Assembly (NCBI GenBank): GCA_041665265.1
Contig: JBAYJE010000001.1
Span: forward strand, 35,081-99,080
Length of the DNA stretch: 64,000 nucleotides
Source: Minisyncoccota bacterium
GTDB lineage: Bacteria > Patescibacteriota > Minisyncoccia > UBA6257 > GWB1-50-10
Reading direction: 5' to 3'
In this document: piece after piece, positions 1-64,000 of the stretch
How positions within the stretch are numbered: the first letter of the stretch is position 1
Layout of the letters: every line of letters starts with the position of its first letter
Made by a program: the position numbers and the translations under genes
Notes under the pieces: generated by a model
Database searches by the model: none
Told to the model about the DNA's origin: nothing
Seen by the model: the letters and a program-made list of their open reading frames with translations, nothing else

Positions 1-10
1 GAGAGGAAAT

Positions 11-1249
11 ATGAAGATTGCATTCTCAATTTTTGCGGTCGCCGCAATTATTTTCCTTTCAATTTCTGCAAGTGGCGGCGTACAACCGCTTTTTGCGAAT
101 CTTCTTTCACTTACCGAACCATCTTTTGAGACCATCGATCTTGATGCTGTTTCACCCTCTTTTACAAAAAGAACAGGCACTGCCACAAGTGAAGAAGTAC
201 CAAAAATACAGTGCGTGAATTCTCGCAGAGAAGAAACTGTCGAGAAAAGCATTCTATTGAACGAGATTGCGTGGATGGGGACTAATGGAAATATAAAACA
301 CGAATGGATTGAGCTTAGAAATAGTTCATTGAAGTCTGTAGATATTTCTAATTGGGAGCTTCTTGATAAGAGTAAGAAGATTCAAGTGAAGTTTTCAGAA
401 GGCACTACAATAGAGCCCGGTGGTTTCTATATTCTTGCGAGAGGTACGGAAACTATTCCGAATGTTCATGCACACGCTCGATTTTCGGGCACTATTAATG
501 ACGCAGACGAGGTACTCACACTTTTTAGTAATTTGTGCAATAAAGAGGATGAGATAGTAGTTGGTTCTCGATGGCGTGCGGGGGATAACAAGCTAGGAAG
601 AACTGCAGAGCGAGGAAGCAATCTTACATGGCACACATCCGCAGTAGAGGGAGGGACTCCTGGAAAAGAAAACTCAATTCCTCCAACCATAGTGAGTGCA
701 GCAAGTACTATGGGCATGAATCCTCTTGTGACTCCCGTTTCTTCATCCGCAGTTCAAAAAGAACAAGTTACCACAACACCAGTTATTTCTTCTGAGGCAC
801 AAAAACAAGAAGGAAAAGTTGTATTGAGTGAAGTAATGCCAGGAAAAGAGAAAGATGCAGATTTTGAATTCATTGAATTATATAACGACAGTGATACACC
901 AACGAGATTAGATGGGTGGTCACTTAAGAAAAGGAGTTCTACTGGAAAGGAATCGTCATTTATTGCAAAAACAAGACTTCAAGGGAAAACGATTTCTGGG
1001 CATGGTTATCTTTTGTTGGCAAGCGAATCGGGATACGTGGGTACTCCCTCTGCTGATATCCCGTGGCCTTCTTCATATACCCTTGCGGGAACAAATAATG
1101 CGGTTGTGCTCTATAACGCGACTGGTGTAAAAGTGGATGACGCAGTGTGGAGCGAGATACCCGCAGGTTCAAGTTTTGTGCGTGATTCTTGGGACTCGAC
1201 ACAATTTCATCTTTCTACCACCCCCACCCCACAGAATTCAGGAAATTAA
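11..1249 (+). CDS. Secreted lamin-tail-domain (LTD) protein with two LTD-like repeats
   Basis: GAGAGG SD before ATG. N-terminal signal peptide MKIAFSIFAVAAIIFLSISASG. Two LTD-type segments (NEIAWMGTNGN..EWIELRNSS..SNWEL and SEVMPGKEKDADFEFIELYNDSD..LDGWSL) separated by a Thr/Ser/Gln-rich linker. Confidence 0.6.
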   Translation: MKIAFSIFAVAAIIFLSISASGGVQPLFANLLSLTEPSFETIDLDAVSPSFTKRTGTATSEEVPKIQCVNSRREETVEKSILLNEIAWMGTNGNIKHEWIELRNSSLKSVDISNWELLDKSKKIQVKFSEGTTIEPGGFYILARGTETIPNVHAHARFSGTINDADEVLTLFSNLCNKEDEIVVGSRWRAGDNKLGRTAERGSNLTWHTSAVEGGTPGKENSIPPTIVSAASTMGMNPLVTPVSSSAVQKEQVTTTPVISSEAQKQEGKVVLSEVMPGKEKDADFEFIELYNDSDTPTRLDGWSLKKRSSTGKESSFIAKTRLQGKTISGHGYLLLASESGYVGTPSADIPWPSSYTLAGTNNAVVLYNATGVKVDDAVWSEIPAGSSFVRDSWDSTQFHLSTTPTPQNSGN

Positions 1250-1286
1250 TAGCGCGCGTTGTTCATTGTGGTTGGGCCATGATAAA

Positions 1287-1634
1287 ATGAACGGGATGAT
1301 TTCGATTGAAGACTTTTCAAAAGTAGAGCTTAAAACAGCAAAAATTCTTTCCGCAGAGCGAGTAGAAGGTTCTGAAAAATTAGTACGCCTTCAGGTGAAT
1401 GCGGGAGATGTAGATGAGGAGGGGAACATGAGACCAAGACAGATTCTTGCGGGTATTGTGCTCGCGTATGAGCCGTCAGTGCTTGTAGGAAAAAATATTG
1501 TAATTGTGGCAAATCTTGAGCCACGCGCACTTATGGGCTTTGAAAGCCAAGGAATGCTTCTTGCGGCAAGTGATGGAATGCCCGTACTTCTTACGCCCGA
1601 TCGAGAAGTTCCTCCAGGAAGTAAAATTCGATGA
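1287..1634 (+). CDS. tRNA-binding domain protein (CsaA/Trbp111-like OB-fold)
   Basis: MISIEDFSKVELKTAKILSAERVEGSEKLVRLQVNAGD...LEPRALMGFESQGMLLAA matches the MetRS-C/EMAP tRNA-binding fold. Start taken at the internal ATG of table ORF 1137..1634 to avoid overlap with the upstream gene. Confidence 0.65.
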   Translation: MNGMISIEDFSKVELKTAKILSAERVEGSEKLVRLQVNAGDVDEEGNMRPRQILAGIVLAYEPSVLVGKNIVIVANLEPRALMGFESQGMLLAASDGMPVLLTPDREVPPGSKIR

Positions 1635-1996
1635 ATTATTTAACACTATTTTTGAAAATTGTTGCGGGACTTGCGATTGCGAGCGTATTTTGTATTTCTG
1701 CGGTAACACTCATTGGTATGGTTGGACAGGCGGATTGTGTGGCGCGGGCAGTAAACGGTGGCGCATGTCCTGCTGATTCGTTCTCACTCGTTAATTTTCA
1801 TGTGAGCGCATATGCGCGTTTGGCGCAAGCAATCCTTTTCCTTTTTATATTTTTTGCACTTTTTGTTTTTTCTTCAAGGCAAGCGCAGGAATTATTTTTT
1901 GTAGTACGGAAATATATAGTGCACGCACATGTATCATATTTCCCATTTCTTCGATGGGTTGCGTTACATGAGATGAGTCCCACATCACACCTTTAA
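1631..1996 (+). CDS. Hypothetical small membrane protein (Cys-x9-Cys loop; possible VKOR-like N-terminal remnant)
   Basis: Two to three predicted TM helices. Loop DCVARAVNGGACPADSFSLVNFHVSAYARL resembles the VKOR periplasmic Cys-pair loop, but no CxxC active site follows. Confidence 0.35.
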   Translation: MNYLTLFLKIVAGLAIASVFCISAVTLIGMVGQADCVARAVNGGACPADSFSLVNFHVSAYARLAQAILFLFIFFALFVFSSRQAQELFFVVRKYIVHAHVSYFPFLRWVALHEMSPTSHL

Positions 1997-2033
1997 AGAG
2001 GCGTAGTAAAAGTTTTGTGTTATTAAGCAGCAA

Positions 2034-2822
2034 TTGTATCTTATGAAAAATAAATCATTTAAAGTGATAGCCACAGTCGCATTTCTTCTTGTCGGTATTT
2101 TAGGATTTCTTAAGTTCACTGGCGCCGATCTTCTAACTCAGATGGCAAATGGCGGCATGCCACTTCTTCTTCTTGTAACCATCTCGGCACTTCTTGATAG
2201 CATCAATCCATGCGCGTTCTCAATTCTTCTTCTTACCATCGCATTTCTTTTTAGCATGGGAGAATTGAAGAAAAAGGTTCTCGTGATTGGATCGATGTAT
2301 ATTGCAGGAGTATTTGCGGTATATGTGTTAATAGGGCTCGGAATTTTGAGAACGCTTTCCTTCTTTAATATCCCCGGGTTTATGGGAAAGATAGGTGCTT
2401 CGCTCATTATTGTGCTCGGCATTCTCGATCTCGTGAACACCTATTTCCCTGCATTTCCGATTAAATTGAAAATTCCTACCGGATCGCATAAGACAATGGC
2501 GATACTTATGGAAAAGAGCTCGGTGCCTGCCGCATTTCTTCTTGGTGTATTTGTGGGATTGTGTGAATTTCCATGCACGGGAGGCCCTTATCTCCTTATT
2601 TTGGGATTATTACATGATACGCGTACGTATATAGTGGGCTTGGAATACTTATTGTATTACAATCTTATTTTCATTTTGCCACTCATCGTAATTCTTCTTA
2701 TTTCATCGAATCCGTTACTTCTTCAGAAAGTACAGGCGTGGAAGAGTTCAAGTACGGGAGATATGAGATTTGCGAGCGGCATCCTCATGATTCTTCTTGG
2801 TGTTATCATCTTTTTGCTTTAG
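2034..2822 (+). CDS. ccdA: Cytochrome c biogenesis / thiol-disulfide transporter CcdA (DsbD transmembrane family)
   Basis: Polytopic membrane protein with two conserved Cys-Pro-containing motifs (LDSINPCAFSIL and CEFPCTGGPYL) typical of CcdA/DsbD-beta. Confidence 0.75.
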   Translation: MYLMKNKSFKVIATVAFLLVGILGFLKFTGADLLTQMANGGMPLLLLVTISALLDSINPCAFSILLLTIAFLFSMGELKKKVLVIGSMYIAGVFAVYVLIGLGILRTLSFFNIPGFMGKIGASLIIVLGILDLVNTYFPAFPIKLKIPTGSHKTMAILMEKSSVPAAFLLGVFVGLCEFPCTGGPYLLILGLLHDTRTYIVGLEYLLYYNLIFILPLIVILLISSNPLLLQKVQAWKSSSTGDMRFASGILMILLGVIIFLL

Positions 2823-2861
2823 CATGTCGTACTCAAAACATAAAAATAGTAAACTAAATAT

Positions 2862-2945
2862 ATGAACCCCGTTAGAAATTCTATGGCAATAGAATTTCTA
2901 ATTAGGGTATCACAACAAATAAAATTATGAACATTTCTAACGGGG
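2862..2945 (+). promoter_or_regulatory. Leader element A: motif ATGAACCCCGTTAGA, 13-bp long-range inverted repeat (2867..2879 / 2933..2945) and nested local hairpin (2875..2898). uORF ending ATGA on the start of gene 2927.
   Basis: Read directly. The right arm covers codons 3-7 of the downstream gene. Confidence 0.45.
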
Positions 2946-3475
2946 CGAACGAAACAGATAAAAAAATGGAACAGCTCATGGCGAAGGTCAATGAGATGAA
3001 AAAAAGTGGTACCGTTGACCTTTCCCTTGAGGAAGATCTTTCGATTGCCATTATGAATTTGGTAAGTTTAGAAGAACACTTCTTCTTTACTGCAGAAAAA
3101 ACGAAAAAAGATGAATATTTCAATCTTTTGTCAGAAGTACGTGAAATTCGTAAATCACTTTTAGGGCGCATGATTGATACACACGAAGGGGAGACCTGGT
3201 GTATTTCAAAACATCTTCTTGCCGCTTCAATGCGAGTGATGGAAGTTGCTACAAAATTGCAGGGTGATGGAAAAAAAGAAGAGGCAAAGGAAATGTTTGA
3301 TAAGGCTTATCACCTTTATTCTATGTTCTGGGCACTTCGGTTAAAATTAATAGATTTGAAGGGAGTAAAAAAAGTCTCTGATAACGCGATTAACGTGCAT
3401 GACGAGAAGGGAACAAAAAAACCGTGGTCAGTCGAAGATATTGTGGAAAAGCTTGTAAATTGTTGCGATGAATAA
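2927..3475 (+). CDS. Hypothetical cytoplasmic protein (C-terminal CC motif), translationally coupled to the thioredoxin-like gene
   Basis: 182-aa ORF. Its stop overlaps the start of 3468..3863 by 8 nt. No recognisable domain. Its start codon sits inside the right arm of a 13-bp inverted repeat. Confidence 0.5.
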   Translation: MNISNGANETDKKMEQLMAKVNEMKKSGTVDLSLEEDLSIAIMNLVSLEEHFFFTAEKTKKDEYFNLLSEVREIRKSLLGRMIDTHEGETWCISKHLLAASMRVMEVATKLQGDGKKEEAKEMFDKAYHLYSMFWALRLKLIDLKGVKKVSDNAINVHDEKGTKKPWSVEDIVEKLVNCCDE

Positions 3476-3863
3476 TCAAATGAAAAGTATTGCGGTCACC
3501 TTAGGACTTATCGTGGGAGCACTCTTATTTATTTGGGGTCTCTGGTACATTACACAACCAAAAAAACCAACTGGAAATCTTGTGCCATTTGCACAATGTC
3601 TTGCAGAGAAAAAAGTAACTATGTACGGAGCGTATTGGTGTAGTCATTGTAAAACACAAAAAGCACTTTTTGGTGATTCGATTGTTTATGTGCCTTACGT
3701 GGAATGCACCGAAAATCCAAAACTTTGTGAAGCAAAAGGAGTACAAGGATATCCGACATGGATTGTTCCGAGTGATGGTGGCGACAAGAAGCTTTCTGGG
3801 GGGCAGAGCCTTGAAACGCTTGCTAAAGAAAGCGGATGTATTCTCCCGCCTTTAGAAGATTAA
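3468..3863 (+). CDS. Membrane-anchored thioredoxin-like protein of the VKOR-associated Trx family
   Basis: N-terminal TM anchor, then MYGAYWCSHCKTQKALFG...VPYVEC...C...GYPTW, the signature of the Trx-like domain normally fused to bacterial VKOR. Confidence 0.7.
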   Translation: MNNQMKSIAVTLGLIVGALLFIWGLWYITQPKKPTGNLVPFAQCLAEKKVTMYGAYWCSHCKTQKALFGDSIVYVPYVECTENPKLCEAKGVQGYPTWIVPSDGGDKKLSGGQSLETLAKESGCILPPLED

Positions 3864-3867
3864 TCGC

Positions 3868-5151
3868 ATGAAGATAAAGAATTTTCACGATCTAGCCACT
3901 AATAGGATTCGAGAAGTAGCGCTCATGATTGCCGAAACGGGACTTGAGGCCATCGATACAGAGTTGGTCGTAGAAAAACGAGTAGTGCTTCAGGGAAATA
4001 CGCTCATTATTCAAGGAAGGTATATTTCGCTGGTGGCGATTGAACGAATATTTGTGGTGGGTGCGGGGAAGTGTTCACTCGATGCAGCAAAAGTACTTGA
4101 GAGAGTATTAGGTGAGCGCCTTACGGGAGGAATAGTAATTGGTGTTGGAGAAACCCAATTAACCAAGATAAGAGCGGTTAAAGGAACACATCCATTTCCG
4201 AGCCCAATAAACGTAAGTGCAACTGCAGAAATAATAAAATTTCTTTCTGGAATGACGGAACACGATCTCGTGCTTTTCGTCATCTCCGGAGGAGGCTCAA
4301 CACTTCTTTGTCAGCCTCCCCAGGGATTAACATATGAAGATGAGGCGCGCACGCTTAAACTTCTTTTTGAAAAAGGAGCGACGATTGAGGAGATAAATAC
4401 ATTGCGCAAACACCTTTCTTTTGCGCGCGGAGGATTTCTTGCAGAGTACGCATATCCCGCACAGATAGTCTCGCTCGCATTTTCTGATGTACCAGGAAAT
4501 AAAATTGAACTTGTGGCATCAGGCCCTACAGTAAAAGATATAACTACCGTGGCTGATGCACGTCGCATTATTGAAAAATTTAATATTGAGAAGGAAATTG
4601 GACTCACAATCCCACTCATCGAAACTCCAAAGGAGGAGAAGTATTTTGCGCATGTGTGGAATACGCTCTTGGTATCAAATGAGATTGCACTTGAGGCAAT
4701 GGCAGAAAAGGCGAGAGAGCTTGGATTTTCTCCTATTATTAAAACCACCACAATTTCTGGAGAGGCGCGCGATATTGGCACAATGATAGTAAAAGAATTA
4801 CATGCCGCACCATCGCGAAGCATTCTCCTTTATGGAGGAGAGCCTACGGTAACTGTAAAAAAGCCGGGGAAGGGAGGGCGTGGACTTGAGTTAGTACTAT
4901 GTGCGCTTCAGTCTATTGTGCCTGGTGAATTGGTTCTTTCTATCGCATCAGATGGGCGTGATAACTGCGATTTTGCGGGCGCGCTCTGTGATATAATTAC
5001 GAAGGAAAAAGCACTTACGTTTGGACTTGATGCAGTAAAGTGTCTCGAAGAAAATATGTCCTATTATTTTTTTGAACACGAATTCGATTACCTTATGACG
5101 GGAATTACCGGATCGAACGTATCAGATCTTCTTGTGGGTGTAAAATTATAA
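3868..5151 (+). CDS. Glycerate 2-kinase, MOFRL family
   Basis: VVGAGKCSLDAAKVLERVLG..GGIVIGVGE (DUF4147 motif) and LLYGGEPTVTVKKPGKGGRGLELVLCA..SIASDGRDN (MOFRL motif). Confidence 0.75.
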   Translation: MKIKNFHDLATNRIREVALMIAETGLEAIDTELVVEKRVVLQGNTLIIQGRYISLVAIERIFVVGAGKCSLDAAKVLERVLGERLTGGIVIGVGETQLTKIRAVKGTHPFPSPINVSATAEIIKFLSGMTEHDLVLFVISGGGSTLLCQPPQGLTYEDEARTLKLLFEKGATIEEINTLRKHLSFARGGFLAEYAYPAQIVSLAFSDVPGNKIELVASGPTVKDITTVADARRIIEKFNIEKEIGLTIPLIETPKEEKYFAHVWNTLLVSNEIALEAMAEKARELGFSPIIKTTTISGEARDIGTMIVKELHAAPSRSILLYGGEPTVTVKKPGKGGRGLELVLCALQSIVPGELVLSIASDGRDNCDFAGALCDIITKEKALTFGLDAVKCLEENMSYYFFEHEFDYLMTGITGSNVSDLLVGVKL

Positions 5152-5156
5152 TTATT

Positions 5157-7598
5157 ATGACAAAAGAAACATCAGGTGCGTTGATAAAATGGTTTGCGGA
5201 TACTGGTATTGAGGATGTACCACATGTAGGAGGGAAGAACGCGGCACTTGGTGAAATGTACGCAAATCTTGTGCCACTTGGTGTAAATATTCCTGATGGA
5301 TTTGCGCTTACCGCAGAAGCATATCGTTTCTTTTTTGAGAAAACAGGTCTCGACAAGCAGGTGCGCGAGATTCTCTCTGATCTTGATACGCATAATCTTC
5401 GTAATCTTCAGGTGCGCGCGAAGAAGGTGAGAGAAGCAATTCTTGCTGCGGAGCTCCCACCCTCATTAAATGAGGCACTCACGAAGGCGTATGCAACGAT
5501 GGAAGAGAAGTATGGGAAAGATATTGATGTAGCAGTGCGCTCTTCTGCAACTGCTGAAGATCTTCCGGGTGCATCATTTGCGGGTCAGCAGGAGACTTAC
5601 CTTAATATACGCGGCATTCGAAACGTGCTTTTTGCAACGAAGCGTTGCATTGCATCACTTTTTACAGATCGTGCTGTTTCGTATCGTGCGGACAAGGGAT
5701 TTTCCCATTTTGATACCGCACTTTCTGTAGGGGTGCAGCGTATGGTTCGTTCTGATGTTGCGTCTTCGGGTGTAGCATTTACTCTCGATACCGAATCTGG
5801 ATTTGATAAGGTGATAGTGATTAACGGTATCTATGGTCTTGGCGAATTTATTGTGCAAGGGAAGGTTATTCCCGATGAATTTGTAGTGTTTAAGCCAACT
5901 CTTGAAAAGGGATATAACGCTATTATCGCCAAAGATTTAGGAAAGAAAAATATTAAGTTAGTTTATGCCAGTCATGGTACTAAGCAGACCTCAGTGTCGT
6001 GGAAAGACGAACAGAAATTTTCTTTGAGTGATGCTGAAGTTATTACGCTTGCAAAGTGGTGTATATTGATCGAGAAACATTTTTCAGAGAAGAGGGGACA
6101 TCTTCAACCAATGGACATAGAGTGGGCAAAAGATGGACGTACGGGAGAATTATTTATTGTGCAGGCACGTCCTGAAACGGTACATGCAGGACAAGACAAA
6201 TCAATTTATAAAGAATATCGTCTTGGTAAAAAAGGCGAAGTGCGTGTTTCTGGTATTGCGGTAGGTGCAAAAGTTGCTTCGGGAAAAGTGCGCATTTTGC
6301 GCGATGCAAAAAGCATCAACACCTTTCAGAAGGGGGAGGTGCTTGTTACAGAAATTACCGATCCTGATTGGGAACCAATCATGAAAATCGCATCCGCGAT
6401 TGTGACCGATAAAGGTGGAAGGACGTCACATGCAGCAATCGTTTCTCGTGAACTTGGTATTCCTTGTATTGTAGGCACGCGAAATGCAACAAAAATTCTT
6501 CGTGGAGGGGAAGAAGTGACCGTGGACTGTTCTTCGGGCGAGAAGGGTGTGGTGTATGGAGGAGTCTTACCTTTTGAAGTATTGGAGCATCATTTAGACA
6601 CCATTCCTCGTATCAAAACGAAGATTATGGTAAATATCGGTTCTCCTGATGAGGCGTTTAAGCATCATTATTTACCAGTAAAAGGCGTGGGGTTGGGAAG
6701 GCTCGAATTTATTATCGCATCTCATATCAGAATTCATCCTAATGCGCTTATTAATTTTAATAAATTAAAACATGGCTCGAAAACATTTGCGATGCGCAGA
6801 ATGTTGAATGAGATTGAGAAGGCCACTCTTGGATATGAAGACAAGGCACAATTTTATGTAGATGAGCTTGCAGAAGGAATCGCAAAAATTGCAGCGGCAT
6901 TTTATCCTAATGATGTCATTATTCGTTTCTCTGATTTTAAAACGAACGAATATAGCAAGCTTATCGGAGGCGAGATGTACGAACCTCACGAGGAGAATCC
7001 TATGCTTGGATGGCGTGGTGCGTCGCGATACTACGATCCTAAGTTTAAGGAGGCATTTGGCCTTGAGTGTAGAGCATTTAAAAAGGTACGTGAGGAGATG
7101 GGACTTCAAAATGTGATTCCGATGGTACCATTTTGTAGAACCCCTGAGGAAGGAAAGAAGGTAGTTGATTCGATGGCAGAACATGGACTCGATCGCAGTA
7201 AGGACAAGAAATTGAAGGTATATGTGATGTGCGAAATTCCTTCAAATATTCTTCTCGCAGATGAATTTCTTGAAATATTTGATGGTATGTCGATTGGCTC
7301 AAATGATCTTACTCAACTCGCACTTGGTCTTGATCGCGATTCTGGAATTCTCACCCATATTGGAAATGAAAATAATGAAGCAGTAAAAAAACTTATTGCA
7401 GAAATCATTGCCAAATGTTTAGCACGAAAGAAGTACATTGGCATCTGTGGACAGGCACCTTCTGACTATCCCGCATTTGCACAGTTTCTCATCGAGCAGG
7501 GAATCGAGAGTATGTCCTTGAATCCCGACACGGTAATAAAAACAATTATGGCCCTTGGGAAGAAAGAGAAAAAACCAAAAGAGAAACCAGCTATTTAA
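5157..7598 (+). CDS. ppsA: Phosphoenolpyruvate synthase (pyruvate, water dikinase)
   Basis: 813 aa. N-terminal ATP-grasp (VGGKNAALGEM), swivel phospho-His domain (GGRTSHAAIVSRELGIPCIVG), C-terminal PEP-utilising TIM barrel. Confidence 0.9.
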   Translation: MTKETSGALIKWFADTGIEDVPHVGGKNAALGEMYANLVPLGVNIPDGFALTAEAYRFFFEKTGLDKQVREILSDLDTHNLRNLQVRAKKVREAILAAELPPSLNEALTKAYATMEEKYGKDIDVAVRSSATAEDLPGASFAGQQETYLNIRGIRNVLFATKRCIASLFTDRAVSYRADKGFSHFDTALSVGVQRMVRSDVASSGVAFTLDTESGFDKVIVINGIYGLGEFIVQGKVIPDEFVVFKPTLEKGYNAIIAKDLGKKNIKLVYASHGTKQTSVSWKDEQKFSLSDAEVITLAKWCILIEKHFSEKRGHLQPMDIEWAKDGRTGELFIVQARPETVHAGQDKSIYKEYRLGKKGEVRVSGIAVGAKVASGKVRILRDAKSINTFQKGEVLVTEITDPDWEPIMKIASAIVTDKGGRTSHAAIVSRELGIPCIVGTRNATKILRGGEEVTVDCSSGEKGVVYGGVLPFEVLEHHLDTIPRIKTKIMVNIGSPDEAFKHHYLPVKGVGLGRLEFIIASHIRIHPNALINFNKLKHGSKTFAMRRMLNEIEKATLGYEDKAQFYVDELAEGIAKIAAAFYPNDVIIRFSDFKTNEYSKLIGGEMYEPHEENPMLGWRGASRYYDPKFKEAFGLECRAFKKVREEMGLQNVIPMVPFCRTPEEGKKVVDSMAEHGLDRSKDKKLKVYVMCEIPSNILLADEFLEIFDGMSIGSNDLTQLALGLDRDSGILTHIGNENNEAVKKLIAEIIAKCLARKKYIGICGQAPSDYPAFAQFLIEQGIESMSLNPDTVIKTIMALGKKEKKPKEKPAI

Positions 7599-7615
7599 AG
7601 ACTAAGAGATGAGTA

Positions 7616-7650
7616 TAAAACTCCGCGTAATGCGGAGTTTTATCTTTTTC
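7616..7650 (+). terminator. Intrinsic terminator after ppsA
   Basis: AAAACTCCGC-gtaat-GCGGAGTTTT plus T-run. Confidence 0.7.
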
Positions 7651-7704
7651 TGAATAGGGGTACACTAAGAATAGTTCACTTTTATTAGTTATTGGGAGGC
7701 CATC

Positions 7705-8058
7705 ATGCCTGTATATATTTATGATTCTGACGCGTTTGAAAAACTTGTTGAAGTTGAAGGTTCGGCATATCGCGTGCAGCAAAACAATATAGGATTCTGT
7801 TCATTTGGAGCCTTTTTCCAAAAATGGAGTGCATTCGTATCGAGTAATAAGAAATTTACTGAACTACGACCAGAATTTGCAATCCATGTGGGAGATAATT
7901 CCATGTTGTACGGGCTTGGAGGACGAAATCGCTATTGCGTGTTGAATACAGGAGAAATTATGCTCCTTAAAACATCACTCAGTCCGAATACCCTCGATTT
8001 CTATACCGAGCGAGCCCATCATGCAGGATTCCGTATCTTTCCTGATGAATTTCCGTAA
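7705..8058 (+). CDS. Hypothetical protein
   Basis: GGGAGG SD, terminators on both sides, no recognisable domain. Confidence 0.5.
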   Translation: MPVYIYDSDAFEKLVEVEGSAYRVQQNNIGFCSFGAFFQKWSAFVSSNKKFTELRPEFAIHVGDNSMLYGLGGRNRYCVLNTGEIMLLKTSLSPNTLDFYTERAHHAGFRIFPDEFP

Positions 8059-8068
8059 GTCGTCAAAT

Positions 8069-8099
8069 ACCCGTACTGTAAAGTACGGGTTTATTTTTT
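8069..8099 (+). terminator. Intrinsic terminator
   Basis: ACCCGTACT-gtaa-AGTACGGGT plus TTTATTTTTT. Confidence 0.7.
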
Positions 8100-8134
8100 A
8101 GTAGGGCATAGTGTGGTAAAATTGAGTCAATCAT

Positions 8135-9139
8135 ATGAAAATAGGTTTTTTTGAGCTTGAGGGATGGGAAGAGAAAATAGTTCGCGAAACATTTTCTGGA
8201 CACGAGGTGCGATTTAGTAACATGAAAATTACTGAACAGGATCTTCCTCCACAGAATGATTTTGATGTACTTTCTGTATTTGTAGATTCTCGTATTACTC
8301 CCGCAGTACTCACGCATTTTCCTAGCGTAAAACTTATTACGACACGCTCCACAGGCTTTGATCATGTTGATGTGGCGGCGTGTAAGGCAAAAGGGATTTC
8401 TGTTGCATCGGTGCCAGGCTATGGCGACAACACTGTAGCGGAGTTTGCATTTGGACTCATGCTTAATCTTTCTCGTAAACTCTATCAAGCAATCGATCAA
8501 ATAAAAGAAATCGAATCATTCTCACAAAAAGGACTTCGTGGTTTTGATCTGAAAGGGAAGACGCTTGGGGTGGTGGGTACGGGACGAATTGGAAAGGAGG
8601 TAATAAAGATTGCAAAAGGGTTTGGTATGGAGGTAATAGCGTTCGACCCATTCCCTAATGCGGAAACAGCACTTGCTCTTGGGTTCACCTATTTTCCTCT
8701 TGAGGGCCTTCTGGGAAAGGCAGATATTATCACACTTCATTGCCCTTTAACCGATATTACCAAGCATCTTATTAATCGAAAGAATATTGGAATGATTAAG
8801 AAAGGAGCATATCTCATTAATACTGCGCGTGGTGGCATTGTAGAAACTGATGCGCTTGTGGAGGCGCTTGAAAAGGGGATTCTTGCAGGTGCAGGGCTCG
8901 ATGTGCTTGAGGAGGAGGGAGAGACGAAAGACGAGATGCGTTTTTTGAGTGAGAACACACCTCACGAAAAAGAACTAAAAACAATACTTCAAAATCATAT
9001 TCTTATGAATATGCCGAATGTGATTATTACTCCTCACAATGCCTTTAATTCGCAAGAGGCATTAGAGAGAATATTAAGTACCACACTCGAGAATATCGCA
9101 GGATTTATTGCGGGGACACCAAAAAATATTATTCCCTAA
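8135..9139 (+). CDS. D-isomer-specific 2-hydroxyacid dehydrogenase (D-lactate/glycerate dehydrogenase family)
   Basis: NAD-binding GVVGTGRIGKEV..., catalytic R/E/H arrangement. 334 aa. Confidence 0.8.
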   Translation: MKIGFFELEGWEEKIVRETFSGHEVRFSNMKITEQDLPPQNDFDVLSVFVDSRITPAVLTHFPSVKLITTRSTGFDHVDVAACKAKGISVASVPGYGDNTVAEFAFGLMLNLSRKLYQAIDQIKEIESFSQKGLRGFDLKGKTLGVVGTGRIGKEVIKIAKGFGMEVIAFDPFPNAETALALGFTYFPLEGLLGKADIITLHCPLTDITKHLINRKNIGMIKKGAYLINTARGGIVETDALVEALEKGILAGAGLDVLEEEGETKDEMRFLSENTPHEKELKTILQNHILMNMPNVIITPHNAFNSQEALERILSTTLENIAGFIAGTPKNIIP

Positions 9140-9243
9140 TGTATCCCGTAAGAAAATTAATAAGTATGAATTTTTCTAGAAAACTAAGATATTGTCGTAT
9201 GCGATTGTTCCTTGCCGAGGAATACAGACAGGTAATTTTTTAA
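9139..9243 (+). promoter_or_regulatory. Leader element C: motif ATGTATCCCGTAAGA starting a 34-codon uORF that overlaps the upstream stop (TAATG) and ends 4 nt before the eno ATG. Contains the 12-bp palindrome TTTTCTAGAAAA.
   Basis: Read directly. Confidence 0.4.
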
Positions 9244-9247
9244 CGAG

Positions 9248-10444
9248 ATGTATATAAAAGACATTCTTCTTCGCCAGATTTTTGACTCGAGGGGTGAGCC
9301 CACTATTGAGATAGGTGTACGAGATGCGGAGGGGTTTACTCATTATGCAGAAATCCCTTCAGGGAAGAGTAGGGGCGCACGAGAGGCGTCTGTGCTTAAT
9401 TTTGAGGAGGCACAAAAAGCAGTGAATCATATTAAAGAAAAGGTGGCTGCACACGATTTTAAAGGAGTGGGTGAAGTTGATGCATTTCTTCTTTTGCAAG
9501 ATCCCACACCTACCAAAGAAAAACTCGGTGGCAATGTACTCTTAGGTATTTCTATTGCAGCAGCACGCGGGTTTGCACATGCAGAAAAGAAAGAATTGTG
9601 GGAAGTTCTTCGAGAAGAATATTTTGGAGAAATTGAAAGTGATAAAGCTCCGCTCATTTTTTCTAATTTTATCAATGGTGGCGCGCACGCAAATAACAAT
9701 CTTGATATTCAGGAATTTCTTGTGATTGCACGAACGGATGATTCTATCGCGGCTACCATCAAAAAACTTATTGAACTTTATCGTGCGACGGGAGATTTTT
9801 TAAAGAAACAGTATACGTTAAAAATTATTCCTATTGGAGATGAAGGAGGATATTCCCTCGATTTTCCTGATAATAGTGAGCCGCTTGCTATGCTCGAGGC
9901 GCTTATTGATGAAAATGATCTTGAGCAAGAATGTATGCTCGGGCTTGATGTGGCCGCATCTCATTTTGGAGACAAGGGTGCGTATGTGTTTGAGAAAAAG
10001 GATTACACACGCGCAGCATTAGTAGGGCTTTATGAATCATATTTTAAAAAGATAAAACTTCTTTATTCAATTGAAGACCCCTTTGGTGAGAATGATCCCG
10101 AGGGATTCGTAGCACTTCGAAAAGCGGCGCCTAATAAGATAATAGTGGGGGATGATCTCACTACCACAAACCAGGCAGAGATTGAGATGCATACCGCAGA
10201 TGGTGCAGTGAACGGAGTAATTATAAAACCAAATCAGATTGGTACGATTTCTGAAACATGCGCCGCTCTTAAGGTGGCACGTATGCATGGTGCAAAGACT
10301 ATTGTCTCACATCGCTCGGGGGAAACAGAAGATGTATTTATTATTCATCTTGCAAAAGCAGCGAATGCTGATGGAGTGAAAATTGGAGCGCCTGCAAAGG
10401 AGAGATTATTAAAATTTAACGAATTAATTCGCTTGTATTCATAA
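9248..10444 (+). CDS. eno: Enolase (phosphopyruvate hydratase)
   Basis: SRGEPTIEIG N-terminus and SHRSGETED signature. 398 aa. Confidence 0.95.
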   Translation: MYIKDILLRQIFDSRGEPTIEIGVRDAEGFTHYAEIPSGKSRGAREASVLNFEEAQKAVNHIKEKVAAHDFKGVGEVDAFLLLQDPTPTKEKLGGNVLLGISIAAARGFAHAEKKELWEVLREEYFGEIESDKAPLIFSNFINGGAHANNNLDIQEFLVIARTDDSIAATIKKLIELYRATGDFLKKQYTLKIIPIGDEGGYSLDFPDNSEPLAMLEALIDENDLEQECMLGLDVAASHFGDKGAYVFEKKDYTRAALVGLYESYFKKIKLLYSIEDPFGENDPEGFVALRKAAPNKIIVGDDLTTTNQAEIEMHTADGAVNGVIIKPNQIGTISETCAALKVARMHGAKTIVSHRSGETEDVFIIHLAKAANADGVKIGAPAKERLLKFNELIRLYS

Positions 10445-10454
10445 ATAGAATCTC

Positions 10455-11135
10455 ATGTCATTTTTTTCCGTATCGTCTTTTATAGTTTCTTATCTTCCTC
10501 AGACAGTTTTTGTACTGGTTTTTTTATGCACACTTACGGTCTATGCATTTCGAAATTTGCCATTAAGGCTCAGGTTTGAGAAATTCCTTACGATGCGAGG
10601 ACTCGCGAGAACGATGATTTATTTCCGCATTATTTATGCGGGCATTCTTAGTACATTTCAATATTTTGTATGGGCAAATGGTGGTGGATTAGGCACTTTC
10701 TTTTTGAATGCGCCACTTGATGCAACAATACCAGTTTCTATTTTTAAATATGCTCCATGGATTTTTTCAAATTCATTCGGCTATTTCATTTTCTATTCCT
10801 GGGGGCGTTTTTGGTTAAATGCACTTCTTTCAGTTCTTGTGGCGTGGGCATTTTATAAATTACTTATTGTATTTAAGCGTTACAACGAGCGCTTTTTTGA
10901 AGAAGGGGAGACCGAGTTAGGATATGTAACCGCACTTCTTGCGGGATGGCCTCTTATTGTTATCTTCGTTCCTATTGTATTTTTTTGTGTGGTTCTTATA
11001 TCTATCTTCCGCCTTATTTTCTTTCGAGAAACACTTACCACGCTTGGATGGCCATTTCTTCTTAGTATTTTTGCCACCGCATTTATAGGAAGCACACTTC
11101 TTACCCTTCTTCATTGGGGAGTACTCAAGGTTTAA
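10455..11135 (+). CDS. Hypothetical polytopic membrane protein
   Basis: About 6 TM helices. Weak resemblance of GETELGYVTALLAGW to the A24 prepilin-peptidase GGGDvKLlaalG region, but the catalytic Asp residues are not conserved. Confidence 0.45.
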   Translation: MSFFSVSSFIVSYLPQTVFVLVFLCTLTVYAFRNLPLRLRFEKFLTMRGLARTMIYFRIIYAGILSTFQYFVWANGGGLGTFFLNAPLDATIPVSIFKYAPWIFSNSFGYFIFYSWGRFWLNALLSVLVAWAFYKLLIVFKRYNERFFEEGETELGYVTALLAGWPLIVIFVPIVFFCVVLISIFRLIFFRETLTTLGWPFLLSIFATAFIGSTLLTLLHWGVLKV

Positions 11136-11171
11136 AAAAAGAACCCTTTCATGTTTGTGAAAGGGTTTTTT
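11134..11171. terminator. Bidirectional intrinsic terminator (convergent genes)
   Basis: A-run, AACCCTTTCA-tgtttg-TGAAAGGGTT, T-run. Confidence 0.7.
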
Positions 11172-11174
11172 ATG

Positions 11175-11492
11175 CTACAGATGAAGGAAATATGATGATT
11201 GAGTGTTTAAAATTTCTCTGGAAAAGAAATCTATAAACGCTTTAAGAATCATAAATCCTCCAAGAATCGTGAGGGTGGCGGTTATTTTCTCCCAAAGCTC
11301 AAAAAAAGTTTCCTGTTGCCATTCAGTACCAGGCGTAAGAAACAGAGATCCCACGAGCGCAATTCCTGCGCCCACACATGCCGCGACAAGAATAAGTCCG
11401 GCAAGTATTGAAAAAAGATAATACAACCGCATTGCACAGTCGGCAATGCTCATACAAAACGAGGAAAGTAACTTTTTCATGAATACCTCCAA
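11175..11492 (-). CDS. Hypothetical small membrane protein
   Basis: 105 aa, three hydrophobic segments. Shares a bidirectional terminator with the upstream + gene. Confidence 0.45.
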   Translation of the reverse strand: MEVFMKKLLSSFCMSIADCAMRLYYLFSILAGLILVAACVGAGIALVGSLFLTPGTEWQQETFFELWEKITATLTILGGFMILKAFIDFFSREILNTQSSYFLHL

Positions 11493-11589
11493 ATAAAGTA
11501 AGTGGGCGATGATCTATTCATACAATACGCTTTTTATTGCTATCTGTCAACCATATGGAAAGAAACCATAATTTGCGTATAATTCAGAT

Positions 11590-12546
11590 ATGACACAAGT
11601 TGAACAATCATCGGTAGCGAAGGTATCGCCAAAAGATGTGTTTATCCATCTTCTCGCGATAATCACTCTCTACACGAGTGCAGTGAGCTTTCTCGTTTTG
11701 CTTTTTCAGGTGGTGAATATCTTTTTCCCTGATCCGGTGAGTGAGGGAGGATATTATGCATTGAGTTCTGCATACGGTTCGATGCGCTTATCACTTGCAT
11801 CACTTGTGGTGATGTTCCCGCTTTATTGTGTGACCACACGTTTTCTTAATACGTCATACAAGATTGAACCAGAGAAGCGCAATTTGAGAATTAGGAAGTG
11901 GCTTGTCTATTTTACGTTGTTTGTTGCAGCACTCGTGATTGCAGGGGACCTCGTCACGCTCGTGTACAATCTTCTTCAAGGCGAGTTTGCTATCAGGTTT
12001 TTTCTTAAAGTAATTGCAGTGTTTGCGGTTGCAGGATCTATTTTCTGGTATTACTTCCTTGATTTAAAAGATCAGAGAGAGGAGAGGGCGACAAAGGCCC
12101 TAGTTGTTGGGGTTATAGGATTCGTCGTACTTTGTATTGTTGGTGGATTTTTTATGGTGGGCTCTCCGAAAGAAGAAAGAATGAGAAAGGCTGATGAGAT
12201 GAGAATAGGAAATCTTCAGTATATTCAAAACGAGGTGGTAAATTATTGGCAGAATAAAGGAGTGTTACCTCAGAATCTTGAAGCACTTCGAGATGATTTG
12301 CGTGGAGTGAGTATTCCTCAAGATCCTGAGACGGGTAACGCGTATACATTCGAAGCAAAGGGTCCTGAGTCATTTGCACTGTGCGCGACCTTCTCTCTTC
12401 CAAGTTTTGAAAACACAGTAGGCTCTAAAGTTGCCGCACCCGTCCGTGTTTCTTATTTTGGTGCAGAAAGTTGGAAACATGAGGGAGGAAATCAATGTTT
12501 CACGCGCATTATTGATAAAGAGTTTTTTAAACCTTTGGCAAAATAG
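11590..12546 (+). CDS. Polytopic membrane protein with C-terminal type IV pilin-like (pseudopilin-fold) domain
   Basis: Five N-terminal TM helices, then a TM helix followed by ERMRKADEMRIGNLQYIQNEVVNYWQNKGVLPQNL...IPQDPETGNAYTFEAKGPESFALCATF, the hallmark of pilin/pseudopilin globular domains. Confidence 0.55.
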   Translation: MTQVEQSSVAKVSPKDVFIHLLAIITLYTSAVSFLVLLFQVVNIFFPDPVSEGGYYALSSAYGSMRLSLASLVVMFPLYCVTTRFLNTSYKIEPEKRNLRIRKWLVYFTLFVAALVIAGDLVTLVYNLLQGEFAIRFFLKVIAVFAVAGSIFWYYFLDLKDQREERATKALVVGVIGFVVLCIVGGFFMVGSPKEERMRKADEMRIGNLQYIQNEVVNYWQNKGVLPQNLEALRDDLRGVSIPQDPETGNAYTFEAKGPESFALCATFSLPSFENTVGSKVAAPVRVSYFGAESWKHEGGNQCFTRIIDKEFFKPLAK

Positions 12547-12551
12547 TGCTC

Positions 12552-12773
12552 ATGAGGATATTTGTACGAGTGAAGCCGAGCTCAAAAAAAGAGAACGTGG
12601 AGAAGCTTGATGAGACTCATTATACGGTCGCAGTACACGAACCTCCTCTTGAAGGGAAAGCAAACAAAGCGGTGGAGCGAGCGCTCGCTGAGTATTTTGA
12701 CATTTCTCGTTCTTCAGTAGAAATTGTATCGGGACTCACTTCAAAAATAAAAGTAGTTGAAATAGTTATATAA
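12552..12773 (+). CDS. DUF167 (YggU/UPF0235) family protein
   Basis: IFVRVKPSSKKENVEK...VAVHEPPLEGKANKAVERALAEYFDISRSSVEIVSGLTSKIKVVEI matches the DUF167 consensus. ATG used, 6 nt inside the GTG-start table ORF. Confidence 0.7.
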   Translation: MRIFVRVKPSSKKENVEKLDETHYTVAVHEPPLEGKANKAVERALAEYFDISRSSVEIVSGLTSKIKVVEIVI

Positions 12774-12779
12774 TACCTC

Positions 12780-14849
12780 ATGTCTTTATTTAAGCTTGTT
12801 TCTCCATTTGAGCCTGCAGGAGATCAACCGCGTGCAATCGCGGAACTTTCGATGGGTCTCAAAAAAAGAATGAAGCATCAGACGCTTCTTGGAGTAACTG
12901 GTTCAGGAAAAACATTTACAGTAGCAAATGTGATTGCTCGCGCAAATCGTCCTGCGCTTGTGGTAGCACATAACAAAACATTGGCTGCACAATTATGTAA
13001 TGAGCTCCGCGATCTATTTCCAGAAAATTCTGTGCACTATTTTGTTTCTTACTACGACTATTATCAACCAGAGGCATATCTTCCTACCTCAGATACCTAT
13101 ATTGGGAAGGAAGCGATGATTAATGAGGAGATTGATAAATTGCGCCACGCAGCAACCACCGCACTTCTTACGCGTAAAGATGTAATTGTGGTGGCTTCCG
13201 TTTCCTGCATTTATGGTCTTGGTGCGCCACAGGTATATAAAGAACATATTTTTCATTTGCGCACAGGTGAAACAATAAACCGCGCGGCATTTGTGAGAAA
13301 GTTAGTTGAGCTTCATTTTACGCGAACGAATTCAGATTTAGCGCGCGGCACGTTTCGTGTGCGGGGAGAGAATTGGGAAATCATGCCCACGGATCGGGAG
13401 ATTATTTACAACCTCGAAGTAAAAGAGGGAATTATTCAGCAAATTTATGAGGTGGATCCCGTAGAAGGTTTTGTACCTGGAAAAACTACTACGCTTCCTG
13501 AGGTAGTGATTGCGCCCGCAAAACATTTTATTACACTTGTGCCAGAGCGCGAACGTGCCACTCTCGCGATTAAGGAAGAGTTAAAACAACAACTCGCGCG
13601 CTTTGAAAAAGAGAAGAAGTTTTTAGAAGCAGAGCGACTGGAGCGGCGCACAAAATTTGACCTCGCGATGATTCGAGAGATTGGATATTGCAACGGTATT
13701 GAAAATTATTCGCAACATCTTTCAGGACGTGGTGCAGGACAACCCCCGGACACCCTTCTCGATTATTTTCCTGAGGATTTTATTACGGTGATTGATGAGT
13801 CACATGTGACCATCCCTCAGCTTGCAGGAATGCACGCAGGGGATGCCGCACGCAAGAAAACACTTATTGAGTTTGGATTTCGACTTCCCTCAGCCGCTGA
13901 TAATAGGCCGCTTACGTTTGATGAGTTTAACGCGCGAATTGGGCAGATTATTTATACCTCGGCAACACCAAGTGAGTATGAGAAGAAGAAAAGTGTTATA
14001 GAAAATAACGGACAGATTGTTGAGCAGGTTATTCGTCCAACGGGTCTCGTTGATCCGAAGGTGACCATTCTCCCCGCAAAGGGTCAGGTGCAGGATCTTA
14101 TTACTCGCATCGAGGCGCATGTGAATCCAAAAGAGGGATTAAAAGAACGAGTGCTTGTGACCACGCTTACAAAGCGTATGGCAGAAGATCTTTCTGCGTA
14201 TCTTGAGGAGAGGAATATTAAGGTGACGTATTTACATAGCGATATTAAGACACTCGATCGTATTAAGATTCTCACTCGTTTACGAAGAGGGGATATTGAT
14301 GTCCTCGTCGGAGTGAACCTCTTGCGTGAAGGACTCGATCTTCCCGAGGTTTCTCTTGTAGCTATTCTTGATGCAGATAAAGAAGGCTTCTTACGAAGTG
14401 AAACATCGCTTATTCAGACTATCGGACGTGCCGCACGTAATGTGCGTGGCGAAGTGCTTATGTACGCAGATAATATTACGGGGTCAATTGGACGAGCAGT
14501 TCGAGAAACAGAGCGCCGCCGAGTTATTCAGTTAGCATACAACGAAAAGCATGGCATCATCCCTACCACAATTATAAAAGAAATTAAGGATATCCTTCCG
14601 ACTGATAAAATCGCGAAACTCGAATTAAAAGTAGTTTCAAAATCAAAGAGGGGAATTGAGGGACTTTTGAAGGAGAAAGAGAGGGAAATGCGCGACGCTG
14701 CCGAAGAATTAAATTTTGAGCTTGCCACCATTCTTCGCGATGAAATACGAGTACTCTCCAAGGAATTAGAAAAAGCAAAGAAGGAAAAGGAAAGAGAGAA
14801 GAGGAAAGAGAAAAAAGGAAAAGAGGTAAATAAAAAAGGGAAAGCATAG
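12780..14849 (+). CDS. uvrB: Excinuclease ABC subunit B
   Basis: GVTGSGKTFTVANVI Walker A, helicase motifs, C-terminal UVR domain with lysine-rich tail. 689 aa. Confidence 0.95.
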   Translation: MSLFKLVSPFEPAGDQPRAIAELSMGLKKRMKHQTLLGVTGSGKTFTVANVIARANRPALVVAHNKTLAAQLCNELRDLFPENSVHYFVSYYDYYQPEAYLPTSDTYIGKEAMINEEIDKLRHAATTALLTRKDVIVVASVSCIYGLGAPQVYKEHIFHLRTGETINRAAFVRKLVELHFTRTNSDLARGTFRVRGENWEIMPTDREIIYNLEVKEGIIQQIYEVDPVEGFVPGKTTTLPEVVIAPAKHFITLVPERERATLAIKEELKQQLARFEKEKKFLEAERLERRTKFDLAMIREIGYCNGIENYSQHLSGRGAGQPPDTLLDYFPEDFITVIDESHVTIPQLAGMHAGDAARKKTLIEFGFRLPSAADNRPLTFDEFNARIGQIIYTSATPSEYEKKKSVIENNGQIVEQVIRPTGLVDPKVTILPAKGQVQDLITRIEAHVNPKEGLKERVLVTTLTKRMAEDLSAYLEERNIKVTYLHSDIKTLDRIKILTRLRRGDIDVLVGVNLLREGLDLPEVSLVAILDADKEGFLRSETSLIQTIGRAARNVRGEVLMYADNITGSIGRAVRETERRRVIQLAYNEKHGIIPTTIIKEIKDILPTDKIAKLELKVVSKSKRGIEGLLKEKEREMRDAAEELNFELATILRDEIRVLSKELEKAKKEKEREKRKEKKGKEVNKKGKA

Positions 14850-14862
14850 TGCTTTCCCTTTT
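14832..14862. terminator. Bidirectional terminator whose loop is the uvrB stop codon
   Basis: AAAAAA-GGGAAAGCA-TAG-TGCTTTCCC-TTTT. TAG at 14847..14849 is the uvrB stop. Confidence 0.7.
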
Positions 14863-14888
14863 GCTCTCGTAAGAGCGTGCATATTCAA

Positions 14889-15533
14889 TCACATTGTTGC
14901 GCGAATCCCTGCCATGACCGTCATGTTTCCTTTCGAGAATGTGTTATTGCCAAATTCTCGAAGGAGCAAGGTGCCATAAATGCGAAGGGGAGTGGGCAAG
15001 AATTTAAAATCAATTCTTGGACCAATTCCATATTTCGATTCGGCATATACGCCAGGAGCAATCCATGATGCAACGGGTACAAGGAGGATTCCTTGAAGCC
15101 AGGCACCTGTACCGCCACCATATTCTGCTGATGTGACGATAAGTATGGATTTGGTGTAGACATACTCACTCGCACTTCCAAGAAAGAAACTTCCACGTAC
15201 TCTCCAAAAACTGGTAGTGGGTGAATATTCTTGAATGCCTGCTTGTGCTTCTACACCGACCCATGTTGAAGGGCGCATCGCGACACCTACAAATCCCGCG
15301 CTTGGTAGAGGGTTTCCCCAGCCATTTCGCGAAAGGCGTCCATATGCGGTAAGACTTGTGACTTGATTCATCGTCTGTTTCACATAGCCTTCCATGCGAT
15401 AAGAACGTTGAGACAAACCGAATACATCTTTTGTTACAATTCCGCGCCCTTCAATGTACCACATGGTGTGTTGTGCAGAGACAGTGAATGTAACAACGAA
15501 TAAAAGTGCGAAAAGGGTTAGTGTCCTTTTCAT
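14889..15533 (-). CDS. Secreted OMP-like beta-barrel protein
   Basis: Signal peptide MKRTLTLFALLFVVTFTVSAQ. Alternating hydrophobic/aromatic beta-strand pattern. Ends in an aromatic-rich C-terminus. Confidence 0.5.
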   Translation of the reverse strand: MKRTLTLFALLFVVTFTVSAQHTMWYIEGRGIVTKDVFGLSQRSYRMEGYVKQTMNQVTSLTAYGRLSRNGWGNPLPSAGFVGVAMRPSTWVGVEAQAGIQEYSPTTSFWRVRGSFFLGSASEYVYTKSILIVTSAEYGGGTGAWLQGILLVPVASWIAPGVYAESKYGIGPRIDFKFLPTPLRIYGTLLLREFGNNTFSKGNMTVMAGIRATM

Positions 15534-15614
15534 ACGACCTCCAAATTAGTGTGATTAATAGTGTTATGAACTGTATGAATTATACTCTATTTTCAATAAA
15601 AAGTCAATAGTAGC

Positions 15615-15640
15615 AAAACCCACGCATAGTGCGTGGGTTT
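15615..15640. terminator. Bidirectional terminator with GCATAGTGC core
   Basis: AAAA-CCCACGCA-tag-TGCGTGGG-TTT. Confidence 0.65.
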
Positions 15641-15647
15641 GTATGTA

Positions 15648-15941
15648 TCAATTCCAATCATCCCAAAGTTCGTCGTGTTTCAAAGTGTCGGTACACCCTT
15701 CATGTGTCACGCGCCTTGATCGTTGGATTACTTGAGTGGAATCCGTGGGTTCAAGAGTGGTGTCAACATGTAGACGACGCGCATGTCGTTCATGACGAGT
15801 ATCAGGAATAGTGCGTGTGACTGCGGGGGGATTTGTGCGTAATTGATGTCGTTCGGCAACAGTGACGAAGATGTCAAAACACAGAATGGCCGCAATTGCA
15901 CACAGCGCTGCAAAGATAAGGAAGAGAACAAATGTTCTCAT
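15648..15941 (-). CDS. Hypothetical small membrane-anchored basic protein
   Basis: AGGAG SD 7 nt upstream of the ATG at 15941. N-terminal TM helix. Table ORF 15648..16034 trimmed to the SD-supported start. Confidence 0.45.
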   Translation of the reverse strand: MRTFVLFLIFAALCAIAAILCFDIFVTVAERHQLRTNPPAVTRTIPDTRHERHARRLHVDTTLEPTDSTQVIQRSRRVTHEGCTDTLKHDELWDDWN

Positions 15942-16027
15942 AAGAACTCCTGTTAAATGTGAGAAATAATGATCTGGCAACATTATATACAATATGTACC
16001 AATAAGTCAAGAGCAGCGAAGAAAATA

Positions 16028-16056
16028 TTGACAAATAAGGATTATTCTTTTATCAT
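16028..16056 (+). promoter_or_regulatory. Sigma-70-type promoter TTGACA-17-TATCAT for the T9SS-cargo gene
   Basis: Hexamers and 17-bp spacer read directly. AAAGGAG SD follows. Confidence 0.55.
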
Positions 16057-16109
16057 TGCCTCAGCTTTTTTACCATTCTTATTACTCATCTAATTAAAGG
16101 AGATACGCT

Positions 16110-17555
16110 ATGAAACGCGTTCTTGTAAGTTGTTTTGTGCTGTTCTTGTGTGCAATGAGTACGCAGGCACAGACATTCTCGTTGTTTTCACGCTTTGATA
16201 CATCACGAGTTTCAAGTGCCACTGTGTCGTATTCGGATACCGCATCGCAAGGGGCAACTGCATTTCGGTTTTCTCTTTCGACGCCCTACACTTCGGGCGC
16301 GCGATATGCAAAGTTCGACAAAATATATCCGACAACGCTTCCTACCCCACGAGGGGGAATTCTTGTGGATCTTATGGTGCCATCCTGGTGCGATAGTGTG
16401 CGTGTAGCGATTTCATTTTGCCTTGATTCGGTTGAGGTATTAAATTCGCCACTTACCATTGTCGCAAAGGGAGCATATCGGGAAGTTTATTTTCAATTTC
16501 CTGATACGCAGCGAACATTTAATCGATTGCGTGTGGCACTCTCATATCTGCCGGGTCGCTCAGGCGCCTACGTTCTTTTTATGGACAAAACGCGCTTGGT
16601 TACACCGACTGATACGATTTTATTTGATGGCGCAGAAAGTGATGTAATTTCTCCTGATCCGCCAACAAGTCTTGTGCTTGTGGCACCGACTAGTACCTCA
16701 GTAGTGATAGTTTCGGGTATTCCTGGGAATACGGATATCTTTGGAGGTGTTGCAGAACTCTCTACAAGTGCAAGTTTTACGAATCCAATTGTAAAAGCAT
16801 TTGTATGTAGTCACGGCGCACGCGATTCAGTTGTATTTACAGGACTTTCAAGTACCACTACGTATTATGGAAGAGTTATGTACATTGATTCGACGGGAAA
16901 TCGTTCACTCTATTCGGCAACCGCATCAGTCCAAACAGGGACATTATTGAATCCTCCTGATATGCCTACCTCACTTGGAGTCCAAAAAGTAGAACCAAGT
17001 GCAGTTACTTTCAGATTCAATTCACCTAGTGTGATTCAGAATGTGGAAGCGGTTATGGTTGAGTGTTCTGATGATATTACGTTTCCTCGTGATCGTGTGA
17101 TTATTATGTATGTTCCCATACTCGCACCGTCTACGTTGTATCTTGGAACATTTGGAGGACTTACCGGAAGCAGGACATATTATCTCCGCGCACGCTCAAA
17201 AGGAAAAGACAGTTCTTATTCGGCATACACTCCTGCCATTCCTGCACGTACAGTAGTGACGGGAGTTCTAAGTCTTGAGGGAAGTATTCCCACAACATTC
17301 ATACTTCAACAGAATTATCCCAATCCTTTTAATCCTGCAACACGCATTCGGTTTTCGGTGCCTGCATATGGCCCCGTACTTCTGGAGGTGTTTGACCTAC
17401 AGGGGAGACGAGTAGGCATAATTGCCGAGGGTATTTTTACTCCCGGGAATTATGAGGTTTCATTTAATGCAGACCATCTTGCCTCGGGTACCTATCTTTA
17501 TAGGATGCGCGCAGGAGAGGTGTCATACACTGCAAAGATGATACTTATGAGATAG
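16110..17555 (+). CDS. Secreted Fn3-repeat protein with C-terminal T9SS (Por) sorting domain
   Basis: Signal peptide MKRVLVSCFVLFLCAMSTQAQ. The C-terminus QNYPNPFNPATRIRFSVP...LEVFDLQGRRVG...GTYLYRMRAGEVSYTAKMILMR matches the Por_Secre_tail/TIGR04183 consensus. Confidence 0.75.
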   Translation: MKRVLVSCFVLFLCAMSTQAQTFSLFSRFDTSRVSSATVSYSDTASQGATAFRFSLSTPYTSGARYAKFDKIYPTTLPTPRGGILVDLMVPSWCDSVRVAISFCLDSVEVLNSPLTIVAKGAYREVYFQFPDTQRTFNRLRVALSYLPGRSGAYVLFMDKTRLVTPTDTILFDGAESDVISPDPPTSLVLVAPTSTSVVIVSGIPGNTDIFGGVAELSTSASFTNPIVKAFVCSHGARDSVVFTGLSSTTTYYGRVMYIDSTGNRSLYSATASVQTGTLLNPPDMPTSLGVQKVEPSAVTFRFNSPSVIQNVEAVMVECSDDITFPRDRVIIMYVPILAPSTLYLGTFGGLTGSRTYYLRARSKGKDSSYSAYTPAIPARTVVTGVLSLEGSIPTTFILQQNYPNPFNPATRIRFSVPAYGPVLLEVFDLQGRRVGIIAEGIFTPGNYEVSFNADHLASGTYLYRMRAGEVSYTAKMILMR

Positions 17556-17563
17556 TCATCGAG

Positions 17564-17592
17564 CCTCCGCATAGTGCGGAGGTTTTTATTTT
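17564..17592 (+). terminator. Intrinsic terminator with GCATAGTGC core
   Basis: CCTCCGCA-tag-TGCGGAGG plus TTTTTATTTTTT. Confidence 0.7.
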
Positions 17593-17605
17593 TTAAAAAG
17601 AAAAC

Positions 17606-17634
17606 TTGACCAAATACTAAGGATGTTTTAATAT
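17606..17634 (+). promoter_or_regulatory. Promoter TTGACC-17-TAATAT, 9 nt upstream of the Fn3 gene ATG (leaderless-like)
   Basis: Read directly. The ATG at 17644 leaves essentially no 5' UTR. Confidence 0.5.
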
Positions 17635-17643
17635 TTGGCCGAC

Positions 17644-19962
17644 ATGAGGAGCACACTGCATACAGGTTTATTCCTCGTAATAGCAACCGCCTATCTTTTT
17701 GGTGGTGTATTTTTTGCACATGCTGCCACACCCATTTCAATCTCTCTTCAGCCTTCTAATAATTCACTCTTTGTATCGTGGACGGTCCCCGCAGATGCCA
17801 CTGAGCAGGAGGTGCGTTATGCAACAATCGCAATAGATGAAGCGAGTTTTTCAGGTGGTACGATTGTCTCAGGAGTTCCCACTCCTATACCTTCTGTGCC
17901 TCAATCGGTAACAATTAATAATTTAGCAGAAAATACTAATTATTTTGTCGGCTATCGTTATGGAGATACGGTAGGGGCGTATACGTATTCATTCGCGTCT
18001 CTCACGACACTTTCTGCTCCACCCAATCTTCCTCCCGCATCGGTTACGGGATTTTCTGGTTCAGGAACAGAGACCTCTCTTAATTTTTCATGGACCGCAC
18101 CAAGCGATACTGATCTTTCTCAATACGAAGTTCGTTATGGTACGACCCCGATAACAGAAAATTCATTTGTAAATGAAACACAGGCAGTAGGTGCACCACT
18201 TCCCATACCAACCACCTCTCAATCATTTTCAATTGGTGGTCTTTCTTCGGCAACTACGTATTATGTGGGTATTCGAGTGACCGACACAGTAGGAAATAAT
18301 TCTCCTATAGCCGTTACTTCAATTACTACTGCGACAAAGAGTGGGGGAGGAGGAAGTGGCAATGTGTCTGCACCTTCTCCTGTTTCGTCATTTTCCGCAT
18401 TGGGGAGAAGCACCTCCGCGATACTTTCGTGGCATACGCCCGATGAGCGAGGTCTTTCGGAATTCGATGTGCGTTATTCATTAACTCCAATCACTGAGGG
18501 TAATTTTTCTTCAGCAATAAAAGTAAATACCACACCTCTTCCTCTTGAAGGAAAAAACCAATCATTGGATGTTTTGGGACTTTCACCATTTACTACTTAT
18601 TATTTTGGAGTCAAAACAGTAAATACGGTGGGCATGGTCTCAACACTTGTAACTGCATCAACGACTACTGGCGCATGGGTTCCTCCTGTTACTAATCTCG
18701 TAGCAACTGCGAGTGCAACTACTCTTGATGTGTCGTGGCACACGCCTACAAGCACTATTCTTTCAGTGTTTGATGTGCGATTTGCTCCGTTTGTATTTAC
18801 TGCACCCACATTTGCCTCAGGCACACTTGCCACAGGCATGCCTCTTCCTCTTGAAAATAAAGATCAGGGATTTCGCATCTCAGGACTTTCTGCAGGAACG
18901 AATTATACAATTGGAGTTCGTATTGTAAGTACGACAGGAGAAGCATCAGACATTGTGTTTATCTCAGTAACCACACCGACCGTGGGTGGTAATTCAATTG
19001 GTGGTGGGGGAGGCGTGGGTTGGGGAGGAGGTGCCATGTATTACAATCCCGCATTGCCTTATATGGTTATTAATAATGATGCAACTTCAACTGACCGTGA
19101 ATTAGTAACTCTTTCTCTCTCTTCTCCTTTGGTGCGCGAGATGCTCATTTCAAATCGTAGTGATTTCGTAGATGCAAAATGGGAGCCCTTCGCATCGTCA
19201 TCACAGTGGGTTTTGATAGGGGGAAGCGGTATTCGTACAGTCTACGCAAAATTCAAAGATCAAAATAATGCGATAAGTAGCGTAGTCTCTGATAGTATTA
19301 TGCTCCAGCCTTTTCATGCAGTCCCGGTTCGTACACCTGCACGCACATCTTCTCCTCGACCTGTATCGGTTATTACTCCAGGAAAACCATTCGCAACTCT
19401 TATCTCTATTTATCCAACACAGATTACGGTTATAAAGGGTGACTTAGTGACTATCACGCTTGTCGCACGTCCAGAAACATCAAAAAAGTATGGCGCACAA
19501 ATAGAACTCTCGTATCCTTCAGAACTTCTTGAATTAAGATCGGTAGAATATGCGCGTGGATGGAAACCTGCGTATGATGAGGAGAATAATTATGATGATG
19601 TAGAAAACGGCATTATTCATCGGGTGATCGCATACCCTGCAGGATTTACTGAACCTTTGCGCGTTATGTCACTCACATTCTTTGCACGTGAGGATGGTGC
19701 GGGACTAGTAAAGACCACCAACGGTATTACACTTCTTTTGCGTAATAACAAAACCGCACTTCGTATGGAAACGAAATTGAGCGTTGTTCCACCATCAGGT
19801 ACTAAAAATGAGCACCTTTTTGCAAATATTCTTTCCGCTACTACAGGAAGTAATCTTGTCTCATTTGTAAGTGTGCTCTCATTTTTCAGCATTCTTTCAA
19901 TAATCTATTTTACAACGAGTAAGAAAAAGAGTTTGAAAGATATCATTTTAATAGGGAAGTAG
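17644..19962 (+). CDS. Cell-surface protein with five or six Fn3-like repeats, cohesin-like domain and C-terminal TM anchor
   Basis: Signal peptide (MRSTLHTGLFLVIATAYLFGGVFFAHA). Repeated SWTxP...EVRY...TxYYxGxR modules. C-terminal hydrophobic helix plus KKKS tail. ATG lies 9 nt after a TAATAT -10 (leaderless-like). The TTG start of the table ORF was rejected. Confidence 0.65.
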   Translation: MRSTLHTGLFLVIATAYLFGGVFFAHAATPISISLQPSNNSLFVSWTVPADATEQEVRYATIAIDEASFSGGTIVSGVPTPIPSVPQSVTINNLAENTNYFVGYRYGDTVGAYTYSFASLTTLSAPPNLPPASVTGFSGSGTETSLNFSWTAPSDTDLSQYEVRYGTTPITENSFVNETQAVGAPLPIPTTSQSFSIGGLSSATTYYVGIRVTDTVGNNSPIAVTSITTATKSGGGGSGNVSAPSPVSSFSALGRSTSAILSWHTPDERGLSEFDVRYSLTPITEGNFSSAIKVNTTPLPLEGKNQSLDVLGLSPFTTYYFGVKTVNTVGMVSTLVTASTTTGAWVPPVTNLVATASATTLDVSWHTPTSTILSVFDVRFAPFVFTAPTFASGTLATGMPLPLENKDQGFRISGLSAGTNYTIGVRIVSTTGEASDIVFISVTTPTVGGNSIGGGGGVGWGGGAMYYNPALPYMVINNDATSTDRELVTLSLSSPLVREMLISNRSDFVDAKWEPFASSSQWVLIGGSGIRTVYAKFKDQNNAISSVVSDSIMLQPFHAVPVRTPARTSSPRPVSVITPGKPFATLISIYPTQITVIKGDLVTITLVARPETSKKYGAQIELSYPSELLELRSVEYARGWKPAYDEENNYDDVENGIIHRVIAYPAGFTEPLRVMSLTFFAREDGAGLVKTTNGITLLLRNNKTALRMETKLSVVPPSGTKNEHLFANILSATTGSNLVSFVSVLSFFSILSIIYFTTSKKKSLKDIILIGK

Positions 19963-19969
19963 TATTTGT

Positions 19970-19998
19970 TTGACATCCCTCCTATATCTACGTAAAGT
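19970..19998 (+). promoter_or_regulatory. Promoter TTGACA-17-TAAAGT upstream of the uvrA operon
   Basis: Read directly. Followed by three CTCGAYAG direct repeats in the leader. Confidence 0.45.
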
Positions 19999-20132
19999 TT
20001 CCTTATAGACCCCTCCAGACATTTGGAATGGGGCAATTCATTTAGTACTAGCACAACCCTCGATAGTGGCCCTCGACAGGGTGACGCGGCGTCAAATGAA
20101 GCAGTACTCGACAGTATAATGAGGCATCGCAT

Positions 20133-22646
20133 ATGAAAGATAAAATCATCATTAAGGGAGCGCGCGAGCACAATTTAAAGAACGTGAATCTCGAGATTCC
20201 ACGCGATAAAATGACCGTATTTACGGGGCTTTCTGGTTCGGGAAAATCATCACTTGCCTTCGATACTATTTTTGCCGAGGGGCAGCGTAGGTATATTGAG
20301 TCGCTTTCTGCCTATGCGCGACAATTTTTGGGTCGTCTTGATAAGCCAGATGTAGATGAGATTGAGGGACTATCTCCCGCTATCTCCATTGATCAGAAGA
20401 GTCATTCTGCAAATCCTCGTTCCACTGTTGCAACGATTACCGAAATTTACGATTATCTGCGTGTGCTCTTTGCGCGTGGCGGAAAGCCATTTTGTCCACG
20501 ATGTGGAAGCCCTATTCAGAAAATGACGAACGAGGAGATCGTGGATATTGCGGTCGGCATCTATAAGAAAAATGAAGCAGGAAAAAATATGGTTCTACTC
20601 GCGCCAGTGGTCCGTGGTCGCAAGGGGGAGTATTATCAGCTGCTTTATGATTTTTTAAACGCAGGATTTTCAGAGGTACGCGTCGATGGCACATTTTATT
20701 CATTACGTGATCGCATAGAACTTAGTCGTTACCAACAACACACGATTGATCTTGTGGTCGATCGTATGCCTTCGAACCTCGATTTTAAAAATAAAGATAA
20801 TCGTTTGCGTCTTTCAGAAGCAATTGAGACCGCACTCAAATATGGTGGCGATGTAGTGACTATTATTACTACTGAAGAAGTTTCCCTCTCTTCAAAATTC
20901 ACGTGTCCGCGTGATGGTTTTTCATTCCCTGAAATCGAACCACGTCTTTTTTCATTCAATAGTCCGTTTGGTGCATGTCCTGCCTGTAATGGTCTTGGCA
21001 CAGAAAATATCTGGTCAGAAAAAATATGTGAAGTCTGTGCAGGGAAGCGTCTTAAAGAAGAGGCATTGAACGTGCTTATCGGAAATAAAAGTATTCAATC
21101 GGTTACCGCACTCTCAGTAATTCATGCCTACAATTTTTTTGACACCTTGAAAGAAATTAAAGACCCTCGCTTTAAAGAAGTGGCCGAACTTCCTATTCGG
21201 GAAATTAAAAATAGATTGAAGTTTCTTATTGATGTAGGACTTGAGTATCTGACACTTGATCGAAGAGCGGGGACTCTTTCAGGTGGAGAGTCACAACGTA
21301 TTCGACTTGCCTCACAAATTGGTTCACGTCTTATGGGAACGCTTTATATTTTGGATGAACCTACTGTAGGACTGCATCAGCGTGATAATGCAAAACTCAT
21401 TAAAACCCTGCAGGAGCTTCGCGATTTAGGGAATACCGTAATTGTGGTGGAACATGATGAGGAGACGATTCGTGCTGCAGATTACCTTGTGGATATTGGC
21501 CCTGGTGCGGGGGTGCATGGTGGGCACGTGGTAGCCGCGGGTCCTATTCCTGAGATTTTGACTGACATGAAGCAGAAATCACTCACTCTCGACTATCTTC
21601 GGGGGAAAGAATTTATCGAGACGCCGAAAGAGCGGCGTAATGTCACGAAAGATCACGATGCGTTGAAATTGAAGGGAGTAACGGAAAACAATTTAAAAAA
21701 TATTAATATCAGTATTCCTTTGCGAAGATTTACTGCAATTACGGGTGTCTCGGGTTCGGGAAAAAGCTCACTTGTCTACGATGTACTTTATAAACATCTC
21801 GCCAATCTTTTTAATGACGCGACCTACAAAGTTGGCGCACATAAAGGAATTACTGGGACGGAATATATTAATCGTGTGATTAATATTGACCAGGGAGCAA
21901 TCGGACGCACCCCACGCTCAAACCCCGCAACCTATGTAGGTGCGTGGACATTTATTCGTGATCTTTTTGCAGCTACCGAAGATGCGCGTGTGCGTGGGTA
22001 TAAACCAGGGCGCTTTAGTTTTAACGTAAAAGGGGGACGTTGTGAAAACTGTGAAGGGCATGGCGTAATTGCCATTGAAATGCACTTCTTGCCGACAGTC
22101 TACGTGACCTGTGACATCTGCAAGGGAAAACGTTTTGATCGCGAGACTCTTGAAGTGGAATATAAAGGAAAGAATATTCACGACGTATTAAAAACAACCA
22201 TTGAAGAAGCGGCCACGTTCTTTGAAGAAATCCCTTGGCTCTATGATAGATTAAAAATTTTAAACGAGGTGGGCTTGGGCTATCTTGAGCTTGGACAATC
22301 CGCAACGACGCTTTCGGGAGGTGAAGCACAACGCATTAAATTAGCAGCTGAGTTAGGAAAGCGTGATACGAGAAAGACCATCTATCTTTTGGACGAGCCC
22401 ACGACCGGACTCCATTTCGCTGATGTGCAAAAATTACTCGAAGTACTTCAGCGACTTGTGAATCGTGGCAATACCGTAGTCGTCATCGAACACAACCTCG
22501 AAGTTATTAAATCAGCAGATTGGGTGATTGATCTTGGTCCTGAGGGAGGTGAGCAGGGTGGAGAGGTTATTTGTGAGGGAACTCCCGAGGATGTGGCACG
22601 CAAAGGGAGAAGTTACACAGGTCACTATTTGAAAAAAGTGATATAG
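20133..22646 (+). CDS. uvrA: Excinuclease ABC subunit A (short form)
   Basis: Two ABC ATPase modules ([27 protein letters not shown]) and zinc-finger Cys clusters. 837 aa. Confidence 0.95.
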
Positions 22647-22654
22647 TAACAAGA

Positions 22655-23524
22655 ATGACATCAGTAGGAACAAAGAAAAAAGTAGGACTCGCTTTAGGAG
22701 GAGGTGGCGCAAAAGGCTTGGCGCATATTGGCGTCATTAAAGAGTTGGAGCGTATGGGCATCGAGATTAGTTTTATTTCAGGAACAAGTATGGGGGCCTT
22801 AGTAGGTGCATGGTATGCAGCTACGAAAGATATTGATGCACTTGAGAAATTATTCCTTGGGGTCACGAAAGACGGCATCTTTCCGGTAGGAAAGATAATT
22901 CGTAAACATGATGGGAACGTGTTCAAGGATCCTATGGTTCCTGCATTTTATGAATCTCGTCTTGATGGCATTATGTTTGACGAGTGCAAAATTCCCTTTA
23001 AAGCAGTAGCCACCGATGTAAAAAATGGGAATCAGGTAGTGTTGGGCGAGGGGAAGGTAATGGATGCAGTTCGTGCAAGTGCAGCACTTCCTATTGTGTT
23101 TAATCCTGTTGAAATTGAAGGAAGAATTCTTATGGATGGAGGATTCGTAAATCCTGTTCCTGCTGATGTAGTAAAAGAAATGGGAGCTGATATTGTAATT
23201 GCCGTTGATGTATCAAGTAAGTGGATTGATTTTAGTGAAATGCGTTTTGATCTCTTGCATATGCACTCCATTGTTTCTGGTGCAATGTCGGTAGTGGAGT
23301 ATCAAGTAGCAAAAAAGATTCTAAAAGAGAATGCTGATATTGTATTGAATCCCGCGGTACTTAGTTATAACTGGCTCGAATTTAATAATGCAAAAGAACT
23401 TATTTTATGTGGAAAGAAAGAGACACATTTGCACCGAGAAGAAATAGGAAAGAGAACGGGGCATAGACTTGCAGAAAAATCATCATTTGAAACGTTTATG
23501 GATTTTATCTTGTATTCCGATTAG
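22655..23524 (+). CDS. Patatin-like phospholipase
   Basis: GGGGAKGLAHIGV oxyanion motif, GTSMG nucleophile elbow (GxSxG), DGG catalytic Asp motif. Confidence 0.8.
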   Translation: MTSVGTKKKVGLALGGGGAKGLAHIGVIKELERMGIEISFISGTSMGALVGAWYAATKDIDALEKLFLGVTKDGIFPVGKIIRKHDGNVFKDPMVPAFYESRLDGIMFDECKIPFKAVATDVKNGNQVVLGEGKVMDAVRASAALPIVFNPVEIEGRILMDGGFVNPVPADVVKEMGADIVIAVDVSSKWIDFSEMRFDLLHMHSIVSGAMSVVEYQVAKKILKENADIVLNPAVLSYNWLEFNNAKELILCGKKETHLHREEIGKRTGHRLAEKSSFETFMDFILYSD

Positions 23525-23539
23525 TGGGCACATACTTCA

Positions 23540-24760
23540 ATGAAGAAATTGTATTTACATATTCCGGAAACTCCCGGCGTGTATTTTATGAAGGATGGCG
23601 CAGGGAAGATTCTTTATATTGGCAAAGCCGCGAATTTAAAACGGCGCGTGTCGAGTTATTTTTTGCGTCCGCATGATACCCGCATTCAAAAGATGGTTTC
23701 GGAAATTCGTGCGATTGAATATAAAGAGGCAGGAACGGCACTCGAGGCACTTATTCTTGAGTCGAAGTATATTAAGGAACTTCAGCCACCGTTTAATATC
23801 AGAGAAAAAGATGATAAGAGTTTTTTATATGTAGTCATCACCAAAGATGTATTTCCTCGTGTACTCTTGGTGCGTGGTAAGGAAATAGCAAAAGAGGACT
23901 CTCTTGTACAATTTGGTCCCTTCACCTCTGCTTCAAATCTTCGCGAGGCACTCCGCATTATGCGTCGTATCTTCCCTTGGAATACACATCTGCCAGAAGT
24001 AGTAGCAAAAGCATATGAGAGCACCGGAAAGAAGGTGAGGCCTTGTTTGGAGTATGAGATAGGTATCTGCCCAGGGACGTGTATAGGTGCAATATCCTCA
24101 AAAGAATATAAAAACATCATTCGCAATCTCACCCTTTTCTTTGAGGGGAAGAAGGAGAGGGTACTTGCGGCATTTACGCGTGAGATGAAAACAGCAAGTA
24201 AAAAGCAGGAGTTTGAGAAAGCAGAGCAGATAAAGCGTCGTTTGTTTGCCTTACAACATATTCAAGATGTTGCACTTATTCACGATTCCGAAGTGGCAAG
24301 TGGCAAGGAGGGTGAACGTCCGTATCGTATCGAAGGGTATGACATTTCAAATATTGGAGGAATATCAGCAGTGGGCTCAATGGTGGTTTTTACGAATGGT
24401 ATTTCAGATAAAAAAGAATATCGAAAATTTAAAATTCGTACGGTTACCGAGGCAGATGATGTGGGTATGTTGCGTGAAATACTTATTCGTCGATTTACGA
24501 ATAAGTGGCCGTTGCCCGATTGCATCTTGATTGATGGAGGCAGAGGACAGGTGAATGTAGCGAAAGAAATACTCTTGAAGTATGGACTCACAATTCCTCT
24601 CGTGGGTCTTGCAAAAGGACCCGAGCGAAAAAAGAATGAGGTAATAGGCACGATTCCCAAAGAAGTTACCCTTGCCACTCTTATTAAGGTGCGTGATGAG
24701 GCACATCGATTTGCGGTCGCGTATCACAAAAAAGTTCGCTCTACACAATTCTTTAAATAA
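23540..24760 (+). CDS. uvrC: Excinuclease ABC subunit C, short form lacking the C-terminal (HhH)2 domain
   Basis: GIY-YIG (GVYFMKD..ILYIGKAANLKRRVSSYF), UVR motif, RNase H-like endonuclease domain (YRIEGYDISN...ILIDGGRGQ). 406 aa. Confidence 0.8.
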   Translation: MKKLYLHIPETPGVYFMKDGAGKILYIGKAANLKRRVSSYFLRPHDTRIQKMVSEIRAIEYKEAGTALEALILESKYIKELQPPFNIREKDDKSFLYVVITKDVFPRVLLVRGKEIAKEDSLVQFGPFTSASNLREALRIMRRIFPWNTHLPEVVAKAYESTGKKVRPCLEYEIGICPGTCIGAISSKEYKNIIRNLTLFFEGKKERVLAAFTREMKTASKKQEFEKAEQIKRRLFALQHIQDVALIHDSEVASGKEGERPYRIEGYDISNIGGISAVGSMVVFTNGISDKKEYRKFKIRTVTEADDVGMLREILIRRFTNKWPLPDCILIDGGRGQVNVAKEILLKYGLTIPLVGLAKGPERKKNEVIGTIPKEVTLATLIKVRDEAHRFAVAYHKKVRSTQFFK

Positions 24761-24787
24761 AAAGAGACCCATGCTTCCTATGGTACA

Positions 24788-25657
24788 ATGAGGAAAATGG
24801 CCGCAATAAAATTACCATATATTGGAGCACACGTTTCGGCAAATGGAGGATTTGGTGAGGCACTTGTGCGCGCTGAGGCAATGGGCGCAACCGCAATGCA
24901 GATTTTTGGTTCCTCGCCGCGTATGTGGCGGGCACGAATGCCACTCGCCGCAGATGCGCGGGCATTCAAAGCAGCATACGAGAAGAGTACGGTAAAAGGA
25001 CTGTATCTTCATGCGGCCTATTTGGTAAATGTGGCGAGCTCATCTCCTACTATTTATAACTCCTCAATTCAAAGTCTTATTGATCACTTATCAATTGTAG
25101 AAGCAATTGGAGGTGACGGACTTATTTTTCATATCGGTTCTTCAAAAGGAGGTACGCGAGAGGAAGCGCTTGCAAAAGAAATAATGGCAATTAAAAAAGT
25201 ACTTCACGCAGTGCCGGGCAAAGCGAAGCTTCTTATGGAAAATACGGCAGGTGGAGGCGAGAAGATTGGAGTAGGTATTGATGAGATGGCACAAATGTTC
25301 AATGAAGTAAATTCAGAGAGATTAAAAATCTGTTTTGATACTGCACACGCCTTTGAGGCAGGAGCAGTAAGTGCGTATACGAAAGAAAGTGTGAAGTCAC
25401 TTTTCAATGCGTGGGATAAGGCAATTGGGGTAGAGAATATCGAGGTGATTCATGCAAACGATTCGAAGACAGAATCAGGTTCGCATCATGACCGTCACGA
25501 GAATATTGGTGCAGGGTTTATCGGCCTTGATGGATTTAAAGCACTTGCAGGAGATAAGAGACTTCGCGATAAGGCATGGATACTTGAGGTTCCCGGATTT
25601 CATGAGCTTGGGCCGGATAAAGAAAATATCGATATCTTAAAATCTTGTTTTAAGTAA
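24788..25657 (+). CDS. nfo: Endonuclease IV (AP endonuclease family 2)
   Basis: IGAHVSANGG N-terminus. TIM-barrel metal-site His/Asp/Glu pattern (HAAYLVN, HIGS, FDTAHAF, LEVP). Confidence 0.85.
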   Translation: MRKMAAIKLPYIGAHVSANGGFGEALVRAEAMGATAMQIFGSSPRMWRARMPLAADARAFKAAYEKSTVKGLYLHAAYLVNVASSSPTIYNSSIQSLIDHLSIVEAIGGDGLIFHIGSSKGGTREEALAKEIMAIKKVLHAVPGKAKLLMENTAGGGEKIGVGIDEMAQMFNEVNSERLKICFDTAHAFEAGAVSAYTKESVKSLFNAWDKAIGVENIEVIHANDSKTESGSHHDRHENIGAGFIGLDGFKALAGDKRLRDKAWILEVPGFHELGPDKENIDILKSCFK

Positions 25658-25659
25658 AA

Positions 25660-25684
25660 TAAAAATCCCGCCATATGGCGGGAT
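25660..25684 (-). terminator. Intrinsic terminator (mainly for minus-strand gene 25689..25943; also follows nfo)
   Basis: AAAAA-ATCCCGCCA-tat-GGCGGGAT. Confidence 0.6.
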
Positions 25685-25688
25685 TCGA

Positions 25689-25943
25689 TTAACTTCGGGC
25701 TGCAACTCCTCGTATGTACATGCCATACGCCATCATTGCTTTTGCTCCTTCTGCAAGATATTTTCCGGCGCATACTGAGCAGAGGTCAGGAGAAATTTCG
25801 CTATCCAGAACTTTGTCGCGATGTTCCGGGCAGAAGATGCGATTGCAATTCGGGCAAGGTATAGGAGGGAAGCTCTCTGTTTGAAACGTTGTGTTGCATA
25901 TACCACACGGATACGTGGTTGCAGATGCGGTGATTAATTGCAT
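25689..25943 (-). CDS. Small zinc-ribbon protein
   Basis: GGAG SD upstream of the ATG at 25943. CGIC..x..CPNC..FCPEH..CSVC four-Cys pairs. Table ORF 25689..26072 trimmed to the SD-supported start. Confidence 0.5.
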   Translation of the reverse strand: MQLITASATTYPCGICNTTFQTESFPPIPCPNCNRIFCPEHRDKVLDSEISPDLCSVCAGKYLAEGAKAMMAYGMYIRGVAARS

Positions 25944-26004
25944 AAAGCTCTCCTTTTGTCGTGTATAATAGTGAGTGAGTACTAAAAAGAAGATACAATA
26001 AATC

Positions 26005-26355
26005 ATGAAAATTGTAAACAAGACGAAGCAGACCGTGCTTGCAGAGCATGCGAGAGTGGCCCGAACGCTCAATGAAAAGACAGTGGGATTATTAGAGGAA
26101 ACAAAGCCTGCCTCACTCTATATGCGGACACGCTGGGGTATTCATATGGTAGGAATGAGATTCCCGATAGATTGTGTGATATTCGACGACGAGTACAAAG
26201 TAAGAAAGATGGTGCATAGTCTTATGCCAGGGAAGATGTTTTTCTGGAATCCAATGTATGCAAACGTCCTAGAGCTTCCCGAAAGAACCCTAAAGAATAC
26301 GCGTACGGAGCTAGGTGATAGTATAGAAATGAGCGAGGAGGGTATGGTAGTATAG
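26005..26355 (+). CDS. DUF192 (COG1430) family protein
   Basis: GLLEET..MRTRWGIHMVGMRFPIDCVIFDDEYKV pattern typical of DUF192. Confidence 0.5.
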   Translation: MKIVNKTKQTVLAEHARVARTLNEKTVGLLEETKPASLYMRTRWGIHMVGMRFPIDCVIFDDEYKVRKMVHSLMPGKMFFWNPMYANVLELPERTLKNTRTELGDSIEMSEEGMVV

Positions 26356-26360
26356 AAGCC

Positions 26361-26876
26361 ATGGAAATAAACAAAGAAGGGAAGATGTTTATGGGGTTAA
26401 TCGTCGCAATTGTCCTTGTAATCGTGGGGGCCTACGAATATACAGGTGCACCATCTACAGATGAGACAAAGAAAGAACAACCAATCGCAACAAGTACTAC
26501 GGCGACAAGTACTGTGCAAAGCGGAATAAAACAAACAAATAAACCTATGAACGGACTTGAAATTATTGATGAGGTAGTAGGAACGGGAACAGAAGCAGTC
26601 GCGGGAAAAACAGTGAGCGTACATTATGTGGGCACACTTACGAACGGAAAGAAGTTTGATAGTTCACGCGATCGTGGCACCCCATTCTCTTTTAGTCTTG
26701 GCGCAGGAGAGGTCATCAAGGGATGGGACCAGGGCGTGGCAGGTATGAAGGTAGGAGGAAAGAGAAAACTCACCATTGCACCGGAATTGGCGTATGGGAG
26801 TAGGGAAGTGGGCGGTGGGCTCATTCCTGCAAATTCAACATTAGTATTTGAAGTGGAGTTGTTGGACGTAAAGTAA
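26361..26876 (+). CDS. FKBP-type peptidyl-prolyl cis-trans isomerase, membrane-anchored/secreted
   Basis: N-terminal hydrophobic anchor. VSVHYVGTLTNGKKFDSSRDRGTPFSFSLGAGEVIKGWDQGVAGMKVGGKRKLTIAPELAYG is a canonical FKBP domain. Confidence 0.85.
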   Translation: MEINKEGKMFMGLIVAIVLVIVGAYEYTGAPSTDETKKEQPIATSTTATSTVQSGIKQTNKPMNGLEIIDEVVGTGTEAVAGKTVSVHYVGTLTNGKKFDSSRDRGTPFSFSLGAGEVIKGWDQGVAGMKVGGKRKLTIAPELAYGSREVGGGLIPANSTLVFEVELLDVK

Positions 26877-26956
26877 GAGGCATCATTCCCCATCTTTCAT
26901 CAGCCGAGTTTCCGCAAAAGATAGATTATCCTCTCTCGAATAAAGAAGGAACGAAT

Positions 26957-26990
26957 AAGAGTGGACTCAAACCCCGCCTGCCTGGCGGGG
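26957..26990 (+). terminator. Intrinsic terminator after the FKBP gene
   Basis: CCCCGCC-tgcctg-GCGGGG plus TTTT. Confidence 0.6.
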
Positions 26991-27027
26991 TTTTCGAACA
27001 ACACTCTTCTTCTCCTTCTTTTTATTC

Positions 27028-27065
27028 TCCCTGCCTGCCGGCAGGCAGGCTTGCGGGGCTTTTGG
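27028..27065 (+). terminator. Second GC-rich palindromic hairpin (CTGCCTGCC/GGCAGGCAG) plus T-run. Convergent terminator region.
   Basis: Perfect palindrome CTGCCTGCCGGCAGGCAG followed by CTTGCGGGGCTTTTGGG. Confidence 0.5.
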
Positions 27066-27066
27066 G

Positions 27067-27462
27067 TTATTCAGATTTTTTGAATTCATTCATGCTCTCA
27101 AAATTGCCGGGCTTGAGGGAGAATTTTTTAAACAAATGAGTGAGGACTCCGATCAATCGAGTATCATCTTCGAGCATAGCGAGATGCCAGAAGAGAATAA
27201 ATTCATCAGCAGAAAATTGTTGATCGCTCTGGATTTCTTGCAGCTCCGCATCAACCAAGATACCGAGCTTGTAGGCGAGATCTTTCGCGTCGTACAAGAA
27301 TAGTGGGGTATTGTTGTATTCAATCCAGCACGCAGTTTCGAGAACTTGCCATGAGGTTCCTCTGGTGATTTCGGCTTTGATTGCGTGGTAGAAGATTCTG
27401 AATGCTTCGTAGAAATTTGAATATGTTCCGATATTCTGTAGGTTAATCGCAACGGTAAACAT
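27067..27462 (-). CDS. Hypothetical protein (orphan)
   Basis: GGGAGGA SD. Own TTGACT-17-AATAAT promoter on the minus strand. Confidence 0.5.
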   Translation of the reverse strand: MFTVAINLQNIGTYSNFYEAFRIFYHAIKAEITRGTSWQVLETACWIEYNNTPLFLYDAKDLAYKLGILVDAELQEIQSDQQFSADEFILFWHLAMLEDDTRLIGVLTHLFKKFSLKPGNFESMNEFKKSE

Positions 27463-27503
27463 ACACTTCCTCCCTGTGATTAGTAAAACAAATGACTGGT
27501 CGC

Positions 27504-27532
27504 ATTATTCAATAAGAGAATGTAAAAGTCAA
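27504..27532 (-). promoter_or_regulatory. Promoter TTGACT-17-AATAAT (minus strand) for gene 27067..27462
   Basis: Reverse complement read directly. Back-to-back with a plus-strand TTGACA at 27539..27544. Confidence 0.5.
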
Positions 27533-27542
27533 TTATGATTGA

Positions 27543-27569
27543 CACCATAGCAATTGTATTGCTATGGTG
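27543..27569. promoter_or_regulatory. Operator-like palindrome CACCATAGCAA-ttgta-TTGCTATGGTG between the divergent promoters of 27067(-) and 27604(+)
   Basis: Perfect 11-bp arms. Overlaps the plus-strand TTGACA -35 and the likely -10 (TATGGT). T-run follows. Confidence 0.45.
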
Positions 27570-27603
27570 TTTTTAGGTTTTTCACAAATTAAAAGGAATT
27601 AGT

Positions 27604-27933
27604 ATGAGTGAACAAAGAAGTTACACGACGAATCCTGGTGACCATCTCGTCATTCAGATTACGGGAATTGCGCAGCATCATATCGCGGAAGTCGTAAGTT
27701 CTGATCCTCTGATAGTGAAGGTTATGGAACACGGACCTTACGCGAAATTAAAGACAGAGGATTTTGTGATTGATGAGGAACTTTCGGCGAAGTATCAAAA
27801 AGGGGATGCGAAAGAATGGGATGTTCTCTATCGTGAAGCAAAGGAGAGGGGATGCCCTTTTCTCTCAGGACTCACGAGTGTGGGGACAAAGGGTGATACC
27901 CTGTATGAATTGATTGGTGCTTCAGAAGAGTAA
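27604..27933 (+). CDS. Hypothetical protein (orphan)
   Basis: AAAAGGAA SD. Preceded by an operator-like palindrome, followed by a terminator. Confidence 0.5.
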   Translation: MSEQRSYTTNPGDHLVIQITGIAQHHIAEVVSSDPLIVKVMEHGPYAKLKTEDFVIDEELSAKYQKGDAKEWDVLYREAKERGCPFLSGLTSVGTKGDTLYELIGASEE

Positions 27934-27955
27934 TAAAGTACATAGTATACGAATG

Positions 27956-27987
27956 ACCCCGTTCGCTCTCAGGCGAACGGGGTTTTT
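27956..27987 (+). terminator. Intrinsic terminator
   Basis: CCCCGTTCGC-tctcag-GCGAACGGGG plus TTTTT. Confidence 0.7.
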
Positions 27988-28013
27988 ATTTCTTTATTAG
28001 CAAAAAAGCATAC

Positions 28014-28042
28014 TTGACAATATTGTAGAATGTATGTATACT
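28014..28042 (+). promoter_or_regulatory. Promoter TTGACA-17-TATACT for orphan gene 28088..28354
   Basis: Read directly. Confidence 0.6.
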
Positions 28043-28087
28043 TACGTTAGTTCACAATTTATAACATTTTTCAGGAAAGGGCTTTTT

Positions 28088-28354
28088 ATGGATTACAATG
28101 TGGTTTTCAGAACCATAGTTCAGTGTACTCACACTGGTGTGGTTACATGGACTTCTTTTCGAAGCAAGGAACACTTCGATCAATGGTACAGCGAAAAAAT
28201 GAAAACATGGTATGAGGTAGTTGAAGAGGGAGTGTCACAAGAACGCGCAATTGAACTTTGTTCATCGCGAACAGCGACACTTGCTGCTCTTGGAGCTCAG
28301 GTAAAAGAAGCCGAACAGATCTTGGAAAGCATTTTGGCTAAGGATACCCAGTAA
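28088..28354 (+). CDS. Hypothetical protein (orphan, 88 aa)
   Basis: AGGAAAGG SD and internal ATG. Table ORF start 28034 overlaps the promoter -10 and was rejected. Own promoter and terminator. Confidence 0.5.
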   Translation: MDYNVVFRTIVQCTHTGVVTWTSFRSKEHFDQWYSEKMKTWYEVVEEGVSQERAIELCSSRTATLAALGAQVKEAEQILESILAKDTQ

Positions 28355-28363
28355 TCAAAGAGT

Positions 28364-28401
28364 ACCGTCGGATTGCATATGCGTCCGGCGGTTTTTATTT
28401 T
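28364..28401 (+). terminator. Intrinsic terminator (imperfect stem)
   Basis: ACCGTCGGATTGCATATGCGTCCGGCGGT plus TTTTTATTTTT. Confidence 0.55.
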
Positions 28402-28412
28402 TATGAAAAAGA

Positions 28413-28441
28413 TTGACTTCGTTATATCAAAATCGTATAGT
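28413..28441 (+). promoter_or_regulatory. Promoter TTGACT-17-TATAGT for orphan gene 28492..28836
   Basis: Read directly. Confidence 0.6.
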
Positions 28442-28491
28442 GCGGGCAGTTATTTGATTTATTTTTTATTCACTATTGAGCGAGGTTTTAT

Positions 28492-28836
28492 ATGTTTATT
28501 GCAATTGTGACCCACAATACGGGACATGGGGAAGTATCTAATCCATTTATCATTTCTGAATATCTTCCCGAGGTAATTCAAGCAGTGCAATCTATTAATG
28601 AAGATGCGAGTCTTCATTACGAATTTCACGAAGATGAAACAGGATTTGTGGTGTACAACATTCCCATGAACAAGATACTCGGGAAACTGAACTTTCTCGA
28701 CTCCATTGGAACCCAGATTTCAGAGAGTTATCCGGTTGTTTTTTCCAAAATACGTATGGGTGGAAAATGGCAAGAGCGATGGTGGAATAAGCACCTGATA
28801 AAAGTGCTCGTGCCGCGCAATTTTTCGGAAAAATAG
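28492..28836 (+). CDS. Hypothetical protein (orphan, 114 aa)
   Basis: GAGG SD. Own TTGACT-17-TATAGT promoter and terminator. Confidence 0.5.
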   Translation: MFIAIVTHNTGHGEVSNPFIISEYLPEVIQAVQSINEDASLHYEFHEDETGFVVYNIPMNKILGKLNFLDSIGTQISESYPVVFSKIRMGGKWQERWWNKHLIKVLVPRNFSEK

Positions 28837-28845
28837 TATTCTTAT

Positions 28846-28869
28846 GCCCCCAATTGTTGGGGGCTTTTT
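28846..28869 (+). terminator. Intrinsic terminator
   Basis: GCCCCCAA-ttg-TTGGGGGC plus TTTTT. Confidence 0.7.
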
Positions 28870-28966
28870 ATTTCTGATAGGAGAGAAATACATTATTGAC
28901 TTACGCTATAATCGTTGTATTCTTTGGTCAGCTGCTATTCTTTAATAACTGAAAAGGAGCATTCAT

Positions 28967-29692
28967 ATGTTTCTCAGTCAGCGGTGGGCATACCTAGTAC
29001 TTACCATACCTTTCTTGATGATTTGGGTTATCTTATACCTCCTTGCAAACAAGGAGACAAGAAATCACCAACTCTTAAGAAGCATGGTGGGAATGTTTTT
29101 AGGAGTCTTGTCGGAAACACTCTATTTCTCCGATTACTGGTATCCTCAGAGCATTTTTTCAACGTATGTGTTTTCTATTCCCGTGCTTATCGAAGATATT
29201 CTCTTCGGATTTGCTGTGGTGGGGATAGCGAGTACGTGCTATGAAACACTTTGTAAAAAGAGAAGAACACGCATGCAAGAAATGTCCTCTCTCAGGAAAA
29301 TTCTTGTGATGGTGACGCTCGGACTCATGGTATATATTTCTTCTCTTATCCTTTGCAAGGTAGTAGGAGTTAATTCAATTTTTTCGACGGCGGGTATCAT
29401 GTTTATGTTTTCTCTTGTGGTACTTTCTCGTCGGCCAGATCTTTTAAAGCCCGCATTTTTCACCTCCACGGTATTCTTGGGACTTCTCTTCTTTATTTAT
29501 TCGTTCGGCTTTCTCATATTTTCAAATGCCGAGCAGATACTTATGGATTGGTGGGCGCTCTACCAGCATCCATTGGGAACTCGAGTCTTCAACATTCCGA
29601 TTTCGGAGATGGTCTGGGCATGGTGTTTTGGATTTTCAAGCGCCACACTTTATTCTGGTGCTACAGAAGTTTATTTCTCTCCTCAAACATAA
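28967..29692 (+). CDS. Lycopene-cyclase-domain membrane protein (two repeats)
   Basis: Two half-domains, each with the conserved hPhEE motif (IPVLIEDILFGF and IPISEMVWAWCFGF) in a 7-TM-like scaffold. Confidence 0.45.
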   Translation: MFLSQRWAYLVLTIPFLMIWVILYLLANKETRNHQLLRSMVGMFLGVLSETLYFSDYWYPQSIFSTYVFSIPVLIEDILFGFAVVGIASTCYETLCKKRRTRMQEMSSLRKILVMVTLGLMVYISSLILCKVVGVNSIFSTAGIMFMFSLVVLSRRPDLLKPAFFTSTVFLGLLFFIYSFGFLIFSNAEQILMDWWALYQHPLGTRVFNIPISEMVWAWCFGFSSATLYSGATEVYFSPQT

Positions 29693-29719
29693 CCCCCGTA
29701 TGGGGGTTTTTATTTTTTC
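29692..29719 (+). terminator. Intrinsic terminator
   Basis: ACCCCC-gtat-GGGGGT plus TTTTTATTTTTT. Confidence 0.7.
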
Positions 29720-29785
29720 TCTTCGCAAAAAAGCAGCAACGCTTGAAGATAGGGTATAATTATTTACATAGTTGAGAAATTAGGT

Positions 29786-31447
29786 ATGAATATTGAAGAA
29801 CTAAAAAAAGTAATAAAAGGGGAGGTGATGGCGGATGAGAGGACAAAGGTGAAATACAGCCGTGACACGAGCCTTTTTGAGGTGACCCCTCAAGTTGTTG
29901 TATTTCCAAAAGATGAGGAGGATGTGAGAGCTCTCGTGCATTATGTGGCAGACGCAAAGAAGCGAGGAGAAGCTATTTCTCTTACTGCGCGTGCCGCAGG
30001 AACCGATATGTCAGGTGGGCCACTTACTGAATCAATTGTAGTTGATTTCTCAAGGTATTTTACACACATCGAAGATGTGGGAAATCTTATTAATATGGAG
30101 GGTGGTATTCCTGATGGATATGCGATTACGGAACCCGGCGTTTTTTATCGTGATTTTGAAAAGAAAACACTCGAGAAGGGATTTTTGCTTCCTTCATACC
30201 CTGCATCACGTGAACTTTGTGCGATGGGGGGAATGATCGCGAATGATTCGGGAGGAGAGAAAACATTAAAGTACGGGAAGACGCATGACTATGTGCGACG
30301 ACTGAATGTAGTCCTTGCGGATGGTGGTGCATATCAATTAAAATCACTTACCTCGGAAGAGCTTAAGAAGAAAGAAGAGGAGACTACGTTTGAGGGAGAG
30401 GTGTATCGAAAGATGCATGCACTCTTGGGAAAGAATGCTGATGTGATTCAGCGTGCAAGACCGAAGGTATCGAAGAATTCTGCAGGCTACAATTTATGGG
30501 ATGTGTGGAACGGAAATCGTTTTGACCTCACAAAACTTTTCACGGGTTCTCAAGGAACGCTCGGTATGCTCACGAAGATGGAAGTTCGTTTAGTAAAGGC
30601 AAAACCTGAGACGGGCATGCTTGTAGTTTTCTTGAGCGATTTTTCTAAAGTAACCTCAGTCGTAAATGAAGTGCTTCCATTTGCGCCATCAAGTTTTGAA
30701 TCATTTGACGACCAGACGTTTACACTTGCACTTAAATATTTCTGGGGATTTTTGAAACTTCTTGCAAAAAATCCTTTCTCACTTGCGCTCGCATTTTTGC
30801 CTGAGTTCTGGCTTGTGCTTACGAAGGGGATGCCAAAACTTATTCTTCTTATTGAATTTGAAGAGGATACGGTTGTTGAGGTACAAAAGAAATTAGAGGC
30901 ATTGCGCACAAAACTCATACCACTTGGATTTCCGATGCGCCTTGCGGCGAACAAGGAGGAATCAAAAAAGTATTGGTTAATACGTCGCGAGAGTTTTAAT
31001 TTGTTGCGTACGCGCGTGAAGGGCAAGCAGACCGCACCTTTTATTGATGACCTTATTGTGCGGCCCGAATTTATTCCTGAATTTCTCCCCGCACTCTATG
31101 AGATTTTAAAGCGATATGACATTTTCTCGACAGTAGCAGGCCACATTGGTGATGGAAATTTTCACATCATTCCACTTATGCGCCTTGCAGATGAAGCAGA
31201 CCGTGCAAAAATTCGCCCAGTCGCCGATGAGGTGTATGCACTTGTATTGAAGTATGGTGGTTCAATCACCGCAGAGCACAACGATGGCCTTATTCGAAGC
31301 CCTTACTTAGAGGCTATGTATGGCAAAGAGGTATGTGTGTTATTTAAAGAAGTAAAAGATATCTTTGATCCACAAGGAATATTTAATCCAGGAAAGAAAG
31401 TAAATTCGAGTATGGAATATGCGATGAAACATATTAAGCGATCATGA
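29786..31447 (+). CDS. FAD-linked oxidase (PCMH-type FAD-binding domain; GlcD/D-lactate dehydrogenase-like)
   Basis: FAD_binding_4 region (VHYVADAKKRGEAISLTARAAGTDMSGG) and C-terminal FAD-oxidase_C-like region. 553 aa. Confidence 0.7.
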   Translation: MNIEELKKVIKGEVMADERTKVKYSRDTSLFEVTPQVVVFPKDEEDVRALVHYVADAKKRGEAISLTARAAGTDMSGGPLTESIVVDFSRYFTHIEDVGNLINMEGGIPDGYAITEPGVFYRDFEKKTLEKGFLLPSYPASRELCAMGGMIANDSGGEKTLKYGKTHDYVRRLNVVLADGGAYQLKSLTSEELKKKEEETTFEGEVYRKMHALLGKNADVIQRARPKVSKNSAGYNLWDVWNGNRFDLTKLFTGSQGTLGMLTKMEVRLVKAKPETGMLVVFLSDFSKVTSVVNEVLPFAPSSFESFDDQTFTLALKYFWGFLKLLAKNPFSLALAFLPEFWLVLTKGMPKLILLIEFEEDTVVEVQKKLEALRTKLIPLGFPMRLAANKEESKKYWLIRRESFNLLRTRVKGKQTAPFIDDLIVRPEFIPEFLPALYEILKRYDIFSTVAGHIGDGNFHIIPLMRLADEADRAKIRPVADEVYALVLKYGGSITAEHNDGLIRSPYLEAMYGKEVCVLFKEVKDIFDPQGIFNPGKKVNSSMEYAMKHIKRS

Positions 31448-31944
31448 AGGAAATAGAAGTAAAATTTATCGTCCGTGACCTTAATGCAATTGCACGTACG
31501 CTGAAGAAGCTTGGTGGGCGATGTACTTGGAAGGGACGAGAAGAGAGTTCTTATTTCGACACACCTGTACACTCACTTCGCAGGAAGGGAATCGTCTTGC
31601 GCCTTAGAAAATGGAAAGGGGACTCAGATTTTTTGACGTTGAAAGTAGAACCGAAAAAGAAAGGAAAGAAATTTAGTGTGCGCAAAGAACTTCAGACTGC
31701 AGTTGATAGCGCAAAAATGTGCGAGATATTCAAGGAACTTGGATTTGAGGAGTCATTTCGTTATGCGAAAAATCGCGCGCATTGGAAACTCGGGAAGACC
31801 TCGATTGAACTCGATTTATTAAAAAATAAATCATATGTCGAGATAGAAGGAACGAAGAAGGAGATAGAGCGTCTCGCACCTATCCTTGGACTTGATTGGA
31901 AGAATTCAACCACAAAGAGCTACGTAGAGTTGTTAGGGAAATAA
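31444..31944 (+). CDS. CYTH-domain protein (CyaB/thiamine-triphosphatase-like)
   Basis: EIEVKFIV N-terminal EXEXK motif and following beta-barrel pattern. Overlaps the upstream stop by 4 nt. Confidence 0.6.
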   Translation: MKEIEVKFIVRDLNAIARTLKKLGGRCTWKGREESSYFDTPVHSLRRKGIVLRLRKWKGDSDFLTLKVEPKKKGKKFSVRKELQTAVDSAKMCEIFKELGFEESFRYAKNRAHWKLGKTSIELDLLKNKSYVEIEGTKKEIERLAPILGLDWKNSTTKSYVELLGK

Positions 31945-31948
31945 AATA

Positions 31949-31977
31949 TTGACAGAATAATAAAATAAAAGTATATT
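31949..31977 (+). promoter_or_regulatory. Promoter TTGACA-17-TATATT for gene 32048..32473
   Basis: Read directly. Confidence 0.6.
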
Positions 31978-32047
31978 ATTTTTACCGTTTTTACGAACAG
32001 AAAAACGCACATTTACATAGTATTCACTCTAAAGAAGGAGAGTCTGC

Positions 32048-32473
32048 ATGAGACATTTGTTTGTATTACTTTCGGCGCTTGTCGCAAGATTAAAGCCCGA
32101 ATTTATTCATGAACCAGAAGAAGAGGTTCAGCCCGGAGACAAGGTGCTCGGTGAATTGACCGAGTGGGAAAAGAATCTTCTTGGGGTCCGTTATATGTTG
32201 GATGACGAGGTGAAACAGAAGGCCACTGAGCATCTTAAGGAAATAGATCACGACCACCCTGCATTTAAAAAAGGGAAAAAATGTGAAGTATTTCTTGCTG
32301 AGGCTCATGCTTTGGAAGTGCAAGAGGCATTTGTTGGAAAGGTATTCTGGATGTCCGTTAATTTACGCTTTGGATATCCCGAAGGAAAGATTGCTATTCG
32401 CAAAGGATGGAAAGCGGTCGTCCAAAAGAAGGATCTCGGTGATGTGCTCGAAGAGATGTTTCGTCACCGGTAG
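32048..32473 (+). CDS. Hypothetical protein
   Basis: GAAGGAGAG SD. Own TTGACA-17-TATATT promoter and terminator. Confidence 0.5.
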   Translation: MRHLFVLLSALVARLKPEFIHEPEEEVQPGDKVLGELTEWEKNLLGVRYMLDDEVKQKATEHLKEIDHDHPAFKKGKKCEVFLAEAHALEVQEAFVGKVFWMSVNLRFGYPEGKIAIRKGWKAVVQKKDLGDVLEEMFRHR

Positions 32474-32483
32474 TAACTATATA

Positions 32484-32508
32484 CAGCCCTTTACCGGGCT
32501 GTTTTTTT
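32484..32508 (+). terminator. Intrinsic terminator
   Basis: CAGCCC-tttacc-GGGCTG plus TTTTTTT. Confidence 0.65.
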
Positions 32509-32550
32509 ATTGTACATTGAGGCAGCTTTTCCGTTTCCACATTCATTTCT

Positions 32551-33777
32551 ATGTTTGAAATTATAAAAAAAGATACCGCAACGAAGGCACGTGTGGGTAT
32601 TTTAAAAAATGCACATGGCGGAATTGCAGAAACGCCGAGTTATGTGATTGTGGGTACACGCGCAGAAGTGCGCACGCTCACTCCAGAAGATTTTCCTGCA
32701 ATTAAAGTACAAATGCTCATTGCAAATACGTACCATCTTTGGCGTATGTTGGGGGACACACTCGAAACATTTGAAGGACTTCATACGCGCATGCATACGG
32801 ATGCAATTCTTATGACCGATTCGGGGGGCTTCCAAGTATTCTCACTTGGGTTTGCTCGCGAACATGGCGTTTCAAAAGTGGGTGTTTCTTCGGTACATCG
32901 TGAAAAACCAAATATTTTTCGTGATATATTTCTTCAAATAAAATCCTTTCTTGGTATTTCTCACAAACGGAATCTAGTTCGCATTACGCCGTGGGGAACC
33001 TATTTTAAAGATGAGGGGTATGGTGATACAACGCCAGTATTTTTAGGCCCAAAAAAATCTATTCGCATCCAAGAAAAACTTGGTGCTGATATTATTTTGG
33101 CATTTGACGAATGTACCTCACCAAAACATGGATATTGGTATACCAAATGGGCGATGCATCGCACACACACGTGGGCGAGGCAGTGCATTGCTGCGAAGAA
33201 ATCAACGCAAGCGCTCTATGGTATTGTGCAGGGAGGAAATTTCGAAGACTTGAGAAAGGAGAGTGCGCGTGTAATAGGGGAGATGCCATTTGATGGCTTT
33301 GCAATTGGTGGTTCGTTTGGAGAAGAGGAGATGAGAAATGTACTTGAGTGGTGTATTCCTTATCTTCCTGAAGAGAAACCTAGACACCTTCTTGGTATTG
33401 GACGCATTGAAGACATCTTGGATGGCGTGGCACGGGGTATTGATACCTTCGATTGCGTGATTCCTACACGCGAGGCACGACACGGTTCTCTTTGGACTCA
33501 TCACGGACGATATAATATCACAGGAGCAAAATATGAAGGAAGTACCCTTCCACTCGAAGAAGGATGTGCGTGTCCCGCATGTTCTCGCGGTATAACGCAA
33601 GGAATGCTCCATGATGAATTTCGTGCAAAAAATATGAATGCAGGACGTGAAGCAACGCTTCATAATATATATTTTTTTAATACTTTTATGGCGGAAATAC
33701 GTGCAGCTATCAAAGCTGGTCGTTTTCAAGAATTTCGTAAGAAAATAGAGGAACAACTAAAAAACCATGGCGTCTGA
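32551..33777 (+). CDS. tgt: Queuine tRNA-ribosyltransferase
   Basis: TPSYVIVGT..LIANTYHLW, catalytic Asp region, zinc site CACPACSRG...H. Confidence 0.9.
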   Translation: MFEIIKKDTATKARVGILKNAHGGIAETPSYVIVGTRAEVRTLTPEDFPAIKVQMLIANTYHLWRMLGDTLETFEGLHTRMHTDAILMTDSGGFQVFSLGFAREHGVSKVGVSSVHREKPNIFRDIFLQIKSFLGISHKRNLVRITPWGTYFKDEGYGDTTPVFLGPKKSIRIQEKLGADIILAFDECTSPKHGYWYTKWAMHRTHTWARQCIAAKKSTQALYGIVQGGNFEDLRKESARVIGEMPFDGFAIGGSFGEEEMRNVLEWCIPYLPEEKPRHLLGIGRIEDILDGVARGIDTFDCVIPTREARHGSLWTHHGRYNITGAKYEGSTLPLEEGCACPACSRGITQGMLHDEFRAKNMNAGREATLHNIYFFNTFMAEIRAAIKAGRFQEFRKKIEEQLKNHGV

Positions 33778-34822
33778 ACAATTTGATTTTACGTTACCAA
33801 AAGAATTGATTGCTTCGGCTCCTGCTGAACCGCGCGATGCTGCGCGGCTCTTTGTATACGATACGCGTACCGACACGATTACATTCGATACATTTCATCA
33901 CATAAAAAAATATATTCCAAAGGATGCGCTTCTTGTACTGAATACCTCAAAGGTGGTGCCTGCGCGCATCGAGGTTCATAAAGAAACCGGCGGGAAGGTG
34001 GAGTTATTACTTCTTGTGAATGAACTACGTGTGGGTGAGACGATTATTAAAAGTATTGCAGATAGAAAGTTGACCGTGGGGCAAAAACTCTCATTTCCAA
34101 ATGGAGAAAAATTAGAAGTGGTGCAACAAGAAGAACAGTTCTTTTATATGAAGCCGCTTTTCCCAATCGAACACATAGGTGAGTTACTTATGCGTTATGG
34201 TATTACACCCATTCCTAAATATCTTGGTGAATCGCCACTCACTGAAACAGAACTTCGCGCACGCTATCAGAGTGTGTTTGCGACACAACCCGCATCAGTT
34301 GCCGCACCTACCGCATCGTTGCATTTTACTCCAGAGCTTCTTGAGGAACTTAGAGAACGTGGTAATTCATTTGCCTCTATTGCGCTTCATGTGGGAATGG
34401 GAACTTTTGCTCCGGTGCGCGAGGAGCAGATACGAGAAGGGAAACTTCATCGTGAACAATACACAATACCAAAAGAGACTTCAGAGATACTACGCTTACA
34501 AAAACACGCAAAAAAGCCGATTGTTGCAGTGGGGACGACAGTAATGCGCGCACTTGAGTCAGCGGGGACTACAATTTTAAGCAATGGTGCTTTAACACCT
34601 ATTATCGACTCAACTGAGATATTTATTCGATATCCCCATCATTTTATGCTCGCAGACATGATGGTAACGAATTTTCACATTCCACAATCTTCTCTTATGA
34701 GTCTCGTAGATGCATTTTTGAGAGATAAGAATGCAAAGAGAACTATTTTGGAGCTATATGCCATCGCAATAAAAGAAAGATTTCATTTTTATTCGTTTGG
34801 TGATGCAATGCTTATTGTGTAA
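33767..34822 (+). CDS. queA: S-adenosylmethionine:tRNA ribosyltransferase-isomerase
   Basis: FDFTLPKELIASAPAEPRDAARLFVY N-terminus and conserved QueA core. Overlaps tgt by 11 nt. Confidence 0.9.
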   Translation: MASEQFDFTLPKELIASAPAEPRDAARLFVYDTRTDTITFDTFHHIKKYIPKDALLVLNTSKVVPARIEVHKETGGKVELLLLVNELRVGETIIKSIADRKLTVGQKLSFPNGEKLEVVQQEEQFFYMKPLFPIEHIGELLMRYGITPIPKYLGESPLTETELRARYQSVFATQPASVAAPTASLHFTPELLEELRERGNSFASIALHVGMGTFAPVREEQIREGKLHREQYTIPKETSEILRLQKHAKKPIVAVGTTVMRALESAGTTILSNGALTPIIDSTEIFIRYPHHFMLADMMVTNFHIPQSSLMSLVDAFLRDKNAKRTILELYAIAIKERFHFYSFGDAMLIV

Positions 34823-34856
34823 GGGAAGGTGAGTGACTTACGTTATACTATAGAGA

Positions 34857-35699
34857 ATGAAACAATTGTTACTATTTATTACATTATTTGCTTTGATTGG
34901 TACTCCTATGGTGTACGCGGATAGTTTGAGTATGAACATTTCTGACACCACGCCGTATCAAGGTGATACCGTAACAGTAAGTTTTACCGGAGGTGCAAAG
35001 CCAGAATCTGTTTTATTTGATGGGAAGCGATTTTCTTTTTTTACGTATCGTCGTAATCCAATGGCGGTTATCCCAATTCTCGCCGCACAAAAAGCAGGTA
35101 CTTATCCGCTCATAGTCACATTTGTAGGAGGCACTACTTTTACAAGAAGTCTTAGGGTGCGCGCAAGAAAATTTGTAGTAGTGAATCTTGGTATTCCAAA
35201 AGAACTCGGACTTACGACAGAAGGACTTACCACAAAGCTTGCTGAACAAAAAGTGAGCATTGATAGTACCGTGAAGGAGAAAACTGATAAGGTGTATTTT
35301 GAAAAAGCATTCGGATTACCACTCGCCAACAATAGAACAATCTCAAGTACGTATGGAGAGATTCGTAAGACGGGGGATTCAGTGATTCGTCACTGGGGGA
35401 TTGATATAAAAGGACGCGCAGGTGCCGCAGTAGGAGCAATGAGTGGGGGTGTCGTGAAAAGCGTCTACTTTGATACGGTGTATGGCAACGTGATTATTAT
35501 TGACCACGGCGAGGGAATCTTCTCACTGTACATGCATTTACAAAAACAAAATGTAAAAGAAGGGGATATTGTAGAGCGTGGTACGGTGATTGGTACTGTA
35601 GGAAGTACAGGATATTCAACGGCACCACATCTTCACCTTTCTCTTAAAGTAAATTCTATTTCGGTTGATCCCATTCGATTTGTAATGGGATTCAAGTAA
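34857..35699 (+). CDS. Secreted M23-family metallopeptidase
   Basis: Signal peptide. HWGIDI...GNVIIIDHGEGIFSLYMHL...STGYSTAPHLHLSL (HxxxD...HxH LytM signature). Confidence 0.8.
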   Translation: MKQLLLFITLFALIGTPMVYADSLSMNISDTTPYQGDTVTVSFTGGAKPESVLFDGKRFSFFTYRRNPMAVIPILAAQKAGTYPLIVTFVGGTTFTRSLRVRARKFVVVNLGIPKELGLTTEGLTTKLAEQKVSIDSTVKEKTDKVYFEKAFGLPLANNRTISSTYGEIRKTGDSVIRHWGIDIKGRAGAAVGAMSGGVVKSVYFDTVYGNVIIIDHGEGIFSLYMHLQKQNVKEGDIVERGTVIGTVGSTGYSTAPHLHLSLKVNSISVDPIRFVMGFK

Positions 35700-35701
35700 G
35701 A

Positions 35702-35926
35702 TTAATTTTTCGGCCTGTTATGACGCATATTGTCCAAGGCCCACACATACTCAATCACAAGGACTGATATCCATTGAGGTTCGTTGTATGCGAGAAACAT
35801 TATAAAGCCTATTACGAGGGCAATTGTGTTAATAAAGAAGAAAGCGACGTCAAAATGTTGCTCGTGGCGAGAGGTTTCTTCGTTGTTGGTAATATAAAGA
35901 AGCGCTTTCCATAATTTGTGACTCAT
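35702..35926 (-). CDS. Possible small membrane protein (74 aa)
   Basis: ORF only. Weak SD. Lies between the M23 peptidase gene and secD on the opposite strand. Confidence 0.25.
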   Translation of the reverse strand: MSHKLWKALLYITNNEETSRHEQHFDVAFFFINTIALVIGFIMFLAYNEPQWISVLVIEYVWALDNMRHNRPKN

Positions 35927-36029
35927 ATAAAGATATTCTACCTTATTAAGGGAATCCTTTCTAGGAAGGATTTAGTCACTTATTGTCAGGTTGATTTCGC
36001 TTCGCGCATATTATACACTTGATTTTACT

Positions 36030-37292
36030 ATGCTTGATAGAAAAAGAATGTTGGCGTTTCTCACGCTTATCATCACCGTCTCAGTCGTTGCCGGTGTGTT
36101 TACGTATCAACCCCTATGGGAAAAGATAAGTTCTTTTCGACCTTGGAGTTTGGGACTTGACCTCGCAGGAGGAAGTCTTCTTACTTACGATATTGATGTA
36201 AGTAAGGTGAAAAGCGAAGACCGAGATTCGGTTATTCGTGGATTGCGCGACGTGATCGAGAAGCGCGTAAATCTTTTCGGTGTTTCAGAACCAAAGGTAT
36301 ACAACGAGAAGGTGGGGGATACGAATAGACTCGTGATTGAGCTCGCAGGTATTAAAGATATTGATAAAGCAATTGCGATGATTGGGGAAACACCCTTTCT
36401 CGAATTTCGTGAGGTGCAACAGGATGAGGGGTCAACAAGTACCGTTTCATTTATTCCTACGGAGTTGAATGGACGTTATGTGGTGAGTGCACAGGTAGGA
36501 CGAGATCAGACTGCAGGATTTCCTGAAATTGACTTCACCTTAAATGAAGAAGGTGCCGTTCTTTTTGAAAAAATTACTGGTAATAACATCGGGAAGGCAA
36601 TTTGTCTTTTCATTGATGGACAACCAATTATTCCTGATAGCTTCGAAGATAGTTGTCCAAGAGTGCAGGGAGTGATTTCTGGAGGAAAAGCACGCATTAC
36701 AGGACAATTTAGTATCACACGCGCGCAGCAAATCGTGGAACGTTTTAATGCGGGGGCACTTCCTGCTCCTATTACACTCGTGAATCAGCAGACAGTAGGT
36801 GCTGACTTCGGTAAAGATTCACTTGAGAAGGCGATTTTTGCGGGTGCGATAGGTATGATCGCGGTCATGATTTTTATGCTTGTCTACTATCGAACACTTG
36901 GCATCTTTGCTTCGTTTGCACTTCTTATCTATACCGCACTTGCTCTTGGTCTTTTCAAGCTTGTGCCTATTACTCTTACGCTTTCTGGTATTGCAGGATT
37001 CATCCTCTCTATTGGTATGGCGGTGGACGCAAACATCCTGGTCTATGAGCGTACGAAGGAAGAAATGAAGAAGGGCATTCCTCATGCGGCAGCTATTGAA
37101 GAGGGATTCAGACGCGCGTGGACTTCAATTCGCGATTCAAACGTTTCTACTATGATTACTTCCGCGGTACTTTATTTCCTTACCTCAAGCTTTGTGCAGG
37201 GATTTGCACTCACGCTTTTCTTGGGAGTGGTAATCAGTATGTTCAGCGCGATTACGACAACGCGCCTTATGTTAAGACTCTTCCTTAAATAA
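36030..37292 (+). CDS. secD: Protein translocase subunit SecD
   Basis: N-terminal TM, large periplasmic domain, C-terminal 5-TM SSD (GLDLAGGS..., FALTLFLGVVISMFSAIT). Start placed at MLDRKRM. The table ORF begins at 35991 and overlaps candidate promoter sequence. Confidence 0.85.
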   Translation: MLDRKRMLAFLTLIITVSVVAGVFTYQPLWEKISSFRPWSLGLDLAGGSLLTYDIDVSKVKSEDRDSVIRGLRDVIEKRVNLFGVSEPKVYNEKVGDTNRLVIELAGIKDIDKAIAMIGETPFLEFREVQQDEGSTSTVSFIPTELNGRYVVSAQVGRDQTAGFPEIDFTLNEEGAVLFEKITGNNIGKAICLFIDGQPIIPDSFEDSCPRVQGVISGGKARITGQFSITRAQQIVERFNAGALPAPITLVNQQTVGADFGKDSLEKAIFAGAIGMIAVMIFMLVYYRTLGIFASFALLIYTALALGLFKLVPITLTLSGIAGFILSIGMAVDANILVYERTKEEMKKGIPHAAAIEEGFRRAWTSIRDSNVSTMITSAVLYFLTSSFVQGFALTLFLGVVISMFSAITTTRLMLRLFLK

Positions 37293-37293
37293 T

Positions 37294-38205
37294 ATGAAAA
37301 ATTTTAATCTTATTAAGAATAGAAACTACTTCCTCGGATTTTCTATCTTCATGGTGCTTTTGAGTATTGTGCTTGTGGCAACACTCGGACTTCGTCAGGG
37401 GATTGATCTCCGCGGAGGAACTCAGTGGCAGGTATTGTTTACAAGTGGCACCGTGACCGACGAAATGGTACGAAAGGCAATTGCGCCCATTACCAAAGAA
37501 GGAGAAGGTTCAGTAAAACAATCGGGTGCTTCTGCTAATTCGTTTATTCTTCGTTTACCAAATTTAGATGAAGCACGACATTTGGAATATAGTGCCGCGC
37601 TTAAAACCATTGGTGATTTTAAGGAGGAGAATTTTTCGAGTATTGGTCCTACTATTGGAATAGAACTTCGTAATCGCGCTATCAAGGCAATTATCGCAGT
37701 GCTCTTTGGTATCTCACTTTATATTGCTTATGCATTTCGAAAAGTTTCAAAACCGATTTCTTCATGGAAATATGGTTTTGCAACACTCATTACACTTCTT
37801 CACGATGTGGTAATTCCGACAGGACTTCTCGCATTTCTTGGATGGTATAAAGGTATTGAAATTGATACGAACTTTATTGTGGCACTTCTTGTGGTAATGG
37901 GATTCTCGGTGCACGACACTATCGTGGTGTTCGATCGCATTCGTGAGAACATTCTCATTCATCGTGGGAAGAATCTTACTCTTGCGGAAATTATCAACTA
38001 CAGTGTACGTGAAACATTTGCTCGTTCAGTAAATACCACACTTACTCTTGTAATCATGCTTGTAGCACTTCTTGTGGTTGGTCCTTCATCGCTTTTTTAC
38101 TTTATCCTTACCATCCTTGTAGGAACGGTATTTGGTACGTATTCATCAATATTCCTTGCAAGTCCTATCTTATATCTCTGGGGTAGGGGAAATTCACAAT
38201 CTTAG
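37294..38205 (+). CDS. secF: Protein translocase subunit SecF
   Basis: GIDLRGGTQW motif and 6-TM SecF core. Confidence 0.85.
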   Translation: MKNFNLIKNRNYFLGFSIFMVLLSIVLVATLGLRQGIDLRGGTQWQVLFTSGTVTDEMVRKAIAPITKEGEGSVKQSGASANSFILRLPNLDEARHLEYSAALKTIGDFKEENFSSIGPTIGIELRNRAIKAIIAVLFGISLYIAYAFRKVSKPISSWKYGFATLITLLHDVVIPTGLLAFLGWYKGIEIDTNFIVALLVVMGFSVHDTIVVFDRIRENILIHRGKNLTLAEIINYSVRETFARSVNTTLTLVIMLVALLVVGPSSLFYFILTILVGTVFGTYSSIFLASPILYLWGRGNSQS

Positions 38206-38220
38206 TTGGTCACTCGAAAA

Positions 38221-38243
38221 CCCCTCAAGAATGAGGGGTTTTT
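38221..38243 (+). terminator. Intrinsic terminator after secF
   Basis: CCCCTCA-aga-ATGAGGGG plus TTTTT. Confidence 0.7.
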
Positions 38244-38300
38244 AATATGAGAACTACGAGTTTATTTGAAACACCACATTTCAGAGAAATGGGATAGTAC

Positions 38301-38329
38301 TTGACTTGACACCTTAAACAGGGTATATT
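38301..38329 (+). promoter_or_regulatory. Promoter TTGACT-17-TATATT for the HTH gene that heads the 38.3-45.7 kb block
   Basis: Read directly. Sits just after the secF terminator. Confidence 0.6.
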
Positions 38330-38352
38330 ACACTTTAAGTAAATAAAAGGTT

Positions 38353-39366
38353 ATGAAACATATCGACCAATTTATCAATGAGTTGTTTGCAGATTTCACC
38401 CCAAAGCAACGCAAAGTTGTTATGGGTCGCTTTGGTTTGAAAAACGGAAAACGCGCAACTCTTCAGGAGATTGGCGATGAGCTTGGTATTACGCGTGAGC
38501 GTGTGCGTCAAATTGAAGAGCAGATTATTGGTAAAATTCGCGACCGCGTACGCACTGATGCAAAGGACTTAATCGATATGGCAGTAGCTCATCTTACGAA
38601 GTGCGATGGCGTACGTCGTGATGATGAATTCATCCATGAGGTAATGGAAATGACTGATGATGCAGATGCAAAATATATTGAGCAGAAACTTCGCTTTGTG
38701 TTTCTTACCTCAGGTATTCCGTTCTATCAACGTGAAGACGATAATAGCAATGGTTTTTGGTATGTAAGTGATAGTGCCAAAAAGAAATTTGTTGAGTTCG
38801 TAAAACAGATGACACAGTTTTTCCGTGGTGGTGATAAGAATCAGATTCTCCGCGAGAAGACATATTTAGCATTATGTAAGGATCTTTCTTCAACTCATTT
38901 TCTTACTATCCCTAAGCACTTCGGATCAAACGTGTTTGGTGATGTAGGTCTTCGTGAGTGGGCAGAAATCGAACCAAAGACAATTCGCGACAAGGCATAT
39001 CTCGTTTTGAAAAAGAATGGGCAGCCTTTACACTTCGAACACGTTGCAAAGTTTATTAATGAGTACGGATTGGATAAGAAGCGTGCACACGTACAGACAG
39101 TACATAACGAACTTATTAAAGATCATCGCTTTGTACTCGTGGGACGTGGCATGTACGGCCTTCAGGAGCACGGATTTGAATCCGGTACCGTGCGAGAAGT
39201 GATTACCAGTCTCTTGAAAAAGAACGGACCACTTTCCTCAACGGAAGTAGTAACTCTCGTGAATAAACAGCGCTTCTTGAAAGAAAATACCATCCTTTTG
39301 AGTCTTCAAAATAGAAAGCATTTTAAGAGACTTGAGACTGGAAAATATCACGTTCGAGAAGCATAA
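38353..39366 (+). CDS. Sigma-70 region-4-like HTH plus HARE-HTH domain protein (putative DNA-binding regulator)
   Basis: N-terminal RATLQEIGDELGITRERVRQIEEQIIGKIR is a sigma region 4.2 HTH. C-terminal KAYLVLKKNGQPLHFEHVAKFI...DHRFVLVGRGMYGLQEH matches the HARE-HTH/RpoE-delta N-domain pattern. Own TTGACT-17-TATATT promoter. Confidence 0.55.
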   Translation: MKHIDQFINELFADFTPKQRKVVMGRFGLKNGKRATLQEIGDELGITRERVRQIEEQIIGKIRDRVRTDAKDLIDMAVAHLTKCDGVRRDDEFIHEVMEMTDDADAKYIEQKLRFVFLTSGIPFYQREDDNSNGFWYVSDSAKKKFVEFVKQMTQFFRGGDKNQILREKTYLALCKDLSSTHFLTIPKHFGSNVFGDVGLREWAEIEPKTIRDKAYLVLKKNGQPLHFEHVAKFINEYGLDKKRAHVQTVHNELIKDHRFVLVGRGMYGLQEHGFESGTVREVITSLLKKNGPLSSTEVVTLVNKQRFLKENTILLSLQNRKHFKRLETGKYHVREA

Positions 39367-39373
39367 GACAAAA

Positions 39374-39405
39374 ACATCCTCCGCATAGCGCGGGGGATGT
39401 TTTTT
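39374..39405 (+). terminator. Intrinsic terminator with GCATAGCGC core after the HTH gene
   Basis: ACATCCTCCGC-atag-CGCGGGGGATGT plus TTTTTT. Confidence 0.65.
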
Positions 39406-39439
39406 CATTGTCACATTTGATGTAGAATGAACGTATTAC

Positions 39440-40852
39440 ATGTTTAAGGATTTTCGCAAGCAATTCGAGGAAGTTATAGTTGGGTTGCTAAGGCAATGGG
39501 AAGTTTGGATTTTTCTCCTTATTGCGGGGGCTCTTATTACCGTCCCTTTTTATTCTATGGCGGAACTTTGGGCAATTGTGCAACGTTTCATTTCTTACAC
39601 GTGGTGGTTTTGGACATTTTTTATATTGTTTATTCCTTTTCGTGCACTTTTTCTCTATTGGCGTCAGCAGGAATATAAGAAGAAGGAGGCAGCCGACGAG
39701 AAGTATGTATTACTTGAACTTCGTATTCCTCGGGAGCTCCAGAAAGGCCCCCTTTCTATGGAGCAGGTACTTCTTTCTCTTCACTCACTCGGAAATAGCC
39801 CTGGGAGTTTTCATGAGAAATATATTGATGGCGAGGTGCCACTTTGGTTTTCTGCGGAAATAGTGAGTATTGGTGGGCAGGTACATATTTACATGCGTGT
39901 GCCGAAGAAAAACAGGAATCTCGTTGAAGCAACCTTTTTTTCGAGCTACGCAGACGTAGAGGTGGTAGAGGTAAAAGATTATATGAAAGATTTACCCGCA
40001 ACTACCGCAGAGCTTTATGCACAAGAGAGAGATATGTGGGGGACTGAGATGAAACTTGCAATTGACGCAGCCTATCCGATTAAAACTTACCAGGCATTTG
40101 AAAGTGGAGGAGAAGGACAACTCGATCCAATTTCAACATTCCTTGAAGTTCTTGGAAAATTAAAAAAAGAAGAAGTAGCATGCATTCAAATTGTTCTCTC
40201 ACCTGCAGATAAAAAGTGGAGTGAGAAATGGCGGAGTGTTTTGGAAAAGCTTCGTGAACCAGAACTTTTTGAGGCAGGAGAAGAGAAGGTAACCATTCCA
40301 CGAACTCCAGGACAAAACGAACTTGCGAACGCAATCGAGACAAAACTTTCTAAAGTTGCTTTTAATACTCTTATTCGAATTTTGTATATTGCACCAAAGA
40401 CAGTTTTTAAAGAAGGTTCGGGATTTGCACGAAGTGGTATTATAGGTGCATTTAACCAATATAGTGCGCCAAATTTGAATTCGTTTAAGCAAAACAATCC
40501 TATGGCGACAGGGGTAAAACCATGGAAGTGGAGTGAGCCGTTTCGCACAGGAATTAATAAAAAAGGAGAATATCGCAAACAGCGATTGCTTTATTCATTC
40601 CGTTTTCGTGAGTGGCCTCCCGAGACATTTACTGCGCGTCTTTTTACTTCATATATGTCAAATTCGAATTTTGATACGCTCTCATTTGAAATGTCAGTAG
40701 ATGAACTTGCAAGTGTCTTTCATTTGCCAACATCAATTGTGCTTACAGCACCACATATTAAGCGTGTAGAGAGTAAGAAGGCTGGCCCTCCTTCGGGAAT
40801 TGCCATTTTTGGAGAAGAGTCGCACTTAGAACGATTTGAAGAAAAGGAATAA
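39440..40852 (+). CDS. Membrane protein, two N-terminal TM helices plus a roughly 390-aa soluble domain (unknown family)
   Basis: Hydrophobic segments at residues 22-42 and 52-72. No nucleotide-binding motif. Separated from the next gene by 7 nt. Confidence 0.5.
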   Translation: MFKDFRKQFEEVIVGLLRQWEVWIFLLIAGALITVPFYSMAELWAIVQRFISYTWWFWTFFILFIPFRALFLYWRQQEYKKKEAADEKYVLLELRIPRELQKGPLSMEQVLLSLHSLGNSPGSFHEKYIDGEVPLWFSAEIVSIGGQVHIYMRVPKKNRNLVEATFFSSYADVEVVEVKDYMKDLPATTAELYAQERDMWGTEMKLAIDAAYPIKTYQAFESGGEGQLDPISTFLEVLGKLKKEEVACIQIVLSPADKKWSEKWRSVLEKLREPELFEAGEEKVTIPRTPGQNELANAIETKLSKVAFNTLIRILYIAPKTVFKEGSGFARSGIIGAFNQYSAPNLNSFKQNNPMATGVKPWKWSEPFRTGINKKGEYRKQRLLYSFRFREWPPETFTARLFTSYMSNSNFDTLSFEMSVDELASVFHLPTSIVLTAPHIKRVESKKAGPPSGIAIFGEESHLERFEEKE

Positions 40853-40858
40853 TAATTT

Positions 40859-41410
40859 ATGGATCCTGCAATTTTTCTTACATCAATTTCTACTTTCATC
40901 TCTCACTTATTAGTAAGTGGGCCATGGCTGCGCATATACACCATTGCGCATTTTATTTTTTTGATACTTGATACCGCATTAGTAGTGGGCATTATTCTTT
41001 TCACAATACATGCCTATGCGACACGTAGAAAAATTGATATTCATGCAGCGCCCCCAAGTGTTGCACAAATACTTAAAAAGCCTGGCCTACAAGCAGCATA
41101 TAAAGAGTCTTGGGAAAAGATTCTTGCGCGTGCTGTGAGTTCACCACCCGATTCGTATCGCGCCGCACTTATGGATGCCGACGCATTAATTGATCAGTTA
41201 TTACAGGATGCTGGATTTGTGGGAACAAACATGGCAGAGCGATTGGGAAGATTAAACAATATGGGACTGAGAAGTTTGAATGCAGTATTTCGTGCACATA
41301 GAATTCGTAATGAGCTTGCGCATTCATCTGACGTAATTCTTTTGGAAAAAGAAATGCGCGAGGTCATCAATCTTTATGAAAAGTTTTTGCACGAAGTGAA
41401 GATTCTCTAA
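40859..41410 (+). CDS. Small 2-TM membrane protein with alpha-helical domain carrying an Rx4H (HEPN-like) motif
   Basis: TM helices at residues 10-30 and 35-60. C-terminal helical bundle with FRAHRIRNELAHSSD (R-N-x3-H). Confidence 0.45.
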   Translation: MDPAIFLTSISTFISHLLVSGPWLRIYTIAHFIFLILDTALVVGIILFTIHAYATRRKIDIHAAPPSVAQILKKPGLQAAYKESWEKILARAVSSPPDSYRAALMDADALIDQLLQDAGFVGTNMAERLGRLNNMGLRSLNAVFRAHRIRNELAHSSDVILLEKEMREVINLYEKFLHEVKIL

Positions 41411-41417
41411 TTCGTTA

Positions 41418-42773
41418 ATGGCAAAAGAAGGGAAATTACAAATTATCAAATATGCACCACCTCCTCCCGAACTTCCAATTCTTGGAAAATCGAATTCGGC
41501 GGAGGTTTCGTATATTGGGCGCACGAACTATGCGGCAGGTCTTGAGGAGAAGAAATTTATTTTTGGCCTAAAGCGTATTGATAGGCGACATCACCTTCAT
41601 ATTATTGGCAAAGGAGGAGTAGGGAAATCAAAATTTCTTGAGTTACTTATCAGGCAGGACATTGCGGCGGGGAAGGGGGTATGCGTGATTGATCCACACG
41701 GTGATTTGACCGATGCTATTCTTGATTTCATTCCTGAGTCAAGAGTGAAGGACGTCTGCTTTATCGATCCTTCGGATGTTGCACATCCACTTTTATTTAA
41801 TCCTCTTGTGGGAATGGATAAGGCCTTTCACCATCAGCTTACGCAAGGACTTATTGAGGTTATGAAAAAGCAGTTCATTGATGCATGGACACCACGTCTT
41901 GAACATATTTTTCGCTTTACTATACTCGCACTTCTTGATTACCCACATCCCACGATGCGGGGAATGATTTCAATGCTTACCGATGAAGAATATCGGGTAA
42001 AAGTCATTCCTTTTATTGAGGATGAGATGATAAAGCGGTTTTGGGTTACTGAATTTCCAGAATGGGCAAAGAAATTCGATACTGAGGCAATCATTCCACT
42101 TGTAAGTAAACTTAGTCAATTTTTCTCACACCCTCTTTTGCGGAGTATTTTTTCACAAGAGGAGAATAAGATCAATCTTGATGTATTGGTGAATGAGAAC
42201 GCAATTATTTTGGTGAACCTTGCAAAGGGAAAAATTGGTGAAGAGAATTCAAGTTTCCTTGGTTCACTTCTTTTAATGCGAATTCGTCAGGTGGGTATGG
42301 CACGTGGCACAATGCCAGAATGGGCGCGTAAAGATTTCTATATTTATATAGACGAGTTCCAGAATTTTATTACTGAAACGTTTGAACAATTTCTTTCTGA
42401 AGCAAGGAAGTTTGGTCTTTGTCTTACTGTTTCACATCAGTATTTAGGACAATTAGAAGAGCGCGTGCAAGCGGCGCTTCTTGCGAGTGTAGGAAGTATG
42501 GTGGTATTTCGTGTGGGCGGGGAGGATGCGGAAACATTAGAAGGAGAGATGACCCCCATTTTTAAAGCGAAAGATATGATTAACCTTGGGCTTCAAGAAT
42601 TTTATATTAAAATGACCATTGATGGAGAAACATGCGATCCTTTTTCTGCAGACACCTTAAAAGTGCTTCAACCGACTCATTTCTCACATCGAGACGAAAT
42701 TATTAATGCTTCGCGCATGAGATTCGCAGTGGGGGCAGTGGTATCACACAACGAAGAAACAGCAAAAAAATAA
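41418..42773 (+). CDS. FtsK/HerA-superfamily P-loop ATPase, VirD4/TraG/TraD (type IV coupling protein)-like, no membrane domain
   Basis: RRHHLHIIGKGGVGKSKFL (Walker A) followed by VCVIDPHGDL. Walker B FYIYIDEFQNF. C-terminal ARKFGLCLTVSHQYLGQLEE...GSMVVFRVGGEDAETLE matches the TraG-D_C/TrwB pattern. Confidence 0.65.
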   Translation: MAKEGKLQIIKYAPPPPELPILGKSNSAEVSYIGRTNYAAGLEEKKFIFGLKRIDRRHHLHIIGKGGVGKSKFLELLIRQDIAAGKGVCVIDPHGDLTDAILDFIPESRVKDVCFIDPSDVAHPLLFNPLVGMDKAFHHQLTQGLIEVMKKQFIDAWTPRLEHIFRFTILALLDYPHPTMRGMISMLTDEEYRVKVIPFIEDEMIKRFWVTEFPEWAKKFDTEAIIPLVSKLSQFFSHPLLRSIFSQEENKINLDVLVNENAIILVNLAKGKIGEENSSFLGSLLLMRIRQVGMARGTMPEWARKDFYIYIDEFQNFITETFEQFLSEARKFGLCLTVSHQYLGQLEERVQAALLASVGSMVVFRVGGEDAETLEGEMTPIFKAKDMINLGLQEFYIKMTIDGETCDPFSADTLKVLQPTHFSHRDEIINASRMRFAVGAVVSHNEETAKK

Positions 42774-42805
42774 TCTCACCGGATGCAGTGGTATAATGGA
42801 AGTAA

Positions 42806-43963
42806 ATGAAGCGCGTTCAAAAAGCTATTGCAAATGTATTGCATCGATTGCGAGGAAGCACACTTCTTGTTGAACAGATAAATGGAGTGTATAAAATATC
42901 GCGAGCCTATGATGCCGAGACAAATCGTAGTGCGCATATTATCAAGCAAAAATTTGTCCGTAATTTGAATGAATTAAGACCATCGCTTTTTGGCCTTCGA
43001 ATGTTTGGAAGTATTATTCTTGCGCTTGATTCACATCATGCGACCACAATTGAAAGCGGTGTGAAACTCGTGAGAGCAAATCCTCAAGAACCCATTGATG
43101 AGGGTGAATTAGACGCCCTTCTTTTTCATGGGTTTTGGAATTTTTTAAATCGTTACCGTGCATTTGCTTCAAAAAAATTGGGAATAAATGAACTCGATCT
43201 TATTGTGGCAAATGTTGCAGTAAACGGGGTTCGTATTGGTACTCACACGGTATTTAATCCGCTCGATTTTTCTGGCCGTGAATTATTTTTGAAATTTCGA
43301 GGTACTCTAATTGCGCGTGATTTTCTTCCTTCTATTACCCATCTCAGTAAATTTGTGCGTGGCAATATCATCGTAGTGGAACGAGGCTCCATTCTTATGG
43401 AGGCGATAGGAGAGCCTGTGGTGTTTCTTGAAATAGAAGATGAGAAGACGTCTGTATTTGTAATAGGAAATGAAGAAAGTAGTTATGTGGGGGAATGTGC
43501 GTGGGGGGCGAAAAATATCACGCGTGCACTTGGAAAACTTTTTGGTGTGCATATGCACATTGTTCCAGCACTCTTGAACCGCTATACTAATAATCAGATT
43601 TCAGAAAAGATGCGACATATTATTGTGCGCACCGCACGCGAAGAGATGAGAAATCTCATAGAACATCTTGAACCAATAGTACCGGCGGGGCACATGAAAA
43701 AGTCTGCAATTCGCTATGTACTTTCATCGTCGCATCCAATTCCTGAATCATTATTTGCATGCGGAGAGCTTCGGTCGGCATCATTTAAGATTCCAAAAAA
43801 TGTATCATTAGGAGTGAAGAGAGAATTGAATGAATCAGAAGAAGAGGGAACACACATCGATCAGTCACTCGCATTATTTGCTTTTCCTTATCTCCACCCT
43901 CAATACATGCCGGTGAATCAGTTACTTCAGCGGAGAGTAAAATGGCTTATGCCACATGCCTAA
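42806..43963 (+). CDS. Hypothetical protein, possibly degenerate actin-fold (PilM/FtsA-like) without phosphate-1 motif
   Basis: The second-half pattern VFVIGNEESSYVGECAWGAKNITRALGKLFGV...SAIRYVLSSS resembles actin-like ATPase subdomains. The N-terminal Gly-rich loop is absent. Confidence 0.4.
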   Translation: MKRVQKAIANVLHRLRGSTLLVEQINGVYKISRAYDAETNRSAHIIKQKFVRNLNELRPSLFGLRMFGSIILALDSHHATTIESGVKLVRANPQEPIDEGELDALLFHGFWNFLNRYRAFASKKLGINELDLIVANVAVNGVRIGTHTVFNPLDFSGRELFLKFRGTLIARDFLPSITHLSKFVRGNIIVVERGSILMEAIGEPVVFLEIEDEKTSVFVIGNEESSYVGECAWGAKNITRALGKLFGVHMHIVPALLNRYTNNQISEKMRHIIVRTAREEMRNLIEHLEPIVPAGHMKKSAIRYVLSSSHPIPESLFACGELRSASFKIPKNVSLGVKRELNESEEEGTHIDQSLALFAFPYLHPQYMPVNQLLQRRVKWLMPHA

Positions 43964-43971
43964 TATAACGT

Positions 43972-44075
43972 ATGAATCCCGTTAGAGTTTTACCAGCGGA
44001 GTATAAAGGAGATGGTAATATGAATACGATGAGTATCAAAAATAAAAAAGTAATATAAAAAAATTCTAACGGGAT
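43972..44075 (+). promoter_or_regulatory. Leader element B: motif ATGAATCCCGTTAGA, 11-bp inverted repeat (43976..43986 / 44065..44075) bracketing an SD-equipped 12-codon mini-ORF. Right arm contains the ATG of gene 44074.
   Basis: Read directly. AAGGAGA SD 7 nt before the ATG at 44020. Confidence 0.45.
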
Positions 44076-45687
44076 GAAAAAAGAACGAAAAATCTTTCTT
44101 GATAGATCTGAAGGACTTGATGCGGCCGTGGATAAAATTATCCATATGCCTGCTGACACTATTATTCTAAATATTCCTAAGGGCTCTGTACTTGGACTTT
44201 CCCCAAATAATTTTCGTGTGTTGAAACGAGAGAGTGAGACTGCGGGAAAAATATTCACTGTGGAATCGGTGGATGATGATATTCTTGATCTTGCAAAACT
44301 CGCAAAAATTGAAGCAATAAATCCAATATTAAGTATGCGAGAGCGGGCGGTTTCGGATATTGTAAGAAATGTTCCCTCATCGAGAAAAGAAATTCCCAAA
44401 AAAGAAGCCGCCGTTGCTGTTAAGAAGGAGGTGTTAGGAAAAGAAGAGATTCCCATCAAGAGCGAGATTTATAAAGAAATACCAGTACATAAACCGAAAG
44501 AGGAGATACACGAAGAAGAAATATCCTACGTAAATTCCTCACGAGGAAAAAGAGGATGGCTCTTGTCGCTTTCTATTTTTGCACTCGTCGTCATTGCGGG
44601 AGGATGGTACGCATATCGCGAGGCACCTCGTGTCGCGGTGGAAATAACTCTTAAGAAGGCTGAGATTCCTGTAAATCTTACTGTGCGGGTGAGCAAGGAT
44701 TATCACGAAGTAGGTGTAGAGGATAATGCAATTCTCCTTCCAGGGGAGCTTCTTGAAGCAAAGAGTAATCTCTCAATGGATTTTCCTGCGCAAGGAACGG
44801 AAGTAGTGACTGCACGTGCAAAAGGAAAACTTACTGTGTATAACGCATTTAGTTCAAGTCCACAGGGGTTGGTGGCATCTACGCGCTTCGAGTCTTCTGA
44901 GGGGAAGATATTTCGTCTTGATAAGCCAGTAATTATTCCTGGGGCAAAAGTTGTTGCGGGGAAAATGGCCCCCTCATCCATTGAAGTGAGTGTGACTGCG
45001 GACAATGCGGGACCAGAATATAATAATCCGAAGGAAGGGAGATGGACCATTCCAGGATTTAAAAATACTGCTAAATTTAGTGGGTTTTATGCAGAGGCAT
45101 CTAGTGTTATAGACGGTGGCTCATCGGGGGAGCGTGCGGTAGTATCTGCAGATGATCTTGCGAGTGCAGAGGAGAAGGTAGGTGATGCACTTCGCGCAGC
45201 TCTTGAGAGTCAGATGCTTCTTTTGAAAAATGAAGTATTTAAAACAGTTGATGGAAATACAGAATTTACTATTTTGAAAAAAGAGCCACAGCCAAGTGCT
45301 ACCGATAAAAAAATATTTGGAATGTTTATGGAGGGAAGATTGAAACAGCTTGTATTTGAAGAGAAGGCACTTAATGAGGCGCTCTCAAAAGTTGCAGGAA
45401 AGGGTCGTACTGGAGAGCGAGTGGCTGAGATGAAAGTGTCGTATGGAACGCCGATATTTGATTTTGAAAAGGGGACAATGGTGTTGAATGCAACGGGGAC
45501 GATTGTGTTTGTGGCGGATGTTGATGCAGAAGGGTTTAAAACGAGTATTCTTGGTGCGGACGAAACTGCAGTAAGAACGGCGGTGTGGGCGTTACCTGGA
45601 ATTGAAACTGCAAAGGCATCTTTTAGTCCATTTTGGGTTCATCGTGCACCTACAAATCCAGCGAAGGTAAAAGTGACTATTCAGTAG
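44074..45687 (+). CDS. Bitopic membrane protein: about 170-aa cytoplasmic domain, E/K-rich linker, one TM, about 350-aa extracytoplasmic domain
   Basis: Single hydrophobic helix WLLSLSIFALVVIAGGWYAY. No SD. Start codon embedded in an 11-bp inverted-repeat arm. Confidence 0.5.
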   Translation: MKKERKIFLDRSEGLDAAVDKIIHMPADTIILNIPKGSVLGLSPNNFRVLKRESETAGKIFTVESVDDDILDLAKLAKIEAINPILSMRERAVSDIVRNVPSSRKEIPKKEAAVAVKKEVLGKEEIPIKSEIYKEIPVHKPKEEIHEEEISYVNSSRGKRGWLLSLSIFALVVIAGGWYAYREAPRVAVEITLKKAEIPVNLTVRVSKDYHEVGVEDNAILLPGELLEAKSNLSMDFPAQGTEVVTARAKGKLTVYNAFSSSPQGLVASTRFESSEGKIFRLDKPVIIPGAKVVAGKMAPSSIEVSVTADNAGPEYNNPKEGRWTIPGFKNTAKFSGFYAEASSVIDGGSSGERAVVSADDLASAEEKVGDALRAALESQMLLLKNEVFKTVDGNTEFTILKKEPQPSATDKKIFGMFMEGRLKQLVFEEKALNEALSKVAGKGRTGERVAEMKVSYGTPIFDFEKGTMVLNATGTIVFVADVDAEGFKTSILGADETAVRTAVWALPGIETAKASFSPFWVHRAPTNPAKVKVTIQ

Positions 45688-45731
45688 AGAGATCGCGCTC
45701 TGGGGCAGGACAGCCTATTAGCAGGTAGGAG

Positions 45732-45760
45732 TTGACTTTTTTGGCCTTCCTCCATATAAT
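45732..45760 (+). promoter_or_regulatory. Promoter TTGACT-17-TATAAT for the infA-rpmJ-rpsM... operon
   Basis: Read directly. 31 nt before the infA ATG. Confidence 0.65.
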
Positions 45761-45791
45761 TGAATTCGCTTATCGTTTTTATTACCCATAA

Positions 45792-46010
45792 ATGAGCAAA
45801 AAAGATAGTTTTATAAAACAGGACGGCATAGTGCAAGAAGCATTGCCAGGCTTACTCTTCCGCGTGTCGCTGGAAGGAGAGCGAGAGGTCCTTGCCCATT
45901 TGGGAGGAAAAATGAAGTTGAATAGGATTCGTGTGATCCCAGGAGATAGAGTAACAGTCGAGATGACTACGTACGATGAGCGCCGAGGGCGCATTGTGCG
46001 GAGGTTGTAA
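45792..46010 (+). CDS. infA: Translation initiation factor IF-1
   Basis: S1-like OB fold GIVQEALPGLLFRVSLEGE..VLAHLGGKMKLNRIRVIPGDRV. Own TTGACT-17-TATAAT promoter. Confidence 0.9.
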   Translation: MSKKDSFIKQDGIVQEALPGLLFRVSLEGEREVLAHLGGKMKLNRIRVIPGDRVTVEMTTYDERRGRIVRRL

Positions 46011-46062
46011 AAAAGTAAGTATTCGAGTAATATTACGTTGCTCGTAAAAGGGCATTTTTATT

Positions 46063-46176
46063 ATGAAGGTAAGAGCATCTGTAAAAAAAATCTGTTTGAA
46101 ATGCAAGACTATCCGTCGCAAGGGAAGGGTCTATGTCATTTGTGAAAATAAAAAGCATAAACAACGACAAGGATAA
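46063..46176 (+). CDS. rpmJ: 50S ribosomal protein L36
   Basis: 37-aa [40 protein letters not shown] (C-x2-C...C-x4-H zinc ribbon). Below the ORF-track length cut-off. Confidence 0.85.
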
Positions 46177-46182
46177 TTATTT

Positions 46183-46566
46183 ATGAGAGTAGTAGGCGTA
46201 AACATACCAGACACAAAAAGAATTCCCGTTGCCCTTATGTACCTTTATGGGGTTGGTCTTGCACGTGCATATAAGATTATTGCCGAAGCAGAAATTAATC
46301 CCAAAAAATTTGCAAAAGAACTTACTCCAGAAGAAGTAAACAAAATACAGTCAATTATTGAAAAGAGCTACAAAGTAGAAGGAGAGTTACGACAGGTTAT
46401 TAAACAAAATATTAATCGTTTGAAAGATATTAAGGCGTATCGTGGTGTTCGCCACATGCGTCGTCTTCCAATGCACGGACAACGTACTAAAACAAATTCT
46501 CGAACGGTGCGCGGCAACGTACGTAAAACGGCCGGAAGCGGAAAGAGAAAGGTTGATCTCAAATAA
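46183..46566 (+). CDS. rpsM: 30S ribosomal protein S13
   Basis: MRVVGVNIPDTKRIPVALMYLYGVG... Confidence 0.95.
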   Translation: MRVVGVNIPDTKRIPVALMYLYGVGLARAYKIIAEAEINPKKFAKELTPEEVNKIQSIIEKSYKVEGELRQVIKQNINRLKDIKAYRGVRHMRRLPMHGQRTKTNSRTVRGNVRKTAGSGKRKVDLK

Positions 46567-46576
46567 TCACTAATCC

Positions 46577-47026
46577 ATGGGAAAGAAAAAAGTTGCAAAA
46601 GTAACAGGAGAGGCAGCCCTTAAGGAGTCACAGGGCGTTGAGAGCGCGGTTGCTGAAGTAAAGCAATCGGGCAAACTTCGCGTTGAAAAAGGGAAGGTGT
46701 TTATCCAAGCAACACTTAACAACACCATCATGACTATTACCGATGAGAAGGGGAATACAGTGGCGTGGTTGTCTGCTGGTTCACTTGGCTTCTCGGGTCC
46801 TAAGAAAGCAACTCCATTCGCAGCTTCAAAAGTTGCAGAGGCGCTCGCAGAAAAGGTAAAGAAATCTGGCCCTATCAAGATCGAGGTGTTTGTACGTGGT
46901 ATTGGAAAGGGAAGAGATTCCGCAGTCCGCTCGCTCGCGACGAAAGGATTTGATATCCTTTCAGTGAAGGATGTGACCCCAGTTCCTCATAACGGTCCTC
47001 GTCCAAGAAAGGTAAGAAGAATTTAA
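46577..47026 (+). CDS. rpsK: 30S ribosomal protein S11
   Basis: GKVFIQATLNNTIMTITDEKGN...ATPFAA core. N-terminal extension of about 20 aa. Confidence 0.9.
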   Translation: MGKKKVAKVTGEAALKESQGVESAVAEVKQSGKLRVEKGKVFIQATLNNTIMTITDEKGNTVAWLSAGSLGFSGPKKATPFAASKVAEALAEKVKKSGPIKIEVFVRGIGKGRDSAVRSLATKGFDILSVKDVTPVPHNGPRPRKVRRI

Positions 47027-47028
47027 CC

Positions 47029-47631
47029 ATGAGACCAATTAAAGAAAAAAAAGAGAGATCACTTGGCGTAAAACTTTTCTTAAAAGCGGAGCGTTGTAGC
47101 TCTCCAAAGTGTGTTACCGTGCGTCGCCCACAGCGTCCTGGCCAGCATGGTGCAAAGCGTCAGAGAAATATTTCTGATTTCGGGAAGCAGCTTCAGGAGA
47201 AGCAGAAGATTCGAATTTTTTTCGGTTTGAACAATAAACAGCTTGGGAAGTTATTTGAAACCTTAACCAAAGAGCAAATCGCCGCGCGTCTTCGTGAGCG
47301 CCTTGATTTTGTGGTGTATCTTTTGGGATTTGCAAAATCCCCACGTATTGCACGACAGCTTGTGTCTCATGGGCACATCGTGGTAAATGGAAAAAAGACA
47401 AACATCGCCTCATTCCATGTGAAAAAGGGTGATGTTATTCAGGTTCGTACTGAATCAAAAGACTCAAAGATATTTGAAGGAACCAAGGAGTATTTGAAAA
47501 ATCTTGAGGTACCGAAGTGGCTTACTGTTGATATTAATGAGCTTAAGGGTGAATGCGTCGCCCCTTCAAGCACCGAGGAGTATCAATTTCCTTTTGATAT
47601 CAACTTGGTAGGTCAATTTTATTCGCGTTAA
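47029..47631 (+). CDS. rpsD: 30S ribosomal protein S4
   Basis: C-x4-C zinc-ribbon region (CSSPKC) and S4 RNA-binding domain (LDFVVYLLGFAKSPRIARQLVSHGHIVVNG). Confidence 0.9.
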   Translation: MRPIKEKKERSLGVKLFLKAERCSSPKCVTVRRPQRPGQHGAKRQRNISDFGKQLQEKQKIRIFFGLNNKQLGKLFETLTKEQIAARLRERLDFVVYLLGFAKSPRIARQLVSHGHIVVNGKKTNIASFHVKKGDVIQVRTESKDSKIFEGTKEYLKNLEVPKWLTVDINELKGECVAPSSTEEYQFPFDINLVGQFYSR

Positions 47632-47645
47632 AATAATAATTATTT

Positions 47646-48389
47646 ATGAAATACGCACATCTTAGTGAATCGTTGGTGGTAAAGAAAGTTTCCGAGAAGG
47701 ACAATATTGGTTTGTTTCATGTCGAAAACCTTTATACCGGCTATGGTATGACCCTTGGTAATGCACTCCGAAGAGCGCTTCTTTCTTCGTTGCCTGGCGG
47801 AGCGATTACCCAAGTAAAGATTAGAGGAGTTGATCATGAATTTTCAGCACTTCCTGGGATGGTAGAAGATATCGTGGAATTTTCACTCAATTTAAAAAAA
47901 GTACGTTTTCATTTCTTTGCTGACGAGCCTCAAGTACTTACTCTTCATGTGAAGGGAGAAAAAGAGGTAACCGCTGCAGATATCGACGAGTCAACGTTTG
48001 TACAGGTTATTAATAAAGACCTTCATCTCGCAACACTTACGAAGAAGACCGCGGACCTCGATTTAGAAATTACCGTAGAAAAAGGATTAGGTTATATTCC
48101 TTCAGAAGCGCGTAAGCTTGAGAGACTTCCTGTGGGTACAATTGTGCTTGATGCACTTTTCTCACCGGTAGTACGTGTAGCGTTTTCCATTGAAAACATG
48201 CGCGTAGGGGATAGAACAGATTACAACCGTCTCATTCTTGAGGTGGAAACTGATGGCTCTATTACACCTTCTGAAGCATTCCATAAGTCAGTAAACATTA
48301 TTAAAGACCACTTCGAAAAGCTTTCTGCTGTCGAAGTTACCAAAACCGAAATAGCTACCCATAAAGAAAAGAAAGGAAAGAAGAAGTAA
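47646..48389 (+). CDS. rpoA: DNA-directed RNA polymerase alpha subunit, N-terminal domain only (no alpha-CTD)
   Basis: The alpha-NTD dimerisation/assembly fold is present. The ORF ends after residue 247 with a KEKKGKKK tail. Normal bacterial alpha is about 330 aa. Confidence 0.9.
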   Translation: MKYAHLSESLVVKKVSEKDNIGLFHVENLYTGYGMTLGNALRRALLSSLPGGAITQVKIRGVDHEFSALPGMVEDIVEFSLNLKKVRFHFFADEPQVLTLHVKGEKEVTAADIDESTFVQVINKDLHLATLTKKTADLDLEITVEKGLGYIPSEARKLERLPVGTIVLDALFSPVVRVAFSIENMRVGDRTDYNRLILEVETDGSITPSEAFHKSVNIIKDHFEKLSAVEVTKTEIATHKEKKGKKK

Positions 48390-48392
48390 TCC

Positions 48393-48743
48393 ATGCGACA
48401 CGCAAAGACTGTTAAAAAATTTGGACGAGAGAAAGGACAACGCAGAGCGTTTATGAAGGGGCTCGCGAACCATCTCATCTCTCATGAAAAGATTGTAACG
48501 ACCGAGGCACGAGCTAAAGCGTTGCGTGGTTTTGTTGAGCGCATGGTAACTCACGCGAAGAAACAAAACATCACTTCATTAAGACTCATTATGCGCGCAC
48601 TTCCTAAGGTGAATGCGTATAAGCTTTATCACGAAATTGCACCGCGTTATGCAGACCGAAAAGGGGGATACACTCGCGTGATTAAAATGGCGAAACCGAG
48701 GAAGCATGACGCATCCGCGATGGCAACAATAGAATTTGTATAA
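48393..48743 (+). CDS. rplQ: 50S ribosomal protein L17
   Basis: MRHAKTVKKFGR...HEKIVTTEARAKALR... Confidence 0.9.
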   Translation: MRHAKTVKKFGREKGQRRAFMKGLANHLISHEKIVTTEARAKALRGFVERMVTHAKKQNITSLRLIMRALPKVNAYKLYHEIAPRYADRKGGYTRVIKMAKPRKHDASAMATIEFV

Positions 48744-48744
48744 T

Positions 48745-49086
48745 ATGGAATATCAGATTGACGCAAAACAAAGGCCTTTAGGAAGAGTTGCTTCAGAAAT
48801 AGCAATTATTCTTCAAGGAAAAAAGAATCCAAGTTATGATCCTCGTGTTGAGGGTACTGATTCAGTTTCGGTGAGTAACGTAAAGGAGATTAAGTTGACT
48901 GGAAAGAAAGCCGAACAGAAGATGTATTATAAACACACTGGTCCTCTTGGTCATTTGCACGAGAGAAAATTTGAAAACGTATTTGAGAAGAATCCAGGAT
49001 GGGTATTACGCCGCGCAGTACGACTTATGTTGCCAAAGAATAAGCTTTCATCGAGGCGCATGAGGAGATTGAAGATTGTTGACTAA
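48745..49086 (+). CDS. rplM: 50S ribosomal protein L13
   Basis: IDAKQRPLGRVASEIAIILQGKKNPSYDP... ATG used, 9 nt inside the TTG-start table ORF, which avoids overlap with rplQ. Confidence 0.85.
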   Translation: MEYQIDAKQRPLGRVASEIAIILQGKKNPSYDPRVEGTDSVSVSNVKEIKLTGKKAEQKMYYKHTGPLGHLHERKFENVFEKNPGWVLRRAVRLMLPKNKLSSRRMRRLKIVD

Positions 49087-49094
49087 TACGATTT

Positions 49095-49523
49095 ATGACA
49101 CCGAAAACCGCAAAAATAGTAAAACCAAAAGCAGGCCGTTACTTCGAAGCAGTAGGGCGTCGAAAGACATCTATTGCACGAGTGCGTATTCATGCTGGAA
49201 AGCCGGGTACTAACGTAGAAGTGAATGATAAAAAGTTCGCGGTATATTTTCCTCTTGAGAAGCATCGTCGCACCGTGGTAAGCCCTTTTGAGGGACTTTC
49301 CTTGAAGGAATATGATGTGACTGCAAAAGTGTCTGGAGGTGGTGTAAGCTCACAGGCGGAGGCGGTTCGCCTTGGTGTCTCCCGCGCACTCATCCTTATG
49401 AATCCTATTTGGCGTTCGCGTCTTAAGGTCTTAGGCTTTATGAAACGTGACCCACGTATGGTGGAACGTAAGAAGCCGGGTCTTAGAAAGGCACGCCGAC
49501 CGCAGCAGTGGAGAAAACGTTAA
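49095..49523 (+). CDS. rpsI: 30S ribosomal protein S9
   Basis: GRRKTSIARVRI...C-terminal KARRPQQWRKR. Confidence 0.9.
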   Translation: MTPKTAKIVKPKAGRYFEAVGRRKTSIARVRIHAGKPGTNVEVNDKKFAVYFPLEKHRRTVVSPFEGLSLKEYDVTAKVSGGGVSSQAEAVRLGVSRALILMNPIWRSRLKVLGFMKRDPRMVERKKPGLRKARRPQQWRKR

Positions 49524-49532
49524 TCTAAGAAA

Positions 49533-49559
49533 ATCCCTCGCACAAGCGAGGGATTTTTG
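49533..49559 (+). terminator. Intrinsic terminator after rpsI
   Basis: ATCCCTCGC-acaa-GCGAGGGAT plus TTTTT. Confidence 0.7.
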
Positions 49560-49565
49560 TTCAGA

Positions 49566-49708
49566 GAAACCTTCATTCTTATTCTTCAGAACCAGAATAC
49601 ATTTGCTCCCGCGGCAAATGTTTCCTCCCCCTCGTCCTTTTGTCTCCCTACGGGAGAACCAAGCCAAAAGGACTCCGGGATGTTCTTCAGAATAAGAATG
49701 AAGGTTTC
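49566..49708. repeat. 143-bp structured palindromic element (27-bp terminal inverted repeats with nested hairpins) between rpsI and the next gene
   Basis: GAAACCTTCATTCTTATTCTTCAGAAC...GTTCTTCAGAATAAGAATGAAGGTTTC (25/27 complementary). Internal hairpins CATTTGC/GCAAATG, TCCTTTTG/CAAAAGGA, CTCCC/GGGAG. Confidence 0.5.
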
Positions 49709-49894
49709 AATTAATATTTGAACAACCCTTGACATACTCGCTCAAAGAAGATTTGGGGATTGGCAGTTGGAGCATATTCATTGACCAATTTGCTTTGGAA
49801 GTTGTACTATGGGGTTGTTCTTTAATATATGGTCGCAAGTAATGAGAGCTGGAAATTCCAGACGGTATGAACGCGAACCAAAGGAGGAATTGCT

Positions 49895-50539
49895 ATGGAA
49901 GATAAATCCGCAACTCTCGACCAGGCGAAACAGATATTAAATGTCATTTCGCAAAGTGGTGCATCAAGGAAGCGAATTCAAGATTTATTTGAATCCGGTT
50001 TCCTTTCAGATCTTATGATGATGAATCCAGAATATGTAAGTCGTATTGATCGAAGGGATTTAAGAAATCTCTTGGGTGTTTGTCCACGATTTGTAGTTGA
50101 AGTAGATTACAATAGTGAGTTCTATAAACAATCTATGAATTTTTCTTTCCGGTTCTCTCGCTTTCCTGAGTTATATGCCGATTGGTATAAACGTGGAGCA
50201 GGAAAAGAAAATGTGACGGTTGAGCTTATTCCTCCTTCTCTTATTAATAATCCCGTAGAAGATACTCGTTCCATCATTCTTTTTGGGAGTTTGAAGAGTT
50301 TGGGATACCGATTTGCGTCACCGAGTGAATTTATTGTTCTTATCGATAAATATGCAACAGAATTTCCTCGTGGAGTGTCGGTGATAGGGGGTCCAGTGAC
50401 AAATAAGAGTGAAAAAGGAGATTCCTATCTCATGGAATTTATGGAATTTAAATCGCCAGGATTCGGATTTGGGATGTTTTTTCCTCCTGTATTTGGCGAA
50501 AGAGATTTTAAGTGGTGGATTGCGGCAGTAAGGATATAG
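49895..50539 (+). CDS. Hypothetical protein
   Basis: AAAGGAGG SD. 214 aa. No recognisable domain. Confidence 0.5.
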   Translation: MEDKSATLDQAKQILNVISQSGASRKRIQDLFESGFLSDLMMMNPEYVSRIDRRDLRNLLGVCPRFVVEVDYNSEFYKQSMNFSFRFSRFPELYADWYKRGAGKENVTVELIPPSLINNPVEDTRSIILFGSLKSLGYRFASPSEFIVLIDKYATEFPRGVSVIGGPVTNKSEKGDSYLMEFMEFKSPGFGFGMFFPPVFGERDFKWWIAAVRI

Positions 50540-50545
50540 TAGCTA

Positions 50546-50579
50546 AAAATAGACCACCTTGGCATCAAGGTGGTTTTTA
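50546..50579. terminator. Bidirectional intrinsic terminator (convergent genes)
   Basis: AAAAA-ACCACCTTG-gcat-CAAGGTGGT-TTTTT. Confidence 0.7.
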
Positions 50580-50589
50580 TTTTCCCTCA

Positions 50590-51936
50590 CTAATTTTCAA
50601 GAATGGTGCGAGTGAGTGTACCATCTTTGTGTAGAATGAAAAGCGCATCACTTAAGGCAAAGGAGGAGATATTTTTTTCAAAAATATAGCGATTGCGCGG
50701 AGGACGCACATCGAATTCTTCTACAAGAAGATTCGTGCCTGCTTTTATAAAAAAGTAATTAGGAGAAGAGGGAATCCAGGTGAATGTTGAAGGGTCTATA
50801 GCCTCCTCTATTTTCATGGTTTGTAGCTCACCTTTTCGGTGAATCATGTTCTCTTCGTATTCCTCAATGTATAGAAGAGAGAGTATGCGATCTTTGGTAA
50901 TAAATGCGGCACGTTTATTATCTGGCGAGAAGGAGAAGAATTCCACATTGTGTGCAAGAGAGGTGGTGGTGTTTGCACCCACATCGAAGAGAAAAAGATT
51001 ATTTTTATTATCGAGTGACATAACATACCAACCATTGGGGCTTGATGCAATACGAGCAGTAGAGGCAAGGGCGAGGGGATAGGAGGTGGTGGTATGAATT
51101 ACAAGATTAATAGCGGTCTCGGTGCCTATATCATCAATTATTACTACTCCATTATTTGTGGTGGTATAGGTACGGATATTCTTTGTGGTAAAGAGTTCCT
51201 CAAGCTCGATTTTTCTCATATCAAGGAGGTAGAGAGATGTTTTTGTGATAACAATAAGCTTGGTGGCATTGAAAGGATGGAAAAAGATATTTTGAATTAT
51301 TGCAGAAGTTGAAGTCGCGGGTTGGCGATTTTTGAGAGAAAGAAAGAGTTTATTTATGTTAAGGGTACTAGAAGTTGTATCAAGGTCAGTAAAATAGAAG
51401 GTATCGTGTTCATGAGTAATAATGAGTTCAGAAGTTGGTGAGTGGGCAATAACTTCAGTGCCCTGTATTATTTTGTTATTGATTGAGAGTTTTGTATTTT
51501 TTTGAGTAAGAAGACCTTGTGCGGTTGTCCAAAATGCATCGGTGCTTGTAGCAAGAATTTCCTTTTGTATCTTTTGAGGCCAAAGAACGACACGACTTGC
51601 AGAGGTAACCTGACCTGGTTCTACGGTGAGTTCTTTATGCCATTCTCCGTAGCCCTCGCGTGTAAGTGATGCAGTATAGGTACTTGGTGCAAGGCCATCA
51701 ATGAAAATATCACGATTTAAAAAACTTCCACGCTCCATTCTTTCTTTCCCATTGAGTGAAAGCGTTGCATCGCGTGGGGTGAAATGAAAGAAAAGGCCAC
51801 CCGCTTTTGCAAGGCGGAGATGTTCTATATCAACCACAATACCTTGCATTTTGAGTGCTAAGTAAGCTCCAATAACGAGGAATACGGCGATAAAAAAAGA
51901 GAAGAGAACCTTCCTGGTGCGTGTCTTAATAATCAT
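50590..51936 (-). CDS. Membrane-anchored PEGA-domain protein with beta-rich (propeller-like) ectodomain
   Basis: N-terminal TM (VLFSFFIAVFLVIGAYLAL), then a PEGA-type segment (IFIDGLAPSTYTASLTREGYGEWHKELTVEPGQ), then repetitive beta-strand-rich sequence. ATG used, 42 nt inside the GTG-start table ORF. Confidence 0.5.
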   Translation of the reverse strand: MIIKTRTRKVLFSFFIAVFLVIGAYLALKMQGIVVDIEHLRLAKAGGLFFHFTPRDATLSLNGKERMERGSFLNRDIFIDGLAPSTYTASLTREGYGEWHKELTVEPGQVTSASRVVLWPQKIQKEILATSTDAFWTTAQGLLTQKNTKLSINNKIIQGTEVIAHSPTSELIITHEHDTFYFTDLDTTSSTLNINKLFLSLKNRQPATSTSAIIQNIFFHPFNATKLIVITKTSLYLLDMRKIELEELFTTKNIRTYTTTNNGVVIIDDIGTETAINLVIHTTTSYPLALASTARIASSPNGWYVMSLDNKNNLFLFDVGANTTTSLAHNVEFFSFSPDNKRAAFITKDRILSLLYIEEYEENMIHRKGELQTMKIEEAIDPSTFTWIPSSPNYFFIKAGTNLLVEEFDVRPPRNRYIFEKNISSFALSDALFILHKDGTLTRTILEN

Positions 51937-52037
51937 CGGTTCCCTTACGGTAACCTTCTGCGGCTTTTTTGGCAACACAGGGAATTTATTTGAATTTTAT
52001 CGCGGTCGGTAGTAGAGTAGAACCGTACAGATAACAC

Positions 52038-53042
52038 ATGTTTACACGTAAAATTGGTATTGATCTTGGCACCACAAATACACTCGTCTTTCTTCCTGAG
52101 CGCGGTATTGTGATAAATGAACCAACGGTGGTAGCACTTCGCAAACCGGATAATACGGTGCTTGCAGTAGGTGCAGAAGCAAAAGAAATGGTGGGGCGCA
52201 CTCCCGATGACATCGTAACGTATCGGCCACTTAAAGATGGTGTGATTGCGGAATATTATATTACACAAGCGATGCTTAAATATTTTATTACAAAAAGTAT
52301 TGGCACGTTTAATGTGATTCGTCCCGAGGTGGTTATTTCGGTTCCTGCAGGTATTACTTCGACAGAACATCGCGCGGTAATGAACGCCGCAAAAGAGGCA
52401 GGTGCTCGCGAAGTATATTTGGTAAAAGAACCACTTCTTGCATCACTCGGTGCGGGTATCCCGATTCACTCCGCAGAAGGAAATATGATTGTAAACATCG
52501 GTGGTGGAACTACGGAGGTAGCAGTTATCTCGCTTGGTGGCATTGTTACGTGGGCGAGTTTACGTGTTGCAGGAAACCGTTTTGATAACGCAATCAGCGA
52601 GTACATTAAAAAGAAGTATGCGCTTGCGATTGGTGAAAATACTGCTGAAAACATCAAAATTACTATTGGTACCGCAATGCAGAATCGCAATAAGATGGAG
52701 ATGAAAATTCGCGGAAGAGACCTCCATTCAGGACTTCCTAAAGATATGGTAATTAATTCGAATGAAGTTGCTGAGGCAATTAATGGGCATCTCGTTGATA
52801 TTATGAATGCAGTCCAATCTGTGTTTAATGTGACACCGCCTGAGCTCGCTGCCGATATTATGGAGAAAGGCATCATTCTTTCAGGAGGAAGTTCACAGCT
52901 TCGTGATCTTGAGGAATTTATTAAGCGTTCGCTTGGAGTTCCTGCGTATGTTGCAGAGGAGGCTATTCTTTGTGTAGCAAAGGGTACCGCGACTATTCTT
53001 AATCATTTGGATGTGTATAAACGAACACTCCTTAGGCGCTAA
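52038..53042 (+). CDS. mreB: Rod-shape-determining protein MreB
   Basis: IGIDLGTTNTLVF phosphate-1 motif. Actin fold. 334 aa. Confidence 0.9.
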   Translation: MFTRKIGIDLGTTNTLVFLPERGIVINEPTVVALRKPDNTVLAVGAEAKEMVGRTPDDIVTYRPLKDGVIAEYYITQAMLKYFITKSIGTFNVIRPEVVISVPAGITSTEHRAVMNAAKEAGAREVYLVKEPLLASLGAGIPIHSAEGNMIVNIGGGTTEVAVISLGGIVTWASLRVAGNRFDNAISEYIKKKYALAIGENTAENIKITIGTAMQNRNKMEMKIRGRDLHSGLPKDMVINSNEVAEAINGHLVDIMNAVQSVFNVTPPELAADIMEKGIILSGGSSQLRDLEEFIKRSLGVPAYVAEEAILCVAKGTATILNHLDVYKRTLLRR

Positions 53043-53047
53043 TATTC

Positions 53048-53842
53048 ATGATCTTCGGCCACGAAGACATACAAAAAGCATTTAAGCATTTTATTCGAGA
53101 AGAAACGCTCGGACATGCGTATCTTTTTTTTGGTGATGAGGGTATTGGGAAGCGTTCATTTGCATATGAGTGTGCACATATGATTGAGCGCGGGAAAGAG
53201 ATGAATAAAACCCCCGATGGAGAGCCACTTGGAGATTTGATGATTCTTGCTCCAAATGAAAAAGGAATAATCGGTATTGATGCAGTGAGAGAAATAAAAA
53301 ACTTCTTATGGCAGACTCCATTTCATTCACCAAAACGTATTGCTCTTATTGATGATGCACACACTCTGACTGATGAGGCAGAAGGAGCAATGTTGAAAAT
53401 TGTAGAAGAGCCTCCCTCGCACGGACTTATTATATTGGTGACTCACGATACACAAATGCTTCTTCCTCCACTTCTTTCGCGTCTTTCTCGAATATATTTT
53501 AGACGTTTTTCGCGTAGTGAAGTTCAACAAATTTTGGAAAAAGAATATGAAGTAACACCTACGCGTGCAAAAGAAATCGCATCTGCTTCATTTGGAAGGT
53601 TGGGGATGGCACTCTCGCTCCTTCGAGGAACTTCAAAAATAATTTCTGAAGATGACGCAAAAGGATTACTCACACAAACTATTGAGGGAAAGATTCTCTC
53701 TCTCTATGCGAAGGGAAGTATGGTACACGCAGAAACGCTTACACGTTTGCTTGCGCGCGAGACCGCGGTAAAACAGTTTAATGTAAATCCAGGCCTTCAA
53801 CAGAAAGCAGTTGAATACGAGGCGCGGGGCACCTATAATTGA
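53048..53842 (+). CDS. holB: DNA polymerase III delta-prime subunit (clamp-loader AAA+ protein)
   Basis: GHAYLFFGDEGIGKRSFAYECA P-loop-like motif and SRLSRIYF sensor region. 264 aa. Confidence 0.7.
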   Translation: MIFGHEDIQKAFKHFIREETLGHAYLFFGDEGIGKRSFAYECAHMIERGKEMNKTPDGEPLGDLMILAPNEKGIIGIDAVREIKNFLWQTPFHSPKRIALIDDAHTLTDEAEGAMLKIVEEPPSHGLIILVTHDTQMLLPPLLSRLSRIYFRRFSRSEVQQILEKEYEVTPTRAKEIASASFGRLGMALSLLRGTSKIISEDDAKGLLTQTIEGKILSLYAKGSMVHAETLTRLLARETAVKQFNVNPGLQQKAVEYEARGTYN

Positions 53843-53849
53843 TATACCT

Positions 53850-54404
53850 ATGGCAATAACAAGCGCGGATGATTATAAAAAAGAAGCACAGAATACGCTC
53901 CAGGAATTTAAGAAGGAAATAGGGGGTGTTCGTGCAGGAAGACCTTCTACAGTAATTCTCGAAGAGGTGAAGGTAAATTATTACGGTAATCTTACTCCTT
54001 TAAAACATATGGGAACCATTTCAGTAGTTCCTCCTCGTGAACTTGTGGTGCAGTTATGGGATAAGGAAGCGGTGCAGCCGGCAGCAAAAGCAATTGAAAC
54101 AACATCACTTGGGTTTACTGCAAGTGTTGAGGGAAATACAATTCGTGTTTTTCTTCCGGAGCTTAGTCAGGAGCGTCGAGAAGAACTCGGGAAACATGCG
54201 AAAAAAATTAGTGAACAGTTTCGTATTCGTTTGCGTCAGATTCGTGATGAGGCAAATAAAGGTGTAGAAGCAACATTTGCGGCAGGCGGATTTGGAGAAG
54301 ATCAGAAGTTTAAACAAAAAGAGTTGGTTCAAAAATATACAGACACCACAAACAAGGAGATTGAGAGCATTCTTGGGGCAAAATTAAAAGAAATTGAAGA
54401 ATAA
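53850..54404 (+). CDS. frr: Ribosome recycling factor
   Basis: GVRAGRPSTVILEEVKVNYYG...TISVVPPRELVVQLWD. Internal ATG used, avoiding the table ORF overlap with holB. Confidence 0.9.
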   Translation: MAITSADDYKKEAQNTLQEFKKEIGGVRAGRPSTVILEEVKVNYYGNLTPLKHMGTISVVPPRELVVQLWDKEAVQPAAKAIETTSLGFTASVEGNTIRVFLPELSQERREELGKHAKKISEQFRIRLRQIRDEANKGVEATFAAGGFGEDQKFKQKELVQKYTDTTNKEIESILGAKLKEIEE

Positions 54405-55468
54405 TGATTATTTTAGCTGTTGTAATTGGATTAATAATACTTGTCATTGCTCATGAATTTGGGCATTTTATTGCATCAAAGGCATTTGGAGTAAAAGTAG
54501 AGGAATTTGGTGTTGGATATCCTCCAAAGCTTTTTGGAAAGAAGTTTGGAGAGACATTATATAGTGTGAATCTCTTACCTCTCGGAGGATTTGTGCGCAT
54601 TCATGGAGAAGAAGAACACGCAGAAGAAGGAGCGGAACCCATCGATCCTCAACGTAGTTTTGTACATCAAGCGATATGGAAGCGTTCGTTTATTCTTATT
54701 GCGGGTGTGGTAATGAACCTTATCGCGGGATGGCTTATTTTCTCTGGTGTCTTTATGACGGGAAGTCCTGAACATCTCATTCTTGGTGAGATTGACGCAA
54801 AATCTCCTGCGGCGATTGCAGGGCTCATGCGTGGTGATGTGATTACTTTTGCAAAATTAGGAGAGCTTGAACTGAAAGATCCAGTACAGATTAAGGAATT
54901 TATTGGAGCGGTAAAACGTGTTGCAGGAACCGAGGTGACGATTGAGGTAATGCGCGAAGGAAAAACCATTGAAACAAAACTCACTCCTCGTATAACCCCC
55001 CCAGAAGGAGAAGGCGCACTTGGAGTTGAACTCATAGAAATGGGGTTTGTTGCCAAACCATTTTTTGCTGCGTTAGGCGCAGGATTTGTTGCGATGGCAT
55101 CGGTCTTGTGGCTTACCATTCTTGGATTTGCAAATCTTTTTGTGAGTCTTTTTGTTGCCCCAAGCACCGCACTTCAAAGTGTTGCGGGACCCGTGGGTAT
55201 TTTTACACTTGCTGCCCAAACAGGGGAGATGGGATTCGTGTATCTCGCACAACTTATTGGATTTATTTCTGTGAACCTTGCGGTATTAAATCTTATTCCT
55301 TTTCCTGCATTAGATGGGGGACGAGTATTATTTCTTTGCATTGAGAAGATAAAAGGCAGTCCTATTTCTTCACGGACGCAACGAATTATAAATGGAGTTG
55401 GTTTTTTAGCACTCCTCGCACTTATGGTACTTGTGACGGTACATGATGTAGGGAAAATATCACGCTAA
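54404..55468 (+). CDS. rseP: RIP zinc metalloprotease (site-2 protease) RseP
   Basis: HEFGHFIAS (HExxH) at the N-terminus, PDZ domain, LNLIPFPALDGG C-terminal motif. Confidence 0.85.
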   Translation: MIILAVVIGLIILVIAHEFGHFIASKAFGVKVEEFGVGYPPKLFGKKFGETLYSVNLLPLGGFVRIHGEEEHAEEGAEPIDPQRSFVHQAIWKRSFILIAGVVMNLIAGWLIFSGVFMTGSPEHLILGEIDAKSPAAIAGLMRGDVITFAKLGELELKDPVQIKEFIGAVKRVAGTEVTIEVMREGKTIETKLTPRITPPEGEGALGVELIEMGFVAKPFFAALGAGFVAMASVLWLTILGFANLFVSLFVAPSTALQSVAGPVGIFTLAAQTGEMGFVYLAQLIGFISVNLAVLNLIPFPALDGGRVLFLCIEKIKGSPISSRTQRIINGVGFLALLALMVLVTVHDVGKISR

Positions 55469-55475
55469 TTTATTT

Positions 55476-57182
55476 ATGAAGCAATCACATTATTTCTTAA
55501 AAACAAGCAAAACATTTTCTGAGGAAGATACTATTGTATCAGCAAGATTATTAAAGCAGGCAGGTTACATCCGCGAATCGGTTGCGGGTCGCTATTATTT
55601 CTTACCAATCGGACATAAGGTTCAGGAAAATATTATGCGCATTGTGAAGGAGGAGATGGACCAGGTAGGCGCACAAGAAATGGTTGCACCTATTTTACAT
55701 CCTCTTGAATTGTGGAAAGAGACGAATCGCACAAGTACTACCGGATTTGAATTGATGAAGGTGAAAGACAGGAGAGGTTCTGATTTTGCACTTGGGGGAA
55801 CTGCCGAAGAAATGTTTGTAGATCTCGTGCGTAAGTATCAGTTGAGTTATAAAGATTTACCATTTCATCTTTATCAATTTTCACCAAAATTTCGTGATGA
55901 ATTAAGATCTCGTGGAGGGTTATTGCGTGTACGCGAATTCATTATGAAGGATGGCTATTCATTTCATAGGAATGGAGAGGACTTCAAAAAGACGTACGAA
56001 GAAATGAAGAAAGTATATACGAATATTTTTAAACGTATGGGACTTCCGACCACGATGGTGGAGGCAGATAATGGGTATATTGGTGGTGAGTATTCACATG
56101 AATTTATTGTGGAATCAGAAATAGGGGAGAGTAGGTATTTTACTACTGAAAATGGAGCGTATGCAGCGCATGAGGACATTGCAAAATTTCAAAGGAAACC
56201 CGCAAACGCAAAAGAAGAGGTGGCATCATTTGAGATTGTTGAACAGCCAGCATGGGTAAAGACGATGGATGATAATGAGAAGCACTATAAAAAAGAGAAG
56301 AGTAATTTCTTGAAAAATGTGGTGTATAAGAATAGTTCAAACGGGGAAATTATCATCGCAGTGGTTACTGGTGATCTTGAAGTAAATAAAGTAAAACTTG
56401 AAAATGTACTTCATGCGACGGGACAACTTGTTCCCGCAGAAGATGGTGACCTTGAGAAAATAGGAACAAAGCATGGATATGTGCACTGCTGGGGTCATAA
56501 AGGTGTGCGTTATATTGGGGATATAGTTTTACAAAATGCACGTAATTTAATTGGGGGGCAGAAAGAAGATACTACTGATTCTATTAACGTAAATTATGGC
56601 CGTGATTTTACCTGTGAATTGCTTGCCGATATTGCAGCCGCGAAGCCGGGAGATCGTGCAGAAAATGGAGATGAGCTTCTTGAGAGGCGTGGTATTGAAG
56701 TAGGAAATACATTTCAACTTGGATATTACTATACAAATCTTATGAAGGGTGCCGTGTATAAGGATGAGGACGGTTCAGAGAAGCCTTATTATATGGGATG
56801 TTATGGTATTGGTATTGGGCGCACTATGGCGACCTTAGTGGAGTCATTTCATGACGAGAAAGGAATTATGTGGCCAGAAAGTGTGGCACCATTTCGAGTA
56901 CACCTTCTCTCATTGGGGACAATGACTGAAGATTTGAAAAAAAGTGCAGAAGCGCTATATACTACTCTTACCTCACGAGGAATTGAGGTGCTCTACGACG
57001 ATAGGGAACAGGTATCGGCAGGTGAGAAGTTTAGTGATGCTGATCTCATCGGCATTCCTTGGAGAGTAGTAATTAGTGCAAAAACAATTGAAAAGGGGAA
57101 GTACGAATTAAAACACCGTATGAAAAAGGAGGTGATGATGGTAAACGAGCAGGAACTTCTCGAGCATATTCAAGTGAAATAA
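55476..57182 (+). CDS. proS: Prolyl-tRNA synthetase (bacterial type, class II)
   Basis: Class II motifs 1-3, insertion/editing-like domain, C-terminal anticodon-binding domain. 568 aa. Confidence 0.9.
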   Translation: MKQSHYFLKTSKTFSEEDTIVSARLLKQAGYIRESVAGRYYFLPIGHKVQENIMRIVKEEMDQVGAQEMVAPILHPLELWKETNRTSTTGFELMKVKDRRGSDFALGGTAEEMFVDLVRKYQLSYKDLPFHLYQFSPKFRDELRSRGGLLRVREFIMKDGYSFHRNGEDFKKTYEEMKKVYTNIFKRMGLPTTMVEADNGYIGGEYSHEFIVESEIGESRYFTTENGAYAAHEDIAKFQRKPANAKEEVASFEIVEQPAWVKTMDDNEKHYKKEKSNFLKNVVYKNSSNGEIIIAVVTGDLEVNKVKLENVLHATGQLVPAEDGDLEKIGTKHGYVHCWGHKGVRYIGDIVLQNARNLIGGQKEDTTDSINVNYGRDFTCELLADIAAAKPGDRAENGDELLERRGIEVGNTFQLGYYYTNLMKGAVYKDEDGSEKPYYMGCYGIGIGRTMATLVESFHDEKGIMWPESVAPFRVHLLSLGTMTEDLKKSAEALYTTLTSRGIEVLYDDREQVSAGEKFSDADLIGIPWRVVISAKTIEKGKYELKHRMKKEVMMVNEQELLEHIQVK

Positions 57183-57189
57183 TATTACA

Positions 57190-58215
57190 ATGATATTCAA
57201 GAAAATCATCGGTATCGATTTAGGCACAGACACCACACAAATATATCTTAAGGGTTCTGGTATTGTGGTAAACGAACCGACAATCGTAGCTTTCAATAAT
57301 AGGACTGACCACGTAGTAGCAGTAGGAACGGAGGCAAAGAAAATGCTTTCACGTACTCCTGCACATATCACTGCTATTCGTCCGATGAGTCACGGGGTGA
57401 TTGCTGATTTCGATATGGTAAAGGAAATGTTACAGCATTTTTTGAAGAATGAACGTATCCCATGGTCATGGGTAACTGAAACAGTGGTAAGTGTTCCTAC
57501 TAATCTTACTGAGGTGGAAAGAAAGTCTGTAGAAGATTTACTTCATGAGGTAGGTGCAAACAAGGTCTATCTCATTGAACAGCCACTTGCTGCTGCATTT
57601 GGAAGTCGTCTTGATATTAATATGCCTTCCGCATTTCTTGTGGTAGATATTGGTGCGGGCACGACTGACATGGCAATCATTTCAATGAACGGTATCGTTG
57701 TTTCAAAGCGTCTTAAGATTGCAGGAGACTTTTTAAATAATGAAATTATAAAAGGGGTTCGTGATGAGTTACGGTTACACATTGGAGAACCAACCGCAGA
57801 GGAGATTAAAATTGCAGTGGGATCAGCTATGGCAACGGGTGAAAAGCTCGAACTCACTATTCGTGGGCGCGATGTTGGAAATGGACTCCCACGCGAAATT
57901 ACGATTCGTGACACACAGGTGCGTATGTGGCTTGTGCGCCCCTTAAAGCTCGTGGTAGAGGCCCTCAAGGACCTTATTGAGTCAGCACCACCAGAACTTG
58001 TAGGTGATATTTATAAGAATGGTATGTATGTGTGTGGGGGAGGAAGTCTCTTGCGCGGCATCGCGCAGGTTATCGAAAAAGAGATTGGGGTGAATGTACA
58101 AATTGTGGAAGATCCGCTTACCTGTGTTGCCCGTGGTTCAGGACTTGTGTGTGAGCATTTCGACGAGCACAAACACTTACTGAATAATTTTTCACGACTG
58201 AAGCTTGATGATTAG
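57190..58215 (+). CDS. mreB: MreB paralogue (actin-like rod-shape protein) heading an mreBCD-pbp2 cluster
   Basis: IGIDLGTDTTQIY phosphate-1, GGGS phosphate-2 region. 341 aa. Confidence 0.8.
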   Translation: MIFKKIIGIDLGTDTTQIYLKGSGIVVNEPTIVAFNNRTDHVVAVGTEAKKMLSRTPAHITAIRPMSHGVIADFDMVKEMLQHFLKNERIPWSWVTETVVSVPTNLTEVERKSVEDLLHEVGANKVYLIEQPLAAAFGSRLDINMPSAFLVVDIGAGTTDMAIISMNGIVVSKRLKIAGDFLNNEIIKGVRDELRLHIGEPTAEEIKIAVGSAMATGEKLELTIRGRDVGNGLPREITIRDTQVRMWLVRPLKLVVEALKDLIESAPPELVGDIYKNGMYVCGGGSLLRGIAQVIEKEIGVNVQIVEDPLTCVARGSGLVCEHFDEHKHLLNNFSRLKLDD

Positions 58216-58229
58216 CCTTTTTCCTTGCC

Positions 58230-58928
58230 ATGAGAACATTCAAAGGATTTTTACGGGCAATATTTCTTGTTATATGTTTTGTCATTCTTGTTTTCTTTCG
58301 TAGGGAAGCGAGCGATTTTTTTTCATACTCACGGAATTTCGTCGTGCATTTTTTTGATTCCGCGTATAGCTATCAAGCATTCAATGATCTTACATTAGAA
58401 AAAGCATCTCTTGAGCGTGAATTGACTACTATAAAAAACGCTTCACAAACGGAAGGGAAAGAAAACAATCTTATATATGCAGAGGTATACTCACGCTACC
58501 CTTTTAATGATAAAAGTTCTCTTATAATAAATAAGGGATCAGCGGATGGCATTGCAGTAGGCATGCCAGTACTTGCAGCTCCCTATATTTTATTGGGAAA
58601 AGTAAAAGCAGTAAAAACAACACAAAGCGAGGTAGAAACTATTTTTAGTCCAGATTGGAAGACGAGTGCATTTGTGGGGGCAACGCGTGTAAAAGCGATT
58701 GTGCAAGGTAGTACTCCTCCGCGTCTCGAACTTGTTCCTAAGGATGCGGTACTTGTAGAGGGTGATGCTGCTACGAATAGTGCTCCCGAATTTCCTTTAG
58801 GGCTTCTTGTGGGAACAGTAACTACACTTCATGATGACGAGAAGAAGGTGTGGCTTACCTCTGATATTGAAACACCATATCGCATTGAAGACTTGAGATC
58901 AGTACTCGTGCTCACTCATTTTCCTTAA
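58230..58928 (+). CDS. mreC: Rod-shape-determining protein MreC
   Basis: N-terminal TM, coiled-coil (LEKASLERELTTIKN), C-terminal beta domains with GMPVLA...LGKVKAV pattern. Position between mreB and mreD. Confidence 0.6.
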   Translation: MRTFKGFLRAIFLVICFVILVFFRREASDFFSYSRNFVVHFFDSAYSYQAFNDLTLEKASLERELTTIKNASQTEGKENNLIYAEVYSRYPFNDKSSLIINKGSADGIAVGMPVLAAPYILLGKVKAVKTTQSEVETIFSPDWKTSAFVGATRVKAIVQGSTPPRLELVPKDAVLVEGDAATNSAPEFPLGLLVGTVTTLHDDEKKVWLTSDIETPYRIEDLRSVLVLTHFP

Positions 58929-58934
58929 TTATTT

Positions 58935-59408
58935 ATGCAACTCGCAAATCGTATTGCTGTTCTCTTTCTTCTTTCTGTATTCTTTTTTTTCCTCCAACAA
59001 GGAGGATTCCTCTCAATAGGTGGTGTAATTCCTAATCTTATTCTTCTTCTTTTTCTCGCATATATTTTCATTGGTGTGGTGTCTCTTGCCCTTTTTTTCT
59101 TTGGTATTGCTTTTATCGTATTAACCTTAGTGTGGGTTCCTTTTTGGCTTCCCGAGATACTAATTCTTCTTCTCACTCTCTTGTGTATCATCCTTCTCCG
59201 TCGTTTTTTTACCGGAAATCCTCATATTGATTTCTTTATAAGCATTGTAGTCGGAACATTTCTTTTCTACGGACTTCTTTCCCTTTTCAGCATTTCTGTT
59301 TTTTCATTTGGTAGTATCACGCGAGAGCTTGTATACTCGGGGGTAATAGGCGTGTGTCTATGGATGGCTGTAAAGCGCTTTGGGCAGCGCGCACGCCATA
59401 TAAAGTAA
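58935..59408 (+). CDS. mreD: Putative MreD (5-TM membrane protein)
   Basis: Small polytopic protein between mreC and PBP2. Assignment rests on conserved gene order. Confidence 0.4.
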   Translation: MQLANRIAVLFLLSVFFFFLQQGGFLSIGGVIPNLILLLFLAYIFIGVVSLALFFFGIAFIVLTLVWVPFWLPEILILLLTLLCIILLRRFFTGNPHIDFFISIVVGTFLFYGLLSLFSISVFSFGSITRELVYSGVIGVCLWMAVKRFGQRARHIK

Positions 59409-59415
59409 GAATGTT

Positions 59416-61284
59416 ATGAAACGGGGAACATCTATTCAAATTGAAGACGTGCTTGCAAATCAAGTGGGGGAGGAGAACCTTATTGAGGTCCCAGTTGCTA
59501 CTCGCGCATTTTATGCGTTACTCATAGTGGGGTCACTTATTATTGGTACAATACTGGTGCAATTTTTAACTATCGGAGTAATAAAGAAAGATGCATATGT
59601 TGCACGTGCACTGGATAATGTGAGTGATACAAAGGTAAAGCCCGCACCACGTGGAATTATTTTTGATCGGTTTGAAAAGGCACTCGTAAAGAATGAACCT
59701 TCTTTTAATGTTTTTTTACTTCCCAAGCTCTTACCTGAGGGTCCAGAGGCTCGCAACCTTGCGATTGAGCGCATCGCAACTATTATCAACGTGGACACTG
59801 CGACGCTTGTAGAGAAACTTAAGAAAAAGGATTGGAATTTGAGTGATAAATTATTTCTTATAAATGATGTAAGTCAGGAACAGCTTGTAGAACTTACCTC
59901 ATCTGAGGGACTTGGCGTTCGTATTGAAGACGGGTTTAAACGAGAACACGCGGTTCCATTCGCATTTTCACAACTTATCGGATACACAGGTCTTGTGGGA
60001 GAGAGCGACCTTGCAGAGAATGAGAGTCTTGTGCTTGATGATCAAATTGGACGGAGTGGACTTGAAGACTATTATGATTCCTATCTTCGTGGTATCAATG
60101 GAAAGGAAGTAACATTTCGAAATGCAAAAGGTGTTATGCAGGGTGAGCAGGTGGAAAAGGAGTCAAAGCCAGGGAAAAGTATAAAAACATTTATTGATAA
60201 AGAATTTCAGGAATATTTTTATTCTCGTTTTAAGGAGGGTCTTACCGCACTCGGGCGTGATGTTGGTGTTGGTATTGCAATGAATCCTGAAAATGGAGAA
60301 GTGCTTGCACTTGTGGGAACTCCAGGATTTGAAACAGGAAAAATTGCGGCAGCATTGAATGACCCACGGAAACCACTTTTTAATCGTGCGGTAAGTGGAG
60401 TATATAATCCTGGTTCAACTATTAAACCACTCGTAGCAACGGGAGCACTTACCGATGGAATGATAGTACCTGAAAAAGAAATTTTTTCTCCAGGGTACAT
60501 AGAGTTGCCTAATCCATATAGTCCTGACAAGCCAAGCCGTTTCCTTGATTGGAAACCGCAAGGATGGGTTGATGTGTATGCGGCACTTGCGAGATCGAGT
60601 AATGTTTATTTTTATGAAGTAGGTGGAGGATTTGAAGCTCAAAAAGGACTCGGGATTATGGGACTTAATAAATGGTGGGAACTTTTTGGTCTTTCGCGGA
60701 AAACAGAAATAGATCTTCCGAATGAGAAGGTTGGATTTTTACCAACCCCTGATTGGAAGGAAAAGAAAACCGGACAGCCGTGGCGCATCGGAGACACTTA
60801 CAACGTTTCTATCGGACAGGGAGATTTTTCGATTACTCCAATTGAGTTAGTAAATTATATTGCGGCAATCGCAAATGGAGGTACTTTTTATAGGCCGCGT
60901 ATATTAGATGTAATTACCGACGGATCAGGAAAGGAGATGCTTCGGAGTTACCCAAGTACTCTTTTCGATATTCGTACTATGATTGCAAAAGCCGTTCCTG
61001 AGGTGCAAAAAGGTATGCGTGACGGAGTTCAAAAGTCATACGGTACCGCAAATCTTCTTGCGAGTCTTCCTTTTGAGTCGGCAGCAAAGACAGGAACAGC
61101 CCAGATTGAAAATAATTCGAAAACAAATGCCTTTTTCGTGGGATACGCACCTTATAAGAATCCTAAGATTGTAATTCTTGTACTTATCGAAAATTCTCGT
61201 GAAGGGAGTCATAATACAATCCCCATAGCAAAAGATGTGCTCCTGTGGTACTATAACAATCGGTTAAAAGGACAGGATAAATAG
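59416..61284 (+). CDS. mrdA: Penicillin-binding protein 2 (elongasome transpeptidase)
   Basis: N-terminal TM, PBP dimerisation domain, transpeptidase motifs STIKP, SSN, KTGTA. Confidence 0.85.
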   Translation: MKRGTSIQIEDVLANQVGEENLIEVPVATRAFYALLIVGSLIIGTILVQFLTIGVIKKDAYVARALDNVSDTKVKPAPRGIIFDRFEKALVKNEPSFNVFLLPKLLPEGPEARNLAIERIATIINVDTATLVEKLKKKDWNLSDKLFLINDVSQEQLVELTSSEGLGVRIEDGFKREHAVPFAFSQLIGYTGLVGESDLAENESLVLDDQIGRSGLEDYYDSYLRGINGKEVTFRNAKGVMQGEQVEKESKPGKSIKTFIDKEFQEYFYSRFKEGLTALGRDVGVGIAMNPENGEVLALVGTPGFETGKIAAALNDPRKPLFNRAVSGVYNPGSTIKPLVATGALTDGMIVPEKEIFSPGYIELPNPYSPDKPSRFLDWKPQGWVDVYAALARSSNVYFYEVGGGFEAQKGLGIMGLNKWWELFGLSRKTEIDLPNEKVGFLPTPDWKEKKTGQPWRIGDTYNVSIGQGDFSITPIELVNYIAAIANGGTFYRPRILDVITDGSGKEMLRSYPSTLFDIRTMIAKAVPEVQKGMRDGVQKSYGTANLLASLPFESAAKTGTAQIENNSKTNAFFVGYAPYKNPKIVILVLIENSREGSHNTIPIAKDVLLWYYNNRLKGQDK

Positions 61285-61335
61285 GGCATTTTGCCCCGCA
61301 ATAAGTGCGGGGTTGCCCATACCCAAAGGAAATTT

Positions 61336-61809
61336 ATGGCAACAAATAAAGTAAACAAAAATTATCTCACACAGGACAGATACAATGAGATTGTGTCTGA
61401 AATTGAGCAAATGAAGACCGAAGGACGAAAATCTGTTGCGGAGCGTTTACGTTTTGCAAAGGATCTTGGCGATCTTTCTGAAAATGCAGAATATCAGACC
61501 GCACGTGAAGACCAGACACGGCTTGAAGGACGTATTAATGAGTATGAAGAACTTATTCGCAACTCCTCTATTATTAAGAAGGAGGCGGTGGGCGTTACGG
61601 TGCGCATTGGTTCAAACATTAAAATAAAGAAGGGAAATCAGATAATTCAATACACGATTGTGGGATCAAATGAATCGAAGCCACTCGAGGGGTTCATTTC
61701 AAATGAGTCACCAATAGGACACGCACTTTTAGGAAAGAAAGTGGGTGAGAAGGCTTATGTAAAGGCACCGAGTGGTACAATTGAATACGAAATTGTCGAG
61801 ATAGGTTAA
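61336..61809 (+). CDS. greA: Transcription elongation factor GreA
   Basis: AAAGGA SD. Coiled-coil with acidic tip (GDLSENAEYQTARED), then FKBP-like C-domain. Internal ATG of table ORF 61291. Confidence 0.85.
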   Translation: MATNKVNKNYLTQDRYNEIVSEIEQMKTEGRKSVAERLRFAKDLGDLSENAEYQTAREDQTRLEGRINEYEELIRNSSIIKKEAVGVTVRIGSNIKIKKGNQIIQYTIVGSNESKPLEGFISNESPIGHALLGKKVGEKAYVKAPSGTIEYEIVEIG

Positions 61810-61822
61810 ATGTATTAAGCGC

Positions 61823-63268
61823 ATGCTCGAGGATATTATTCAGGAACGGCGCAAAAAACTTGAGGAATATAGGAAGACGGCTGATCCATACCCGGCGAAA
61901 TCCCACCGTGATATTACTATTGCGGATTTTTCTGCACGATTTACTGAATTAGAAAAAGAGGGAAAGGAGGTGATTATTGTGGGACGCGTAGGTGCATGGC
62001 GCGATCAAGGAAAGATTATTTTTGCCGATGTAAAAGATGAGAGTGGGCGATGTCAGGTGGTGCTCAACGAACGTGAATTTGAGGGGTTTGCGCGTGCGGC
62101 AACTACCACTGATCTTGGTGATTTTGTTGAGGTGAAGGGGACCCCATTTCTTACAAAGCGCGGAGAGCAAAGTATTCTTACAAAACAATTTCGTATTCTC
62201 ACAAAGAGTTTACGTCCCATTCCTTCTGAGTGGTATGGCATTGAGGACTCAGAATTAAAGTTGAGAAAGAGATATCTTGATCTCCTTACACATCCTGAAA
62301 CGCGCGATATATTTGTAAAAAAAGAGATTTTTTGGAGTACTATTCGCGATTTTCTTCGGGAGAAAGCTTTTCATGAAGTGGAAACACCCGTACTCGAGCC
62401 AGTACCAGGAGGCGCAGAGGCTGAGCCTTTTATGACTCATCATAATGCGCTTGATACTGATTTCTTTCTCCGTATCTCACTTGAACTCCCTCTTAAGAAA
62501 CTTTTGGTGGGAGGTTTTGAGAAGGTATTTGAGATGGGAAGGATTTTTAGAAATGAGGGAATTGATCGAGAACATCTTCAGGATTACACCCAGATGGAGT
62601 GTTATTGGGCATACGCGGATTATAAAGACATGATGGCTTTTGTGGAGGAGATGTATAAGAAGGCAATTATGAATGTATTTGGAAAACTTGAGACATCCTA
62701 TATGGGTACCACGATTGATTGGAGTACACCATGGCCTATGGTTGATTACTATGGAATTTTTGAGAAGGAAACAGGTATTAAATTACAAACAGTGACTGTT
62801 GCAGAACTTCTTGTAAAGGCAAAAGAATTTCATTGTGATGCTGATGCGAATGCAGGACGGGGAAGGCTCATCGATCTCATCTATAAGAAAAAAGTGAGGC
62901 CAAAATTGCAGCAGCCCTGCTTTCTTATCGACCCACCTGTTGATATTGAGCCATTAGCAAAGCGATTAGATAAAGATCAGAATCGTGTGGCTCGTTTTCA
63001 AGTCATCGCAGGAGGCACAGAGCTTGGGAAAGGTTTTTCAGAACTAAATGACCCTATAGATCAGCGTTCACGTTTTGAGGAACAGATGAAGTTACGAGAA
63101 GCAGGTGATAAGGAGGCGCAGCGCATTGATGAAGATTTTATTGAAGCGCTTGAGTATGGTATGCCGCCTGCTGCAGGGTTTGGGGTATCAGAACGACTCT
63201 TCGCGGTACTTATGGACAAGCCAGTACGTGAGACAGTCATCTTTCCCTTAATGAGAAAAGAACAATAA
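61823..63268 (+). CDS. lysS: Lysyl-tRNA synthetase, class II
   Basis: N-terminal OB anticodon-binding domain and class II catalytic core (FRNEGIDREHLQDYTQMECYWAY, GGTELGKGFSELNDP). Confidence 0.9.
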   Translation: MLEDIIQERRKKLEEYRKTADPYPAKSHRDITIADFSARFTELEKEGKEVIIVGRVGAWRDQGKIIFADVKDESGRCQVVLNEREFEGFARAATTTDLGDFVEVKGTPFLTKRGEQSILTKQFRILTKSLRPIPSEWYGIEDSELKLRKRYLDLLTHPETRDIFVKKEIFWSTIRDFLREKAFHEVETPVLEPVPGGAEAEPFMTHHNALDTDFFLRISLELPLKKLLVGGFEKVFEMGRIFRNEGIDREHLQDYTQMECYWAYADYKDMMAFVEEMYKKAIMNVFGKLETSYMGTTIDWSTPWPMVDYYGIFEKETGIKLQTVTVAELLVKAKEFHCDADANAGRGRLIDLIYKKKVRPKLQQPCFLIDPPVDIEPLAKRLDKDQNRVARFQVIAGGTELGKGFSELNDPIDQRSRFEEQMKLREAGDKEAQRIDEDFIEALEYGMPPAAGFGVSERLFAVLMDKPVRETVIFPLMRKEQ

Positions 63269-63273
63269 TATTT

Positions 63274-64000
63274 ATGCTTGATATTACATTTATTCGAGAT
63301 CATACAGACGCAGTAAAAGCGGGAATGGAAAAGAAGAAGCAGGATCCAAAAATCGTGGATAAATTTTTGCGCGCTGACGAAGAGTGGCGTGGGAAGGTAT
63401 CGACCTATGAGCAATTAAAAGCAGAACAAAATGCATTAAGTAAGCAGTTGTCTGCGGGACGAAGTGAAGATTTATTAAGTAAGGCACAATTTTTAAAAAA
63501 ACGTCTCGATGATCTTGAAAAGGAGCAGGATGCAGTGAAGGTAACACGTGACGAACTTCTTACTCGTATTCCAAACATTCCATTTGATGATGTGCCCGTA
63601 GGAAAAGATGAAACGGAAAATAAAGTGCTTCGTGAAGGAGGGGAGAAGCCCGTGTTTGATTTTACTCCCAAGGATTACCTCGCACTTGGAGAAAAGCTCG
63701 AACTTATCAATGTAAAAAAAGCATCTGAAGTTTCAGGAAGCCGTTTTGGATATCTTATGAATGAGGCGGCACTTATGGAGTTTGGTCTTATCAAGCTCGC
63801 ATTTGATACGATGGTTGCAAAAGGATTTACGCCCGCAGTTCCGCCGGTAATGATTAAGCCAAAGGTGTATGAGGGTATGGGGCGTCTTGCGGCCGACCAA
63901 AAGGCGGAGCGCTATTATTTCCCCGATGAAGATCTCTATCTTGTGGGAAGCTCAGAACATACGATGGGTCCTATTTTGATGAATGAGATTGTAAAAGAGG
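63274..64000 (+). CDS. serS: Seryl-tRNA synthetase (partial, runs off the window end)
   Basis: MLDITFIRDH.. N-terminal coiled-coil arm and start of class II core (GSRFGYLMNEAALMEFGLI). No stop within the window. Confidence 0.8.
   Translation, partial: MLDITFIRDHTDAVKAGMEKKKQDPKIVDKFLRADEEWRGKVSTYEQLKAEQNALSKQLSAGRSEDLLSKAQFLKKRLDDLEKEQDAVKVTRDELLTRIPNIPFDDVPVGKDETENKVLREGGEKPVFDFTPKDYLALGEKLELINVKKASEVSGSRFGYLMNEAALMEFGLIKLAFDTMVAKGFTPAVPPVMIKPKVYEGMGRLAADQKAERYYFPDEDLYLVGSSEHTMGPILMNEIVKE

Follow-up and report, generated by a model that had tools for sequence, protein, structure and literature searches.

In the window (the whole 64-kb stretch of DNA analysed here), the 15-nt motif ATGWAYCCCGTWAGA is an original start codon and second codon (ATGNAY) joined to CCCGTWAGA, the left terminal inverted repeat of a MITE-like element of ca. 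80–105 nt; the motif is the end of that element and no gene-specific regulator. The three loci that carry it, designated A, B and C, are probably fixed copies of a non-autonomous MITE-like element belonging to a widespread family that is, as far as we can find, undescribed. In full-text literature searches, neither the arm sequences nor MITEs at start or stop codons led to a relevant paper, and the same was true of MITEs of Patescibacteria and allied phyla. A preliminary description of this DNA had offered, as one option, miniature repeat elements targeting gene starts, and this reading is upheld by the inverted ends, 4-bp duplications, empty sites, at least 128 copies and start-codon excess reported below. 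Small size, terminal inverted repeats, a duplication of fixed length, dispersed copies and empty sites that hold a single duplication copy were all observed, as is characteristic of MITEs.

The motif was matched exactly three times in the window, always on the plus strand and at the positions previously reported (2862, 9139 and 43972), and a relaxed scan of the window found no copy beyond those at A, B and C. Shuffled sequence gave a mean of 0.6 matches even when two mismatches were permitted. The sequence TCTAACGGG occurred four times in the window, compared to 0.29 expected, and the occurrences were arranged as two inverted pairs. All three copies have inverted ends of at least 10 bp (YCCCGTWAGA...TYTAACGGGR) and 4-bp target duplications (TGAA, TGTA and TGAA at A, B and C, respectively), and the junctions that house them are 104–110 nt long in the window. 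The perfect 13-bp inverted repeat at locus A (2867–2879/2933–2945) had been described correctly; the long-range partners at B (9143–9159/9233–9249, 17 nt, 82% complementary) and C (43976–43991/44060–44075, 16 nt, 94% complementary) had been missed. The features of the three loci are as follows.

2862 and 2863–2866, plus strand: original start-codon A (2862) and left duplication copy TGAA of A (2863–2866), now the start of an incidental uORF
2862–2930, plus strand: uORF A, 22 codons, MNPVRNSMAIEFLIRVSQQIKL, with a TGA stop that overlaps the ATG at 2927
2867–2945, plus strand: element A, 79 nt, C-G terminal type, with arms CCCCGTTAGAAAT (2867–2879) and ATTTCTAACGGGG (2933–2945)
2872–2901, plus strand: internal hairpin of element A, 13-bp stem and 4-nt loop
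2927–3475, plus strand: gene downstream of A, 182 aa, conserved Patescibacteria protein of unknown function
2946–2949, plus strand: right duplication copy of A, decayed to CGAA (TGAA in the sister species, L006)
9139–9243, plus strand: uORF B, 34 codons, MYPVRK..., its stop being the right-arm TAA, 4 nt before the ATG at 9248
9140–9143, plus strand: left duplication copy TGTA of B
9144–9248, plus strand: element B, 105 nt, T-A terminal type, with left arm TCCCGTAAGA and right arm TTTAACGAG plus A
9249–9252, plus strand: right duplication copy TGTA of B, within the ATG TAT of eno (9248–10444)
43972–44058, plus strand: uORF C, 28 codons, MNPVRVLPAEYK..., ending 15 nt before the ATG at 44074
43973–43976, plus strand: left duplication copy TGAA of C, preceded by the original start-codon A (43972)
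43977–44074, plus strand: element C, 98 nt, T-A terminal type, with arms TCCCGTTAGA and TCTAACGGGA, an internal AAGGAG and a 12-codon mini-ORF
44075–44078, plus strand: right duplication copy TGAA of C

Empty sites were sought by comparing A, B and C with L009, L012 and L016, and all three junctions proved to be compact in these relatives. Junction A is unbroken in the outgroup L012 (ATGAACGAAAAC); element A is common to the sister species (L006) and absent from L009 and L012, in which the gap at this junction measures 46 and 45 nt, respectively, versus 104 nt in the window. At B, a gap of a few nt separates the dehydrogenase gene from eno in outgroups (7 nt in L009), and eno relatives at ca. 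54% identity are also without the element; a metagenome search for further species with an eno-linked copy returned the sister species alone. Junction C in the outgroup L016 reads TAACCATGAAAAGC, with a 2-nt gap. All three copies entered A|TGNA|Y (i.e., the start codon plus the second codon) in an ancestor from which two sister Paceibacterota species descend. Because the old ATG was left upstream, a short uORF reads into the left arm as M-N/Y-P-V-R, and at the right junction the last base of the element (A or G) together with the duplicated TG rebuilt a start codon. The eno start codon begins with the terminal A of element B (9248), and that of gene 44074–45687 begins with the terminal A of element C (44074). 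The terminal G of element A (2945), joined to the right duplication, gave rise to a GTG start that has since become GCG in the window. At B, the upstream TAA stop and the original ATG overlap as TAATG, sharing the A at 9139.

At locus A, the present start of gene 2927–3475 falls within the element, and residues 3–8 of the 182-aa protein (ISNGAN) are translated from the right arm and duplication; its close homologues have 176 aa, start with MNEN... or MEQN..., and do not contain ISNGAN. The right arm had been placed over codons 3–7 of this gene, and those codons do read ISNGA, but they are inserted sequence and not part of the native gene. The adjoining gene (3468–3863), which overlaps gene 2927–3475 by 8 nt, had been labelled VKOR-type; that label is not sustained, as Pfam matches only Thioredoxin (E = 4e-7) and, weakly, DSBA. 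The account of the uORFs was accurate: that at A has 22 codons (2862–2930) with ATGA at 2927, and the three end at or shortly before the downstream start (overlapping at A, 4 nt away at B and 15 nt away at C). It had also been stated that the downstream genes have no Shine-Dalgarno (SD) sequence. There is indeed no SD-like 4-mer at the three starts, but this is not distinctive, because such a 4-mer was seen at only 16 of the window's 55 crude gene starts.

The interiors of A, B and C resemble one another no more than shuffled sequence does, and apart from arm-like pieces no similarity was found among them or to other copies; coding capacity inside the elements is confined to short incidental ORFs. 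Since only the ends are common to the three, the family is defined by ca. 10–13 nt at each end. Sharing of ends alone, as among the window copies, is unusual for recently amplified MITEs. The nested hairpin reported at A is present and longer than claimed (13 bp, 2872–2884/2889–2901); it shares 8 nt with the left arm of the long-range repeat and, together with a degenerate second arm (TCTAATTAGGG, extending to 2907), constitutes the “arm1-arm2” 5′ hairpin module of the family.

The genomes of species were scanned with the two-arm pattern CCCGTTAGAN{55,85}TCTAACGGG, in which perfect 9-mers were required, and at least 120 loci with at least 128 copies were found. Among the matches listed, 64 loci came from Patescibacteria, 17 from Desulfobacterota/“delta”, 15 from Planctomycetota and 7 from Omnitrophota, and none came from the phyla that dominate the database. 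Copies range from about 43 to 105 nt, and their terminal inverted repeats read YCCCGTTAGA(AAT/AAG)...TCTAACGGGR, with a 4-bp target duplication directly outside. The perfect inverted repeat has a modal length of 13 bp (range 10–19; 125 copies), and the outermost base pair is complementary in 116/127 copies, both among the matches listed. A perfect 4-bp direct repeat was present in 71 of 127 copies among the matches listed, always in the register that abuts the ends and in 0 copies in a neighbouring one, and from these 71 a palindromic target, R|TNNA|Y, was reconstructed, with T at position 1 in 68 and A at position 4 in 63. The duplicated 4-mers vary (TGAA, TGAG, TGCG, TGCA, TTTA, TTGA, TAGA, TGGA and others), and both copies change together. 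A 6-bp duplication, ATGNAY, was also considered. Agreement was only 52% at position 1 and 49% at position 6, compared to full agreement at the inner four, and the model of a 10-bp inverted repeat plus a 4-bp duplication was therefore adopted.

The density in this DNA is 3 copies per 64 kb. Copies with a common interior occur within single genomes (L134/L128/L192/L153, L138 three times, L221 twice and L151 three times). Phage contigs carry the same element design and the same presence/absence polymorphism: phage L025 reads ATGAAT[element]ATGAAC where L105 and L107 have SD-ATGAAC. One gene family was hit independently in P0023 (L320), with a TGGA duplication, and in P0109 (L319), by an older, decayed copy; P0023 and P0032 form a presence/absence pair. 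Arm-encoded residues of the ISNGA/VSNGV kind occur at protein N-termini, and some copies are in-frame insertions of 84 nt within pilin-leader codons (G|FTLIE). Short-loop two-arm matches in viral contigs (at least 80) were mostly ordinary bidirectional terminators and were dropped as evidence for the family.

We infer that the copies were mobilised, by cut-and-paste or by copying, by a DDE-type transposase supplied in trans. We know of no parent insertion sequence, and in ca. 2 Mb of fetched loci there was no longer element with these ends that encodes a transposase; end pairs 150–6000 bp apart with matching duplications in those loci were separate small copies, and there were only 11 orphan ends. 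Two inverted copies in L134 bracket a stretch that codes for a 686-aa lipoprotein-like protein, not for a transposase.

Two other accounts of how such sequences could recur were weighed. Chance recurrence of a short GC-rich word in AT-rich intergenic DNA gains a little from the viral short-loop CCCGTTAGA...TCTAACGGG hairpins, which are mostly terminators with A-run and T-run flanks, so that the 9-mer by itself is undiagnostic; this account is refuted by three exact 15-mers versus 0.6 expected, by paired arms at 3/3 loci and by at least 120 loci with register-specific duplications in a restricted range of hosts, and its probability is negligible. The elements might instead be hairpin repeats of an HUH enzyme (REP/REPIN-RAYT, or IS200/IS605-derived palindromes next to a fixed tetranucleotide) and not a DDE-type MITE. 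Their form as long hairpins, their location at gene junctions and the want of a DDE partner in the fetched loci would all suit such repeats, as would the common TGAA flank if it were a fixed target plus a similar element end. However, the flanking 4-mers are variable, true duplications whose two copies change together, and the reconstructed target is palindromic; to our knowledge, IS200/IS605 and REP elements have neither target duplications nor terminal inverted repeats. We accordingly regard an HUH origin as very improbable. Integron attC sites, in which an imperfect palindrome downstream of the cassette ORF is bounded by RYYYAAC (5′) and GTTRRRY (3′), were rejected: the core order is reversed here (GTTAGA 5′, TCTAAC 3′), and the elements lie upstream of genes and have duplications. 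Translational bypass was rejected as well (it would not be needed at a start codon, and there is no stop after the take-off codon), and a mimic of a tRNA anticodon arm found no support.

The piggyBac end is CCCTAGAAAGATA, with which those present copies that read CCCGTTAGAAAGATA may be compared. The present family recalls piggyBac/IS1380 in its 4-bp duplication, which begins with T and finishes with A, and in its CCC-type ends; unlike piggyBac, the inner two bases of its target are free (as opposed to strict TTAA), and an extra Y/R pair precedes the CCC. piggyBac duplicates TTAA (reported variants are TAAA, TCAA and TATG) and has CCC-initial ends, and IS1380 is its prokaryotic relative, serving as the outgroup in the same study (PMC10813416). 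No piggyBac- or IS1380-type transposase with these ends was found in the ca. 2 Mb of fetched loci. The similarity of ends and target makes the IS1380/piggyBac link a lead, not a demonstrated membership.

Among the matches listed, the right terminal base is the start of an ORF of at least 60 codons in 48/127 copies (ca. 38%), and the stop of the upstream ORF is formed by the first three duplication bases in 19 copies. Also among the matches listed, copies with T-A ends (which give ATG) lie at gene starts in 33 of 38 cases versus 12 of 76 for those with C-G ends (Fisher p = 1e-13), and where the start is ATG the terminal pair is T-A in 33 copies and another pair in 2. In 20 copies the 5′ hairpin module points the same way as the gene, and in 3 it points the opposite way. 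In the window, 77 RTNNAY sites are intergenic, versus six free and three occupied sites at start codons (i.e., they are ca. 8 times commoner intergenically), and all three window copies are on start codons; start-codon placement is far above site availability. Sequence targeting plus tolerance does not fully account for it. Forty-two uORFs were surveyed: 14 end at the arm UAA, three end at an AUGA overlap and three fuse in frame with the downstream gene. The uORFs were open in 14 of 33 cases, compared to 7–10 in control frames and ca. 33–37% in non-start copies, which is not clearly above background.

A more far-reaching reading, which we regard as doubtful, is that of a junction-seeking miniature-transposon superfamily whose ends make insertion at overlapping or abutting genes harmless, whose fixed copies become obligatory intercistronic translation couplers or regulators under strong purifying selection, which is moved by an IS1380/piggyBac-like enzyme so far unrecognised in these lineages and which spreads between Patescibacteria, neighbouring groundwater phyla and their phages. 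The left duplication copy would preserve the upstream stop codon, the terminal base with the right duplication copy would restore ATG or GTG, and the right arm would bring a UAA to four bases before that start.

Between the two sister species, the elements are 86% (A), 94% (B) and 95% (C; the sister copy is L014) identical, compared to 50% at four-fold sites (344/694), ca. 80% in flanking coding DNA and 51–86% in other intergenic regions. By this comparison of a single species pair, the only two species with orthologous copies, the window elements seem more conserved than the flanking genes, which implies probable selection on the copies. RNA folding, which had been proposed as a check, predicted the long-range stem for each of the six orthologous copies, in either the MFE or the centroid structure (z-scores −1.3 to −5.3). 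The two alternatives at locus A are nearly isoenergetic, at −22.2 kcal/mol for the local hairpin (MFE) and −20.2 kcal/mol for the long-range stem (centroid). In the sister species the local hairpin is weaker, and the long stem and a short nested hairpin coexist.

At present the elements might act as follows. They would be transcribed inside operons, with one or two leading bases of the start codon paired in the long stem. Ribosomes starting at the old ATG, or coupled from the upstream gene, would open the stem and terminate at the right-arm UAA or the AUGA overlap, beside the rebuilt start. Translation of the downstream gene would thereby depend on the element, which could account for the copies being better conserved than the genes that flank them. 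A present-day role in uORF-coupled translation, via a stem that holds the start codon, is possible, and we put it forward with lower confidence than the origin.

The preliminary description had given, as its other option, the geometry of an attenuator or riboregulator. Such a dedicated cis-regulatory leader would have evolved in place, with the MNPVR peptide or the alternative hairpins acting as the sensor. The geometry is real, the two structures at A are nearly isoenergetic and the three uORFs have a common N-terminus. That N-terminus, however, is the translation of the left inverted repeat, and the uORF start is the displaced original start codon, which counts against a dedicated regulator. 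Across many phyla, and in phages too, the same ends with their target duplications accompany unrelated genes, and the element is missing from the orthologous junctions of near relatives. The uORFs do not encode a conserved peptide (the frame has shifted in A, and four of six changes in uORF B are nonsynonymous in an alignment read by eye), nor is the competition between hairpins kept in the sister species. Promoter and terminator scans of the three loci found nothing on the plus strand in or next to the elements. Rfam scans at gathering score (the window and 18 family loci) and at relaxed E-values (window positions 2700–3100 and six phage loci) placed no family over the elements, and a tRNA/tmRNA scan of the window found none. 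As an account of origin, the attenuator or riboregulator is not supported, there being no terminator or promoter, no Rfam family and no element one step further out; the chance that a leader of this kind evolved in place is very slight.

The elements could also have originated as MITEs and have since been domesticated, being kept as intercistronic translational couplers or regulators in which uORF translation unmasks the start and selection acts on the whole RNA. The sister identity of 86–95%, set against ca. 50% at synonymous sites and ca. 80% in flanking coding DNA, speaks for this, as does the distribution of changes in B: when alignment differences were mapped by eye onto the predicted fold, six of seven substitutions fell at predicted unpaired positions, and the remaining one re-establishes an arm pair in the sister, whose right arm of B reads TTAACGGG. 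Hairpin A shows one compensatory pair change with respect to the sister (ATTCTAT/ATAGAAT versus ATTCTAC/GTAGAAT), and uORF A retains its ATGA end there despite two offsetting 1-nt indels. The terminal pair that stays complementary where the start is ATG, the orientation of the module and the uORFs that end at the arm UAA or AUGA or are fused in frame (counts as above) point in the same direction. On the other side, unpaired A/U-rich spacers match the stems in conservation, contrary to what a stem-only model would lead one to expect; there is no significant enrichment of open uORFs; the stop of uORF C shifts between the sister species, continuing to the right-arm TAA in the sister; and orthologous copies in two species are too few for covariation statistics. 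Domestication is a candidate reading that we judge less probable than not.

The MITE-like family has parallels among known repeats. Like the bacterial MITEs Correia/CREE of Neisseria, RUP of Streptococcus pneumoniae and MITEAba12, its members are ca. 100 nt long, have no transposase coding, and have inverted ends and a short duplication; they also share with them many copies per genome, insertion polymorphism, location near or between genes and, as predicted here, co-transcription and a long RNA hairpin. Unlike those MITEs, the present family has YCCCGTTAGA ends and a 4-bp T-N-N-A duplication, its hosts span Patescibacteria, Planctomycetota, Desulfobacterota, Omnitrophota and phages, and a large share of copies lie exactly on start codons and rebuild them. 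Correia elements duplicate TA and have 26-bp ends. Rickettsia palindromic elements (RPEs) are likewise palindromic mobile elements of ca. 100 nt tolerated within reading frames, a likeness seen here in the 84-nt in-frame insertions in pilin-like leaders and in the ISNGA/VSNGV N-terminal residues. RPEs are known only from Rickettsia and lie mostly within the bodies of ORFs, whereas the present family is found mainly at gene junctions (start and stop codons) and has no known sequence similarity to them. ERIC/IRU sequences, too, are imperfect palindromes in transcribed intergenic regions with unexpectedly conserved copies, and they raise the same question of selection versus selfishness. The present sequence is unrelated to ERIC and occurs in other hosts; ERIC copies resemble one another over their full length, whereas copies from the same region here share ends alone and orthologous copies are conserved. 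In its proposed working, the family would be analogous to leader-peptide coupling (tap/repA of IncFII plasmids; coat-lysis of RNA phages), where uORF translation opens a stem that holds the start, with termination a few nt from the start or overlapping it (here UAA-N4-AUG or AUGA). Those systems are evolved parts of one gene; the present arrangement would be a transposon by-product at unrelated genes.

The genomes of Patescibacteria are very small and densely packed with genes, and mobile elements are considered rare in them. MITEs placed precisely on start and stop codons would escape gene callers and cause start codons to be mis-set: the element has added six residues to the 182-aa protein, and 28 residues have been added to some pilin-like leader peptides. 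The same ends in Planctomycetota, Desulfobacterota, Omnitrophota and phages provide a marker of gene flow in groundwater and sediment communities. If the conservation does reflect translational dependence, a selfish insertion would have been made part of operon expression in organisms that mostly lack SD sequences.

The feature around the 15-nt motif ATGWAYCCCGTWAGA is real and belongs to a widespread family of MITE-like elements for which no description was found; the elements matched no Rfam family, and a search of the literature returned no relevant paper on the family. As the preliminary description had it, the motif was present in exactly three copies in the window, at 2862 (locus A), 9139 (locus B, before eno) and 43972 (locus C, before gene 44074); shuffled sequences gave 0.6 matches even with two mismatches permitted. 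TCTAACGGG occurred four times (0.29 expected), arranged as two inverted pairs, and a scan of the window yielded no further family copy. The perfect 13-bp inverted repeat at locus A (2867-2879/2933-2945) was borne out, and long-range partner arms were located at locus B (17 nt, 82% complementarity) and locus C (16 nt, 94% complementarity). The nested hairpin reported for locus A exists, although its stem is longer than described, at 13 bp (2872-2884/2889-2901). The lengths and ends of all three uORFs, i.e. the short ORFs opened by a displaced start codon, agreed with the earlier account. The interiors of the three elements were unrelated to one another.

At all three loci, the inverted arms were flanked by a direct repeat that included the start codon:

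Flanking direct repeats of the three elements
Locus A: ATGAAC ... GCGAAC (right side GTGAAC in the sister species)
Locus B: ATGTAT ... ATGTAT
Locus C: ATGAAT ... ATGAAA

Past the ATG, 8 of 9 flank bases agreed with codon 2 of the gene downstream; these direct repeats and the second-codon match indicate insertion with target duplication. All three elements recurred in L006/L007 and L014/L015, which represent a sister species in the same sample with 79-94% protein identity. The next relatives were without the element: the gaps were 46 nt at junction A and 7 nt at junction B in L009 (GCA_027423465.1), 45 nt at junction A in L012, and 2 nt at junction C in L016. The corresponding gaps in the window were 104-110 nt each. 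The window has a GC content of 42%, and its genes, most of them on the + strand, stand close together, usually 2-15 nt apart; in NCBI, proteins of the contig are labelled Candidatus Paceibacterota, a lineage of Patescibacteria/CPR. In eno relatives at ca. 54% identity, the gap between the dehydrogenase gene and eno was only a few nucleotides. Removal of the element and one repeat copy regained a natural junction at each locus. That of locus B was CCCTAATGTATATAAAA, a TAATG stop/start overlap, and that of locus A was ATGAACGAAACA, which fits the closest homologues in their MNEN... starts and their length of 176 aa; the protein in the window has 182 aa, and the right arm encodes its extra residues, ISNGAN. 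Members of the gene family that follows locus A received independent insertions in other lineages of Patescibacteria. In P0023 (L320:595-700), the duplication is TGGA and the N-terminus reads ...VSNGVDTKEK, compared to a MDTKEK start in the relative P0032; an older, decayed copy in P0109 (L319:1420-1520) gives MKTSNGAS....

On viral contigs, the full design SD-ATGAAT-CCCGTTAGA-...-AAGGAGG-TA-TCTAACGGG-ATGAAC was seen before unrelated genes (L025, L079 with two copies, L058/L085 and L026), and several further variants lay on one 30-kb viral contig. Within the phage family of L025, the empty site is seen in L105 and L107 as GGGAGGTCAGTAT-ATGAACCTA, and the filled site in L025 is GAGGTGACTAT-ATGAAT[element]ATGAACCTA. 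The family was scanned in one genome per species with the pattern CCCGTTAGAN{55,85}TCTAACGGG, which required perfect 9-mers and a gap of 55-85 nt; at least 120 loci with at least 128 copies were obtained. By record title, the 120 loci listed comprised 64 from Patescibacteria, 17 from Desulfobacterota/"delta", 15 from Planctomycetota, 7 from Omnitrophota, 3 each from Nitrospirota, Gammaproteobacteria and other candidate phyla, and 8 without classification. The phyla best represented in the database contributed none of the 120; matches arising by chance would show a different host distribution.

Of the 127 copies listed, 116 had complementary bases just outside the two 9-mers (C-G in 77, T-A in 39), so the terminal repeat is at least 10 bp; the mode of the perfect inverted-repeat length was 13 bp. 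A perfect 4-bp direct repeat lay directly outside the ends in 71/127 of the copies listed and in neighboring registers in none of them. The reconstructed target was R|T-N-N-A|Y (T in 68/71, A in 63/71). A 6-bp duplication model fitted more poorly: positions 1 and 6 matched in only 52% and 49% of copies, respectively, and in C-G copies the right-hand G was constant and the left-hand outer base variable. The whole interior can be common to copies within one genome; across lineages, only the ends were conserved, along with a second arm (NCGGGAT) 10-20 nt past the first in many Patescibacteria copies. The family shows the defining features of a MITE, and the alternative raised earlier, miniature repeat elements targeting gene starts, was the right one; the attenuator reading was not supported as the origin of the feature. 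In ca. 2 Mb of fetched sequence, these ends did not bound any longer element encoding a transposase. The ends and the duplication recall the hallmarks reported for piggyBac, namely CCC-initial ends and a 4-bp T..A duplication, with IS1380 as its prokaryotic relative (PMC10813416); this possible link is a lead only.

Under crude ORF rules for calling starts and stops, the right terminal base was the first base of an ATG/GTG opening at least 60 codons in 48 of the 127 copies listed, and the first three duplication bases were the stop codon of an upstream ORF in 19; several of these 19 are former ATGA overlaps in which both genes are intact. In-frame insertions of 84 nt interrupt pilin-like genes at the GGG TTT ACN (G|FTLIE) codons and lengthen the cleaved leader:

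Pilin-like leader insertions
L138:2943-3104 and 6122-6199 (two in tandem in this locus)
L221:6335-7020

The G-F-T of the cleavage motif G|FTLIE occurs twice as a result, and FTLIE is directly preceded by ...SSLTG, encoded by the right arm. Start codons are abundant targets, because 19 of 55 window genes begin with ATGAA (crude + strand starts). RTNNAY sites in the window numbered 77 in intergenic DNA, versus 6 free and 3 occupied ones at start codons, and three of three copies at starts is thus unexpected under targeting by sequence only (ca. 1e-3, estimated from site counts). Across the genomes listed, T-A-ended copies (yielding ATG) were at starts in 33/38 cases, versus 12/76 for C-G-ended copies (Fisher p = 1e-13). 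This excess reflects either a start-targeting subfamily or a start-improving G-to-A change followed by a compensating C-to-T change in the other arm. Element orientation also followed that of the gene: of 47 copies, 20 had the second arm in their 5' half and 3 had it at the mirrored position.

Element identity between the two sister species was 86% at locus A, 94% at locus B and 95% at locus C. Flanking coding DNA was ca. 80% identical, and four-fold degenerate sites in five flanking genes were 50% identical (344/694). Other intergenic regions were 51-86% identical, and their conserved blocks were promoters and terminators only. In our reading of the sister alignment, changes in uORF B were mostly nonsynonymous, and two offsetting indels put the stretch of the uORF A peptide between them in another frame; it is thus the nucleotide sequence that is constrained, not a peptide. 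This strong conservation, with the unrelated interiors, argues from two species that the fixed copies now have a locus-specific role, and a translational one is plausible.

TTGAC-N17-TATAAT promoters and stem/T-run terminators are clear in the longer intergenic regions of the window; none was found within the three elements, which are therefore probably transcribed within operons. Each element RNA was predicted to form a long stem closed by the arms (z-scores -1.3 to -5.3) that pairs the first one or two start-codon bases. At locus A, the local hairpin and long stem were predicted to have nearly equal energies, and the prediction for the sister species contains both together. The uORF, opened by the displaced start codon, reads the left arm of the element as PVR. 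Because the right arm and start read TC-TAA-CGGG-ATG-A, an entering ribosome would meet one of three outcomes by frame: termination at the UAA, four bases ahead of the start codon, a stop at an AUGA overlap, or continued in-frame reading. Among 42 uORFs, 14 ended at the arm UAA, 3 at AUGA, 3 in an in-frame fusion, 5 within 25 nt and 17 early. As stop-codon depletion in the uORF frame was weak, the uORF was treated as a by-product, yet one that may deliver ribosomes. The downstream genes do lack a Shine-Dalgarno sequence, as noted previously, but this is not distinctive: an SD-like 4-mer at -20..-5 preceded only 16 of 55 crude + strand gene starts in the window, and initiation in this organism appears largely SD-independent. 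All three elements contain an internal TATGAAY (2917-2932, 9163-9171 and 44017-44025), which at locus A belongs to a 16-nt direct repeat of the old start-codon region; these may be secondary start sites relaying ribosomes towards the main gene.

Related hairpins were also observed. The 30-kb phage-like viral contig IMGVR_UViG_3300038429_000794 (L024:3240-4000, L017:2490-2590) has at least six family hairpins, which often bear the extended arm GCTTGCCCCGTTAGA; some have a short loop and apparently lie within reading frames, and two are followed directly by GTGAAT starts. In the phage relative L106 (2120-2210), the junction that holds the CCCGTTAGA element in L025 carries a different insert of ca. 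62 nt, flanked by ATGAAC/ATGAAC and with an internal CATTGCGAGCC-GAAG-GCGAAGCAATC-type hairpin. L242:1-97 has a similar one (GATTGCTTCGGCGGCACTCGCAATGACA) immediately before eno, which suggests a second small mobile hairpin family with the same type of site. In a Saccharibacteria MAG (L167:4971-5130), a complete tRNA-Thr(CGT) gene lies between arms CCCCGTTAGA and TCTAACGGGG, followed by a 3' tRNA-like fragment and a second TCTAACGGGG; a 5' tRNA-like fragment just precedes the left arm. Either the tRNA is element cargo, or the insertion lies within a tRNA gene array. In MAG DX4.bin27 (L134:2167-5033; also L128, L192 and L153), two near-identical inverted copies surround a gene for a 686-aa lipoprotein-like protein, and an extra 20-nt inverted repeat (GTAAACATACAGAGGACTGA) borders each copy on its inner side. 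The same flanks are seen again at the ends of contigs, and the layout resembles that of a composite transposon or of a larger repeat unit. Finally, the convergent intergenic region 26877-27066 of the window contains a GC-rich palindrome, CCTGCCTGCCGGCAGGCAGG (27028-27051), and the L218 family copy has a near-identical string, CTGCCGGCAGGCAGG, as part of its interior.

Follow-up and report, generated by a model that had tools for sequence, protein, structure and literature searches.

A secDF-linked module of Patescibacteria with a putative two-piece ATPase resembling type IV coupling proteins

Genes and signals at the locus

The window analysed here, a 64-kb stretch of DNA, contains six co-directional ORFs (p1 to p6) that lie between secDF and infA (Table 1). 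An earlier note made from the sequence alone had listed these ORFs, a secF terminator followed by a separate promoter on one flank and an infA promoter on the other, and all of these features are present. The terminator was missed by an automatic scan and found by direct reading, the two promoter matches upstream of p1 score 10 of 12 positions each and the site upstream of infA matches at 11 of 12. The spacers had been given as 7-33 nt and instead measure 73, 6, 7, 32 and 110 nt. A textbook terminator hairpin occupies the first of these and a stable stem covering the p6 start codon (z = -4.46) lies in the last, and because of these two structures co-transcription of all six genes is not evident.

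Table 1. Features of the locus, numbered by position in the 64-kb window
Feature	Coordinates	Strand	Description
secD + secF	35991..38205	+	Lie upstream of the module in a conserved order; neighbours rather than established functional parts
secF intrinsic terminator	38221..38248	+	CCCCTCA-AGAA-TGAGGGG then TTTTT, read directly in the sequence
Pair of overlapping matches to a sigma-70-like promoter, upstream of p1	38301..38334	+	TTGACT-17-TATATT; TTGACA-17-TACACT
p1	38353..39366	+	337-aa DNA-binding protein; sigma-70 region 4 and HARE-HTH domain
Terminator-like hairpin between p1 and p2	39373..39410	+	CATCCTCCGC-atagc-GCGGGGGATG then TTTTTT
p2	39440..40852	+	470 aa, Pfam DUF8128; two-helix membrane hairpin and cytoplasmic domain
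p3	40859..41410	+	183-aa membrane-anchored HEPN-like protein; TM segment and R-N-x3-H motif
p4	41418..42773	+	451-aa TM-less P-loop ATPase, VirB4/VirD4/HerA clade; putative motor half
p5	42806..43963	+	385-aa degenerate FtsA-like actin-fold protein, by profile comparison
p6	44074..45687	+	537-aa bitopic membrane protein; weak GlxA/baseplate-J-like beta-barrel
Promoter-like site upstream of infA	45732-45760		
infA	45792-46010		
rpmJ	46063-46176		

Both domains previously assigned to p1 were confirmed by Pfam (Sigma70_r4, 8.2e-14; HARE-HTH, 1.2e-7). The two N-terminal TM helices of p2 are likewise present (residues 22-38 and 56-72). In fold, the cytoplasmic domain of p2 resembles the N-terminal domain of VirB4, to which its TrwK match was assigned because p2 lacks a P-loop; a full-text literature search for DUF8128 returned no papers. 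In p4, which contains no TM segment, Walker A (GKGGVGKS, residue 64) and Walker B (YIYIDE, residue 308) are both intact. The protein scores above the cut-off for TrwB_AAD_bind and DUF87 and just under it for TraG-D_C (21.9 vs 22), and coupling-protein models score better than the VirB4 models TIGR00929 (E 0.021) and AAA_10 (E 0.047). Its fold is of the VirB4 C-domain type, although fold alone does not discriminate between the VirB4 C-domain, DndH and HerA. These results support the earlier view that p4 is related to type IV coupling proteins but has no TM part. The analogy drawn with the archaeal Ced importer is not supported: p4 reaches 28 bits with the CedD model, whose cut-off is 600. Membership of the ParA/MinD family, which the earlier note had named as counting against its own reading, was rejected.

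The p3 protein has a strong TM segment at residues 32-48 and a conserved HEPN-type R-N-x3-H motif that had gone unnoticed before; R150, N151 and H155 are invariant in a 20-sequence alignment (A6; motif AHRxRNxLxH). Weak matches to HEPN_Swt1, Hypoth_Ymh and RiboL-PSP-HEPN occur in four, three and one members of its family, respectively, and p3 matches PADLOC CARF_HEPN at 1e-3. As previously proposed, p5 resembles a degenerate actin-fold protein, both against an FtsA set (hhalign, 94% probability, E 1.4e-7) and against an FtsA-like protein from locus L040 (BLASTP, 2e-10), and p6 is bitopic, with one TM segment at residues 161-177.

p2 and p4 as parts of one coupling protein

It had been suggested that the membrane part missing from the ATPase is supplied in trans by its two neighbours with two TM helices each. 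This split coupling protein idea holds for p2, because p2 and p4 form one polypeptide in other lineages, but not for p3, which was rejected as a second anchor since it is a HEPN protein present in only a subset of lineages. DUF8128-ATPase fusions occur in eight related loci, with the ATPase beginning right where the DUF8128 match ends, and the fused protein of other Patescibacteria is roughly 740 aa long. Moreover, the 824-position profile phrog_5156 matches p2 and p4 alike, and an ATPase lies within two genes downstream of 27 of 29 p2 genes. Sequence comparison thus supports p2 as the source of the N-terminal part missing from p4, which would make p2 the membrane-anchored half of a split ATPase. 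Two findings count against this model: the fused proteins of Patescibacteria have no TM hairpin, indicating that membrane anchoring is not universal, and many Nomurabacteria loci have a p4 gene with no DUF8128 gene within 10 kb.

The same architecture, both fused and split, occupies the coupling-protein position on Gram-positive conjugative plasmids, beside a Replic_Relax relaxase. These plasmids also encode a bona fide VirB4, separate from the p4-like protein. The ATPase domains of these proteins (Embleya NZ_CP108778, B. subtilis CP121709 and the 863-aa protein of S. aureus pWBG707) are homologous to p4 at 23-31% identity, and their DUF8128-like N-terminal part is either fused or, as with p2, encoded by a separate upstream gene. 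An 812-aa Embleya protein has the full layout of TM segment, DUF8128-like domain and ATPase, equivalent to p2 and p4 joined, in a cluster ordered TrbL-like, PrgI, VirB4-like, coupling protein, Replic_Relax and NlpC/P60. On the Bacillus subtilis plasmid, a 272-aa DUF8128-like protein (hhalign, 96.4%, E 1.3e-9) is encoded directly upstream of a 412-aa p4-like ATPase, which is followed by Replic_Relax, TcpC and VirB4; the N-terminal extension of the S. aureus protein matches DUF8128 weakly (E 0.056). Whereas the plasmid proteins adjoin genes for a Replic_Relax relaxase, a TcpC/VirB8-like protein, VirB4 and a cell-wall hydrolase, the module in the window is chromosomal and lies among housekeeping genes without relaxase or mating-pair genes.

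Two further systems offer parallels. In pIP501, TraI and TraJ are described as a two-protein coupling protein: the gene just upstream of that for the soluble, VirD4-like ATPase encodes a membrane protein, which is proposed to bring the ATPase to the membrane (PMC4981023). This is a logic that p2 and p4 appear to share, although the pIP501 pair is encoded, along with a relaxase, in a 15-gene transfer operon. In the VirB3-VirB4 complex (R388 TrwM/TrwK), the VirB4 N-terminal domain has the fold of the soluble domain of p2 and the VirB4 C-domain that of p4, and the N-terminal helices of p2 correspond in position to VirB3, which wraps around that N-terminal domain of VirB4 and spans the membrane with its helices alpha-2 and alpha-3 (PMC9259494). 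However, VirB4 sequence models do not match, and no VirB6 or VirB8 gene is nearby.

Conservation of the module and its neighbourhood

A gene-neighbourhood conservation search, as called for in the earlier note, found p1-p4 recurrently with secDF but p5 and p6 not co-conserved with p4. The order secD-secF-p1-p2 occurs in 19 of 29 loci with a p2 homologue and p1 lies between secF and p2 in 24 of the 29, while secDF-p1-p2-(p3)-p4 is kept across distant Patescibacteria down to 42% ATPase identity; in locus L071, secA is also upstream. The ATPase keeps 65-70% identity to p4 among Paceibacteria lineages and 42-50% in Uhr-, Peregrini- and Gottesmanbacteria, and every neighbouring gene that was examined has a housekeeping role. 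The p1 gene is restricted to some lineages and probably encodes an accessory or regulator.

Homologues of p6 (n = 98) are all from Patescibacteria. In L082 and L083 they immediately precede infA-rpsM, have dnaG-rpoD-alaS-Sua5 upstream and lack an ATPase gene in their vicinity, so that p6-infA is a separate conserved pairing. We consider it highly improbable that the six genes form one envelope-spanning machine with p5 and p6 as structural partners like PilM and PilN in pilus systems. The closest relative, L081, has the identical six-gene order, all six genes are co-directional with no terminator found after p4, and p5-like and p6-like genes adjoin each other in L040; but p5 and p6 follow p4 only in L081, L040 is the only one of 80 ATPase loci with p5/p6-like genes, five genes from the ATPase, and, judging by locus tags, hundreds of genes separate p2 from p6 where one genome has both. 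The six-gene unit first proposed thus breaks up, and p5 and p6 are neighbours of the module rather than components.

Nor does the block appear to have been inserted between secDF and infA, given the conserved secDF order and the separate p6-infA pairing. Its ATPase family is used by conjugative plasmids and a separate terminator and promoter mark each flank, but it is barely credible that the block is what remains of a conjugative or integrative element: GC content is flat across it, no integrase, relaxase, tRNA gene or flanking repeats accompany it and the same secDF junction recurs in deeply divergent lineages. The absence of a relaxase, integrase and VirB4 beside the block agrees with the earlier description.

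A defence module was an option in the earlier note. Read in this way, the module would be an anti-phage or abortive-infection system with a HerA/Mad8-like ATPase as sensor or motor, a membrane-anchored HEPN RNase as effector and the HTH protein as regulator. This reading gains from the conserved p3 motif, a p4 match to PADLOC mad8 (1.2e-13) alongside weak HerA matches, the resemblance of p1 region 4 to that of MzaA and the diversified paralogues of K580, a family introduced below. We nonetheless regard it as quite unlikely: the ATPase family occurs almost throughout the phylum with very strong conservation (65-70% identity across classes; mean column identity of 76% in alignment A2), the chromosomal position among housekeeping genes is fixed, p1 and p3 are absent from many lineages that retain p2 and p4, no complete PADLOC system was matched and the MzaA match spans only a generic sigma region 4.

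A candidate role in type IV secretion

A recent study (Quinonero-Coronel et al. 2025, PMC12102498) had already counted 5,713 VirD4-like homologues in 2,918 of 3,035 Patescibacteria genomes (about 96%). These orphan coupling-protein homologues lie near virB4 in just 148 cases, and the study leaves their function open. These almost certainly belong to the same gene family as p4; their frequency of about two copies per genome is consistent with p4 plus a second ATPase paralogue that carries a zinc finger of the K580 type. K580 is a family of Cys-rich, soluble zinc-finger proteins of roughly 570 aa, arrays of which (up to nine copies) flank ATPases in 42 of 80 loci.

That study also notes that the coupling-protein homologue of Southlakia is not essential, though its T4SS is, and that genomes with a coupling-protein homologue (2,918) outnumber those with VirB4 (2,417). 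Both observations count against a T4SS role and favour a motor independent of the T4SS, serving Patescibacteria-specific uptake or export, for example DNA uptake with ComEC or K580 handling. The K580 arrays beside ATPases, the zinc finger common to the second paralogue and K580, ComEC a few genes downstream in L001 and L003 and SecA/SecDF upstream point the same way. We consider such a motor unlikely: the module has no channel protein linked to it, K580 proteins carry neither a signal peptide nor a TM segment and no K580 gene lies in the window, the closeness of ComEC and Sec may simply reflect conserved housekeeping order, and beyond Patescibacteria the nearest relatives are clearly coupling proteins of conjugative elements.

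The link of p2 and p4 to a T4SS is one that we infer. No T4SS, relaxase or channel gene was found in the window or in the neighbourhoods examined, which counts against the link. In its favour, the T4SS cluster of Southlakia has no recognisable coupling protein (PMC10633639). The study cited above gives counts, and its available part makes no mention of a DUF8128 partner, HEPN protein, secDF synteny or K580 arrays, for none of which did we find a published description in the literature.

Our preferred reading, to which we assign a probability of about 0.6 jointly with the mechanism proposed here, is that p1-p4 (38353-42773) constitute a vertically inherited, ancient chromosomal module of ultra-small Patescibacteria whose core is a two-piece ATPase like type IV coupling proteins. 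In this module, p2 would tether a ring of p4, probably hexameric, on the cytoplasmic side of the membrane, much as VirB3 and the VirB4 N-terminal domain anchor VirB4 and as TraI is proposed to recruit TraJ, with p1 and p3 as likely accessories in some lineages only. ATP hydrolysis by p4 would then power the step in which a macromolecular substrate is recruited to, or threaded into, a membrane channel, most likely that of a Patescibacteria T4SS encoded elsewhere, whose own cluster is without a coupling protein.

Gene order between secDF and infA

Six open reading frames, p1 to p6, lie between secDF and infA, all on the + strand and at the coordinates the earlier note had claimed for them, but the spacers, which it had put at 7-33 nt, measure 73, 6, 7, 32 and 110 nt. 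Ahead of p1, a hairpin and T run at 38221-38248 (7-bp G+C-rich stem, 4-nt loop) stands just 3' of the secF end (38205) and constitutes the secF terminator; the automatic terminator scan missed this obvious element, so negatives from that scan call for caution. Between p1 and p2 there is a strong hairpin resembling a terminator, complete with T6 run (39373-39410); 3' of it stands TGTAGAAT, some 10 nt upstream of the p2 ATG, with no Shine-Dalgarno sequence. Because of the hairpin after p1 and the lack of a Shine-Dalgarno sequence before p2, p2-p4 may be transcribed separately from p1, possibly without a leader; alternatively, the hairpin may serve as an attenuator. The p5-p6 spacer is enclosed by 16-nt arms that are 94% complementary (43976-44075), and the resulting stem closes on the p6 start codon (-25.3 kcal/mol, z = -4.46 by RNA folding) with a Shine-Dalgarno sequence and a 12-codon mini-ORF (44020-44058) in its loop. 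This structure is not conserved, since the p5-p6 gap is only 2 nt in the closest relative, L081.

Features of the secDF-infA interval (window positions) and of related loci (prefixed with the locus)
Feature	Position	Strand	Length	Remark
p1	38353-39366	+	337 aa	sigma-70 region 4 and HARE-HTH
p2	39440-40852	+	470 aa	DUF8128; WCV80_00335
p3	40859-41410	+	183 aa	putative HEPN accessory
p4	41418-42773	+	451 aa	ATPase
p5	42806-43963	+	385 aa	FtsA-like by sequence
p6	44074-45687	+	537 aa	bitopic; WCV80_00355
Promoter-like site	38301-38334
Promoter-like site	45732-45760
infA	45792-46010			3' of the block; then rpmJ, rpsM
Zinc-finger ATPase paralogue	L001:8921-10759; L022:2339-4498; L040:3576-5327
K580 arrays	L010:11579-20228; L059 and L060, whole loci

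Synteny was assessed in 80 fetched ATPase loci from relatives, with p2 called by coverage-based clustering and clean HMMs. A p2 gene is present in 29 of the 80 loci and is followed by the ATPase within the next two genes in 27 of these 29; the same 29 loci contain p1 in 24 cases, p3 in 17 and secDF directly upstream in 19, and the gene order recurs in the distant loci L071 and L077. All other neighbours checked are housekeeping genes (dnaK/dnaJ, SecA, P-type ATPase, NrdD, EF-P, AlaRS, MnmA, ComEC and FtsA/FtsZ). The last two genes behave separately: p5 and p6 directly follow p4 only in L081, and L040 has a p5-like and a p6-like gene side by side, five genes from the ATPase and adjoining rpsM. 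In every context examined p6 sits directly upstream of infA (L082:6001-7892; L083:6001-7886; window 44074-46010); in L082 and L083 it is preceded by dnaG-rpoD-DUF5667-alaS-Sua5 with no ATPase nearby, and in three genomes the locus tags of p2 and p6 are widely separated.

Given the p1-p4 synteny and the separate behaviour of p5 and p6, the block consists of two conserved syntenic groups that abut in this lineage and is no insertion. The earlier note's picture of an inserted six-gene block thus gives way, p5 and p6 being unlinked to p4 outside L081 and synteny being kept across lineages. A mobile island was likewise rejected: GC is flat at ~41% across the region, there is no integrase or relaxase gene, scans of the window returned no tRNA genes and no Rfam matches, and a search around the block found no flanking repeats with which it might move, while the order on the secDF side recurs from lineage to lineage.

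Contigs L064, L066, L067, L071 and L072-L074 bear titles naming Alphaproteobacteria, Gammaproteobacteria or Pacearchaeota and have Patescibacteria-type gene content (p1-p2-ATPase, secDF, FtsA/FtsZ); mis-binning or mislabelling of Patescibacteria-type contigs is suggested. Titles of the form "uncultured Candidatus Saccharibacteria" likewise seem generic in many cases.

The ATPase p4 and its DUF8128 partner

The p4 protein has a nucleotide-binding domain of the FtsK/HerA superfamily with intact Walker A and Walker B motifs. It exceeds the cut-off of TrwB_AAD_bind (29.7 against 20.5) and of DUF87, falls just short of that of TraG-D_C (21.9 against 22), and stays below those of T4SS-DNA_transf (13.3 against 20.1) and of the NCBIfam TraD models (38-42 bits against 366-648). 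FtsK and TcpA score ~13, and ParA/MinD, the unrelated family that p4 might have turned out to belong to, is absent among its matches; on this count its description as a relative of coupling proteins therefore stands. The earlier note's analogy with the Ced importer fails, the NCBIfam CedD model scoring 28 bits against a cut-off of 600 with a match that covers the Walker A region only. The gene is vertically inherited and has more than 7,000 homologues, with identities of 65-70% across Jorgensen-, Brenner-, Lipton-, Wolfe- and Nomurabacteria and 42-52% in Uhr-, Peregrini-, Gottesman- and Falkowbacteria.

The fold of p4 does not by itself tell VirD4 from VirB4. VirB4 sequence models give only E 0.021 (TIGR00929) and E 0.047 (AAA_10), and CagE_TrbE_VirB matches neither p2 nor p4. 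Relaxase and mating-pair-formation genes, VirB4 included, are absent from the 64-kb window and from the neighbours scanned in related loci, as are VirB3, VirB6 and VirB8 homologues from the window and the neighbourhoods examined; in a published survey, only 148 of 5,713 homologues lie near virB4 (PMC12102498).

We looked for a hydrophobic or transmembrane segment in p4 and found none; the membrane anchor sits on p2, encoded two genes upstream. The p2 protein begins with hydrophobic helices at 22-38 and 56-72 and a basic stretch, from which its large domain is predicted to be cytoplasmic. Its homologues carry Pfam PF26449 (DUF8128), and it matches neither NCBIfam models nor, by profile search, PDB sequences. 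Its AlphaFold2 model is confident (pLDDT 87, pTM 0.81), and the best 12 Foldseek matches are all chains of TrwK, the VirB4 of R388. As p2 lacks a P-loop and the N-terminal domain of TrwK is a unit of its own (residues 15-400; PMC9259494), the match most probably concerns the N-terminal domain of VirB4. Taken together, p2 and p4 reproduce the two-domain layout of VirB4, in which a RecA-like C-terminal ATPase comes after the N-terminal domain.

Three observations support the view that the two proteins are halves of one unit. First, the 824-position profile phrog_5156 is matched by p2 over positions 78-202 and by p4 over 387-774; since it matches both, it appears to describe a DUF8128-ATPase fusion family. 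Second, in eight Patescibacteria loci a DUF8128 domain without transmembrane helices leads directly into the ATPase within a single protein of ~640-760 aa. Third, the best plasmid relatives of p4 hold the coupling-protein position in Gram-positive-type conjugation clusters of Embleya, B. subtilis and S. aureus, in each of which a Replic_Relax relaxase gene adjoins and a separate VirB4-like ATPase is encoded. On the B. subtilis plasmid the DUF8128-like part is a protein of its own (272 aa; hhalign 96.4%, E 1.3e-9) whose gene immediately precedes that of the p4-like ATPase; Replic_Relax, TcpC and VirB4 (AAA_10 2e-116) come after the ATPase. The 812-aa Embleya protein, located between the VirB4-like ATPase and the relaxase, comprises a transmembrane helix, a DUF8128-like region and the ATPase; the assignment of that region comes from two colinear local-HMM pieces totalling 21 bits, and the N-terminal extension aligns with DUF8128 below significance (hhalign E 0.014). 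In S. aureus pWBG707, where the gene order is the same, the protein is 863 aa long and its N-terminal part matches DUF8128 weakly (hhalign E 0.056, below significance).

The earlier suggestion of a split coupling protein accordingly holds for p2, and the half supplied in trans is a VirB4-N-domain-like module, more than just an anchor. It does not extend to p3, which the fusions and many lineages lack and which was rejected as part of the ATPase. A coupling protein made of two proteins has been published, pIP501 TraI/TraJ (PMC4981023), and is a possible analogue of p2 and p4. Proteins matching p4 also occur in the large Bacillus phages G (gp156), 0305phi8-36 (ORF201), CP-51 and Shanette.

Neighbouring proteins, the zinc-finger paralogue and K580

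Among the remaining proteins, p1 combines sigma-70 region 4 (8e-14) with HARE-HTH (1e-7), and p3 has a strong transmembrane segment, a cytoplasmic domain and an Rx4-6H-type motif. In a 20-sequence p3 alignment R150, N151 and H155 (R150-N151-x3-H155) are invariant; in another alignment the histidine is lost in one of 20 homologues (L009). Profile search of p3 against PDB sequences gave no match, and HEPN matches are weak but recurring (HEPN_Swt1 in 4 of 20, best 0.002; Hypoth_Ymh in 3; RiboL-PSP-HEPN in 1; PADLOC CARF_HEPN 1e-3), so that p3 is a putative membrane-anchored HEPN accessory, found in some lineages only.

The earlier note had considered a defence module; such a reading can draw on the putative HEPN protein, the HTH protein (p1) and the resemblance of p4 to mad8, HerA and DndH. 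We disfavour it in view of the near-universality, extreme conservation and fixed housekeeping synteny of the genes. PADLOC finds no complete system, only partial single-protein matches: mad8 for p4 (1.2e-13), MzaA region 4 for p1 and the CARF_HEPN match of p3.

A Pfam search of p5 gave no match, but hhalign aligns it with FtsA (94% probability, E 1.4e-7, 223 columns), and its homologue in L040 matches Pfam FtsA at 1.3e-13. The DIGS region at the FtsA N-terminus falls outside the aligned range, and the glycine-rich loop INLGSSTTS of FtsA aligns with LEIEDEKTS; on sequence criteria p5 is a degenerate FtsA-like protein without canonical phosphate-1 and phosphate-2 motifs. The bitopic p6 has a weak GlxA/baseplate-J-like barrel, and its family, found only in Patescibacteria, is tightly paired with the ribosomal operon (infA). 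Elsewhere in the window, two genes that look MreB-like from their N-terminal sequences precede a set of small membrane proteins and one protein of 622 aa, in mreBCD-pbp2-like order (52038-53042 and 57190-61284); confirmation as MreB_Mbl comes from the L081 counterpart of the first gene only. The arrangement may mark candidate elongation machinery in an ultra-small bacterium.

A second ATPase paralogue, ~600-780 aa long and ~42% identical to p4, ends in a CxxC-x17-CxxC zinc finger (zf_Tbcl_2 / TIGR04272) and often adjoins p4 or directly follows DUF8128. The long ATPases beside p4 are this paralogue and not p2 fusions; its presence agrees with the roughly two coupling-protein homologues per genome published for Patescibacteria. 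Beside the ATPases there also occurs a family, K580, of soluble Cys-rich proteins of ~570 aa, whose two ends bear treble-clef/CxxC zinc fingers and whose C-terminal tail is conserved. We counted 101 copies across 42 of the 80 loci, with as many as 9 in one tandem array; the family has no match in Pfam, NCBIfam or PDB and no member in the window. K580 proteins are candidate substrates or adaptors.

Possible function and significance

In the mechanism we propose, a p4 ring would be tethered at the membrane by p2, and substrate would be handed over or threaded by ATP hydrolysis. The most economical partner would be the Patescibacteria T4SS. This system derives from monoderm conjugation machinery and has no coupling protein in its own cluster (PMC12102498, PMC10633639). 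A role for p2 and p4 independent of the T4SS is possible, since one survey reports the Southlakia coupling-protein homologue as non-essential and finds such homologues more widely than VirB4 (2,918 against 2,417 of 3,035 genomes; PMC12102498). A more ambitious scheme, which we think rather unlikely, would join DUF8128/p4, the zinc-finger paralogue and the K580 arrays in a Patescibacteria-wide, T4SS-independent macromolecule-handling system, descended from a coupling protein of conjugation that took on a housekeeping or host-interaction role (diversified effector delivery or nucleic-acid uptake), with a membrane-anchored HEPN RNase as accessory in some lineages.

Patescibacteria are epibionts that account for a substantial part of bacterial diversity. 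In their sole genetically tractable species the T4SS is essential and its cluster lacks a coupling protein (PMC10633639), and coupling-protein-like genes, to which no role is assigned, occur in ~96% of Patescibacteria genomes (PMC12102498). Published work already covers the orphan coupling-protein homologues of Patescibacteria and the idea that a coupling protein can consist of two proteins; the searchable literature holds no description of the DUF8128 partner and its VirB4-like fold, of its presence in plasmid coupling proteins, or of the HEPN accessory, the secDF synteny or the K580 link. A dedicated membrane-anchored partner with the fold of the VirB4 N-terminal domain accompanies these orphan ATPases, and p2/p4 is a defined two-protein unit for deletion, localisation and pull-down, to which the K580 zinc-finger arrays add testable candidate substrates or adaptors. 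Because the DUF8128 domain is also found in coupling proteins of Gram-positive plasmids, our results suggest that an N-terminal domain shared with VirB4 has been kept in one class of coupling proteins, which bears on the divergence of the two T4SS ATPases.

Follow-up and report, generated by a model that had tools for sequence, protein, structure and literature searches.

A start-codon insertion in a Paceibacterota operon, very likely a MITE-like element and possibly a ribosome relay

INTRODUCTION

CPR/Patescibacteria are considered to have streamlined genomes with little mobile DNA. In the 64,000-nucleotide stretch of one such genome, a Candidatus Paceibacterota MAG, that was analyzed here (hereafter, the window), the last gene of a conserved ATPase block begins within one arm of an inverted repeat, and the two arms bracket a short open reading frame with a strong Shine-Dalgarno (SD) motif. 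This arrangement, which we refer to as locus B, raises the question of whether the repeat and its reading frames form a dedicated regulatory leader, as proposed by a sequence-only reading that saw leader-peptide-coupled translational control and suggested a test by lysine or asparagine limitation, or whether they have a different origin.

RESULTS

Anatomy of locus B

The gene block at locus B consists, in order, of a sigma70-r4/HARE-HTH protein, a DUF8128 membrane protein, a 183-aa protein, a HerA/TraG-like ATPase, a 385-aa protein and a 537-aa protein. The block, with the 385-aa and 537-aa genes last, is conserved and is followed by infA and the S13-S11-S4-rpoA operon. The features at the junction of its last two genes are as follows.

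42806-43963, + strand: upstream 385-aa gene of the ATPase block, with its TAA stop at 43961-43963
43972-43974, + strand: start codon of the downstream gene before the insertion, now a decoy ATG at the head of an upstream ORF (uORF); the empty site in L003 reads TAACCATGAAAAGC
43972-44058, + strand: uORF of 28 codons (MNPVRVLPAEYKGDGNMNTMSIKNKKVI) plus TAA stop, from the decoy ATG through the element
43973-43976, + strand: left copy, TGAA, of the target-site duplication
43976-43986 and 44065-44075: inverted-repeat arms ATCCCGTTAGA and TCTAACGGGAT, perfectly complementary
43977-43991, + strand: left terminal inverted repeat, TCCCGTTAGAGTTTT (15 nt)
44006-44012, + strand: internal SD-like AAGGAGA, 7 nt before the ATG at 44020
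44020-44058, + strand: mini-ORF MNTMSIKNKKVI, 12 codons plus stop (44056-44058), in the same frame as the uORF
44060-44074, + strand: right terminal inverted repeat, AAAATTCTAACGGGA, whose final A serves as the first base of the rebuilt ATG
44074-45687, + strand: downstream gene for a 537-aa bitopic membrane protein, its start made of the element tip A and the TG of the duplication
44075-44078, + strand: right copy, TGAA, of the target-site duplication

What the sequence-only reading described at this junction is borne out. The 11-bp inverted repeat is perfect, and with one G.T position included, the pairing reaches 16 nt (43976-43991 / 44060-44075). The right arm, said to contain the ATG of gene 44074, holds the first two bases of it, and because the N-termini of homologues align there, ATG 44074-44076 is the true start of the 537-aa gene. 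We also recover the AAGGAGA motif with its 7-nt spacer, the 12-codon mini-ORF that ends 15 nt before the gene, and the 28-codon uORF that opens with MNPVR at 43972 in the frame of the mini-ORF. The absence of an SD motif before gene 44074 was correctly noted as well, but it is normal in this genome, where only 17 of the 63 window genes (27%) have even a loose SD-like motif. TATAAT-like boxes lie 6-10 nt before the ATG of genes 42806 (tggtataatggaagtaaATG), 11590, 12780, 20133 and others, and this short spacing, together with the rarity of SD motifs, suggests frequent leaderless or SD-independent initiation in the organism.

Three copies in the window and empty sites in relatives

The exact 9-mer CCCGTTAGA/TCTAACGGG at the ends of locus B occurs four times in the window, compared to an expectation of 0.29 (maximum of 2 in 100 Markov resamplings). 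They are arranged as two convergent pairs, one at locus B and the other at 2868-2944, in locus A, where the same motif had indeed been reported. A degenerate third pair at 9145-9247 defines locus C.

2863-2949, + strand: locus A, with left target-site duplication TGAA at 2863-2866, core at 2867-2945 and right duplication mutated to CGAA at 2946-2949
9140-9252, + strand: locus C, a degenerate copy at the enolase start, with target-site duplication TGTA at 9140-9143 and 9249-9252

With the element in parentheses, the layout of locus B is A-TGAA-(T CCCGTTAGA ... TCTAACGGG A)-TGAA, that of locus A is A-TGAA-(C CCCGTTAGA ... TCTAACGGG G)-CGAA, and that of locus C is A-TGTA-(T CCCGTAAGA ... TTTAACGAG A)-TGTA. 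All three are inserted in a start codon, between the A and the TGNA that follows it. The ancestral ATG survives with the left copy of the duplication, and the right copy, joined to the last base of the element (A or G), yields a new ATG or GTG. At locus A, the closest relative, which we call the sister genome, has TGAA at the last position (GTGAAC), and the rebuilt GTG is intact there, whereas it is GCG in the window genome; the 182-aa gene of the window now starts at an in-frame ATG within the element (2927), which adds six codons relative to the ancestral start. A perfect local hairpin at locus A (2872-2884 / 2889-2901), formed by the left arm with an internal third arm, competes with long-range pairing to 2933-2945. 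At locus C, the stop of a 2-hydroxyacid dehydrogenase gene and the enolase start overlapped as TAATG before the insertion, and the uORF from the decoy ATG, which begins MYPVR where the ancestral ATG is read into the repeat, now extends for 34 codons to a TAA within the right arm that precedes the enolase ATG by 4 nt. The three copies are alike only at their ends, with interiors unrelated to each other, and each has the same orientation in the window and sister genomes.

All three elements occupy the same sites in the sister genome (L001/L002, L124; 79-83% amino acid identity). In relatives at 50-71% identity, the elements are missing and the neighboring genes abut. For locus B, the genes of L003 (50% identity) are 2 nt apart, with the junction TAACCATGAAAAGC. 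For locus C, the genes are separated by 5-7 nt in L125 and L126 (about 70% enolase identity), and for locus A, the gene in these same two genomes starts directly at ATGGAA. Judged from these alignments, the locus B element is an insertion that occurred in the common ancestor of the window Paceibacterota genome and its sister. The proposal of a dedicated regulatory leader is not supported by this comparison, in which the relatives at 50-71% identity have abutting genes without the motif. The MNPVR peptide is the ancestral ATG and the duplicated TGAA read into the repeat (ATG AAT CCC GTT AGA), and the uORF is a by-product of the insertion, not a dedicated leader. An allele from which the element had been precisely excised would read ...AACGTATGAAAAAAGAACG...

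Elsewhere in the window, two large secreted/surface-protein genes lie at 16110-19962, between a 128-aa gene and uvrA, one with a Por_Secre_tail domain and the other with fibronectin-III repeats. Because this gene pair has no counterpart in the sister genome (L124), it represents a lineage-specific indel.

A wider family of elements

When the pattern CCCGTTAGA-N55-85-TCTAACGGG was scanned across 185,579 species genomes, at least 120 loci were found. Chance alone could give a few hundred matches to so short a pattern in 596 Gb, and the match count is therefore by itself no proof of a family. The flanks of the arms were left unconstrained in the search, and it is their agreement that carries the proof. 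Just outside the arms stands a Y at the left end and an R at the right end, a pair that is complementary in 129 of the 141 elements listed. The next 4 nt are identical on both sides in 80/141 of the listed elements, compared to at most one in shifted controls, while inverted rather than direct flanks were seen in only 4/141. The duplications read TNNA (TGAA, TTTA, TTCA, TAAA, TCCA and others). Inside the arm, three further positions vary and are nonetheless Watson-Crick complementary in 88%, 94% and 76% of elements. Complementarity drops to about 33% beyond them, and therefore the family repeat is exactly 13 bp, consisting of Y, CCCGTTAGA and three covarying positions, with the core YCCCGTTAGA.

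The matches listed come overwhelmingly from metagenome-assembled genomes (MAGs) of many Patescibacteria classes, Omnitrophota, Planctomycetota and Desulfobacterota, and several of the contigs among them have multiple copies. Elements from different genomes have unrelated interiors, and near-identical copies occur within some genomes (L023, L106, L019/L013). The preference for start codons is seen here as well: 53 of the 141 elements listed (38%) lie directly next to an RTG that begins an ORF of 80 codons or more, compared to 5% of control RTNNAY sites. The abutting genes in other genomes are housekeeping genes such as dnaA, atpA, rplA, secE, tyrS, murC, murB, ackA and lexA. About eight copies lie in frame inside long ORFs. 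One of these forms a 41-codon insert in the N-terminal domain of Fpg (L016, 5741-5863), and another lies within a pyruvate:ferredoxin-oxidoreductase-like ORF (L072, 6060-6146). In L023 (2943-3104 and 6122-6199), 84-nt units are found in prepilin leaders, just 5' of the G/FTLIE cleavage motif.

Many elements have a degenerate third arm near the gene-distal end, the position of which correlates with the side on which the gene lies. We also observe mini-hairpins of about 27-30 nt that consist of an arm, a short loop and an arm (L016, 5795-5821; L078, 1262-1291; L116, about 3953-3980), one of which is nested in a larger element with its own 4-bp duplication, CGAG. These are too short to fit easily with a transposase that loops double-stranded DNA, and they could be deletion derivatives or a pointer to a hairpin intermediate.

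We found no description of the family in the literature on mobile elements or MITEs of CPR bacteria, or by sequence.

Identity of the element and search for a mobilizing enzyme

Locus B shows the features of a MITE, namely terminal inverted repeats, a direct target-site duplication, small size (98 bp, 43977-44074, with a longest ORF of 28 codons) without a transposase gene of its own, and empty orthologous sites. The three dispersed copies in the window are alike at their ends only, and near-identical copies occur in other genomes. The unrelated interiors of copies A, B and C are unusual for a recently amplified MITE and count against this assignment. On balance, a mobile-element origin of locus B is very likely.

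The mobilizing enzyme was sought in several ways. Among arm pairs 250-5000 bp apart and among solo arms, we found no autonomous partner with the same ends, and neither in the 64-kb window nor in about 1 Mb of element neighborhoods did we detect a transposase with these ends. Clustering of 745 neighboring ORFs, with Pfam searches on the recurrent ones, returned housekeeping genes in every case and no recurring transposase family. In L019, inverted repeats of about 330 nt (2046-2369 / 4832-5155; 89-95% complementary) surround a 2.5-kb segment. Each of these repeats holds a 92-nt copy of the element, and the repeat is also present in L013 and L077, which are other contigs of the same MAG, and in L038. 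The segment was considered as an autonomous element and rejected, as it encodes a 686-aa surface protein with a Big_5 domain and not a transposase. Elements of the IS200/IS605 type and REP elements were set aside given the clear target duplications. An integron attC site was likewise rejected, with the arms running GTTAGA...TCTAAC, the reverse of the R''/R' arrangement of attC.

Conservation of the elements since insertion

Between the window and sister genomes, elements B, C and A are 94%, 93% and 83% identical, respectively, whereas in six flanking genes, four-fold degenerate sites are 45-58% and coding nucleotides 77-86% identical. In a sliding-window comparison, no other 120-nt stretch within +/-600 nt is conserved as well as B or C. 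The contrast between the elements (83-94%) and the four-fold degenerate sites (45-58%) therefore points to purifying selection on the elements in this lineage, and from this one sister pair, we conclude that whole elements have been held by such selection since their insertion.

The target of this selection is not a peptide. In the uORF frame, 3/4 of the substitutions at B and 4/6 at C are nonsynonymous, and at locus A, two compensating 1-nt indels shift the frame of conserved nucleotides between the two genomes. With mostly nonsynonymous changes, and with conserved nucleotides at locus A read in different frames, a selected uORF peptide was rejected. Despite its indels, the uORF at locus A remains 22 codons long and ends in an ATGA overlap with the working start. 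At locus B in the sister genome, the mini-ORF reads MNKMSIKNKKVINKKF (16 aa; a T to K change, a 1-nt indel and a displaced stop), and the uORF has 32 codons and stops at a TAA that lies within the right repeat, at a distance of 4 nt from the ATG. The AAGGAGA motif is conserved there. The sequence-only reading had suggested looking for the mini-ORF in related genomes, and when this was done, it was found only in the sister genome, with an altered peptide, and was absent from L003.

Nor is a structured interior RNA the selected feature. The interiors alone have folding z scores of about 0, on which ground this candidate was rejected, and the z of -4.6 for the whole locus B element is owed to the arms. 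Folding of the interiors alone gives no explanation of what is conserved in them.

Other intergenic DNA of the window is a mosaic of segments with about 46-66% identity to the sister genome, together with conserved promoters and terminators. Three spacers were noted in this comparison. The infA-S13 spacer (46010-46182) is 96.5% identical to the sister genome and holds an unlisted small ORF, ATGAAGGTAAGAGCATCTGTAAAAAAAATCTG..., that resembles ribosomal protein L36 (rpmJ). A 27-nt inverted repeat (49566-49592 / 49682-49708; 93% complementary) surrounds 89 nt in the spacer that follows the S9 gene, and this segment (49566-49708), which could not be aligned with the sister genome, may be another kind of palindromic insertion, confined to the window genome. 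Finally, about 125 nt (about 49770-49894) 5' of a 214-aa gene (49895) are nearly identical in the sister genome, with the preceding 200 nt being unalignable. This stretch has a promoter-like TTGACC...TACTAT, ends in AAAGGAGG and has no Rfam match at the gathering threshold, and could represent a conserved 5' leader or a cis-regulatory RNA.

A proposed translational relay

The junctions at which the elements landed were tight before insertion, with 2-7 nt gaps or the TAATG overlap. In the operon mRNA, the two repeats of locus B would pair and partly bury the rebuilt AUG. The predicted stem has 15-16 bp with the rebuilt AUG at its foot, and the A and U of this codon are paired. The start region of gene 44074 ranks as the sixth least accessible of 62 genes, such that the predicted burial of the AUG is moderate and not extreme. 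Ribosomes could then resume at the decoy ATG after finishing the upstream gene, or enter at the internal AAGGAGA-ATG, and by translating across the element, they would melt the stem over the rebuilt AUG. They would stop 15 nt before this AUG (4 nt in the sister genome) and reinitiate. Through such a relay, the last gene of the block would stay coupled to its upstream neighbors, with no sensing of amino acids.

Several observations bear on this proposal. At all three loci, in both genomes, no stop interrupts the uORF between the decoy ATG and a point 0-16 nt from the working start, and at locus A, its TGA overlaps the ATG. Across the family, SD-like motifs occur in the element interiors of 12/54 elements in the sense direction compared to 1/54 in the antisense direction (p = 0.002), to which purine skew could contribute. 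An open uORF through the element is found in 17/40 sense versus 11/40 antisense cases, a difference that is not significant (p = 0.24). Ribosome bypassing of the T4 gene 60 type was also considered and rejected: the match between take-off and landing sites includes the initiation codon, which leaves no nascent peptide, and no stop follows the take-off site.

We regard the relay function as plausible, though somewhat short of probable on the sequence features at hand. The earlier proposal of leader-coupled translational control is retained in part, in that the stem spans the start, the ORF ends before the gene and coupling is reasonable, but the motif on which it was built is the terminal inverted repeat of an insert. 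Considered as a whole, locus B is probably a non-autonomous MITE-like transposable element, with terminal inverted repeats and a 4-bp target-site duplication, that may have become a ribosome relay.

Alternative explanations

The alternative that survives best is that the element is a decaying, functionless MITE, in which the ORFs, SD motif and stem are accidental and the downstream gene is translated independently. This would account for the terminal inverted repeats, the target-site duplication and the empty orthologous sites, and it is consistent with an open uORF that lacks significant enrichment in the family, with interiors that are not unusually structured and with a genome in which most genes start without an SD motif. 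A decaying element would not be expected to be among the most conserved local segments, as these are (83-94% identity versus 45-58% at four-fold sites), nor to keep its uORF length through compensating indels, as locus A does. A perfect 7-nt SD motif at the right spacing is moreover improbable by chance in 100 nt, and it is conserved. We therefore consider loss of function unlikely.

A non-mobile, structured cis-regulatory RNA of the riboswitch kind, or a small RNA gene with a conserved closing stem, would explain the strength of that stem (z = -4.6), the covariation of its inner positions and the high conservation relative to the sister genome. The target-site duplications and empty orthologous sites instead show arrival by insertion, and the interiors are unrelated between copies and not unusually structured. 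Searches of the window against Rfam 15 gave no matches at the gathering threshold and only chance-level matches at E values up to 10, with none for the element even at E = 10, and no tRNA or tmRNA genes were found in the window. This explanation is improbable.

Still less probable is a leader-peptide attenuator, in which ribosome stalling at the lysine and asparagine codons of the mini-ORF senses amino-acid supply and sets downstream expression. The mini-ORF is indeed rich in these two residues, and a short SD-equipped ORF within a stem that contains the AUG of the gene is what such a device would look like, but A-rich codons match the AT-rich composition, and the region is an insertion missing from the next relatives. 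The sister peptide has changed, with three of the four uORF-frame substitutions being nonsynonymous. Only one long-range stem is found at locus B, with no terminator-like site on the gene strand and no alternative pairing, and the 537-aa membrane gene has no link to lysine or asparagine metabolism. Finally, the same ends flank unrelated interiors before unrelated genes (enolase in the window; dnaA, atpA and rplA elsewhere), which argues against Lys/Asn sensing.

The least probable alternative, a DNA switch in which a recombinase flips the segment between the repeats and turns the gene on or off, draws on the identical inverted repeats around about 70-100 bp directly 5' of genes at several loci, but it is opposed by the direct 4-bp duplications that flank them, a hallmark of transposition and not of inversion, by the absence of a recombinase gene in the 64-kb window and of a promoter-like site inside the element on the gene strand, by the shared orientation of all three loci in both genomes, and by the failure to find a flipped locus B in metagenome contigs, a weak control in that the forward form gave mostly chance 17-mer matches, with one sister-type copy (L144) and two other family members.

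DISCUSSION

Several known systems resemble the MITE-like element and its proposed relay in part. The Correia elements of Neisseria (CREE/NEMIS) share with the family a size of about 100-150 bp, terminal inverted repeats and short target duplications. Like the family, they lie between genes, are co-transcribed with them and have copies conserved at orthologous sites. Their repeats pair in mRNA and can alter the expression of neighboring genes, a likeness that we draw for the family as well. They differ in having 26-bp repeats, a TA duplication and a range of one genus, compared to 13-bp repeats (Y-CCCGTTAGA-NNN), TNNA and several phyla for the family, which also differs in its highly variable interiors and in sitting exactly on start codons and rebuilding them. 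Rickettsia palindromic elements (RPEs) are likewise short, palindromic and mobile, and are tolerated inside essential genes. The in-frame family members of L016, L072 and L023 behave in a similar way. RPEs are typically in-frame coding insertions, whereas the family is mostly found at gene boundaries, and locus B is not part of a protein.

In the ermC and trp leader systems, as in the relay proposed for locus B, translation of an upstream ORF opens a stem over the start, and the ORF stops a few nucleotides from the downstream start. Unlike these systems, locus B has no conserved peptide, regulatory codons, terminator/antiterminator alternative or metabolite link, and its ORF arose as a by-product of target-site duplication.

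With regard to the origin of the ends, the 13-bp terminal repeat of piggyBac, CCCTAGAAAGATA, resembles that of the family, CCCGTTAGAAAG. PiggyBac duplicates TTAA and has CCC tips, and IS1380 is its prokaryotic outgroup (PMC10813416). Both piggyBac/IS1380 and the family have a 4-bp duplication with T first and A last and C-rich (CCC) repeat tips, but the family has TNNA instead of TTAA and an extra Y/R base before the CCC. A transposase, of whatever family, was not found beside these ends, and kinship with piggyBac/IS1380 is a lead only.

A more speculative reading, which we put forward tentatively and consider rather unlikely in its full form, is that the ends are built such that insertion in an ATG or GTG context is harmless. 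The family would then be one of apparently undescribed, cross-phylum "start-codon-compatible" palindromes that were later selected as relays or regulators of essential genes. Under this reading, the terminal purine and the duplicated TG would rebuild the start codon, and the decoy frame through the left repeat would always be open (CCC GTT AGA). The three frames of the right repeat would each be tolerable: the first would give a TAA stop 4 nt before the rebuilt start, the second an in-frame fusion, and the third an ATGA overlap when the duplication begins with TGA. The covarying 13-bp stem and the 27-nt mini-hairpins with duplications of their own would hint at mobilization via a hairpin intermediate.

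Start-codon rebuilding, spread across multiple phyla and strong constraint after insertion are unusual for a MITE-like family. For annotation, the consequence is that gene callers will misplace starts, as at locus A, where the working start adds six codons, and may call spurious MNPVR peptides. What emerges is a short palindromic family located at the start codons of housekeeping genes in several uncultivated phyla, where it rebuilds those starts. If the relay proposed for locus B is true, transposition would have repeatedly made new translational control points inside operons.
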